A stretch of DNA of 52,844 bases from the NCBI GenBank assembly GCA_000934665.2, contig JYFJ02002678.1, forward strand, positions 1-52,844, given 5' to 3'. This stretch comes from Catajapyx aquilonaris. Lineage: Eukaryota. Positions 1 to 52,844 of this stretch are shown here, one piece after another. The notes below the pieces were generated by a model. That model had not been told where the DNA came from. It made no database searches and saw only the letters and a program-made list of their open reading frames with translations. A program made the translations under genes and the position numbers. The number at the start of each line of letters is the position of its first letter. The first letter of the stretch is position 1.

Positions 1-1152
1 GGCACAAAATGTTTACTTTTTTGGGCATATCGAGGATTATGTTACAGAAAGTAAAAAGCCAGAATAATTTTATAGGCCTTAAGTTTAAATATAAGGTCGC
101 AAACCGGAGCAAAAATCGAATAAACTGACAGAAAATCACAAAACTTGGCCAAAAGACACAAAGTGCAAGCAAGTATCACTTGCTCTGGACTCTACCGCTT
201 ATAGCCAGTTTCCACTTGCACCAGACTTGCACAATATGTTGCCAAATGTTTTTTCAATCAGAGGAAAATTTAGAAAAAAAAATATTTGACATGCGTGTCA
301 CGGGAACATGTTTCGTATTGCTTCTGAACGATTTTGGGCCTGTCCAGAGCACAAAAAATACTCCTAAAAAAAACCAAACATGTCTCTGAAGGAATAGGCC
401 CAAAAAGTCCCCAAATTACTGCAAAAGGTTTAAAAAGTACCCCAAAAAAGGCCGAATAGGCAAAATAGTTCCCAAAACCACGAAATAGGCCATTTTAGGC
501 ACTATAAAACCTACATTTTCCACATCCTGCACTTATGAAACGGATAGATCTCTTCACAAAATGATTCCAACTGTTAAGGAACTAAATAGGCATTTGCCTA
601 AAAATCCGGACGAAATCCCGAATTGCCCCGCCATTTTTTCGGGTCTTTTTTGCAGTAATTTGGGGACTTTTTGGGCCTATTCCTTCAGAGACATGTTTGG
701 TTTTTTAGGAGTATTTTTTGTGCTCTGGACAGGACCAAAATCGTTCAGAAGCAATACGAAACATGTTCCCGTGACACGCATGCCAAATATTTTTTTTTCT
801 AAATTTTCCTCTGATTGAAAAAATATTTGGCAACATATTGTGCAAGTCTGGTGCAAGTGGAAACTGGCTATAAGCGGTAGAGTCCAGAGCAAGTGATACT
901 TGCTTGCACTTTGTGTCTTTTGGCCAAGTTTTGTGATTTTCTGTCAGTTTATTCGATTTTTGCTCCGGTTTGCAACCTTATATTTAAACTTAAGGCCTAT
1001 AAAATTATTCTGGCTTTTTACTTTCTGTAACATAATCCTCGATATGCCCAAAAAAGTAAACATTTTGTGCCGATTTGAGATTTTTTCGTGCCTATTTGAG
1101 GGTTTTTCGTGCCCATTTCGGTGTTTTTTCGTGCCTAAAAATCCGGACTCTA
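1..1152. mobile_element. Non-autonomous DNA transposon dimer / foldback: one copy (window start to ~611) plus an inverted partial copy (648-1152)
   Basis: 1-426 is the near-perfect reverse complement of 648-1071, with about five differences by eye. The terminal motif TGCCTAAAAATCCGGAC occurs at 595-611 and 1132-1148 (the latter ending CTCTA at 1152). Subterminal TTTTCGTGCC occurs three times at 1082-1135. The left end lies outside the window. Confidence 0.8.
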
Positions 1153-2033
1153 ATTATCAGCAGTCGGATTCCTCCAAACTTGCCACGGTTCCGCCGGATA
1201 AGTCCGGGCAGCGCAAAAGGAGGAAAATAAATAAAAAGGTCAGGTTGGACGGGTTCTAATCAACAACGACCTCGAACGCGCAGCTCAGGGAGATAAGGAA
1301 AGTGGGAGGTTGGGTGGTGAAAAGTCAGATGCGCGGGGGGGGAAGGCCGGTGGGCGAGCATGTGGGGGAGGGGGTGCGCACTACTTGCGACTACCGGCAT
1401 CTAGCGTCCGGGGGGAGAAGCGCTCGTAGACTGTAGTTCGTGCGCTGCCGCTGCGACATTTCTTGGTGGACCGATAGTACACACATCAAATGGCAGAAAT
1501 GTGACTTGCAGAAAGCTTTGTGTGTGTATGAGCCACGAGGAAAGAGGGCGGAGAGAGCGAGATACCGGATGTCTTCCAGGATCCATTTTGCAGTGGCCCA
1601 CAATAATTTTTATTGGAAGTTGTTCCTAACTAATGTTAGATGAAAAATTGAAAATCGGTTTCTAAATATCTGCCCCCGAGTAGTGAATATCTGAGATCAA
1701 ATATAGAGAATTTGCAATTATTTTGCACTTGAATTAATGAGCACAGCATGATTTTTCTTTCAATCGTACTGACAATGGTGAACTACATGATGGCTAATTG
1801 TTTGAGTCACATATTGCTCACATAAAATAAGCTATTATTTAATAAAACAAATTCTGGCTACACAATATGGCAACACTGCAAATGGGATGTGATACTGTGG
1901 AATCAATATTTCACATTTTAAATTTTAATGAAATTATCGTTCGTGAACAGGATTTGACTCAAAAAAACGGAAATCTATATATTGTCAGATTTAAAAAAAT
2001 CTTGAACTAGTGTCTTCTGTGGTCATTTCAACG

Positions 2034-2150
2034 TACAGTGGAACATCTTACTTCGAACGCCCCTAACTTCGAACGTTCCAGAGTTCGAACGCTAAATTCA
2101 CGAGAAATTTGATCCGGAGTTCGAACGATGCTTCTAAGTTCGAACTACTC
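2034..2150 (+). mobile_element. Tc1/mariner-pogo (Tigger-like) transposon terminus
   Basis: TA followed by CAGTGGAAC at 2034-2044, then five TTCGAAC subterminal motifs (2052, 2068, 2084, 2120, 2139). No partner end was found. Confidence 0.55.
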
Positions 2151-2759
2151 GCGCGATGGAAAAATGCTCTCTGCGTAAACGCCATACGTTTTGCGCCCAC
2201 GTCGCGTCGCGTCGCGTCGTCTCTCGCACGTTCTCGCTGTGAACGCATATCTTGCGTTATCCTCATGTGTTTTGATTGCTTTTATCACTTTATTTTAATT
2301 GATTAGCTTGATTAACGTATGTAGGCTACTGTATGAGACCATTTTCTCTGTACCGTTTTATTTTACATTTGTTCTCCTTTGGTGGATATGTTACCCCCAC
2401 CCCTTTTGGTTGTGAAGGTTTTCTTGGCCGTGTTGAGACGGCCAAAAGAGTTCAGTTGGAAATACAAGCTCGATCGTGTCAGTCGTTACTCCGATGTTCT
2501 TCCCTTTCTACCCAACCGTCTTACAGCTACTGTATACTGGACCCTTTCTCTTCTTCTTCACCTTCCTGTCCACCAGTCACATCACCACTCATCACTGGTA
2601 CAAAATATGCAAGAAAATGCATTTTTGCTCCTGTGGCCATGGTTTTGCAACTAGACAGTTGGTCTTGACTTTCGTAGTTATCTTAGAATGTGCTAACTTG
2701 GTTGTTACACTGACGTTAGTTGTTGAAGCAACATAAATATTTTTCTGAAACAATGGGAG

Positions 2760-3152
2760 CCTGTCAATTTGCCCCCGCCTGGGGGCATACGGACACCTAC
2801 ATTTATACATGAAAAAATAGACATTTTGACAAATAAGAACGTTGAATTTTTAATGGCGAAGAGAAGAGTGTTGCCGAGAATGTTTTTGCAGCTGATAGCT
2901 CGGTCCATTCGGTATTCCACGAACACCGCGTAGAGGAAAGTTTCCGATTTCGCACTATTTTGCAAGAATGGCACGTCAAAACTAATTATCTCACTATAAT
3001 TTATACACACCATGGGGATGTCAAATTAGGTGGATAGTCTATTCACTCTATTGGATATTAATTTTTCCTTCAAAATTTGAAAGTGTCAATTAGTCCCTTG
3101 GACTTGGAGCATGTCCGTTTGCCCCACACCCTCACGTGTCCGTTTGCCCCCA
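2760..3152. mobile_element. DNA-transposon (pogo-like) subterminal fragment
   Basis: Repeated TGTCMRTTTGCCCC motif at ~2762, ~3112 and ~3137, a degenerate copy at ~3083, and an inverted copy GGGGCATACGGACA at ~2782. Confidence 0.4.
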
Positions 3153-3514
3153 ACCAACGTGAGTTAATGAAGATAAGGACAATATATTTTTTTAAATAAT
3201 AATAGCAGCTATACTTAGACATTCATGCTCTGTATGCGACGGGAACAATTTTCCTCGTCTAGAATTAGGGAAATTAATTTTCAATGAGATTGCTGTAAAA
3301 ACTCGATATTCGTTTTTTAAAGTCGATCTTTATGAAAATTATTTTAGGGACTTCTAGACGAGGAAAATCGTCTCCGACACATCGAAGTGTAGACCGTAGA
3401 GCCTGAATGTGTAAATATGATACTTATAGCACTAAATCTGCTATTATTTGTAAAATATCTTCTCCTTATCTTCAGAGTGCGTGTATGAGAAAATAATATA
3501 GGCGATGTAGTGGG

Positions 3515-4450
3515 AGCGGTACGCAAAAGAAAACCGCATTTGATGATAGAAGCAAGCCACTTTGCACACTTGTTCCTAACACCATAAGGTTCAATTTGAC
3601 CCGCAGTACCGTCAAAATCTTCCCATAGGATTCAAAATGGCGACCATCTTTTCAAAATGGCCGACAATATCGAAAAGTGTTCCATTTTGGGGTACTCATG
3701 AATGCGGGGTGTCGATTTCGCATGATTTAAGGTCGCTAAACTCGAATTTGGCCATACCAAGTTGCCATCTTGAATTATTTCGGCCCCAGAGGCGACATTT
3801 TCCAAAATGGCGGCTTTTATTGTATACACCTCAAATTGTCCTAGAAGCGAATGTGATGTGTCAATTCCGGGTCATTTCCACATGCGAAGCTCAAATATAA
3901 ACTGACCTTGGCGACATTTTGTGTCAATTAGGCTCCACAGGCGCCATTTTCCAAGATGGTGGCCTGATGTATTCTGTAAACTCGGAACTAGTCGAAGCGG
4001 TACACAAAAATATGCTGCAAAATCTTGCAGAAAGCAAGCCACTTTGCACAGACGTTCCATAGACCAAGACGATCAATTTGACTCGCAGCACCCTGACCCC
4101 TGACCTTGTGGGGTCAAATGGAGGCCATTTTTTGAAAAAAAAGTCATATATTTTTTGTAAATTCCCAATTGCCTCTCCATGGCAATGTTGGTGTCATTTC
4201 CGCATATTTCGAGGTCGACGAGTCGACTGGTAACATGCAGGAGGTCATAAGGTTACTAGTTTGTGACCTATGATCTCCATGTTTAAATTACCCTACTGGG
4301 CTATGTCTAATGGTATTTGCGACTAAAAGGTGGCATGTGAGGTATCGTTTAGATATAATTTGATGTCACTGAAACCGAAAACGACAATAAAAATTCGGAA
4401 TCATGCATCCGGTGACATGTGGGGCGCCATATTGGGTTTCAACATACCCT
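3515..4450. repeat. Degenerate internally repeated element with ~482-bp periodicity, rich in AAAATGGCG/CGCCATTTT motifs
   Basis: AAGCAAGCCACTTTGCACA at 3550-3568 and 4032-4050, AGCGGTAC at 3515/3996, and TCAATTTGAC at 3591/4073, all offset 481-482 bp. Many CAAAATGG/CCATTTT motifs. Confidence 0.6.
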
Positions 4451-6880
4451 TTGGGGGGGATGTCGGATGTGCACCCGTAAGCGAATAGTATTCTTGTACT
4501 ACACAGCCTTTTGGGGGGAGGTATATGACAGCAAACGTCTCACTGTCAGAATTACATTGCATATGCCCTGTTGCATAATTTAGAGTCCTAGCATGAGAAC
4601 AACAGAGCACTGGTATGTTTTCATTCATACCAAAATCATTAGAGAGTCTTAACTACAATGCTTGTTGTTGTATGCCTTTCTTCTCCATTTTCGGGAAGTG
4701 CTGACATAATGCAGCATCGTATTCACTTTCATTAGAAATTAATCCAGCACATTGCCTCCAAATATTTACAATCGGATGCGGTAGGAATGGTGGCACCCGA
4801 CCATACAATTCGGGATGGATTTGTTCCCGCGCTTCTTCGTTTCCTAACCGCCATTCCAGCTTTCAACACCGGCCGCTAGGCGGGTACACCTCCGCGATTT
4901 CGGGGTGTCCCTAACGAGGCTGTTATATCCGGAGTCAACTCTAGTGGCATGTGTTTTTCGTGCTACAATTTCTTTATCTTGACCCGTTGGTCCAAGGCTC
5001 CCGAAAATCATGCATTGCACTAGTGTAGTCGGAGGGATCTGGCCCATCTGGGTACCAATTTTAAGGCAAATCAAAACATGTGGCGTGACACGTGGAAAAT
5101 ATTTTGTTGGTCTCCTGGACTTACGAACTCCGCAACTGCTTCTTCCATTTTCCACTCTGCCATCGAGCCTAGTTACCAGCCGACGGCGATCAAGTATTGG
5201 ATGTCCCAAACCGACTCACTAGAAGCACTGTCCCGAACTTATTGAAGGAGGCAACGGATTTTTTCTCTCTTTGGCGGAAGCAAGATGGCAGCTGGGTCAA
5301 ATAGCGTAACTGTTTTGCACCCGGCCGTTGTTGACTGGTTATTCCTACATTGCTATAAGATGTGGCCCGGGTCGAAATTTTAAACTTATATGTCACAAAT
5401 TGCGATATTTTTTTGAGATAGGCTGGAAATAATGGGGTCGTGGGTGAAAGAGCCGAATTGTTACAGTTGTACTAACAATGACAGCTAATGTTTGTAGCTG
5501 TTAGTTTTATAACTGTTCCATCGGCTGGCCAGATACGTCACACTGTTTACCGTTACGTCATTGGAAAAAAAAGAGGGAGTAGGGGACAATCATGGGGAAA
5601 ATGGACTTGGAGCGACTTGGAGGGTTATAAAATAAATTAATTAGTATTAATATAACATGTGACGAAGAAAACAAATGGGAATAATTTGTGAACACAGCAC
5701 TTTGGCTCCAGTCTATTAGAGTCTCGTACCGTACTGCACGCTGTAGCTTGCGCTGTAGTGTACAGTAGGCCTACATGCCAAATTACGCTGGCTGAGAGTT
5801 GCTGATTTGCTTAGTTTCGAGGTGCAATTATGCAAGGTGAGGCACAAAGTAAACCCGGAGTGGGGTTACGACCAGGTTAGTAACACCAGTAAAATAGGCT
5901 TCTGTGACCACTGGGTCACTTATTTGGGGATTTCAACAAGCTAAAACCTTAACATTTTTTTCTGCATCAGCTGCTAGCCATATCCCAGTCAACATTGTGG
6001 GCAACACTCCACAAGCAGCAGCACCTGTTGTGGGTTCCACTATTACAAGGCACAGGCCAGACTTCTCCATGCTGAAAACATTCCTTTTGAAGTCATAGAG
6101 GTAAGTTGGCTGACATATGGATGTAACTTTACTTTTCAGAAAGAGATGATGGAGTTTTTAAACCAACAGATGCACTTTCAGGCCTGGCTCAAGCACCAGG
6201 AAATTCAGTGCTTGCTACAAATCAACACAGACAAGAATGTTGCACTTTAGGGGTAACTGTCGATTTTTGGGTTGTTAGTCAGCAAGCACAAAGTATTTCA
6301 TACTAACTTGGTGGAACTGGTAAGAGGTAGGTGTGCTCATGTGCATATGATTGATGTGACTGTGGCTGATGAAGATCTGCTGAGGATCTGATCTTTGTTC
6401 TTGCCAATAATTTTCTAATAGCTTCCATGGACTGAGGAGCAATTATTGTTCCATCAGACTTCAATGATTTATTATTTTACAATTTGGTATATTTGATATT
6501 CTTCAGTATTTCTCAATGTCTGTATCTGTTCTAGAACATACAATAATGTATAATTATAAATGCTGGTCTTACAGTGCATTTTCCAAATATTCAGCATAGA
6601 ATGTTAGTACACTATCTTATGATCTCCAAAAAGTAGCCTCAGCTCCAGCCATTTTTCATTGTTTTTTTTTGTGTGTGTGTTTTTTTTTGCTTGCTGGCCC
6701 TCCATCAGCAAGGGTATATCAGTAAGGTTTATAATAGGGTTTGTTACAGGACAAGGTCAGGGTGAAGGTCAATCATGTGGGATGTCATGAAACCTATACT
6801 GCACGGTCCTCTATTTAGGCGCTAAGAAACAAAGTAAGCCCCCTACTTGGTTTGTGAACCTGCTGTGCTACCTTGCGTTG

Positions 6881-7389
6881 CAACCAAACGAACTCTTTTT
6901 ACCCTCCTAAATTTGGAAATTTTTTGGATTTTCTGATGCTGCTTGACCTGCACGGCTGCAGTGTTGTGCAAACATCACCTCTGCTGCTAATTTTCACGTT
7001 AGCAGGGTCGAAATACAAGCCAAAAGGCGATATTCCGAAAGCAACAACGCCTGCATCCGGTCGCCGGTCGCCGCTACTGATATCAGTGATATGTAAATGA
7101 TTGATTAAACTTGAACTATAGATTGCTAGATAAAATTTATTTAGAAGCGTGTGAGGTGATATTCTACTCGTTCGTGCCACCCTAGAGCGCGCTGCAGTCG
7201 CGGCGACCGGGGACCTGCGACCCGCGACCGTCTGCTAGTGTTGTGGTTTCGGAATATCGCCTTTTGCCTCATATTTTGACGTGAAAATTAGCAGCAGAGG
7301 TGAAGTTTGCACAACACTACAGGCCAAGCAGAATTAGAAAATCCAAAAATTTTCAAAATTTAGGAGGGTAAAAAGAGTGAGTTTGGTTG
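6881..7389. mobile_element. MITE with long imperfect inverted arms (~190 bp each)
   Basis: Left arm CAACCAAAC..ACTCTTTTTACCCTCCTAAATTT..CACCTCTGCTGCTAATTTTCACGT..AAAAGGCGATATTCCGAAA is mirrored at ~7200-7389. There is an AT-rich spacer and no clear TSD. Confidence 0.8.
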
Positions 7390-8625
7390 TCAGTAAAATC
7401 TAGTTTTTGAGCATGCCTTACAGTGGGAGCCTAGTGACACAAAAGTGATTCAGTAATTTCCACATATTGCTCAAGGTTAATTTCATGAGCTGCATTCATT
7501 ATTCTAAGGCTGAATTTTATTTACTGAACGCTTCCGTCATGTACTCCTAAATTTCTGATTTCATCAAGCTTCATTTCCACTCCAGGTTGTGCCAGATTGT
7601 CTATTGCTGCCACCATAATATGAGGCCTAGATCTGGACAAGTTCCTTCAGAAAGCACATGAACTGCCAAGCAAAACTGGGACTTACCATTGGCAAACCAT
7701 CCAAGACTCAGTAAGATGCTCCCATTCCTTATGCTCATGCTAAGATTAGCCTACAAATTGGACCCCAAAATATTTGTGACAAATATTAGCACATCCAGGA
7801 AGAATGAAAACTCTGTACTTAAATTATTTGTGAAGAATATATTTTTCTCCTTCTCTTCCCCCTCTTCCTACCTCCCCTCAAGACATTACGCTGTATAGAA
7901 GCACGATGTAAGTTGGAAGTGAGGAAAGAATAGGTGGAAGAGGTAGCTGGTTGATAAATGATGACCAATTTACAAAACAACGACAATTTTTGTAACACCA
8001 AAATGTCATGGACTTGACATACAAATCCATTAATATACAACTTGTAATCATTCAGTCATAAATTCATACATGAAAATTCAAGGCACTGATCCTCACATAT
8101 TGGACAGGCATGTGTGCTTACAGTTAGCCAATTTTCCACTCACTCTGGAATGAATCAAGACTACACCCATGATTCAACTGCTGTAATCTTAGAATTTCAG
8201 TAGACACATCCCCAACCTGTCATGTAATTTTCACAACACGACCAACTGGGGTCATAACCCATAAGAGAAAACATGTAATTATGACATGACATATGCCACT
8301 GAGCAAATCAGTACCTCTCTTCTGACACATAGGCTATTTTTGATAAGCACAATAATAAGCAACCAGTGAGTGTGGATAACTCTAAGCCCCCTTTATCTAT
8401 TACAGAGGAAACTTCAAAATTTCAAGGAAAATCCATTCAAAGTTGTTGTTGATCACACTCTCAACCACCTGACACATTCAGAGCAGGCACTCTTCCACCA
8501 TGATCTGATATGAGGTTCATGAAAAATTCTGTAAACTTCTCCTTACTATACTCACACTCCAACATTGGCCCTTGCTGTATACACAAGAGGGACCTGAAAC
8601 AAGAGCCCGGAGACAACGTCTACTT

Positions 8626-8964
8626 TTATAATAATAATAATGCTGGGGTAATGTGCTTTCGCCCCCACATGGGGCACGGACCTTTATTTGTTTATGTACA
8701 ATTGGTGCCTGTTCATTTGAAACGCCCGGGCCCACGGGCAGGATGACAAGAGGGGATGTGCAAGGTGCAGTGCATCTGACGCTGTGGCCATTTTTAGTGA
8801 ACTCCCCCGGGTGGTTTAGTCTGTTGGAAATACCACCCGAGACGAAGCCAGAGGTGACCCTGAACTCTGCACGAGATGAAGGGGGTGTCCCCGGGCTGGG
8901 ATCGAACCAGGGACCTTAACATCCGTGGGCGCATACGTTACCGCAGCACCACTCCGCCTCCCCC
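8626..8964 (-). mobile_element. tRNA-derived SINE, family A, full length
   Basis: Head GGGGGAGGCGGAGTGGTGCTGCGG with B box GGTTCGATCCC and a (TTA)n tail. 16-bp TSD GAGACAACGTCTACTT at 8610-8625 and 8965-8980. Homologous to copies at 26855, 38366 and 48621. Confidence 0.92.
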
Positions 8965-9504
8965 GAGACAACGTCTACTTCAGAGCATCAGCTGATCTCT
9001 GTCTCTGCCCAGATTCAACTAGGATGTGTCGCCTCCACTGCAGCCTGGTTTCTCAGCATTATGGTAATGACCACGGAGAAACTACAATACACAAGTGGAG
9101 AGAAAGCTTTGTTTCGTGCAATGAAAGGCATGGGTGTAGTTGTGCAGCAATGGAACCAAGTGATGATCAATTCATTAGCCATTAGGCTATACTGTGTTCA
9201 CCTTTCATGCGGAGGGTTCACAAATATTTTTTGCCCACTGCTGCAGAAATAGTTTGTGTAGATTTTTCAGAGAACATGACAGGTTTCAGTGCCCAGTATT
9301 TCTTTTGGTGGTCCATTCAAGTGTCAGAGGTTTGCCACTTAGAGCTGTGTGTTAATCACTCGCTCAGAGTCCGAACTCATTCTTAGCAAAGCTTTGCCTC
9401 CTCAACAGTGTATTTCCAGAGAAAGACTTCTTTGGAAAAGGTGAGGAGCTTCCAGCAGTCACTGATGGCTCAGCAGCTGAAAGGAAAAGTCCAGAAGAGC
9501 TTCA

Positions 9505-9505
<1 letters not shown>

Positions 9506-9566
<61 letters not shown>
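9506..9566. repeat. (TTA)n microsatellite
   Basis: Pure TTA run. Confidence 0.95.
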
Positions 9567-9568
<2 letters not shown>

Positions 9569-9856
9569 CGAAGCAGTAGTGGTGTAGTGGTAGGGTGTCC
9601 GACTGCTAATCGGGAGGTCCTGGGTTCGAATCCCGGAGGCCGGCGACCCTGACCATGGTTTTCTGTGGTTTCCCATGGTCCTTGCAGGATAATTCCGGGG
9701 TCGTTACCGTAATATAGGCCACAGCCACCTCCTTCCTTCCCTTTCCCTGCTTCATTCCGGTGATGAGAAAAATAGTAAAAATGGAAGAGTTCCAGACAAA
9801 AAATTGGGAGAAATCCCCCCCTAGGAAAGCCCGGTAGGCTGATAATGGGGTATCAA

Positions 9857-9857
<1 letters not shown>
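9567..9857 (+). mobile_element. tRNA-derived SINE, family B, nested in the microsatellite tail of SINE C
   Basis: A box TGGTGTAGTGG, B box GGTTCGAATCC, central GGTTTTCTGTGGTTTCCC..GGCCACAGCCACCTCCTTCC segment, and 3' end ..GGGGTATCAAA(TTA)n. (TTA)n flanks it on both sides. Confidence 0.85.

Positions 9858-9905
<48 letters not shown>
9857..9905. repeat. (TTA)n microsatellite
   Basis: Pure TTA run. Confidence 0.95.
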
Positions 9906-9907
<2 letters not shown>

Positions 9908-11399
9908 CCGTTCTCGAGCCATTCGGCTCGTTTTGGGGGGAGGGGAAGGTTCCCAAGGGGGGGGCATCCTCGGTTTATAGTCAGCACTCACGACTCTCTC
10001 AGATACACCAGACCTTTTCTCTGGGCTCGGGTAGCTAAGGGAGTGCAATCCTGCCCCGGCGTGTCGGGCGAAAAGCGGAAAAAGACCCGGCCAAGCAGAG
10101 GTGAAGGGGACGGGATTTGAACCCCGGCCTCCCGCTTGGGTAGCCAGTGGCGTAACCACTACACTACCACGCCTCCCTCAGAAGAGCTTCATAAACCTTG
10201 GGAAAAGGACAACCAGGTTGCAAGTAGCTAAAATACCTATAACACCGATAACACCATTGTCGTATATGCACAGTACGTACAAAATGAGGATGTAGGAACT
10301 CAGCATGGTATGGTCGTGGAAACATGGAGCTCTAGCTGTCCCGTAGGATTCTATATGGAGGGTCTTGTGCAAGCATGAAGAACTACTTTTTCAATGCAGT
10401 ATTTTCCACGTCAGTGAATGAGAAGTTGACTTTCCATTTCATAGCTTTGGGCAAGAAAACTGGTGCAGTTCATTGTGCGCATAAGGTCATTTGCCTCAGG
10501 AGATGCCTTCCCTTGGTCAAACGCCTCAAGCCATGATCCGTCACCTACTCCTAGTCTTATCCGTCCCTTGGATGACAAGTTGGAAGCAGATTGGCATGAA
10601 TTTCGCACTGACACGCAGCTCCCATCGCAAGAAACCTGATCAGTTCTCTCTACAGTATCGTGGTTAGTAAAATGGATAGAAACAAAGGAAATGGATGGAA
10701 ACAAGTGCCTCAAAGTGTCTGCATTTGCGACTTTTAGTTACTACTCAGGTGGAGGGCATGCCATCAAGCATCGGTCTCGGAATATACATCAACGTACAAC
10801 TCAAGAGAGTGAGGCAGAGAAAGATGACTGGCCAGAAAACATTGGTAGGTTGTTTTAAGTTGTTGTAGATGGGCCCCCACCCGCGTCCAGCTACACAGCT
10901 GAACATAATCTCCTAAGGTTTTCCAAAGAGGCAAACGGCAGCCCCACACTACTTAAATTTATTCTTGCTTGAATGTGTGACAAGCAAAGAGGAAGACTCA
11001 CTCTGCAAAGTAAGTTATTATTGCAATAACCTCCTTTGCAGAGTGAGCAAGTATTCCCCAGTATCTGTGCGGCATTTCATCAGTCACAATCATGTCCAAG
11101 AATTTGGTTCCATTAAAATTAATGGTAATTCGGCTAACATATCTATTATTTTCTCGCGAGCCATATATGACCCAGGATTGAAACTAACCATATTGAATCT
11201 TGTATGGGTCACAACTCCTGTCACCAAATGTGGCTGCTCTTACGCAAATACATCACTAATTGTTGCGGTCTAAAAACACTTGAGCATGTTACTGAGCATG
11301 TGACCGATGGAATGCCACACATGTTTTTCTGAGTGCATTTGAGAGGAAAACAAGTTCCATAGGCGCATTCTACTCGCGTTTCTCTTTAATTTTATGTAT

Positions 11400-12360
11400 G
11401 GGTGATTCTCCAAAAACTTACAAATTTTCAAAGCAAGAATTAATGAATTTCAATACTTGCTTTAAAAATCTGGAAAAATTCTCACTTACTCTATATGAGG
11501 TCACAAATCAGAGAAAAATATGGGGAACTAACTCTAATATTTTAATGCCAGGAGAGTTAATATTTCCGGGAGTTCGGGAGCCAGAAGAATGACCTATGCA
11601 TGCAATAGGATTAATATCACGGTCCAGAACAAACGTTGTCTATGGAGATTTCTGTGGGTTCATGAAGACCCTTCATGCCATGGAATCACAGTTATTTCAA
11701 AACATTTAAGCTATTATGTGACATAGAAAAATGAGCCAGGAGTGTGAACTTTTTTATTTCCGGGAAAACTCGGGACACACTTTGGAGTGATGCAGCAAGG
11801 TCATGTCAAATGAATAAATCGTTTTAAAAATGTTGTTTTATACCTTCAACTATTTACAATTTAATTATAGTATTGAAACCTGTCTAATGTTAATGATAAA
11901 ATTGTAAGAAATATAGCATGCTTTAAAATGAGATCGGGACATGCCAAGAATGTGATTTTAGGCCCTTAGACATTTTTTTGCAGTAAAACTTAATTTAATA
12001 TTTTTCTTTGTTTTCATGGGGATGGCTAGGTGTCAACTGCTTCTACAAATGTTTAAAAAATCAACTCTCTCAGTCAAGCCATTTTTGAGTTATTATGCCG
12101 GGACATGGTATTGGTAAGTTTTTGGAGAATCACCCGTATATGTTGATTGGGTTTTGACCACTTCCAATAACCGAAAAAAATATCAAAAAAGGCCCCATTA
12201 TCAAAATTTCGCGATTTTTTCCCTCCCCACGGTATTTCGAAATTTGGCTGAAACTTGATATGCAGTGTTACGGCATAGGTGTGTACAGCTGTGATTATTT
12301 TCAGAAAAATTCGAGATGGTCTAGTAACATTTAGTCCCACTTGATTGGGAAAAACTGCTA
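11400..12360. mobile_element. Possible DNA-transposon terminal fragment (Academ-like end)
   Basis: Ends CCCACTTGATTGGGAAAAACTGCTA (reverse TAGCAGTTTTTCCCAATCAAGTGG), which recalls TAG-starting Academ termini. Transposon-like AT-rich subterminal sequence is present, but no partner end was seen. Confidence 0.25.
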
Positions 12361-13788
12361 TATTTGAGTGTTTGGTTTTTTGACTGCCCCGAGGTCAAAA
12401 ACAAGTCGAAGACAAAATGAATGCCCATTATGAGTTACTTGTAACCGAAGGAATACGAATATGACGATGAATTTTCATGGACAAAAAAAAAATGCGTAAT
12501 AGTGTCTTGTGTCAGCTTTGTACGAGCTCGGATTAGACCGATCCATTGTCCGACCTGTATTTCGACATCGTAATATGGAATTTTGCTGACACCTGCTGTA
12601 CAGTAATTGGGAAATAGTTTTATTGTAATTGCATAATTCCCATAGTATCATGATTAGTATTAGTAGTCCGGTATTGCCTAGTCAGGCAACTGCGTGACAA
12701 ATCCACCAAAGTTAATTTAATAAACCGCCATTATTATATGGCCGTGAAAATGTTTCAATCCATAGATACCTGCTAATGACAGTGTCTCATAGCAGTACCT
12801 TTTTCTTTAAAAATTAGATTAACAGCTCAGGCTAAGGTAAAAAAATATATATTAAAAAGTACGCGTTATATAATTATAGCCTGCTTGAAAATAATATATT
12901 CCCGGAATATTATTTTCAAATAGGCTATAATTATGTAACGCGTCGGGAAGGAACATATTTATGAAGTGTCGTAGGTGCCGTAGGCCCTTTGAATAATGCA
13001 TGATACGTACTGTACAGTATAATAATTATGTAGTGCAGTGAAATGGAGAAAAGTATTATTTTTGTTTGTACTGTGCAAATTTTAAAAAAACCTAAGAGTT
13101 TATGGTCCCATTTATTATCTGCCATCCACAAATAGCTGCTTGTACAGTACCGATATAACATAGATTGATCTGGGACATTTCACTTTCTTCCCATCGCATA
13201 TGCTGGTGACACAAGTTAGTACAGTATTCTTAATTAAGGAACTAATTCATTCTGAGGAAATTGACTTTCAAGTAGTATTTTGCTAGTGTCTACGTATCAG
13301 GATTATTCACTTTTGCTATTTTAACTATACTCTGCTAAGAATATTTTGAAAAGAAGTGTATTTTTAAGGGCTGGTATATCCTTTATGTAGTATTTAATTT
13401 ACTTTATATGAACTAGCGCACCCGTTGCCAAAATTTGGCAAAACCTGCAATGAGGAAGACAATGGTAATGAAAAAAATTGAATGAGAGGGTTCGCGGAGT
13501 GACAACTAAGAAATAGAGTATAGCTGGTCGTAAGACGGGGTTGAGAAATTGAGTGGCATTAACTCAATGGACATACTGTACACGTCCTGAATCGGACGTG
13601 AGAGAAGTTTTCATAAAACCTCCCGATATACAACATTGTGTGTAAACACTCTGTTGTTGGAGAGCAATGTTCCGTGTTGAGCAGTAGGAGTAGTGAACAC
13701 TTTGACATGACTTGGGTTGCGAGACCGGGAGTTGCCCTTTGTGTAGGTAATAATGCTGTATGGCTTTATGATACTGTCATCTGTTATT

Positions 13789-14055
13789 GGGCGACACGGT
13801 GGCGGAGTGGTTAGCGCCGCAGCCTTTCACCTCAAAGGTCCCGAGTTCGATCCCCGGATCGGAGAGAGGTATATGCTTATGTGGATATAGTTTCGATGGG
13901 TTCTCTCCGTGTTCGCGCGGGTTTTCTCGGGGATTCTCCCGTTTCCTCTCACAATCAAAATCCATCACAGCAAAGGCAATGATTAAAGTCGGTCAATTAA
14001 AAGATGATCCCCTAAAAAGCTGAAGGAGGCTTATCACGGGGTATCCATTATCTCC
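13789..14055 (+). mobile_element. tRNA-derived SINE with a V-domain-like core (V-SINE)
   Basis: A box TGGCGGAGTGG and B box AGTTCGATCCC. Core GTTCTCTCCGTGTTCGCGCGGGTTTTCTCGGGGATTCTCCCGTTTCCTCTCACAATCAAAA resembles the V domain. TSD ACTGTCATCTGTT at 13773-13785 and 14056-14068. Confidence 0.85.
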
Positions 14056-14441
14056 ACTGTCATCTGTTGTGGCCCCGCCAGGCAGGGTTCGTCGCCCTGC
14101 AGGATATTTTTAGGTAATGCGGAGAGGAAGCGGAGCTGGGCGATTATTGGGGGTTTCGTATCCGCAACATTTACAGTACTGTCCGTCTTGTGGCGGCGGA
14201 GGCCAACGGACGTTATTGTGGCTTTGCCAACCTCCAATCCCCTGCTGATCCCACCGCTGATATCTTGTTTGCTTGCTCCGGGAGGTTCATGCTACGCCGC
14301 CAAATAAGTCGCAATGGTTTACTCTAAGCTAAGCTATCCGCTGAAAATCATAAAAGATGCTAGATCCGGATCCAAGATGGCGGCATAGTTAGAAAGTGGG
14401 GCTGAAAGTAGCAGCGTATATGACAGAAGGGAAAGTGGCCG

Positions 14442-14553
14442 CCTGAAGAATTAGTGCCGTACTGACCAAAAGGTGGCAGCACTCCCTTGGCCGCCGCCAA
14501 AGGCCGCCAAGGGAGTGCTGCCACCTTTTTCGTCACGGCACTACTTCTTCAGG
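14442..14553. repeat. 112-bp palindrome/hairpin (tiny MITE or pre-miRNA-like)
   Basis: Perfect 24-bp inner stem (14468-14491 vs 14506-14529) plus outer stems TAGTGCCGT/ACGGCACTA and CCTGAAGAA/TTCTTCAGG. Confidence 0.85.
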
Positions 14554-15029
14554 TAGCAACATCTGGAGCGTTCCAGACAAGCTATTATTATAGGGGGATG
14601 ATACAGAAAATGGTGAAACAGTTTCGCAAGTCTTCCTCTCGCACTTAGGTGACTTGTGATCATTCTAGGCTAAAACTGATGCATTAGTTTATTTAGTGTA
14701 TATTTTGCCTCCATTGTGGAGATAATAATAATGGCATAACAATTATTTTAGTTTCATCATACAACCATTTTGCCGTTTATTACATCCCCAAGCACCGTGC
14801 TACATTGCCGCCTGACGCGAATGACATTCACCATATCGCAGTTAGAAATGTAGCGTAGCTCAAATTTACATGACCCTATCTTCGTAATGTAGCCGAAGTA
14901 GCGGGAAAAGTTCTATGGGGGATGTGCACTTTTTGTAACATTCTCGCTAAGTTTACCACAATTTTGAGTGAAGTGCAGGTTTGAGATTCAAAGGACAGAA
15001 AATCAGTAGTATAACATTAAAATAAACCA

Positions 15030-15035
15030 TTTATT
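15030..15035 (-). terminator. Candidate polyadenylation signal of cuticle gene 1
   Basis: AATAAA on the minus strand, ~160 nt after the stop codon. Confidence 0.5.
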
Positions 15036-15194
15036 TTACTGGAAGGAGAGTTAACCAGTGAAAATATACATTGTAACATTTAACATCAATAATAAGAAGT
15101 GTTTGACACGCTCAATTTGAGAATAGGTGACAAGAGATAATCGGATTGATGTAGAAGGGAAATAAAGGATTTTCTGCTAGCTTTGAGGAATAGT

Positions 15195-15590
15195 CTACCA
15201 TCCGTAACCGCCGTAACCATAACCAATAGGAGCAGCAGCCACAGCCTTAGTAGCCACAACTGGGGCAGCGACGGCCAAGGGAGCATGGTGAACCACGGGG
15301 GCATGGTGAACCACGGCGGGGGCATGGTGAACCAAGGGAGCATGGTGGACCACGGGGGCATGGTGAACAACGGGGGCATGGTGAACCACAGGGGCATGGT
15401 GGACCACGGGGGCAGCTGCTACGGTGGCAATTGGGGCAGCGGCCACTGCATGGGAGGCCAGGCCATATCCATAGCCAAGACCGTGGCCATAGCCAAGACC
15501 GTGGCCATAGCCAAGCCCTCCATAGCCATAGCCCAGGCCGATGCCGCCGGGAGCGGCGCAGGCGGCGGCGGCAACAGCCAACAGGATCAC
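15195..15590 (-). CDS. Cuticular protein gene 1, exon 2 (Gly/Tyr-, Ala/Pro- and His-rich low-complexity cuticle protein; 135 aa with exon 1)
   Basis: Acceptor ttccccatAG|GTG. Encodes the rest of the signal peptide ([12 protein letters not shown]), GLGYGH repeats, AAP motifs, seven (V/L)VHHAP repeats and a GYGYGGYGW* end. No chitin-binding R&R consensus is visible. Confidence 0.92.
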
Positions 15591-16162
15591 CTATGGGGAA
15601 GAAGATTGGCAGTGATTGCTGGTCAGTACAATATCATCATTAGTAGTTTTTGTTTCATTGAGTGCAGGCCCGTATTACATACGTGATTGGATAGGAATGA
15701 CAGGCCCTGAGAGGGGGAAGCTGCAAAAGTTAGTTATCCTGAAATAAATGCTCGTCATCACTTGAAGTTTAGTCTACGTCGGAGGTGTGAAAATTCATGA
15801 CAGCACAATGGAATGGTTACTGTTGCAGACGCAACAAAGTGCACGAGTTGCTGACATAATGTGGTACTGACAAGTCAGTTGCCCCTCATTTGCTTCTTTA
15901 AATACTGTTGGAATGGCAGTATTCTCTGGCACGATTTCATCACCTGAGTGTGCAAGCCACATGTAATATGAATTTTGCTCCACTTTCACAGGGATCTTTC
16001 CATGAAAATCCCCATTGAGAAAATGCTATTTCATTGGCTATTTTCTGGCCAAAATTTTTACACCTTTTCAACGCACTAATATAAAACAACAATACCTGTC
16101 CAATCACCGTATATGATGTTAGTAAAAGCGGGGATACACTACAGAGCAACTCACTATCCTCT

Positions 16163-16233
16163 TGCCTCTGCTGGGAATCGAACCCAGGTCCGCACTCGTT
16201 AGAGCACGTGTTTTGCCATTAAACTACAGAGAC
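16163..16233 (-). ncRNA. Intronic tRNA-like cloverleaf in intron 1 of cuticle gene 1
   Basis: GTCTCTG TA GTTT AATGGCA AAAC A CGTGC TCTAACGA GTGCG GAC CTGGG TTCGATT CCCAG CAGAGGC A. All four stems pair and A/B boxes are present. It has an 8-nt anticodon loop and a 3-nt variable loop, and no SINE body or TSD. Confidence 0.75.
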
Positions 16234-16323
16234 TGTTGGGTCGAGTCGCACAGGATTAGTCGTTGGACAAACAAAATTCGGCATGCACTGTCGTCAACCC
16301 CCACATCTGTTCTAAAACCTTAC

Positions 16324-16335
16324 CAACTTGTACAT
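16324..16335 (-). CDS. Cuticular protein gene 1, exon 1 (MYKL)
   Basis: ATGTACAAGTTG|GTAAGG, phase 0, completing the signal peptide [16 protein letters not shown]. The short first exon is typical of arthropod cuticle genes. Confidence 0.88.
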
Positions 16336-16393
16336 GATGGGGTTGTGGAGTGGACAAAAGTACCGGATGCTTCTGTGATAAGTGCTTGTGGTC

Positions 16394-16430
16394 AGCTGAA
16401 GTCCTGTCTGCTGGACACCTTCGTTTTATA
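16394..16430 (-). promoter_or_regulatory. Core promoter of cuticle gene 1 (TATA plus Inr-like)
   Basis: TATAAAA at 16430-16424, with Inr-like TCAGCT about 31-33 nt downstream and ~60 nt before the ATG. Confidence 0.7.
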
Positions 16431-19018
16431 CTTGCAAAGTTGCCCCGCCGGCTGACGGGGGTTGGTCGGGGAAGTGAGAGTTCACTTGTGTTTCTTTTTT
16501 TTATTTTTTTTTGTTTACGTCGCACACTTCTACTGAGTTGCATTGAGAAAACTAGGGCCAAGGCAAAATTTAGCCGGGCCAACCTGCCCCAAGTTACCCT
16601 TGCTCCCTACCATCTGGAAAATTTCCCGTTCGCACAACCTCATTTCCAAGACTGGTTTTTTGGTGCAGCATATTTCTTCTCGAACATTCAAAATGCGGAG
16701 GTGGCTATAGATGGGGCGTGTCCTACAGACGGATTTATTGGACATAGTTGGCATTATAATAACGTTTCTTTTGCAAGTGTTGTAAATGCCCACTTTTTAT
16801 GCAAATGCAGATAGAGGATGTCTCAATCGGGTTGATTGGCTTTTTTAAAAAAACATGGCGAGAGTAACCTGGCAAATATGAAATATTGGAGAGCGTTCAA
16901 CACCATGGTGCAAATCGTGTTTTTGGTGCAAAAACATATAGTGACAACAATGGCAGGCCCAGTTTCCGAGAAAACTGCGTTCCACCGAGGGTCACTTGTG
17001 TAAACCACTTTTCCCTGGAATCAGGCCAAAGTCCGATCATCTGAGGTAGTTACCTCCCGGGCAGTTTTTTTTTTTTCATTGCAAATCGTTACAACATACC
17101 CGCGTAATACTACTCTCCTACCTGCTTGTCTAGACTTTTTTGTTAAACCGTGGCTGGGCAATTAGAGAGGATTGATGAAAGAATCAAGGTTCATTAAGGG
17201 TGAGGGAACAATCAAAATATTTTCTTTCTCTCGTGGTTAGTTTCACTGCCATTTATTACGATCGGTCGTTCGCTTATACACCTAATATAAAGGAATGGGT
17301 GGGGTTCGAACATTATCAAGCAGGTGGGTAGATGGTCGACTCTTGCGTCCCTAAATGCATAGTCAGATCACCTATACGTTTGCTACTGGATTGTACTGGA
17401 AGTACAGGCCTTGCCGACCTTTTGCATGTGCCCTAAATCTGTGGCCTTTGCATTGCCGTATTCCTGTTACCTGGTGGTGTCTTATCTGACTTTCTAGTAC
17501 AGTACATTTTCTTCAACTATTATGGCAGAAGGCAAACAAATCAAAACCAGTCTTGACTCTCTCCTCCCTCTGGAAGTTATGGTGGAACATGAATTTGCGG
17601 TCTTTCGATGCTTTCAATAATACTGCCCGACATTTATTCATGACGATGTCCTAAATCGTGCAATGAATGGCGAATAATAGCATTTTTATTCTTGCTAGTG
17701 TCGAATTATAATTTATATAGGGCTACGCCAGTGTTTGATTATGAAGCGTATTTTGCTTACATAATAAAATGCGTTAGGAATATCTGAAATGGTGTAGGAA
17801 ATATGTTAATAAATTCGGGACAATGACGGAAAATATTTTGAAATTGAATTTTTGGCATTTTATTTAATTTGAAAAGTACGTGAGGCAGTTGGCCATCTCA
17901 TTTCAAAATAATATTGACCTCGCCCTACATGACGGCCGGAGGTGAATATTGCCGCATATTAATCGCCTGCTTCATTAGAAACACTGTGATATTATGATGG
18001 CCTTATGATATCTTTGCCAATTAAGCTGAAATGCAAAACGAAATCATAGTGGCAACAATACATTTTATCAGTTTATTCAATCTTCCCGATTCTTTCAAAA
18101 AAAAGAAACGGACAAATACATACCGTATATGATTATTATTATTACATGTTTATGACCAGAACTTTCACCCCACTAATAACTATAAGATTACTTTACAATA
18201 AGTAAAGACGTATCAGTAATGGCACATAGCGCACGGATCTCAGAAATTTCTACTTAGAGCTCGTTAAAACCCCTCTTAAATAAATTCACAAGTAAATATT
18301 ACTGCATGCCAATAGTTTAAAAAATTGAGTGATAACAAGCCCTTTTATCTACGAAAGTTATAAAGAGACCTAGTTTAGAGAAAAGAAGTAGGCGATTACA
18401 ATAAATGCTACTTTCTACTGCACACTGCTACTATCGCACTACAAGGTGAATAAAATAGTGTCTAACTACAGCCTGTTTCTACTGTATCGCGAATGAATTC
18501 TTGAGTGTAACTGATGCTTGTATAGCAATGGAGTTGAAAAAAGCCATCTTAAATAAAACAGCAGATTGACCACTTTGAATATGAAACAGACCAATATATT
18601 GCACGTTTCACCAACGTTAACATCGTGAGATAACCTTCTTAAACAGCGACATGTAGTCGCGATACAGACTGCCGCATTTAAGAACATAGCGTGTTTCTAC
18701 ATCTGGCTTTGTACTTTCATAATCTCAGGCGGAATCCTTGTCGGTAACTAATCGCACCAAGGCCTACTACTGTATGCACTACTCATACTTTTTCAATGCT
18801 AACTCTCTAATACAGAAGAACTAGAAATTATATAGTCGTTACTAGGATTGCTACAGAGCACAGCCTAATCCCTCAACCATTCTAAACCCATCACTAACGT
18901 TACTCTACCTTTTCTACGACTACAGGTATGTTATATCTTAAAATTGGAGTGTATAGGTTTCCTTGTACTACAGTATATACGACTACCAGATATAATAATC
19001 AGGGACGGACCACCTTCA

Positions 19019-19444
19019 CTAGAAAACTCGAATAGGGGCTGCCACAACTCTGGTAGGAGCAGCCGGCAGGTGACCTGCGTACTTGGTCAGAGCCAGGGGC
19101 GCTGCATACTTAGTCAGAGCCAAGGGCTCTGTATACTTGGCCACGGCGACGGACACCGGAGCTGCTGCGACTAAGGCTGGAGGTGCACGGTAGAAGGCGC
19201 TGTGGCTGTAACCGGTGATGACAGGAGACACGAATGGGTTGGCCAGATAGGTGGGATGAGCTGAGATGGCTGGGGCTGCTGGGCCGGGTATCACCTCGAA
19301 GTCTTCCACCAAGGCAGATGATGGACGGGCCAAACGCACCAGAGGAGACGTCTCCGGACCAACAAAGCGCACCAGAGAGGCTGCCTCCGGGTGCAGGACA
19401 CCTGGGCGGGCTTCCATTGTGGCAATCAGCATAACCAGGATCAA
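19019..19444 (-). CDS. Cuticular protein-like gene 2, exon 2 (secreted, Ala/Pro-rich; 145 aa with exon 1)
   Basis: Acceptor ggaaatAG|TTG. Encodes LILVMLIATMEA (signal peptide), AAP motifs and 9-aa tandem repeats KY(TE/AA)PLALT, ending in a TAG stop. Confidence 0.82.
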   Translation of the reverse strand: MILVMLIATMEARPGVLHPEAASLVRFVGPETSPLVRLARPSSALVEDFEVIPGPAAPAISAHPTYLANPFVSPVITGYSHSAFYRAPPALVAAAPVSVAVAKYTEPLALTKYAAPLALTKYAGHLPAAPTRVVAAPIRVF

Positions 19445-21182
19445 CTATTTCCGGGAATGGAGGCGCATTGAACTCACAGGAAGAAAATGTTGGTAAAGAG
19501 TTGTACAAGAGTTTACTTACCTGGGCGTCTGGATTGACCTGCCATGCCGAGTTTTTTTTCTCCCGAATTTTAAAAAACAACATTAATATTTTGAAATACA
19601 TTGGTCAATTCAAATTTTGGAACAGCATCAATATATTGCGCTGAAAGTCTGCATGAAGAGCTCTGATACAGAAGTGCCTAAAACAGCTTAAATTAAAAAC
19701 AGAATGAGGAACTTCTGCATGTGAGCCTTTCAGTTTAATTACAATAAAATTATAGTATGAGTTATTTTTCCTACACAAAACATGAGATAAAATAGTGCCT
19801 CACCTACCTCTAATGCTGATAAAAATGGGATTACTCTAAAATACTTTCTTGATGATATACACACGAGTTTAGGATAAAATCAATCATACCTTGGCACGTC
19901 TGCCTATACAATATTGCCCAATAAAAATGTTAAATGAATCAAGCATGTATCATGCAAAAAAGTCCTGCGAAAATGTGGTGCTTTTGTTGCGGTTAGTGTA
20001 GCCTGGTCTATTCAAGAAAGTCCAGCTACAATAAGATATAGGCTGCACAAAATGAATAGTACAAGGCAGAATACTAAAATCATTATTAGCCAATAGTGCT
20101 GTGAAAATGCAGATTATATGGACAGAATAGCCAAGAAGAGATAATTATGCTGTAGGTAATAGTATGAGTAATAGAAGGTTGGTTCATATAGAGCAGGCGT
20201 TATATGGCTCCGAAGAACAATGCAATCATGACCAAGGAATGCAGAATCAGGAAAGTATCGAGTTTTATAAAACAGCGTAAGGGGAAGAGGGTTCATTTTG
20301 GACTGTGGCAGAAATGAAATCAACATGCTTAAAATGCCACTAAATTGAATTTATTGTTAGTGTCAGTGTGAAGATGTTAGAGAGAATAAAATGACAAAAA
20401 GTATTGCATCAAACAAAAAATAGTATCAAAGAAAGGGAAGTCGTATGTGAAGAACTGTAAATGGTAATATAGTTAGAAAGATGGGCTGAAAGTACCAGAT
20501 AACTACTACACTATTAGAAACTTCTGAAAAATGTTTTGGAACGTTATACCTTCTACTCTAATGTAACTAGATATTGTACTACATGTATGGTGTATTGGCT
20601 TACCACCGAATAAAATTTTTAAAATTCCACTATCTAATAGTTAGCGAAGAATGTAAATATTAAAGAAACTTATATGAAAAACATTAACAAATAATGTTCA
20701 GTAATACAATACACCGATAAGATTTTTTGTGAAGCATTTGACACAGTAAGGAAGAATCTAAATCCTTTTAGAAGCAATTCTTTCTCAATAGCAGTCCTCA
20801 TACTATTTTGTATTAGAAATAATATTGTATTCAGTAACATTCAAAGTGTAGAGCATTAGGAAACTATCACATGAAACTACAATAAGTGTAAGGAAAAGTC
20901 CTACCTGAGGGAGCTTGAAGCAAAATGGAAACCACAGGAAGAGAAAAAGAGTATTGTATTATGCGGGTAAAAGATGTGACTGCTGTTAGTGACCCTAGAA
21001 ACCTGTACGCAAACAATCAGAGCAAGACCCATCGTACCATTTTGAAGTACATCTTGCAGACGTGATTTACGTAGGTTTGTCTGATACAGATAGAAACAAT
21101 GATGCCTGTCACCTGTAAATATGTTAAAAAAGGAAGCTATAAAGGGAGAGAATGTACGAGGAGTTCAACACCAGTCCCCATA

Positions 21183-21252
21183 AGCCTTTTCCAGGAATCG
21201 AACCCGGGTCCACACTTTAAAAGTGTGTGTTCTACCACTAAACTAAAAAGGC
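21183..21252 (-). ncRNA. Intronic tRNA-like cloverleaf in intron 1 of cuticle gene 2
   Basis: GCCTTTT TA GTTT AGTGGTA GAAC A CACAC TTTTAAA GTGTG GAC CCGGG TTCGATT CCTGG AAAAGGC T. Acceptor and anticodon stems are perfect and A/B boxes are present. It has a nominal TTA anticodon and a 3-nt variable loop, and no SINE body or TSD. Confidence 0.78.
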
Positions 21253-21338
21253 TGTTCAGTGGAGAGGTCCGGTGAGGAAGGTTGTTAAAAAAAAAGAATC
21301 AGCAAAAGTTAACTCACCTCCACCCTAGTCAAACTTAC

Positions 21339-21350
21339 CAACTTGTACAT
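21339..21350 (-). CDS. Cuticular protein-like gene 2, exon 1 (MYKL)
   Basis: GCC ATGTACAAGTTG|GTAAGT. The coding 12-mer is identical to gene 1 exon 1 and is in phase with exon 19444-19019. Confidence 0.82.
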
Positions 21351-21434
21351 GGCTGTGAACTTCCCCGTCTACCTGCAGGTCAACACAGAAGGATGGACAC
21401 TGGATTGATGCTCCTACTGAGGAGCCACCTCTGT

Positions 21435-21441
21435 ATTTATA
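21435..21441 (-). promoter_or_regulatory. TATA box of cuticle gene 2
   Basis: TATAAAT(A) ~85-90 nt upstream of the ATG, similar to the spacing in gene 1. Confidence 0.65.
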
Positions 21442-23639
21442 CTCTTCTTCTTGGCCTTTGGTGGTGGCAGGTGGCCAACAGGTTGAGGAGGGGGCAATCT
21501 AGGCGTCACCTCTGCTGCATCTATCTTCATATTGCTACATTCTATTAGCATTTGGAAGGGCAGCTTGGAAGGGATGGCGCGTATGCAGATGTTTTGGGGA
21601 CAGAATTGGATCGTGCCCTCTCCTCTCTTTTGCGAAACCCTGCATCAGATTGATTTAACGCGGCTTGAATGTATTCATCTGGCGTATGTTAAAACACCTG
21701 GGCTTGACAGAGAAATTTTCTATCTTGTCTCCTCCTCTTTTCCTCCTAGACTTGTGTCAACAAGACGGGCAGACGATGAATAAGTATTACTTTCTGTCGG
21801 ATTATCGCCCTCTTTGTTACATATGGTCTTCATTGGAGCATAATATACTGCTGGAAGAATCAGCTGTTTTTTTCCTAAATAAAGACTGCAGCGAGACTTC
21901 CAATAGTCACATGTAATCGTGGCCGGGCCGTTGTTTTCCATTTTTGCGGAAGGTCTACAGGGTCTTCTTTGTGGTACATTGCGACAGTGCCTGTGTATAA
22001 ACAATGAAGGTAGCAAAGGTAGAAAACCGGCCTGAGACAATGTTATAGTTTTTTCGCGACGACACTGAACCGTTATATATATCACAGGGTACGTTACATT
22101 ATTCATAAGGGGAATTTCCAGGGGGTGTTAATAATAACTTAAGCTTGTACACGATGTGAAAGCACAGTTTTGACGTAATATTTTTATGAAAATTTTAGAT
22201 ATGCTTTTTAATATTTCGTGCACAAATAGCTCGTATTATGCCTAAATGAGTACTGTACATGCAGAGTAGAATAGGTACAGTTATAACTTTGTTATGAAAA
22301 TGTATGTAAATTTGTGTCAGTTCTTTTTTGTGCCCAACCGCAGGCCTAAAGGTGGATTATATTGCACTAGCTTGTTCACTCACCTGCAGTGAAACGTTTC
22401 AGCGCTTCCATGAGCCACAAAACTGATTCTTTTCCCGTAAGAATTACTTCCAGGTTATGGAACTTTGCACTCAAAACAGAGCCGGATAATAGCATTTCCT
22501 GATCTGTATCCCGCTTGTGACAGAAGGCTATATGCGTCATATCTCCAGAGAGAAATTTCGGTATACCGCATTATAAAATGTACGGTACTCTGACGGGTGA
22601 GAAAAATGGCCTTATTACTTTTGAAAGCCACTATATATATTAAATTTGCATAAAAATTTGTAAATTGTTAAGGAGCAATGGGCTTTCTCAGGTTTCTAAA
22701 TAAGCTACCGACACAAAAAATTGCAAAATATTTCATAAGCGATTGGTTGATTTTGCAGTACCTTCGTAGTAATCATATGCTGAATATATTAGAATCACAA
22801 ATCCTCTTTTGCAAATATTATATTCGACTTTTAATATTCATATAACCTCTGTTTTTATCAAGCCTCTGTGGGAACTGTGCCTCAAAGCGTGTTATGCAGA
22901 TTCTCAGATTTTTCAAAGTGACTAGATATTGCATCTTGGCTGTAAGCAGCGTGTATACATTGTACAGTAACTTCTATGCAGTTACAGTACAAGAATACTG
23001 ACAGCGATGTGAATACAGGCAAGCACTTCCACATTCTCTCAGTATACTGTACACGTATTCCCAGGCAAAAGAATTTATGAAATTCCAAGTTGCTGCTATA
23101 CTATATAGTCCATCGGACACTGTGTTGCCAATGCAAGCATATAGCTACTAAAAACAAACGGAATCTCGATGGAAAAAATTACGCTACTGCATTGTTCTTG
23201 AATACTCTCCATGCAAACTCATGGTACGTTGTACTGTAAGCTCGGCACGAGGCAGCACAAAGGCATGATTTGCATTATTATCATATGTCTCAAAACCATT
23301 CCCCTAGGCCTCTCAGTTACGCTAATCACATGAACAAAATACAACCATGCACGTGATTTAGAATCCACACTTTAACGGGCCGTGGTGATAAATTCAGGAA
23401 GGACATGTCCTTAAGGATACTTTTGTTTGGTCCCACTGCAAGATTTTCAATGAACAGTATTTTTGTCGCATAAAACGGAATCTTGTTCACCCCGGACTAT
23501 TTTTCCGGAACGGAGAGAGTCCACTTGTCGCCCGTTTGTCTGTACTAAAAACAATGGCTTAACCTTTGAGAACTATTTGTTGAACATAATAATAGGAAAG
23601 AAAACGTTTTCAGTGCAAAATAATAATAATAATAATTAT

Positions 23640-23990
23640 TTTTTTTATTTATTTTACCCCGTGATGTCCACTACGGGAGCTATAGGGGGGGGGGTGGCAT
23701 ACCACCATCAGTTTTCTGTATATATTTTCACTTCATTCTCCGGTGCAAGGAAACAGGGACAATGGGAAATGATAGGGATTTTTGGGGAGGGAACATGGGT
23801 CCAAGGTGCAATGTCGTAGCTATGGGTCATATGCTGTTCCCCAGGAGGTTAGGTTGCCAGACACTTCAAAGGTGCAGGTCAGAGACCCTCCTGACGCAGG
23901 TGAAAGGAAAGTTCCCCAGGCGTGGATCGAACCTGGGGCCTTTCACTCAGCAAGCCGAGACGTTACCATCTCGGCCACCACACCTCCCCC
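23640..23990 (-). mobile_element. tRNA-derived SINE, family D
   Basis: Head GGGGGAGGTGTGGTGGCCGAGATGG with B box GGTTCGATCCA. The 3' end reads ..CATCACGGGGTAAAATAAATAAAA. Possible TSD AATAATTAT at 23631 and 23993. Confidence 0.82.
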
Positions 23991-26854
23991 AAAATAATTA
24001 TGTACAGTAGGATTAAATCGTGATAACTGTATCATTGAACCGCGTTTGCAGTGAAGGCCTTGCAACAATTTTTTATGTTAAAATCTCAATTTTCGCTACA
24101 TGAAAATATCAGTGTTACGGTTAATAATAATAATCAATCCTTGTCTCTGAAGAGTTCTGCTACGTGTCATACAGTAGTTCTACAGAGTTACTACTCCTCA
24201 GAATTATTAGTTTGGGTACAAAACTCATTAGGGTTATTTGTTTTGACGGAAATATTTAAGGAGACAATTTTGTTATCAGTGAATGGAACACTTTAAGCAA
24301 TTTACGAGACTCACTTCATTGAAAGAACAATTTATTATAAGTTGTGAGGGTGATTATCATCGTCGCGGTCGTTCTTTATAGCTCAGAACAGGAGTGGTGG
24401 TCGTATGGTGCAGCAGTAGGTGAATGTTGCTCCCTTTGGCGCAATCATAAAGCATGAAACGATATCTTCTGATCAGCAGTCCACCTTGCCCCTGGCATTC
24501 TCGTCGGTGAGAAATGAGGCATACTATTAACCCAGTTTTACTGTAATACAATCAGAATTTTCTTTTCTGCCCACGTTTTTTTGCCCCTTGTCAATGACAA
24601 ACTATATATACTGCATACGTAATGACGCACTTTGAGTGCTAGTTCGTTCTAAAATGGCAATCTACCTAGATCTGTCCCTAATGAATTTGCATGCGCGTGA
24701 AGGTGGCATAGTGCAAAGTGAGCGACAGCAATATTGTAATGGAGAGGAACCGTCAAGAACTGGATTATCCAGTTCGATGATCAAGCTGCACCCACACTCG
24801 GACCGGCTATAAAACTGCCACAATCTCATTAGTTGACAGATGCCAACCTCCTTGATTGCATGTGCTGTAACCTGGTATTAGTTGAGACTCTACCCTCAAG
24901 GGCTACCATATCGCGCAAAATGATTAAAACAATTTTGCATCTGAACCAAAATTAAAACTGGTTTCAATATTTGATATAAACTCGGCTGTCAAATGCGAGC
25001 TGAGTTTATAGGTTAGAGTTAGGATGAAGCCAAGGGCGAAAAGTCTCTAATATCTTCCTAAGGACACGGATTACGCAGGATAATGCAGGGGGTAATGCAT
25101 GAATGTAGAACTGGCAGCATTACGAATGCGATGAGGAAGAGGCCTATAGGAGCGAGGAGGAAAAATGAGGTCGGGTTTATCTAGAATCTCCGCCAGATTA
25201 CCATACCGTCTGATTCAAATAAAAATGCTTTGACATTTTAAGTCGTAGGACGGTGTTGTTCGCCTCAAAGTCAGCGGCCTACTTCAAACACTTGACTGAA
25301 AGATACAAATGTCCAGGTAAACACGTGCGCTTGATGACGCCAGTAAGGGATAATTTTATTTTCATGTCCTGTCTCTGGGAATGACGATTGCAAACGACTT
25401 TACTGACAGCGGTATTACATTGGTAAATATGCATGAGGTCAGTCCTCCCTAATTTGGTCGATGATTTAAAAATATGAGATTGATGTATGCTTTCACAGGT
25501 TCATTTTTGCTGCTTTTTCCCTGCCCTTAATTTCTTTTGGTTGTGCACATTTTTAATGGCGGGGTTCACTCGCAGATATTGATGCGGAATAATCAAGAGG
25601 AGGGAATTTTTGGTGCTAATAAGGGTTCGCGACAAATTTTTAATGGACTTGCTATTATGGAGTTGATTAGACCACATCTGTGCTGCAAAGGTAATTTTGT
25701 CATTATTCTCTCTGCAATAGGTCTGACTTGCGAGTGTAAAAGCAGTTTGAGCATCAAACAGGATAAACCTGTTCTTTCAGATTCCTCTCTATAAGCTGTT
25801 GTTCAATTTGTAGGTACTGAGTTTTTGGATTGGAATAGACAAATTAATTAGCCATAAATGTGGGGTCAATATTGTTCTCACAAACAAATGCGTATTATAG
25901 GAGTAAATTATTTAGGCCTTGATATCTTTGGGATATATCCTTTCAGGTGATTATCATGATTTCACCTCCGTTACGTGTAGACTATAAGTAGCCTATGGCA
26001 ATTTCCGTTCCATTACTCACGTGAATGAAATTATAAATGCTGATTTCCAACCAACATATCTGGAATTTAAGTATGGATTTGAATTTGCACCATTTTTATT
26101 CTTCCTCTAATATTACTTATAGGGATATGCAAATTAATCACCTATTCAGCTATATTAACATTCAATAATATTCTATATTTCGAACCTATAACACAATTAG
26201 GAAAATTTGACTTTATTACGGAATTTAGGAAGGGGTGTTCTGAGAGTACTTTGAAGTACTTGGAAAGGTTTTTGTCTACCGCTACGGCCACCGCCCATAT
26301 TGAAGTAAATACATCTGAGAGTATGAACCGCCCCAGTAGGAAACAATATACGAGTTACGTGCTTTTTTGTGGCGTATGGCGCCACCCACCTACCCAGGTT
26401 TGAACTGGCGCGACGTGAATTGGGACTGTGTTTTGGACCAGTACATGTCTAGAGTGATGCAACAGATAGGAAACGATGGGGCAGTGAAAGCCGCCCACCG
26501 GAACCAAAGGCCCCAGCCCTTGGTGATGTAGTGATAGCTACTACCAGCTTTATCTACCTGCAACATCGCTCGAGTTTCCAGTACGGAGACTCGATTCCGT
26601 TTGGACAATGTGAACAAAAACCTGTTGTACGAGTTTTCACTTTCGGCCAATTTAGCCATATGCGACTTTTCACCCTCCCCCAGACCCTCTCCCTACTTGA
26701 TACATAATGGTAACTAGGAAATGCTTGTGATAGGAGGTGTTTTCTGTTGATTTCTATACGGAAAGCGTGTCACAGTTACATAACAAAGTCAAATATTTTG
26801 GATTTTTTAAACAAGATCAAATTCTGAAATGATAAAAACAAATTGTTGGAAATT

Positions 26855-27101
26855 GGGTCACCTCTGGCTTCGGCTCGGGTGGTATTTCCTACAGACTAAA
26901 CCACCCGGGGGAGTTCATTAAAAATGGCCACAGCGTCAGATTCACTGCACTTTGCACATCCCCTCCTGTCAATCTGCCCGTGGGCCCGGGCGCTTCAAAA
27001 ATAGGGTTCCCAAAAATTGTACACCATCTAAATAAAGGTCTGGCAGAAGGCCCCTTTGGGGCTAGCCGAATACCCAATCAATTATTATTAAAATTATTAT
27101 T
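26855..27101 (+). mobile_element. SINE family A, 5'-truncated
   Basis: Starts mid-body (GGGTCACCTCTGGCTTCG) and ends in an ATT tail. 15-bp TSD AAATTGTTGGAAATT at 26840-26854 and 27102-27116. Confidence 0.92.
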
Positions 27102-27722
27102 AAATTGTTGGAAATTATTCAGTAGGGCCTAAAATAATTTACTTAAATTCCTCGTTCGCCAGACTCGAAAGTTAAGTAAAAGATAACAATATGTATTACG
27201 AAATAATAGAGGTCAAATCACTACCATGATTGTTGATTTTATGAAAATATCATGATGCTCTGTTATTCGAGTTATTCCACATTGTTGCTCATGTGGTTTA
27301 TACGCCATAGGGCTGGGTGTGGTAATAGCACCCTTGAATCTGTCTGAGGGATGAATGACCTACATTGATTTCTAGCTGTTTTGAAAGTTTAGGGTGACCC
27401 TGATTATGCAGGAGGATGAAATGTTGACCTTTTTGCAATCTGAAGATCACTCCTGTCTCAGGGTTGAGCATTCACCCCATGTTGTTCCAGAGTATTCGGC
27501 ATGCAAATTGTCCTTGACTTGCCGAGAATTACGAAATTTGGTGCTCAACTTTGTAGGTAATGGTTCAAGTTGCACCACACCATTGGGCTTATCTATACTC
27601 AACCAAACATAAACAAGCAGGAAATACTACATAACTTATGCAATAAAGATAACATAATGTAACCCAGTGTAGTTACTATTACGTACCCCGACCACAACCA
27701 CTTCTACTGATGTTCTGCTACG

Positions 27723-27730
27723 CAACAACA

Positions 27731-27821
<91 letters not shown>
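27723..27821. repeat. Compound microsatellite (CAA)n(CTA)n(ATA)n
   Basis: Read directly from the sequence. Confidence 0.95.
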
Positions 27822-27822
<1 letters not shown>

Positions 27823-30467
27823 CTGGCTAACTTTTGCCTTTTACTCTCGTAGTTGATAAATATTCAGTATAATTAGGTCTATTTAGTTTTTTTTCATTTA
27901 ACCAGACTGACACACTAGTATATACCATATAAATGTATAGGCGAAAATAAAAATTTATCAATGTAAATAATGTTCACCTGATGTATTATTGAAGTTGTTT
28001 ATATGTGCCCATCCAAAGACAGGATGTTAGGCAACATGTCTCTTAACCTATTTAAAGCAAAACAATAGCGGCCCTATTAAAGAGTACTTTAAGTTCACCG
28101 CACAATTCATTAATCGATGTAGGTGAATGACTGATTCATGTGTTGCAGACAGGGGTAAAGTTCAGTGTGTCATTAACGCGAATGCACAATAAAACACTTT
28201 ATTGCAGCGTTGAACTTCTTGTCGCAACAAACACATCTTATCAATAGGTGTACGGATTTTATGAGACACTTTTTGAGGGTCGTAAAAGCGCATACGAAAT
28301 TGAACAAAAAAGGTGCACCAAAAGTCTGACCCTTATTTGAAAGCCGAGCATTACAATCCGATTTACGAACCTATAAATGAGGAATATATCAAGGTGACCT
28401 CGGCGCCTATAAAAGTTACATAGAAGCCAATGTACGTAAGATCATTTTATATTGTGGAACCCGTCTGTAAGGTTGTCACTCCGTTCTGCCAAACTTGTCT
28501 TTTATATGCCACAGAAATGCATTAAATATTCTGCATCAGAACCGAACAAAATTTTGGAAATTGACAAAATTCTGCTACAGTTTCATCGAATTTATAATTC
28601 GTAATTTTTTCAATTCCAGTCAGCTTCAATATTTATTCAAAAAATGCACACATTTTCACAAGCCCATGCAAATCTGCTAGCAATTATGATTTTCATCAGT
28701 TAAATGAAATTTCATAAGGGGCTCGAAATGAAGAAAATAATGTGGCTTCTACGATTACGTGAAATTCAGATTGAATAATTCATGATCTCTAATGGATCAT
28801 GCTGGCTCCTGCAAGTTTTTGACCTCACAAAATAATTGTGAAAGAGTATTGATCACCAGGAAGGCGAAAGGGAGGACTGGTTGCATTTACACCGGAAATA
28901 TGGCAGTCTTCAAGTTGTTGGCAAACTTTTAGGTCCTACTAACGCCAGAGACCAACATGCTTGTGGAAAGAACATTTTTATGTCAGACTCTTCGAACTAA
29001 TTACTGAGTAGGGGATCGTTACCAGAAGCCGGTACCCCCCCCCCCCCCCATAGTGTATAGTTTAGGCCGCCTTCCTTTCATCATAGAAAATGGAATTGCC
29101 AACCGTTCTCTTACAATACCTGAGATCCAGTCGTTATACGATATATTTTCACATTTTTTTCCCTCCTACTTTACTTTCATTAGAGTTTGCATTCTTTATC
29201 GATTAAAACTCCGGCATGTTATATCAGAGAGGGCAGGCATAAATAATAGTACTTCATGTAATACAAGGTAAGGATATTTTGCGAAGGAGTGCCCAGGAAT
29301 CTGCTACTTGGTATTGTTGCAACATTCCACCGCCCTTCTTTTTTTGTGGTGCATAAAACCCACTATTATGAAAATGCGTTATGAATCCAGGCTGCAACTT
29401 GTTAATGAAATTCCTTGTCAGAATATTGAGGTGAATTTTACGAGCCTCGTTACTAGTTTCCCGCGTGCAATAGGGTGTTCGCACCTTGAGATAATTGGAG
29501 GAGTCCTTTGATTCTGCGTGGCAAACCGTGACTGACAGCCAGGAAAAGCCCGCCTAGGTGTTTGCTTTTGGGGCCTGTAAAATTGCGAATGAGATATGGC
29601 AACACGTTCCGCTTCTTGTGGCAATGTTTGATTTGCGTCCAGCACACACACAAAAAAGCCTCATTATGAAAGCACAACAAGATCTGGACGCGCGCACCCC
29701 AAACTTTTCCTCCTGAATAATCATCACGGGTTGCTAAACAATTTTCCTCCCACCACTTTTTTTGCACAAACGAGAGTGAAAGCTCGATATTTGCCGTTTT
29801 TAGAATACATAATGCGGCTTTCACTCTCAAAGTGCCTTGTGAAGGTCGAACGTTGCGACATTCCCTAACACTGCTTCTATGAAGAATAAAAAAAAAAAAT
29901 GCAAATTGATAACGCCCGCCCTACCTACCTATATACCTAGTAAGTCCTACATTCAAAAAGTGCACCTGAAAAGTAAAAGTGAACTGAAAAAAAACGAGCA
30001 TCGACTGGAAATTACGTCCTCCCGCTAGATGGCATGGTTGTACATAAAGAACATGGGGTACCATTAAACCAAGGGGGTGGTCATAAAATTGAGTAATTCG
30101 AGGCGTGTGTGCGGTATAGGGACATGAATGGAGGTGGTGGGGAGTAAGTATTCCTATTAGGAAAACCGTCCATTCCAGAATAGTTCTGAAAAAAGTCCCC
30201 TTTGGGAGACGTGATGGTAGTCAAAAGCAGCTCTCGCCATTGGGTTCGACTTTTTTTCTGCTCTTCTTAGGTATTTTTTCCTTCCCAAAAAAGGAAGGAA
30301 TCGGGGCCATTCACATGAAGGGCTGGAAATACCGTACATAGGAAGAAAAATAAAGAATAAAGAGGTCGGCCCTTGGGCGAGAAAGTGGAGCGTGTCCATT
30401 TCATTGGGACGGTTGCCAGGGGTGATTGCGACTACAAAAAAAAGGAAGAGTCAAAAAAATAGACAAC

Positions 30468-30519
30468 AATGCGGGCTGGAATATCAGGTAGTATCCTACC
30501 TGCTATTCCAGCCCGCATT
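30468..30519. repeat. 52-bp near-perfect hairpin
   Basis: AATGCGGGCTGGAATA-t-CAGGTAG, loop TATC, CTACCTG-c-TATTCCAGCCCGCATT. The 24-bp arms have one mismatch. Confidence 0.85.
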
Positions 30520-33500
30520 ACAGCTGAATGAGAGTCCTTTTACTAAAACGGAGTGCTAGCTGGACATATCAAAGCAGAACGTGAATCAGCAGCACTTAAC
30601 ACGGATTTACTGACAATTGTCACTCTAGCCGAGATTTACGTCGCGGTCACGTATAAACCTTGTCCATAGGAAGACAGTGGGTGCTGAGATCGATAGAGGG
30701 TGCGGGGAATCAAAGGTGTGACCACATGCAAACCCGCCTCAAAGCATCCCATCCCGTATCATGAAATGGCTGAGCGGATCGGGACGTTTTCCCACGGCCC
30801 GTGCTTTCCTAAAATCAAGCAAACGCCAGACCGGAATGCAAATACGTATTTTTCCAGGCAGAGTGGCTGCGGTTTGGGACCAAATCGCACAGGGAGTAGG
30901 AGAGCAAGCTTGCCTACGGATCAAGCGGAAAATGGCCGCTTCTCGCCTGGTTATAAGTGCCTGGGCCGGGTCAACTCGGTGGCTTAATCGACGCTTTCAC
31001 ACTTGTGCAAAGGGGGGTTGCTTCCGACCACATTGCAGGAGTGTGACAAAGGGGACAGATTAGGATGCTAAAGAAGAGATTAAGGGGAAGGATGCGGCCA
31101 TCTTCAGCAGGATTTGACCTACTTGTCTTGTCACTTGTGATTGGGCTTAGACAATGCCGTCATTGCCAGAGTTATAAAGTAAAGGGTTGCCATGTCCAAA
31201 GGCAGACTTTCTCTGACAAGTGAGTGCAAGATAGTAGTCAGCTATCTTAACTATAGTCGCTGCACGATAGATATGGACTGCTCAATTCAGCCCTCTCTGC
31301 CACCTCCATGTGTAGACTTTTAACAATGGAAATCTAGTCAGCGTGGGGCTTCGTTATTCACTAAGAATAGTCTACTGATCTAAGCAGTAAACATGAAGCA
31401 AACTCGAACGATTTACACCTTTGGAAATATCAACATTATCGTCTATATATATACGATCACAAACTGCAAACTCCATGGATAGAACATTATGACAAGAACT
31501 TTCTCCATCGCCTCCAAGTCTAGAGTTAACGTGTATCAACTATCAAATGAGCCATAATTCTCCCTCAATGTAATAATGCCTTCTTATACGTACAGAAAAA
31601 TGGCCTAGTCAGTTGACTACCCAAGGTAATCAACTGACCACTCAATTTTTCTGAGTTTAGCAATAAATTATGCGTCTTAATTTTAATGTGGTAGATAGGT
31701 GTGGATGAGATTACTCGAGACGCGGAAATTTAGCCTTACCCTTGGTCCACTTTGCCATGAGATATAGGAAGTCCTTGGATCGGATGCATGACATTTCCGG
31801 AGATCCAATTCCCTGCCGGAGATTTTGGCCTGACGTGTTTCTGAGATATGTCGATGATATGTTGAAAACGATTTGCGTACCAAGCAGCAAGGATGAGGAA
31901 GGAGGCGGGTTATAATACTTGCAGAGTCACGACGTGATTAAGGCTACTTGAAAGTGCCTAATGAAGGTGGAGAACCGCAAGTTTGTACATAATAAAAGGT
32001 CTCAAGTCGGATTCCAAGCAAGGACCTTTCCACTCTGCTGGCAGGTGTTATTAATTTATAAGAATATTCAGGGCCACATTTTGTGTCCTAATTTCCCCAA
32101 GTGCAATTTATTATGGCACTTGTAATCTTTAATTATTAATGTAATTTTGTGCATATCCGTGAGTTATAGCAAAAAATGTACACCTGGTATAATTCCAACA
32201 CATGTTTTGACTCGCATGCGAAACTTAGGTATAATAGCATCTGGGATTAGAGAATTAATTTCTCTGCAAGCTAAAAAAAGTCTCGCAACAACCAGAGCTC
32301 GTCAGTTGGGAACTCACCTTTAGGCTTATGAATTTTTTCTGTAGATGTCACGACCCTTTCCTTTGATATTTTTGGCCTGCGTGGATTAATTTGTGGACTT
32401 TCCAGTTGTAACTTTCAACATCTGGATTACAGTTTTCCTAACTAAGCAAACAGTTGTACAAGTACAAGTAATTATGAGACGCTATTATTGCGAGTAGGCA
32501 ACTATATACGCTACAGGTATGCTATTATATGAGTAGACTAGATCGCTCTAGATATAATATTACCTTTGTTTGCATAAATTATGTTTCTCGAGCCTGAAAA
32601 TCAGGTGTTTGTCCAAAAAGTGTTTCCTGTAAAAAGGAATGCACCAGTGGAAACTGTTTTGCATTCAATCTCTGTAATAAACAAGCTGCCCCTTCTTCTA
32701 TGAGCCATGTGACACTTGTTAGCAAGTTCGCCGGACTAACATACAGATCTTATTTCAGAACAGAACCTATACCTATTGCTACGGCTGACGTCACAGGAGG
32801 TCATAAATTCACGCAAAGTAAAACAGACATTATCTTTGCTCTGCTTGACGCAAGCCCTCGAAGTGTGTCAGGACTCTCGGTCAAAGTTACATAACCGGCT
32901 TATTTTTTTGTGATGAGTAAGGCTTAAAGGCTACAGCAAATTGCTAGTATTGGCAGTATGAGTCGCAGTGGCACCTTATAAGTACAAGGTTATGTGCTCA
33001 GCAGGGAGACTAGATATCCTATTTTTTATTATTATTTATATCTATCATATCTTTAGGCAAAATGCACAAATCAAGGGCGTAAATAAAATTATACCAACAG
33101 CAACATTGACCGAAGCGAGTTTTTGGTGAAACCTTCTTTGAATTACTGATTTTGATGAGAACCTGTGCGACAGCCCTTGAGAAACGTGACATCTTTGTGG
33201 TGAGTAGGTCACAGTAACATGCAAGAGACAGTTGTTAATAGGGTGATCTTGGGAATGTCAATCTGGAAGGGGCTTTCAAGGGCATCAAATTAGCGTTTAC
33301 GATACTACAGGGTGGTCCATTAAAAAGTGCCGATTGTTAGGGCTATTTGTCGACATTTAGCAGCTTATTTTAGCAGTTGCATAGTTACTTTTAATGGTCA
33401 TCAAAAGAATTATCTACAAATATTATGCCTAACTGAATCATCCATTCAAGATCTGAATGATCTAAGATTGGTAATTTAAATCCATGTGATGCAGTATTGG

Positions 33501-33928
33501 AGATGTCTCCAAATACATGACAAAGGGAATTTTAGGTTTTGGTTTGCTTATCGTACAGTAGGGCCTACTTCTTGAAGTTTTTCTCACAAGATTATTTTGT
33601 CCTTCATTTTACTTGCTTGGGAGATGTGGCCTGAAACACTTTAATTCCAAGTGACACCATTTAGCCAATAGAGAAGGCTGATGTTACAGTGTCTGTGGTT
33701 CAGGTAAATTTAACAAAACAATAACCTGTTTACAGAACCCTTGACTGTAACATACAATGAAACTCCTCCATTCATAAGTTTAAATGTGTTGATGGCAAAT
33801 GAAAAAAAAAGTGAGTTCGTGTTGAATCGACTTCTGCAACTATTTGGATGAGTTTTAGGCAATGTGTCAATATCATAAGTCCATCTTGTTCACACGTAGT
33901 TCCTTATTGCTATAGCTATCATTACCTA

Positions 33929-34371
33929 TAGGGTGTATCTGTACTCAGTACACAGACGTATATGACTGTCTTCCTAGGCACCAGATGATCAACTTATGTA
34001 GAGGAGTCATTATGTCTGGGCCGCCTCATTACTGAGATAATTGCCATCAAACATGTAATACAAAATATCCTGTCGGTTAGGCCACCCATCGAACCCTCCC
34101 CAAGTCAGAAGGATTAATGGTGATTATGATTGCACGTGTGTTGTGGTTTGTAATTTCAATTTGTTCTGAATGTCGCTGATAATTTTGAAGAGCACTGGCA
34201 CTTTCACTGCTATTTACAAATCACTCTTTAGGCAAATCGCTAACTATCAGGTGGGTCAATTATCTCAGTAATGAAGCGGCCCAGACATAACGACTCCTCT
34301 ACATAAGTTGCTCCTCTGGTGCCTAGGAAGACAGTCATATACGTCTGTGTAATGAGTACAGATACACCATG
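33929..34371. mobile_element. Tc1/mariner-type MITE with ~115-bp TIRs and TA flanks
   Basis: 33932-34043 is the reverse complement of 34257-34368 with a few mismatches. The termini TA|TAGGGTG ... CACCATG|TA are decayed forms of TA-CAGGGTG/CACCCTG-TA. Confidence 0.85.
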
Positions 34372-35916
34372 TATATCCACTACATCTCTGCCTGCATGCA
34401 TTAATGATCTTAATGACGCAGGGAAAAGGAGGATGAAATCATGCTTGGCCACAAGGACGCAAGTTATTCTTTGCAGATTCCACCGTCCTGACAAATGGAG
34501 GGAGCATCTTAATACTTGTATTACCGGGCACGTATACTATATTGGGAATTATACGCCTGGTTGTATAAATGTATATGAACAGGAGTTAAGTTTGTTTGCA
34601 TAAAGACTAATTCCATTGTTATCCTTTCAAACAACAGCCGCAACGCTGGGCCTTTACGTAGCTGTATCTATCAATATATTGTGCTCATTTTCACGATGTA
34701 CTCGTAGTAACAGTCCTCTTTGGTTATACGGCACAATCCTATGTGACAATGCATTCTCCTTGCCGTGCTATTTTCTGAACAAGGTCAGACCTCTTTCTTA
34801 TCGGGTGGAAAGTCATATTTACCCAATGTGACCAAGCAACGAGGAATCAGGAAAGGAAGACTGCTCAAACTGACTGTGAGTGCTGTACAGCACAAACCTT
34901 AGAAGGGGAAGGACGGTTTTGTACGATAGTGAGAGGAAACGGAGAATCCCGATTAATCTCACTCGAACCAGTGTGTGGTGGGCATAACCGTGACCTGTTG
35001 CAAACTACCTCCTGCACACTAGTGGATAATCACCATGAACGAAGAAGATTTGGCCAATAACCCGAAGGTATACTACAGGTATGCTCATATTCGTTTTAAA
35101 CAAATGTGACTCTTATGCACACCTTGGGCATTCAAAATGAGAACTTTCGAGAATATTTCTTTGGGCAGGTTCAATCAAGCAATTTTTGGCTATTAACACG
35201 TTTAGGACTTATGAAAGCTCTCAAGAGACAATATACAGTAAGGTCCCAGATCTTCCCGGATACCTCCTGGGTTTCTGGCTCATTTTATAATAGGTGATAT
35301 GTTTCACGCGTGATTATTATCGCACCTGCGGGCTTTGACGTTTGACCTTTTGACTCCAATGCATTAAAAATTACTGTAGTTGTCCCACAAGATGTGACAA
35401 CAAAACAGGAGGCAATTTGAGGAAGCAACAATATAACATTCATCTGTAGTTGCCCGAAGTGAGATCTCGAATGTGATCCACCAAAAATGAAGTACCGGTA
35501 CCAAGTGTTTTAGAGTAGGCCTATCTATGATGGGATTTTAAAAGATAGACAACTCGGAATATTTTGAATACAGAGTAGTACATCCCAGCATATGTTTACT
35601 GTATTACCGAATGCTTGAACTAGACCACTTCAGGGCTGAATATACGATAACACTGAGGTCAAATTTCACTTTTTGGATAGTTTTAGAACTTTAGAAGTAA
35701 GCTGACGGTTGGCAAAAACACACTTTTTATGAGCCTGGTCTTTTAATATGCAATTACTTGTAAAAGCCATGTGAAGAGCCCACGGTGCCCGGCTACTTGT
35801 TATCTCAGCTTACGATGAAAACTCAAGTGAAACTGTGTGCTTGTGTAGCAAGCGAAATACTTGGCAAAATATTTGGGCTGATGTCTAAACCCAGTACCGT
35901 GATTTCCGGCCGTCCA

Positions 35917-36233
35917 TTTGGTTGGTTGGTTGGTAGGAAGGGGTACCCAGCTTGTATGGCTCTGTCTGAGTCGAGCCTTGGCAGCCGGGGGTAGGAGAGG
36001 AAGGTGTGGGATTGCTAGGTAGGGGTGGGTGAGAAGGGTGGGGGAGAGGAGGGCTGGACCCGGCTGTACTGCAATGCCGGGTCCAACCCAGGGACGGGGG
36101 TGGGATATTCTCCCAAGCACCCCGTCCGACCAAGAAATGCGAGTCAGGTCCGAGGACCGCTGGAGGAAGAGAGTACCGTCGCTGGCGAACCGGCCGGGAC
36201 CTCGCATATTGGATACTCTGACTTTTTAGATAT
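35917..36233 (-). mobile_element. 5'-truncated non-LTR retroposon 3' end with (CCAA)n tail
   Basis: GC-rich 317-bp insert with a (TTGG)4 run on the plus strand. 14-bp TSD TTTCCGGCCGTCCA at 35903-35916 and 36234-36247. Internal 10-bp stem TGGACCCGGC/GCCGGGTCCA. Confidence 0.8.
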
Positions 36234-38365
36234 TTTCCGGCCGTCCAGGAGCTTGGTACTGTACCGTACTAACTTATGGCAATAACTGCGCTGCGGCATT
36301 TTCATTCCCATTTTGTGGAGAATGAATTGACATGTTTATAGGCTATAAGGTGTCAAGCTCATTTTGTAATTTCACTTACATTATACTGCATGTCAGTGAA
36401 AATTAAATGTCACTGTCAAGTATCACACCGTATATTAATCACAATGGGATTCTAAATCGCCTACATACGTATGCTTCTCGTCAAGGCGTGGTGAATGGAA
36501 CCATCTTCAACTGTCATCAAGGCAACTAGTCAGACGGGACTGCCTCAAACTATAGTTTTAAATATATTGGGATACTTTCTCACAAGCTAACCGATATATT
36601 ACAATAGGTTACTAGAGGAAGAAGGAACCCTCAGAAGCAGCACTTTTCTCCATTGCAAATAATGTAACTATGGCATCAAGTGCCTTGAAATATTGCATTT
36701 TCACGTTTTGCAATTCCCATTACTTTTCTGAACACGGGATTTGTATCCTGTATAGCCTTCTCAATCACGCAAGTAACGGGGGAGCCTGGAGGAAAACGCA
36801 AACAGCTTACAAAGTACTGTATACCGGTACAAGGGTATTGACAATTCCGTGGCTAAATGTTATTCATGAAACTGCACTGTAACTCCAAGGTGAGCTTTGC
36901 AAAAGCTATATTAAGTGAAACATGCAGCGACAGTAAGCTTATTCATCTGAAACAGAGTTTACCGCGTGCTAATGGCATCAGCCTAGTCTAATTGTGTAGG
37001 TAAATTAAGACTGTAAATGAAGCTGTCAGGCAGCAGAGGTATTTTGAGGTCCTGGGTCATCCGCTGTCTAATTTGAGAAATTACTATACATTTTAAATCA
37101 CATACCCACGAGTCACTAGGTAACTGAATTATGACTGAAAATGAAATAATTATCGTATATGCTGGTATGAAAAGAAAAACTGTTTTGCTTTTATGGTATT
37201 CTCGACTCGAAGTAGAAGCAGCTGCGTAATGTTTGATAGATAATTCAAACTAGTGATTACAACATTATTATGAAACTGCCTATTTACTAATAACATATTT
37301 TATTCACAAGTCTTGTCACTTGGGGAGGGGGGTGCTTTGAAAACACTTCAGAACACAGACCAGTTGTTTTCCTACTCGATATTGGGCCTGCAACAATTGT
37401 GATGTAATAGGTTTGATTAATTAACTGTGTTGGTGCAAATCAAATACCTTCAACCCACAAAATGCTAATACACGACAGCTACAAACAGTGTTTGCGTGTT
37501 GTGACTGAATTTACGATGGCTTTTTCTGCTTTGTAGGAGCGACCACAATTCGTTAAAATATTACTAGGATTTTGCAATCAGCAATATGCCCTTTGGATTC
37601 GTAAACCCAGTAAATTGCGGCATGGCCTAGCTCGGTGTTGCAAAAACATCGTTTGCAACTGAGTTTTTAAGAGGATTCGAAACTATTGAATTCACCTTTT
37701 CTATATACTGTAGACCTACCTGCACCATGTTCATGGAAATGAGTATTTCAGAACTATTCTGGACAGTTTCATAACTCCAATGTTCTCTTTGCCAGTTTTC
37801 CTCCGATGCAATTCCTCAGCGAAGTCGAACGTATATCGCCTGAAGACTAAAAGACTTTCATAGAGGACTCCAAGAGAAGCACGTATGTACTAACTTTCCT
37901 AGATGAAAGTGAAGGAAATATATCAACCATTTTTCAGTAGCTTCGTGTTTTCGGACAGGTCAGGCACTCCTCATAACTTCCCGCCTCGAGGTAGAGTTCG
38001 GAGTTTGTTGAATTTCGTGTTTCGCAAGTGAAATGTACTATACTGTTTAACGAGCGATATACAGTATAATTTATAGGCTACAGCTTTGCACTGTGACGAG
38101 ATTTGGAATGAGTGAATAATAAACGAAACTCACAAATAATTCTGTGGATGGTTCATATCTTACCTTTGCGTGACCAATGCAGGGAGTTATTCACCATTGC
38201 TTCGATTATCATATTTTAAGGCAGTGGGGTGTACCAGTATGAGCCATTGTAATACAGAGTACAGCAGCAATTTTAACCATAATTCGCATTACTCTGTATA
38301 TCCGCGTGTGTATCAGTTACGCAAACGTTTTTATAGAGGCTAAGGAGTGATATATACCGTAATTT

Positions 38366-38689
38366 AGGGGAGACGGAGTGGCGCCGCGGTAACGTGCGCG
38401 CCCACGGATGTTAAGGTCCCGGTTCGATCCCAGCCCGGGGACACCCCCTGCATCTCGTGCAGAGTTCAGGGTCACCTCTGGCTTCGTCTCGGGTGGTATT
38501 TCCTACAGACTAAACCACCCGGGGGAGTTCACTAAAAATGGCCACAGCGTCAGATTCACTGCACTTTGCACATACCCTCCTGTCATCCTGCCCGGGCGCT
38601 TCAAAAATAGGATTCCAAAATTGTATACCATCATAATAAAGGTCTGGCAGAAGGCCCCTCTGGGGCTAGCCGAATACCCAATCAATTAT
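38366..38689 (+). mobile_element. SINE family A, full length
   Basis: A-box-like TGGCGCCGCGG, B box GGTTCGATCCC and a short ATT tail. 13-bp TSD TATACCGTAATTT at 38353-38365 and 38690-38702. Confidence 0.92.
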
Positions 38690-41042
38690 TATACCGTAAT
38701 TTTTTATTGTAAATGTAGACTATCTATAACTCGCCATGTACAGTTTGCCAAAACATTTGATTAATTCTCCGAGGTCTGTGTTCAATCAGCATTTTCGCGA
38801 CTAGAGAATTTATCAAATAAATACCTAATAAAGCCCGACATGAATAATTCGATGACTTGATGTCCACACGGAGACCGGGGGGTAAGGGTAGGCATGAGAG
38901 CCGCTATAATTTTATCCCAACTCGCAAACTCCTACACCACTTTATCAAACTCTCCCATCCTGCGGGGCATTTGCGACCCCCCACACCCCCATTAGTTTCC
39001 CTTCAAAACGACTTTTTCGGCGGGTGGCGGGAGGGGGGGGGGTAGGGTGGAAAAGGAAGGAAGAGAGGCAGACTATGCCACGTCCTATAATGTACGCGTC
39101 ATTATTACAGCCTTAATGAAGAGAGGGAACAGTAGACACGGTTTGAACTGGAGATGTGGAAGGGAATTTGTCTCTTTCAGACCTCGGAAACACTCTGAGG
39201 GATGCTAATGCCCTTTAGTATAACGTATGGAGATCTGTAAATCTTTGGGTTCGCTTCTTTTGCCATTTCAACCCTGATAGTGAGAGCTTAACTCCTGCAC
39301 ACACACACCATACATCTTGGGGGTTTCAAGTGCTCATTTCCACCTCTCTCAACGGGTAATCTTGAAGCCTCAGGCTGACAGTCATTTCTTGTTGCAGATA
39401 CTTTGAGCGTGGGTGGTATAGGCAAGCTGGGGGAAACTCTGGATGAGGGTTGGAGCACACTTTATGTTGATGCCATAGTTAGAAATTAAGAGGTAAACTT
39501 AATTACGTTTTAATCTTGATAGAATATGTACTATTTCGTATATTTAATATTCAGTTCAATGAGGAAAGGTCACTGTTGCCCTGCGAAGAAATTATCAACA
39601 CACAGGTGCACCTCTAATCCCTATCTGCTTACGGGGTCATTACCTCTGACACATTGCACCACACCTTGAAAAGCTAGACCTTGAATAGAGCATAAACTTG
39701 TCTATTGGGGTCAATCCATGAGTATAACCGGTTGTGTGTTTTCAGTTAATATTGACAGGGGTCAGAGGGTCATGAGACAGATTGATTTCAGGTGGATGCC
39801 CGAGTGTTCTAGAAAGTATTTATTTCGAGTAGGTTGATACCCACCCATTTTCTGCAGCACCGAGACAGTAAAATGACCGGGAGAAAGTAAAACTAGTTCC
39901 GTGGAATTAATTTTTGGATTGGGGTTTGATGAGGTTTGGGAGCAGCCATCTGTGCCGAAATCTGGAGGTCATGGTCAACAATTTTTAGGGACTTTTTAAG
40001 GTGAAACATGCTTCATATTGGCGAAAATAATATTCAACCTAAATCAATAGACTTTTCGTAGTTTCAAAATGTGAGATTTTTAAATAGAAAAGTGTTAAAA
40101 GCCACACCGAAAATGTGTTACTTTGTTGGTTTATATAGATTTTTTTTTTGTTCTCGGAACTTATTCGACGCCCATCACATTAAGAGTTAAAACGGGCAAA
40201 TAGCCGTCTGCGCGTTCATTAGTTTGCGTCTTTTTAGTAATGGTTGATAAGGAAATCACCTGGGGAATTTATGAGGCGCAATGTGTCAGCTGAGCTATCG
40301 CTTTTTTCCCTTAAAATGAACATTGCAGCTAATACTGTCCGACAACGTACATTAGATTTTATTACGCCTCCTTTTGTACTGTGTCCTAATTGGCTTCATT
40401 ATCTGTTTTTAAACGCAAGGACTGGCCTGGAATAATTAGGGTTATTAGTTCAACACCAACAGGTTCAATGGGAAGTTTGTCCAACGTGAAAATTTATTGC
40501 TTAAAAGGAATAATTATTGAGCGTAAAATTGGCACTCGCCATGCCATATTGTTTTGCGCAATTGAACTCTAGTAATTGGTTCCAACCGCCTGTCCACTCC
40601 TCATACATCACCGCCACCTGAAAAATATTGACCGTCCTGCAAAAACTAAAAAGTCATTAAAGAGTTCACACCACCATTACTTTCCCTACCTACCTGGAGC
40701 ATCTAATAATGTATAAGTAGGCAGCGAGTTTTCCATTAAGCCCATTTGAAGTGAGTCAAGGTATCTCACAGGGGCTCATGAAAGCACAATTTGGTTAGTT
40801 GTGGAGTGGCAGAGGGCCAGCTTTAATGTCGCGTGGAAGCTCCAAGCTGCGATCAGTTTGGCTGGCTCCAACAAAAGGGGAAAAACCGGTGTCGGAGTAG
40901 TGCACAGCGACGAATCTAACGCCGGCGCGCCTCCGGATCACGTGAGTCGGAGAGCGCCTGTTTCGCAGCCCACCACCGGATCGAAGGCAATCCGCCACGT
41001 GTGGAGCCCCAACTCAGAAGCTCCTGGACCGTCAGTGCGACG

Positions 41043-41804
41043 ATGCTGTCCCATCTGGACTCCGACACGTGCTTGGAGCTACTGGACCCTCCTCATCGGC
41101 AGATGAGGGGCGTGCGGCTCTTCCGGGAACTGTTTCACCGGAGACGCTGTCAGGATACAGAGTACTTCAAACTTGAGGAACGAGACACCCATCGCAGTTG
41201 CGAGTCGCTGGATTCGCTGCTGGACGACGAGGTGAGGGACCGCCGCGTGTCCTGGAGCGGGATCTTCCGGAGTACGTCGTTCGGTGGCGGGTGGCCTAGC
41301 GGATGGGGTGGTGGTTGGTCCACCGGTTGGTCTTCGGGATGGCCTCGAGCGAGGAAAAGAAGCAGGGAGCCGGGGCCACACAAGAGCGCGTCGTTCCCGC
41401 CACCCAACCGCCTCCAGTATGCCCAACTCCGGCGGTCTGCGTCGGTTACGTCCACCACCGGACCAAGACGACGCTCTTTCCTGCTGCCTAGCTGGTGCCG
41501 GAAGGACACGTCGCCTGACCCTCTAGGTAAGCCGCCTAACAAAGGGCGGTTCCGAAGGGCGCTGGAGTCGCTGGCGAAGAAGACCAAGGGTCCACCCAGG
41601 AAGCATAAGTCACCTAAGAAGATTCTGAGGCCGCCTGTGCTCCACGTGTACGCCAAGGGTCCGTCGGGGCTGCCGACGCAAAGGATCCCGTCACGTTGTC
41701 GACGGGGATCGGTGGCCCGCTTTCAAGTGTTTCATTTCCCGCCGCCGACAGAGCCCGTGTTCTCAGGAGTAGGCTTTCTTATGGAATCGCGGTGGTGTCT
41801 CTGA
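41043..41804 (+). CDS. Uncharacterised basic, largely disordered protein (253 aa) with a C-terminal SGLPT motif (DUF4797-like)
   Basis: Longest ORF in the window, in a GC/CpG-rich island. First ATG at 41043; the ORF track start at 41001 is GTG. PKKILRPPVLHVYAKGPSGLPTQRI resembles the arthropod SGLPT-containing DUF4797 (from memory). RRxS phospho-motifs and GW repeats are present. Confidence 0.75.
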   Translation: MLSHLDSDTCLELLDPPHRQMRGVRLFRELFHRRRCQDTEYFKLEERDTHRSCESLDSLLDDEVRDRRVSWSGIFRSTSFGGGWPSGWGGGWSTGWSSGWPRARKRSREPGPHKSASFPPPNRLQYAQLRRSASVTSTTGPRRRSFLLPSWCRKDTSPDPLGKPPNKGRFRRALESLAKKTKGPPRKHKSPKKILRPPVLHVYAKGPSGLPTQRIPSRCRRGSVARFQVFHFPPPTEPVFSGVGFLMESRWCL

Positions 41805-42918
41805 AGGCAACTATCTCTTTCTATTTACCTATAGATTCTTCTAGTACAAATTCTCCCCCACTTTTCAATGTCGCAGTGAGACACTTCACTGTTCTACCCC
41901 GGCGTACCAATTTTGCTCCTTTAATTATTTTCTCAACAAGTGGGGTATAGCTCTTTTGAGTCTCCGGAGCTCCCGACTTGCAATTACGTTTAATTTCATT
42001 AAATGGACTGCATTCTTCATCAAGGAGGCTCAGTTGTGAGTTTGAATTACGCAGACCGGCTCCTTTGTGAATTATTATTATTGTTGTCTCTTGCTTTTTT
42101 TTCACAAAAAATTTATTAATATTGTAGTCCATAGCAGTCTTCCCAAGACAATATGAGGGGGTGCTGCGTAGACATGTAACCAGTTTTTTGTGTGCGGATA
42201 CCAGTGCTTGACCTGTTTTAACTGCAGTTCGAAAAGTGGCTTTACTTGCTCCGGCAAAACATTGTTAACCAAATGATTCAAATGTTTGGGATACCAAAAA
42301 AGGAGAAGGAGAGTCAAAATTCCTTTTTCTCATTCTTCCATGCTGGCCTCCTCCCACACTACTGTGTAAAGAATACGCTTGTGATTACGTACATGTGATT
42401 TGCAATGTTAATATTAATAACATTGTTATTGACGGTAAACAATCTTTGAGGACCAAAAAAAACTACGGCATATAGGGTGGAGTAAGGATTGTGGAGGTGC
42501 TACTTTAAGCCAAAAAAGGAAATAGGAGAAAAAACAGAGATAATGCAATTCTAACAGGAACAGTCGAAAGCTGGCAGAAAAGTTTGCAGGGAAAGCACAA
42601 AATCAACTTTCTAGAAATAAGCTAAATTGGCGGCAAAGCCGTGGAATGTTGACAGATGATAAAGACAGAAAAACTTGATTTTTGAGAACTAGTAAACGTT
42701 TCAAAACTTTATAAGTGAATTAATCTAGCATTATAGCTAGCACTGAGTAGGTCATTACCTTTTAACTAATATATGTGAATGACTTAACACTTACTCTTCC
42801 AATTTTCAAAAGCTAATTTGATATCGTTGTGTAGAACCAGTGATGCAATGAATAGGCAACGTAACCATAGAAATGAAATAAAGAGCAGTGTTTAGCGCAG
42901 CAGAACCGGGCAATGGGA

Positions 42919-42989
42919 GGTCTTGTAGTGTAAGGGCAGCACTCTGGGTTCCAAATCCAGCGGTCCGAGTTCGAGTCTCGGCGAGGCCT
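42919..42989 (+). tRNA. tRNA gene/pseudogene with a tRNA-Gln-like body and CCA (Trp) anticodon, possibly a SINE head
   Basis: GGTCTTG TA GTG TAAGGGCAG CAC T CTGGG TTCCAAA TCCAG CGGT CCGAG TTCGAGT CTCGG CGAGGCC T. All stems pair. The body resembles eukaryotic tRNA-Gln (AGCACTCTGG..AATCCAGCG.TCCGAGTTC..TCTCGG, T discriminator). Confidence 0.65.
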
Positions 42990-43753
42990 CAATTCGCCAG
43001 TTCTATTGCCAAAGGTCTCCTTTTCTATTACCTTTTGTAGGACACGCGGAGGGAATTCAGTATTTCCCATTCGATCATAATTATTATATGCACCTCTTTT
43101 CACTTTGTAAACGAACCATTATTCCATCCTAGAGACCATATCTGTATTTTCTTTAACATGACTGAGCCATTTCTGCTCACTCATTGTGTTGCCTCTACGC
43201 TCCATAGTCGTTTCAAAAATAAAAGGATCGGTTGAGAGTCAGGTGAGAGGTCCTAATGATGCAATATAGCATGGGCACTAGCACTGGATAACATGATATT
43301 AATGAGAATAAAAAGAGAGAGAAATAGACAACCAGGTGATTCTTTCTTTTGATCATAAACTAGAGTTCCCTGGTGTGCAATCCATCTTTTAGCGCCATTA
43401 GGTGCCCTCGAGGCAGGTTGAACAACAGTGGTCGTCCCAACATCCGATGCTGCCCCTATCCACTGTTTAATCAGGTTGGCAGATTGATGACTTCATCTGG
43501 ATGAGCAGGCTTTGGGAGAGGTGGGGGATGGAGGGGAGAGTTGCCCCCTTTCGCTTTGGGGAGCGCACACAGATCGACCGGATCGATATATAAGGCCCTA
43601 TTCCCAAAAATGTATCCGTGATGCTGAAGTGGAGAGAGACCCAGGGCACCCAATAAGAAATATGCACTCTCCACATACCCACCCAACACCTCAAATCCCT
43701 TACTCATACTATACAATACGGTCACTTGCCCCCCGCCATCTTCAACTTCCACA

Positions 43754-43754
<1 letters not shown>

Positions 43755-43829
<75 letters not shown>
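43755..43829. repeat. (ATT)n microsatellite
   Basis: Pure ATT run of about 25 units. It may be the tail of a retroposon fragment at ~43380-43754, but no TSD was found. Confidence 0.95.
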
Positions 43830-46800
43830 TCTGCTGCTGCTGCACCATAGTGTCCTGTGGTGATGAGTTTAGTGGGCGAGGAAACCCCGTTGGGATGAGT
43901 TGCCATTTAGCCCGATTAGTAACGCAGGTCATGATGAGTGCGACACCCGGTGCAGGGTGTAGAGAATGAGGGGTGTGTTCCTGTCTAGGCGAGTCCGAAA
44001 CGCTCGTTGAGACTACTACATTCCCGTTTGTTATCACGCCCGAGAATCAGCGAGCCCCGGGAAACTAATATTGTGCCCCGCACTCAGCTAACTCGATAAC
44101 TTCAGTGTCTCCCCGGACCGTAACTGGATTACGCAGCCGCCAGCCTGACGTGTAATTCATCCCAATTTACGACTAGAGGGCACTTGTTTGTCAGAGCAAC
44201 AATCTTCGAAGCCCGTCATCGCCACTCGGGGGCGCTTTCAAGATGGCTCTTGATTTTTTCCCCCGTTCTCCACCCTATCAACCCTCTCTTTTTGCCAGCT
44301 CGTTTTCTGGACTGAAACAAAATGAGGACTTCACAGATGGCCGAACTTCCGCGTTTTTTATTGTTAAACCCGGATCCACTGCCAGAGTTGGAGGTAGGAA
44401 CCTTTGTGGGGAGGGCGCCCACCTGACTGTGTTTTAAGGGTCACAGCCCGTGTCCCTCTTCAGAAAAATTTCCATTTATATTGCTGTTCCAAGTGTCCTT
44501 AAAATTGGCTTCGTCAGAAAGTGAAGATTTTGCTATTCACTGACTTTAATACGTCGTAACTGGCTGATCAAAAGGTCCTAGTCCAATGTAGATCAAGCAT
44601 TGGGCTTCTTCCTAGCCCTTATCTACTTTGCAGGGTCGGTTCGACTTAACTATGGGCATTCATCATTCTAATCTTTGTGGAGTATGTTCCACTTGGAGAT
44701 TACCACAGTGGAATAGTTTTCCCCTGATAGTTTTGAATGTTTTTAGCATTTAGGGCATGATTTTCAGAGCGTCGAATTTCTTTCCCAGAGTGGATCTTGC
44801 GCGTGGTTCTAATCCATCTACGTAATGTTGGCCAAACGCTACAAACCGGATTAGAAAAAGCAATAAGAAGAAATGAAATGGCGATGCACATATACCAAGT
44901 AAGAATTCCTGAGTGATTGGTTCCCCCCCCCCTCCCCCCTGCTTCCTTCGCAGGCCTTGATTCATAAAATCGCTCCAGAAAGAAGGAAATCCCCAGAAAA
45001 ACCCACACCTCATTTTACAGCCTACGAATCGCTTTTTTTCCCTACCTATACTCGACATACAATATTTTCCGTGATTGTAGATTTTTTTAAAACTCTCCAC
45101 TATTGGAATGAAGATTGTAAGGGTGATCATTCATCATGCCAGCCAGAAGCATTCGTAATCTCAGTATCTCACTCTACAAGATGACGACCCCGGGGCGCCC
45201 TCTTTTATAAGGCTTGTGGATTACATCCTCCTCTTATTCTGTGCCATCCCTGTCTGTTTTCTCAGCGAGTTTGTAAGGCATAGTTTTTGAAACCAATTTT
45301 CTCAAAGGTTTTCAGTTACAGATTAATTTAACCTGAACGTGTTTTGTTACAACCCCAGCAATAACATGCCGCTTGAAAATCCCGTTGAAATATGAGACTC
45401 GGAGAAATCCGGGTGCGTTTACATTTTACTCTTTGCATTTAAAAGTGCTTAGTGTCGCAGTGGAAACTGCTGAACGAAACGAAATACAAAAATTCATTTA
45501 GGAATATTGAATTTTCCCTTCCGTTTTTATGGGTAACCACAAGACAACTTATATTGGCAACTAACTCAATTTCGTAAGAAATATGGAGGAGTATAATAGG
45601 CACCGCATTTAGAACCGAATTAATAGCTTTAGAGTGTAAAAGCAGCGCAAAAAGGGCAAATATTAACGTAGGGGAGGGCTAATCTAGGCGTTCCACCTTC
45701 TCCAGCCAATCACTATGATTTGTGGCTCCTCTAACACCCGGACACTGTGGCTGGCATCTTGAAGGAAACATTTTGCTGATGTAAGTATATTTTGATTAAG
45801 TTCTAAACTATTTGAATAGACGCCCAAAATATTGGATACAAAATGCAAGGAAATGTGAACCAAAAAGTAGCCTGTGGCTGAATTAATTTTTATATTTGGC
45901 TGGCTATGTGAACATGTGCAACGTGAAAGTATATCTGCATAAGGTCGATCATATTCATTGTCACTTGGGCCAACTTGTTATGAAAGTGCAAAAAGTATAT
46001 CATACATGCCTCTATATATCAATATTATTTATTTATTTATTTTTTAAAACTGTGTGTTGGGAAGGTCTGTATCACCCTGATGGAAGTTGTCCTTTTCTAT
46101 TTTTAGTCTGTGTTTTCTTGGGGTGAATTTGCGTTTGATTTTACTGTATTATGTTAAAAATTACGCAGTGATATTATAAAAAAATTAACCAAGAAAACTA
46201 GCAAAGTACATTTTGCTACAATGTGGATTATAGATGATGGTAAACTGCCTAAGTTGAATCAGCAGCAAGGAACGGGGAAAAATTATTCTTGTAATGTAGG
46301 CTATTATTATCGTCACTCTTTCTACATCGGGCTACTAGTGTTATGCACTTGCGCACTGGAGCGAGTAACCCACAGGAGTAATTCATCACGTTTTACACCG
46401 CCCGATTGTCAGAGTGTGTACCACCATGGAGGCTGCAGTACACAGGGAGTATCTTAATAGTGGGACTTATAACCCGCAACGTTCTCGTTGGTGGGGAGGG
46501 GGAGTGTTCAAATTGATATGTCCTTTAGGCAGCGATTTTTGGCACTAAGCTGCTTATTTTAAACACGTGCTTTTTAATAGTTTTAGAGGTTATCAAAAGT
46601 ATTAGAATGTTAAGAATGTGTGGACTCGCTTTTAGCGAAACCTGCAAGTATAGGTCTGGACTGAAAAATATGGGTTGAATCATTGATGTTCGATGCCGAT
46701 TATTCAAATGGGCCATTCCCTATCGGAATTTCATTTCAATTCCGACCTTGGTTAGATGATTCAATTTGATCAGCAGCTAATACTTTTCATAACCTCAAAG

Positions 46801-48620
46801 TAAAGGTTCGAACATTTCTGCTTAAAATTAAGCAGCATAGAGCCACACACTAGCCAACTGAAGTGGAAAAAAACATCAGTAATAAAACACCACAAATGAC
46901 TAGTTGAGAAAACCACTCTTGTTAAGAAACACCCTGTACATATTAGTTATGCACAAGGTGAGCCGACTCCATTTACTCGACTGAAACACGTCACTACGGT
47001 CGCACTCATGTAACTCCCAAAGCCATCGTATGTCCCTAGCTTTATTAGAGCGCCGAAGCGAATTGCATAGGTGTCTCCTCGCCTAGTCGCACGACCTAAT
47101 GAACGTCACATATACGCCAAGAACGACAATAATGAGGATCCAGCTCTCGGGAAGACAATGTCCGTTGACATTTTTTTTTTCCGGCTCAGTTGGTCGACAC
47201 GTGCCTTATAAAAATTGCATGACGACCCCCTTTTTTTGGAGACAATGTGTCGGAGTCACTGGCCTCTTACTGCAACATATACATTGCTCAGTCGATATCA
47301 CAAAAAAGGTGTAGTAGTGCTTAAAATAATATCCCAGTAACCAGCACCATTTAGCCAAATGTACAGGGCAGAAAAGTGGTCTTTTGCAACAAAAAAAAGT
47401 GCAGGCTTTTTGAGCTTTCCAGCTCCGGCTAATTAGGTGGTCATGTTATGTGTTTTTGGCAACTATATGCGTGTTAGCCCCCACGATGCATCAGGCCGAA
47501 ATGAGGATTAGGAGCTGTTCCTCTAGCGCCAGAATATAATGCATCTTTTATTTCCCGACGGAAGCAGATGTGTTGTCCCCACGCAAATAGTGGCCCTCAT
47601 GAATGGGAAATTAAGCTCATGATAAATATTGTCAGCTGCTTATTCGCATGGAATGGTTAGGACAACAAAAAAACTTTTCCAGTTCTGCATTATGCTGTGG
47701 GCAAACAATAACCGGGCTTTATAACTACTGTTCTGCCGCCATTGTGTAGTTATATCGCCCATCACTTAGCAATGACCCATAGTCTGGAAGCTGTAATGGC
47801 TGCTACGCTCTGAGCCAAGAGTAAGGCCCGGATTCACACTGGGGTAGGCAGGACACATCAGATCAGGCCATTACAGGAGAAACCAACCGTGAAGATGTTA
47901 CGGTCGTGTGTAGTTGACGAATATTCGGAAGGGAAAAGGGATTTAAGTCTTTGGAAATGATCCGTTTGGTTGTACTCTGGACGACAATTGGATTGGTGCA
48001 GATGGAAATTGTCATATTGATTCCTTTTCATGGTGGTGAATTGCCAACATAAGTTCATTTTGGCGTTGGGATTTTTTTTGGCGCAAGAACAGTGCGGATG
48101 GCATTCTGACCAGCAACGAAAGTACAGAGTTTTTAATTCTTATTTAATTCTTGTAAGTGCAGGTGGGTTGTAGACTAATATATTGCATGTCAACAAAATT
48201 CATAATTTAAAATATCACTTTAATTTGCGTTGCATAGTAATTTTCTACTCTGATGCAATCAAGTCGATAATGTAGCCGACAGTATTGGACTATATATCTG
48301 CCGGGACATTTAATTTCCAAATATGATATGTGATACGTGCAAGTATTACTGATTAGTTGTACAGTATTCAAGGTAAGTTCAAAGTTCAAACAATAAATAG
48401 GCCTACATTTGCGTAATGAAAATGTAGATCAATGCATTATGGCGATGGTAGGAATATATTGTTAACAGTTAACCGTATTGGTCAGGGATATTTGCATCAG
48501 CTCGTGTTTATAATTTTTTTTGCCCCATATCTACACATATATGGGGGGTGGATTACCACCATCGGGATTATTTTTGGAGCGAGTCAAGATTTAATCTTGT
48601 TAGTATGCTCCAAGGTAATT

Positions 48621-48834
48621 AGGAGGGGATGTGCAAAGTGCGTGTGCGCGGGCGAGTAGTGGTCATTTTGTGAACTCCCCCGGGTGGCTTAGTCTATCGG
48701 AAATTGCCACCCGAAACGAAGCCAGAGATGGCCCAACTCTGCACGAAAGAAGGTGGGAACCCCGGGTGGGGATTGAACCCGGGACCTTAACTTCCGTGGG
48801 CGCGCGCGTTACCGCGGCGCCACTCCGTCTCCCT
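48621..48834 (-). mobile_element. SINE family A, diverged copy lacking its 3' tail
   Basis: Head GGGAGACGGAGTGGCGCCGCGGTAAC with B box GGTTCAATCCC. The body is homologous to the other A copies up to CACATCCCCTCCT. Confidence 0.85.
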
Positions 48835-51687
48835 ACTCGTGTTTATAATAAGAATTACTTGCAATTCGGCAATTACATGATTATACCGCGTGTTTAATAA
48901 GTTTTATCAGTAGTAATTTTACCGAAACTGACACAAGCTAACTTACGAATCGCTGCGCTGTAGTGATCTTTGACATTTTTATGAAAGAGTGTTTATGTTT
49001 TGTGGTGATTGTTGAGAATGCAAATCCTTTACTTGTGACATTACAGTCAGTGACCATCTGTAATCATCAGTCAATAATGACCGATTCTTCAAGTTGCCTC
49101 ACTTACCTCGAGTTTATTCCCCTGAAATAGCGTTTCTTGGCTGATTCCATCGCAGTATGCTGAACTGAAAGCATTGATAAACGATTTTGCCAAACTGTCT
49201 CTATATAAAATATGGATGTCGCGCTTCAGTCTGGAAACACTTTGAAAATGGTATGCTAAATCTCACATCTCGTCCAATCATCCGCGCAGAATAAATTACC
49301 TCCGCGACAGGAGACTCTATACTTCCATTTTGAACTGCTCGCGGTTAAAAACTGACTCGTACTTGTGATAAATGAGTACAAATATTGACACGTTGCACTA
49401 CGCCAGGGAAATTAAGGGAGGCTTCGTCACCACTCGGGAAGGTTGCTAGTGGATTTCACTCTTCGGTTTATTAAACTCGGTATGGACAGGAATAACAAGT
49501 AGGCTACGTAACAAGTGACTAGCACCATTACACAAACGATTTTCAGGCTGTTTTGCATATATGTATGTACAGTACACCAATACAAATGCATGACAATCCT
49601 CGTAATATCATGGGCATACAGTAAAACAAAAAATAAGCTTGATCTCGCACTAACCTTCCTACATGCTACTATAGTCGGTACAGAAAATCCTGGCCTGCTG
49701 GCCCAACATAAAATATTTAACAATAATAGCCATCAGACTATAGTAGATAAATGTCATTTATATTGGTGTAAATCCGACCTAAAAATTGGACTTAACAATA
49801 ATATGACAATGACATATCAGAACCCAGTGACATCATGGATTGTTACTCCTATTGCTGCACTGGGTGTAGTGGTTTTAGTATTCATGGACATTAAACTGAA
49901 CACTGTGCAGTTAGCATACGTGTAGAGGGTTTGGATTCACTGTAGCACCACTTGTGAAGAACAAATGTCAATTAATCTCCTAGCACCTGCCCACATTTAA
50001 GCGTGTTGAACAGTGCTGAGTACAATATTATAAAACGGGCAAATGGCGTCTACAGTGAGATGTGGCTAGGTGTGCAGAAGCCGGACAAATCGATCCGCAG
50101 TCCAAGTGACAGAACAATTAGCTCTAACCCTTGAAACCGTGTCACACAGGCTTTTAAACCTTTAGTACATAATTAGCTGTCGGACGTATATCACAGTGTA
50201 TTTACAGGGTAAGTGGCAAAGAAGCCAAAAAGTGACGGCCTAATCTCTTCTGTTAGACTTTTGCGGGTCAAATCTTGAAACTACGGTGCTCTCATTGTAT
50301 AGTGACACCAGGGAAGTGGAGATTCTATGTCAGGGTATATAGCCTCTATCACTGGGATATTATGAGGGTACTATAGCAATAATAAAAATAGAGTTGAAAC
50401 TGATCAAAATTAAAGTTGACGCCAAGATAATATTGCAAGTGTTACTTCTGACTTGGTGGTGTTAAGTATTGTTACAAGAAATAAATTTATTAAATATGCT
50501 TCTCTTGGAATATGATGCATTTTCGTGAAAAGTTGTACAAGAAAATTTCATCATAACTCCGGCATGTACACTTATAAAACGGAACAAATTTTAATCAGCA
50601 GAACCAAGTGTGTGAACTCACTGGATCGTTACTTCCCCCCAAAAAATTCCAAACACATGTAGAATTTGACCAGTGGTAATGAGCACATAGCATTTCATTT
50701 CCACCAGCTGTTTGCACTCGGATTGGTGATATCGGTGACTTATTTCGGTGCGACAATAAAAGCCCAGTGCTTACAGGCTTCACCGCAAGCAAAGATATCA
50801 TCGTGTAACTGCATGCAGGAGTTTGCATTTCCTCGTTTGCGCAAATTGGGATGAAGCGGGAGAATTAGGAGGAGTGGTGGCTGGGAGAGTCGGAGGTTGG
50901 GAAATGGCGATGATGAAGCTTTGCAGCAATGGGGACAGAAACAGAAAATGAAAAAAAAGTGTTCGACACTAGAGTGTCAAAATTTCAACTAGAGGGACTA
51001 GGAAATCGAATAATATTTCGTGCCATGTTTGTGTTGTGTGCCAGGGAAGAATCGAGCAGTTGGCAAGCCTCGTGTATATTAAGGCAGGAGAATTGGTAGA
51101 TAGGGCCCGTTAATGAGTTTTGTCAACTGGCAGGACTGGGCAATTCCAAAGCGGTCCGCAAAAAAATAAAGTAGGTTAACAGCTTATTGGAGAGGATTAA
51201 ACTCCCAGAGAGCCATGTGTTTTACAAAACTTCAGAATGGGCCAATGACTGGGCTACAAAACAACAAGGATTTTACTGGAAATGTGATTTGTCCATGCGG
51301 TTAGGCTTATCTTCCAGTTGAAAACATTGCGCTCCATGATTACTGTTTTCGCACATGTTGTGACTGTAAGAGCACTGTGAGGCCATGAATTACACCGTTA
51401 CAACAAAGAGCGTTACGAATAAATTACAACACACACATGATTCCATCCACCACAAACATTCCTACATTCTGACAACCTGCCAAAAAGTACAGGAACACCT
51501 CAATTCCGAATGGACGCTTCCCAGTAAACCCTTTGTATTTTGCGGGGCTGAAACTGCTACTTCAACACCTGAAAAGCCAAAAAAACATTGACGACTCGAG
51601 CCAAGCATTATCACGAGTGTTGTCTACTGAACAAAAGGAGCCTGCTAACTTCGCCGCCACAACAATGAATAAAACATGAATCTCATC

Positions 51688-51849
51688 TCATATCTGGAGC
51701 AACAGAGCCACTCCAGCCAAGACCCATTTTCCAGGCTTTTCCTTTGTCTTCAGATTAAAGGTCCAAACGTAGGTAGGTCCTCTCATCCGAGTCTTGTAAA
51801 CAGGACATTCGTACATGTTACGCATGTCCTGCTTGTCTTGCGTGATGGC
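51688..51849 (-). CDS. Dhc93AB: Axonemal dynein heavy chain, outer-arm beta type (DNAH9/11/17; Dhc93AB-like), terminal coding exon
   Basis: Acceptor ccttttcttcctcAG|GCC. The translation AITQDKQDMRNMYECPVYKTRMRGPTYVWTFNLKTKEKPGKWVLAGVALLLQI* is the canonical beta-dynein C-terminus. Upstream exons were not found in the window. Confidence 0.93.
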   Translation of the reverse strand, partial: AITQDKQDMRNMYECPVYKTRMRGPTYVWTFNLKTKEKPGKWVLAGVALLLQI

Positions 51850-52249
51850 CTGAGGAAGAAAAGGAACGATCGCACATTTTTGAGAGCAGTTACCGGAGAG
51901 GATTACACGGAGGCATGGGACCATGCAGCAATTTATCGGGGAATGTTGCCGTATCTCGACTGGTGCTATAATATTGCTTTCTGTTAGAATGCAATGGGGA
52001 GGATTTGGGACGTTGGAAGGTGGTGTACTACAGTACTGTAGGCCCATGCAAAAATTGATCCGGGGGAACCGTCTATGACATATGTGTCTCTGGCCGGGGG
52101 GAGGGGGGATCGTAGGAAAAATATATAATTAAAGAATAATGTAACATGTGAGGGGATTTTGTTGGGGAGCAGCTAGGTCAGATTATACTACGGATTTTTG
52201 GGGCGAAATGTTCGTAATTTTAATGGAGTAGGAGTACTAGAGCATAAAA

Positions 52250-52540
52250 ATGTAATTCTACTTATTTCCGGATGACAACTTGAGAAATTGAGGAATATTT
52301 CTTGTCTCTTCCACCGTTTTTGGTCTGGAAGGATAATCCGATTTCATGTCATGGGAGTCGTTCTTATTTGAATTCCGGGAATTTTTTGGGCGATGTTGGA
52401 AACTGCATATTATGGTATACATTGGATTGCCAGTAGGACTTTTCCACATTTGCAACATTAACTGTGTGGGAATTCCACGATCATAATGGAAACGCGTATA
52501 ATGAGCATTATTCATGTGATGGCGTTAGGTTTATAAAACA
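52250..52540 (-). mobile_element. Possible decayed LINE ORF2 C-terminal fragment in the dynein intron
   Basis: Frameshifted NAHYTRFHYDRG..CCKCGK..IIC..EETRNIPQFLKLS recalls the zinc knuckle and terminal helix of LINE ORF2. The match is weak. Confidence 0.25.
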
Positions 52541-52844
52541 TTGAATAATGCACATTTATATGGTGATTTTTTAAACCGGTTCGATCCCTGAAATAGGGAT
52601 GCTTTAAACAGATGATGACTTGGTGATAAAACATCACTTGAAAGGTTGAAAGTGGTCTGTAATTATTGATATATTCGATTACCATCAGTATTATAATAAA
52701 AAGGCCACATGTTATTCATACAGAATGTTATAAGTTGATTTTTGAGGGGCAATAGAATAGTTGTCATGTATCGATACAAACCTACAAATGGCGAGTTGGA
52801 TTTGAAATAGGGGTTTTCTGGTTTTTATAAATAACAAATCGGCT

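Follow-up and report, generated by a model that had tools for sequence, protein, structure and literature searches.

In the window, the whole stretch of Catajapyx aquilonaris DNA analysed here (52,844 nucleotides), two paralogous minus-strand genes each carry a tRNA-like element at nearly the same place in intron 1, and the cloverleaf has remained complete in both while the surrounding intron has diverged. Both elements lie on the sense strand relative to the host gene, with the introns starting at 16323 and 21338, and both belong to a wider family that is dispersed in the genome. We tentatively favour, as possible rather than probable, the reading that both paralogs received the element from a single intronic copy in their ancestor and that selection on RNA shape in the Pol II transcript has kept it. 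A preliminary description of this DNA had placed a sense-strand tRNA-like element at 90 and 86 nt in the two introns, and ARAGORN, Rfam and the coordinates all agree with it.

The beginnings of the two genes are the same. Exon 1 and its donor are identical, as the 17-mer ATGTACAAGTTGGTAAG (the ATG, three codons and the donor) has exactly two occurrences in the window (16335..16319 and 21350..21334), and a window search allowing up to three mismatches returned nothing further. The start of exon 2 is also conserved: within the window, TAGKTGATCCTGKT occurs with no mismatch only at the two exon 2 starts, and a third match, with two mismatches, lies at 47434-47447. Run X5 contains a joint from 19444 to 21339 that skips 1894 nt (CT..AC on the plus strand, GT..AG on the minus strand) and is absent from the DNA runs X1-X3. 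This confirms the splice between exons 1 and 2 of gene 2, so that element 2 leaves with the intron, and it confirms that gene 2 is expressed. Because intron 1 of gene 1 is outside RNA contig coverage, its splice is predicted by analogy with gene 2. No X5 contig over element 2 or over gene 1 was found, an absence from which we conclude nothing. The two proteins do not align beyond the signal peptide, and an alignment of gene 1 with gene 2 recovers two segments and nothing else, the tRNA part (64 nt, 76.6%) and exon 1 (22 nt, 95.5%). Coordinates are collected in Table 1.

Table 1. Positions in the window of the two genes, their tRNA-like elements and associated features.
Feature	Position	Strand	Description and basis
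Gene 1 TATA-like box	16424..16431	-	~95 nt upstream of ATG; putative promoter; sequence and alignment
Gene 1 first coding exon	16324..16335	-	ATG TAC AAG TTG (MYKL); sequence, 17-mer only twice in window
Gene 1 donor GT	16323-16322	-	Sequence
Gene 1 intron 1	15591..16323	-	733 nt, predicted GT..AG; ORF 15195-15590 opens directly after AG
tRNA-like element 1	16163..16233	-	71 nt, 90 nt into gene 1 intron 1; ARAGORN, Rfam tRNA, fold
Weakly similar block downstream of element 1	16084..16126	-	First T4 run, CAG|GT motif; local alignment to 21094-21131
Gene 1 exon 2	15195..15590	-	Signal peptide remainder, Gly/Tyr/His/Ala/Pro/Val-rich low-complexity protein, stop TAG; ORF list
Gene 2 TATA-like box	21434..21442	-	~91 nt upstream of ATG; putative promoter; sequence and alignment
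Gene 2 first coding exon	21339..21350	-	ATG TAC AAG TTG (MYKL); spliced contig covers 21339-21366
Gene 2 intron 1	19445..21338	-	1894 nt, GT..AG; X5 contig joint 19444 to 21339
tRNA-like element 2	21183..21252	-	70 nt, 86 nt into gene 2 intron 1; ARAGORN, Rfam tRNA, fold
Counterpart block downstream of element 2	21094..21131	-	T6 run, CAG|GT motif
Gene 2 exon 2	19019..19444	-	Signal peptide remainder, Ala/Pro/Val-rich protein, stop TAG; ORF list, X5 contig 19006-19444

Both elements have the stems of a cloverleaf (7, 4, 5 and 5 bp) and the conserved letters of the D and T loops. The Rfam tRNA model (RF00005, gathering score 29) scores element 1 at 45.5 bits (E 1.4e-06) and element 2 at 60.2 bits (E 1.3e-10). 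ARAGORN, also on the minus strand, calls element 1 at 16163-16233 with an undefined anticodon and element 2 at 21182-21253 as tRNA-Stop(tta). The lowest-energy fold of element 1 is the cloverleaf (z -2.86), and the fold of element 2 has a z of -2.21. A variable loop of 3 nt (GAC) and an AACA leader, both described earlier, are seen in each element, and Infernal aligns element 2 with a deletion in the 4-column variable region. The anticodon loops had been described as 8 and 7 nt long, which is correct for the cloverleaf reading, where the loop of element 2 carries TTA and would read a stop codon, but not for the lowest-energy folds, where the anticodon arms of both elements are 7-bp hairpins with 3-4-nt loops (a 4-nt loop in the alternative reading of element 1). 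In a decoding tRNA the variable loop has at least 4 nt. Neither element reaches that length or has a sense anticodon in a 7-nt loop, and, to go by the 3-nt variable loops, the 8-nt loop of element 1 and the TTA of element 2, neither would decode.

Between the two elements there are 19 substitutions and one indel, and 15 of the 19 substitutions fall in paired columns. All 23 pairs are nevertheless standard in both elements, with none broken: five pairs have changed on both sides, and another five have changed on one side and are still compatible. When 19 substitutions were placed at random, a mean of 8.3 pairs was broken, and zero broken pairs occurred in 3 of 200,000 trials. The analysis compares these two paralogous sequences only, a limit that counts against our preferred reading. 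The stems quoted in the preliminary description are correct, and its proposal that tRNA shape rather than decoding has been kept is supported by this comparison, by the lack of decoding features in both elements and by the T runs of element 2 (below). A perfect cloverleaf maintained through compensatory changes in an otherwise diverged intron would point to selection on RNA shape, and we infer that such selection may act at these two loci specifically.

The elements are not private to the two genes. Full-length relatives of element 1, 81-94% alike, occur on at least seven other single-copy contigs in each DNA run, with unlike flanks; a module specific to the cuticle gene family would be a candidate at most. 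On the relatives' contigs the similarity ends at the tRNA borders, where the loose ends begin, with at most ~8 nt extra on either side. In the DNA runs, ~11-13 copy-equivalents span the anticodon arm of element 1, its 3' half is common to 21-24 contigs, and one contig per DNA run resembles a fusion of element 1 (3' half) with element 2 (5' half), with the joint running from 16197 to 21226. Some copies elsewhere differ from element 1 by 4 letters and 3 gaps in 70, whereas element 2 is only 76.6% like it. For element 2, relatives at 80% or above are almost lacking (bin 21092-21305 has a depth of 34.0 vs 31.3 in X1). One X5 record of 1172 letters and depth 2298 holds a family member within a long, abundant contig. 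The preliminary description had named many intergenic copies at random places as the mark of an ordinary tRNA-derived repeat; dispersed copies do exist, and this goes only part of the way there. Because the family is dispersed, shape conservation may belong to the family as a whole and not to this intron in particular, which counts against our preferred reading.

Within the window there are three strong tRNA-like matches in 52.8 kb, in addition to SINE heads. The covariance model R1, run with filters off on the window only, scored element 1 at 98.2 bits, element 2 at 94.0 and a third tRNA-like sequence at 42919-42989 at 42.6; beyond those three, nothing in the window exceeded 15.3 bits. As the preliminary description stated, neither element has a SINE body or tail or is surrounded by direct repeats (target-site duplication), and self-BLAST of the window, like the alignment of the two genes, gave no further similarity for either. 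A metagenome scan with a D-arm-to-T-loop pattern from both elements proved uninformative on the family, the motif being generic. It gave at least 119 matching stretches; 80 loci were retrieved and 39 of these given to ARAGORN, which called an ordinary tRNA gene at the match in 34 (Gly 12, Thr 7, Ala 5, Trp 2, His 2, Val 2, and Ser, Tyr, SeC and Met 1 each) and no gene in the remaining 5.

The flanks had been described as unalignable. This is nearly so, with a weak residual similarity that keeps them from being wholly unalignable. For the spacer between donor and element, 73 of 2000 shuffles reached the observed score, a number that rose to 177 of 2000 once the donor was left out; for the 5'UTR and promoter it was 616 of 2000. 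The paired blocks downstream of the elements reached their observed score in 18 of 2000 shuffles under looser scoring and in 193 of 5000 under stricter scoring, where the best of 29 control chunks from the same intron equalled it. Local alignment of the whole introns was meaningless (52 of 300 shuffles). Folds of ~305 nt from the 5' part of each pre-mRNA showed no shared larger structure (z 0.55 and -0.07); this result and the weak flank similarity, equalled by a control chunk, count against our preferred reading. A scan for bacterial-type promoters and terminators was set aside as irrelevant to a eukaryote.

In the reading that we prefer, both elements would belong, as diverged members, to a dispersed family of nuclear-type, tRNA-derived sequences ~71 nt long that have lost decoding. 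The first intron of an ancestral gene, secreted and cuticle-like, would have held one copy ~90 nt from its start. Tandem duplication of that gene would have passed the copy to both genes, and afterwards the surrounding intron may have diverged past clear alignment while compensatory changes kept the cloverleaf. That the elements have their place and strand in common speaks for a single origin by descent, and the identical exon 1 with its donor and the conserved start of exon 2 support it as well. By rough arithmetic from three matches in 52.8 kb, the chance of a second independent copy on the same strand and within 5 nt of the same offset is ~3 in 10,000. Counting against this reading, element 1 is nearer to copies elsewhere than to element 2, which is awkward for simple descent unless its lineage seeded those copies or was converted.

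The shaped RNA would most likely be made within the host Pol II pre-mRNA or intron, because of the T runs of element 2 and because both elements read in the direction of the host gene and keep a fixed spacing from the 5' splice site. The expression of gene 2 with removal of its intron, and the family member in the abundant X5 contig, are also in favour of our reading. Pol III is stopped by runs of four or more T, and an active unit has none inside and a T run soon after. Element 2 has internal runs of T5 at positions 4-8 and T4 at 31-34, its T-rich acceptor strand being fully compensated by A's, and a full-length Pol III product is therefore unlikely; these runs would fit an RNA made by Pol II, not Pol III. 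Element 1 has no internal T4 run. Downstream, the first T run lies at +36 for element 1 (T4) and at +52 for element 2, giving trailers of 35 and 51 nt. Scored against the consensus motifs, the B box GGTTCGATTCC is perfect in both elements and the A box matches at 9 of 11 (element 1) and 10 of 11 positions (element 2); that both boxes are intact in both elements is as expected for Pol III/TFIIIC use and counts against our preferred reading. The structured intronic element might be read by tRNA-processing or splicing-associated proteins, and could then aid donor use of the tiny first exon or be excised as a small tRNA-like RNA.

The intact boxes speak for a nested unit of Pol III type, in which tRNA-like genes or TFIIIC-bound sites that happen to lie within the intron were duplicated with the host. 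In that case, either a Pol III promoter would be kept together with its tRNA-like product, or a TFIIIC site would act on the Pol II gene at the DNA level. We regard this as rather unlikely, although the family, like tRNA genes, is spread over many single-copy loci whose flanks differ, T runs do follow both elements downstream, and the intronic tRNA-host pairs of C. elegans, whose pairing is conserved (PMC4999229), provide a model. It gives the fixed donor offset no role, and TFIIIC binding alone would leave the five two-sided compensatory stem changes unexplained. In addition, the trailers are long, and the internal T5 and T4 of element 2 should stop Pol III inside the element.

Absence of any function at these loci is unlikely, but it draws on the same family evidence. 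The elements would be pseudo-tRNA repeat copies that took their good shape from source genes, either through separate insertions at a favoured site or through the overwriting of an old copy by gene conversion from other family members. The multi-copy family with borders exactly at the tRNA ends, the nearer relatives of element 1, the mixed contig, which shows mixed sequence common to family members, and the three strong matches plus SINE heads in the window alone are all in its favour. It has to accommodate, however, the small chance of a second independent insertion estimated above and two elements with no target-site duplication, tail or body. Gene conversion between 71-nt tracts only 80-90% alike should also be inefficient, and relatives at 80% or above that could convert element 2 are almost lacking. 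That the elements are true decoding genes, element 2 an ochre (UAA) suppressor and element 1 a frameshift-type tRNA, is highly improbable. Element 2 does have a high Rfam score and a regular 7-nt anticodon loop with T at 33 and A at 37, and both nearby genes, although only two, stop with TAG and not TAA. Against this stand the 3-nt variable loop of both, the 8-nt loop of element 1 and the internal T5 and T4 of element 2, and we know of no metazoan nuclear code that reassigns UAA.

Several known systems resemble these elements in part. The preliminary description had invoked mascRNA and menRNA (of MALAT1 and NEAT1), which are likewise non-decoding tRNA-shaped modules in Pol II transcripts and potential substrates of RNase P and RNase Z. 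Those modules, however, lie at the 3' end of long non-coding RNAs, beside a triple helix, whereas the elements here are in intron 1 of protein-coding genes, and membership in their family (RF01684) was rejected, with element 1 at 24.2 bits vs a gathering score of 42.5 and element 2 unlisted at E up to 10. tRNA-derived SINEs and pseudogenes are multi-copy, carry A and B boxes and are common in the window and genome; the elements here share the many dispersed copies, but not the tRNA-unrelated body, tail and target-site duplications that accompany a SINE head.

The closest known cases are the nimtRNAs and conserved intronic tRNA-host pairs. The nimtRNAs are human intronic look-alikes of mitochondrial tRNAs that act as splicing enhancers and need their cloverleaf (Hoser et al. 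2020, PMC7722341). They too are tRNA-shaped on the sense strand of introns in protein-coding genes and keep the cloverleaf despite base changes, but they derive from mitochondrial DNA insertions and are without canonical D and T loops. The elements here, by contrast, are of nuclear type (the D loop has GG, and the B box is perfect) and occur in another organism and gene class; neither a numt setting nor mitochondrial-type loops were found, the D and T loops being canonical nuclear ones and the flanks having no further similarity. The same study reports that nuclear tRNAs in the same intron reduced mRNA and that nimtRNAs are not excised as 70-nt RNAs (PMC7722341), which counts against our preferred reading. 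In C. elegans, 47% of tRNA genes are intronic and 56% of those are sense (Sagi et al. 2016, PMC4999229); the host promoter affects tRNA expression, and the authors suggest that some sense-strand intronic tRNAs could be released from the pre-mRNA. In the Caenorhabditis pairs, likewise, a Pol II gene harbours a tRNA unit of Pol III type in one of its introns, and the unit is kept with its host, but those tRNAs decode and are conserved between orthologues (PMC4999229). The elements here are non-decoding, one has internal T runs, and their conservation is seen in paralogues, with a fixed spacing to the first donor. No literature combining 'tRNA-like', 'intron' and 'cuticle protein' was found.

Should the shape be retained because it serves the host pre-mRNA, the elements would parallel, naturally and in an invertebrate, the nimtRNAs that enhance splicing in humans. 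They would derive from a relative of nuclear tRNAs and lie at the donor distance that was best in reporters, and 'tRNA shape as intronic signal' would become testable outside mammals. A bolder version, which we consider distinctly unlikely, would have a nuclear-type, non-decoding tRNA-shaped RNA as a position-fixed cis module ~90 nt past the first donor in a secreted cuticle-like gene family, and perhaps in other Pol II transcripts of this animal, that is transcribed by Pol II, recognised by proteins of tRNA processing or splicing, and either secures splicing of the first exon with its 12 coding nt or releases a small tRNA-like RNA in step with the host. If, on the other hand, the family consists of scattered pseudo-tRNAs, this would be an ordinary nested repeat duplicated by chance with its host gene, and a caution that covariation between two members is no proof of selection at a given locus.

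The cuticle identity given to both genes in the preliminary description is a putative label drawn from amino-acid composition only. In a Pfam search at E up to 1, PF00379 (Chitin_bind_4, R&R) was not found in either exon 2, and the sole match of the exon 2 products was a sub-threshold one to KRTAP. For the gene 2 protein, no Pfam family and no homologues were found, and a repeat-protein match (E 8.6e-05) was judged spurious. The low-complexity part of gene 1 has 30 matches, 20 of which carry PF00379, and it resembles the flanks of PF00379 proteins.

The window DNA is eukaryotic, and its two minus-strand paralogues, gene 1 and gene 2, share the same layout from the promoter into exon 2. The 17-mer spanning exon 1 and the donor had no further copy in the window with up to three mismatches allowed. 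The signal peptide continues into the start of exon 2, and this continuation is conserved between the genes: TAGKTGATCCTGKT is matched without mismatch in the window only at their exon 2 starts, and a third match, at 47434-47447, has two mismatches. Past the signal peptide, the two proteins are low-complexity and unrelated, and gave no alignment. A contig over gene 2 from X5, a further sequencing run that we infer to be RNA-derived, joins 19444 straight to 21339, skipping 1894 nt with GT..AG ends on the minus strand. Because this joint has such ends and was not found in three DNA runs (X1-X3), we conclude that gene 2 is expressed and spliced as predicted; the contig shows no more than the finished exon 1-exon 2 product. 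Splicing of intron 1 in gene 1 is modelled on gene 2 and is presumed to be alike. Both introns also hold a CAG|GT junction (16096|16095 in gene 1, 21113|21112 in gene 2) 226-228 nt past the donor and 3' of the tRNA-like element, preceded by a T-rich stretch and a TAAC motif. These sites look like a 3' splice site directly followed by a 5' splice site, the arrangement of a recursive splice site, and the similarity of the surrounding block between the genes is statistically weak.

The genes had been described as cuticle genes. Composition and gene layout agree with that description, and it is on these that the label "cuticle-like" rests, with no domain behind it: neither PF00379 nor any other Pfam family was found in exon 2 of either gene, and a credible homologue of the gene 2 protein was not found. 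The Gly/Tyr/His/Ala/Pro/Val-rich part of gene 1 gave 30 protein matches, 20 with the cuticle R&R domain PF00379 and one bearing the name "cuticle protein 21-like". Exon 2 of gene 1 also contains tandem 18-nt-type repeats encoding repeated VVHHAP units (15275-15414, minus strand). In the limited literature collection searched, no paper joined tRNA-like, intron and cuticle protein.

ARAGORN and Rfam agree on a tRNA-like element in intron 1 of both genes, on the same strand and at the offsets of the preliminary description; its shared short variable loop and unequal anticodon loops were recovered as well. Folded alone, each element has the cloverleaf as its lowest-energy structure, with the anticodon arm as a 7-bp hairpin with a 3-4-nt loop.

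Features of the two host genes, their intronic tRNA-like elements and other annotated parts of the window
Feature	Position	Strand	Details
TATA-like box	95 nt (gene 1) / 91 nt (gene 2) 5' of ATG	minus	from sequence
First coding exon, both genes		minus	ATG TAC AAG TTG, four codons
Exon 1 + donor 17-mer	16335..16319; 21350..21334	minus	ATGTACAAGTTGGTAAG
Exon 2, gene 1 / gene 2	15195..15590 / 19019..19444	minus	
Element 1	16233..16163	minus (genes' own)	71 nt; ARAGORN; Rfam tRNA 45.5 bits
Element 2	21252..21183	minus (genes' own)	70 nt; ARAGORN; Rfam tRNA 60.2 bits
Distance into intron 1			element 1, 90 nt; element 2, 86 nt
A box match			element 1, 9/11; element 2, 10/11
B box			GGTTCGATTCC, perfect in both elements
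Anticodon loop, element 1			8 nt; anticodon unassigned
Anticodon loop, element 2			regular 7 nt; TTA, would read stop codon
Variable loop			3 nt (GAC) in both elements
Internal T runs			element 1, none of 4 or more; element 2, T5 at positions 4-8 and T4 at 31-34
First downstream T run			element 1, +36; element 2, +52
Third tRNA-like element	42919-42989	plus	Rfam tRNA 54.4 bits; ARAGORN anticodon cca; 4-nt variable loop
SINE-like repeat, four copies	8716-8963; 26855-27088; 38367-38692; 48621-48833	both orientations	81-95% alike
DUF4797 long reading frame	40920-41801	plus	E 4.7e-09; GC-rich stretch
Dynein heavy chain C-terminal domain exon	51691-52128	minus	E 7.8e-13

An alignment of the two elements shows 19 substitutions and one indel. 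Although fifteen of the substitutions lie in paired columns, every one of the 23 pairs is standard in each element, five having changed on both sides and five compatibly on one, which bears out the claim that the stems stay paired despite sequence change. Random placement of 19 substitutions on element 1 broke 8.3 pairs on average and none in only 3 of 200,000 trials, and shifting the 3' partners by 1-3 columns lowered pairing to 33-58%. Sequence around the elements is close to random between the genes: the score of the donor-element spacer was reached in 73/2000 shuffles (177/2000 without the donor), that of the 5'UTR and promoter in 616/2000, and that of the 100-300 nt downstream in 1557/2000. 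To this extent the flanks are not alignable, as proposed. A block 35-95 nt 3' of the elements looks similar and was significant under loose scoring (18/2000 shuffles), but this failed under stricter scoring (193/5000), where the best of 29 control chunks scored equally. Homology of the flanks thus appears weak.

Relatives of the elements are not confined to these genes. The three DNA runs come from a single sample, possibly the source of the window DNA; their Logan contigs were compared with 15100-21500 at 80% likeness. Besides the source contig, each run held at least seven further contigs (1.3-12 kb, single-copy depth of about 21-39) matching full-length element 1 (16156/16166 to 16230/16241) with 4-13 other letters and 0-4 gaps. 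Their loose ends start at 16162-16166 and from 16228 on, with low agreement (0.52-0.67); the likeness therefore extends no more than about 8 nt past the tRNA borders. Summed depth over the anticodon arm was 341-411 against a single-copy 31.3 (X1), by rough arithmetic about 11-13 copy-equivalents, and reached 1411 at 16192 in the 3' half. At 16192, 21-24 contigs have A where the window has G, and the commonest change at 16207 occurs in 7-8 contigs; together these convert the element 1 G-C pair 27:42 to the A-T pair of element 2. Among the matches listed, the other differences concentrate at 16198-16202, within the anticodon loop. Each run also yielded a contig that is like element 1 in its 3' half and like element 2 in its 5' half (joint 16197 to 21226, with 9 other letters between), which places both elements in a single family. 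At 80% likeness or more, element 2 itself has hardly any relatives (bin depth 34.0 versus 31.3). Because exon 2 of gene 1 has nearly no extra depth (39 versus 31.3, one bin), the other copies do not lie in close paralogues of gene 1, and with relatives at these at least seven other loci per run the idea of a module specific to the cuticle gene family finds no support in the present analysis. Three X5 contigs contain the 3' half of the element; one, of 1172 letters and depth 2298 (about 700 times that of the gene 2 contig), matches 16163-16199 and has the matching 5' half on the minus strand at its loose end, so a full family member lies inside an abundant long RNA contig. In some of the copies elsewhere, likeness continues for 7-8 nt into the element 1 leader (16234-16241, including AACA) or trailer (16156-16162). 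Just 3' of the element, several loose-end consensus strings are also similar to each other and to the element 2 trailer; for this reason the family unit may extend a few nt beyond the tRNA at both ends.

What keeps the shape can be narrowed by comparing these sequences. Neutral decay at both loci is excluded, since the flanks are scrambled around an intact element. That separate insertions hit the same offset on the same strand is improbable, with odds roughly estimated at 3 in 10,000 from 3 hits in 52.8 kb. Conversion by other family members is conceivable, though they are poor donors for element 2. On these grounds we argue for selection on the elements; that they are instead a functionless relic seems unlikely. 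As the preliminary description held, shape appears to be kept rather than decoding: the pairs are intact in elements with TTA or 8-nt anticodon loops and 3-nt variable loops. A decoding tRNA was rejected, and we regard it as highly improbable.

We tentatively propose that each element would form a structured RNA made within the host Pol II transcript and kept by selection; an element acting in this context seems quite possible, if short of probable. The sense orientation in both genes and the fixed distance from the donor fit such an RNA, as do the compensatory changes, because TFIIIC binding alone would not require them. Pol III is stopped by runs of 4 or more T, so a full-length Pol III product should not be expected from element 2, and its internal T runs fit an RNA made by Pol II. 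The main rival, which we consider somewhat unlikely, would make each element a Pol III or TFIIIC unit nested in its host gene, like those conserved together with host genes in Caenorhabditis (PMC4999229). Element 1 fits such a unit, and the A and B boxes are intact in both elements; the T runs of element 2 do not fit.

A precedent for the Pol II-context element comes from human nuclear intronic mitochondrial-derived tRNA look-alikes (nimtRNAs), which raise splicing in a cloverleaf-dependent manner (PMC7722341), a single one being most effective 50-100 bp past the 5' splice site. Yet in the same study nuclear tRNAs placed in the same intron lowered mRNA, and the look-alikes themselves were not freed as 70-nt RNAs; both results cut against the analogy. 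By analogy, elements 1 and 2 may work like these look-alikes or like intronic tRNA-host pairs. They are not themselves nimtRNAs, because their loops are nuclear-type. Membership of mascRNA/menRNA was also rejected (24.2 bits versus 42.5 required), as was SINE identity: body, tail and duplication are all missing, as first described, and neither element is related to the window's four SINE-like copies.

A covariance model of the two elements, the check suggested earlier, was run over the window with filters off. It returned both elements, followed by the third tRNA-like element at 42.6 bits, which looks like a different tRNA-derived family, and then weak SINE heads. The third element lies about 1.1 kb 3' of the DUF4797 reading frame on the same strand. 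A weak tRNA-head match (29.9 bits) was seen at 9580-9636, near a SINE-like copy. Long trinucleotide microsatellites occur at about 9540-9580, 9860-9920 and 43780-43870, giving I, N or Y runs in six-frame translations. Two inverted duplications, 1-426 / 648-1071 (98.6% alike) and 33932-34043 / 34257-34368 (95.5%), may represent terminal inverted repeats of DNA transposons. On both strands, a near-perfect GC-rich hairpin at 14459-14539 weakly resembles several miRNA precursor families; the matches are below threshold, with mir-6644 scoring highest (37.3 bits versus a gathering score of 82).
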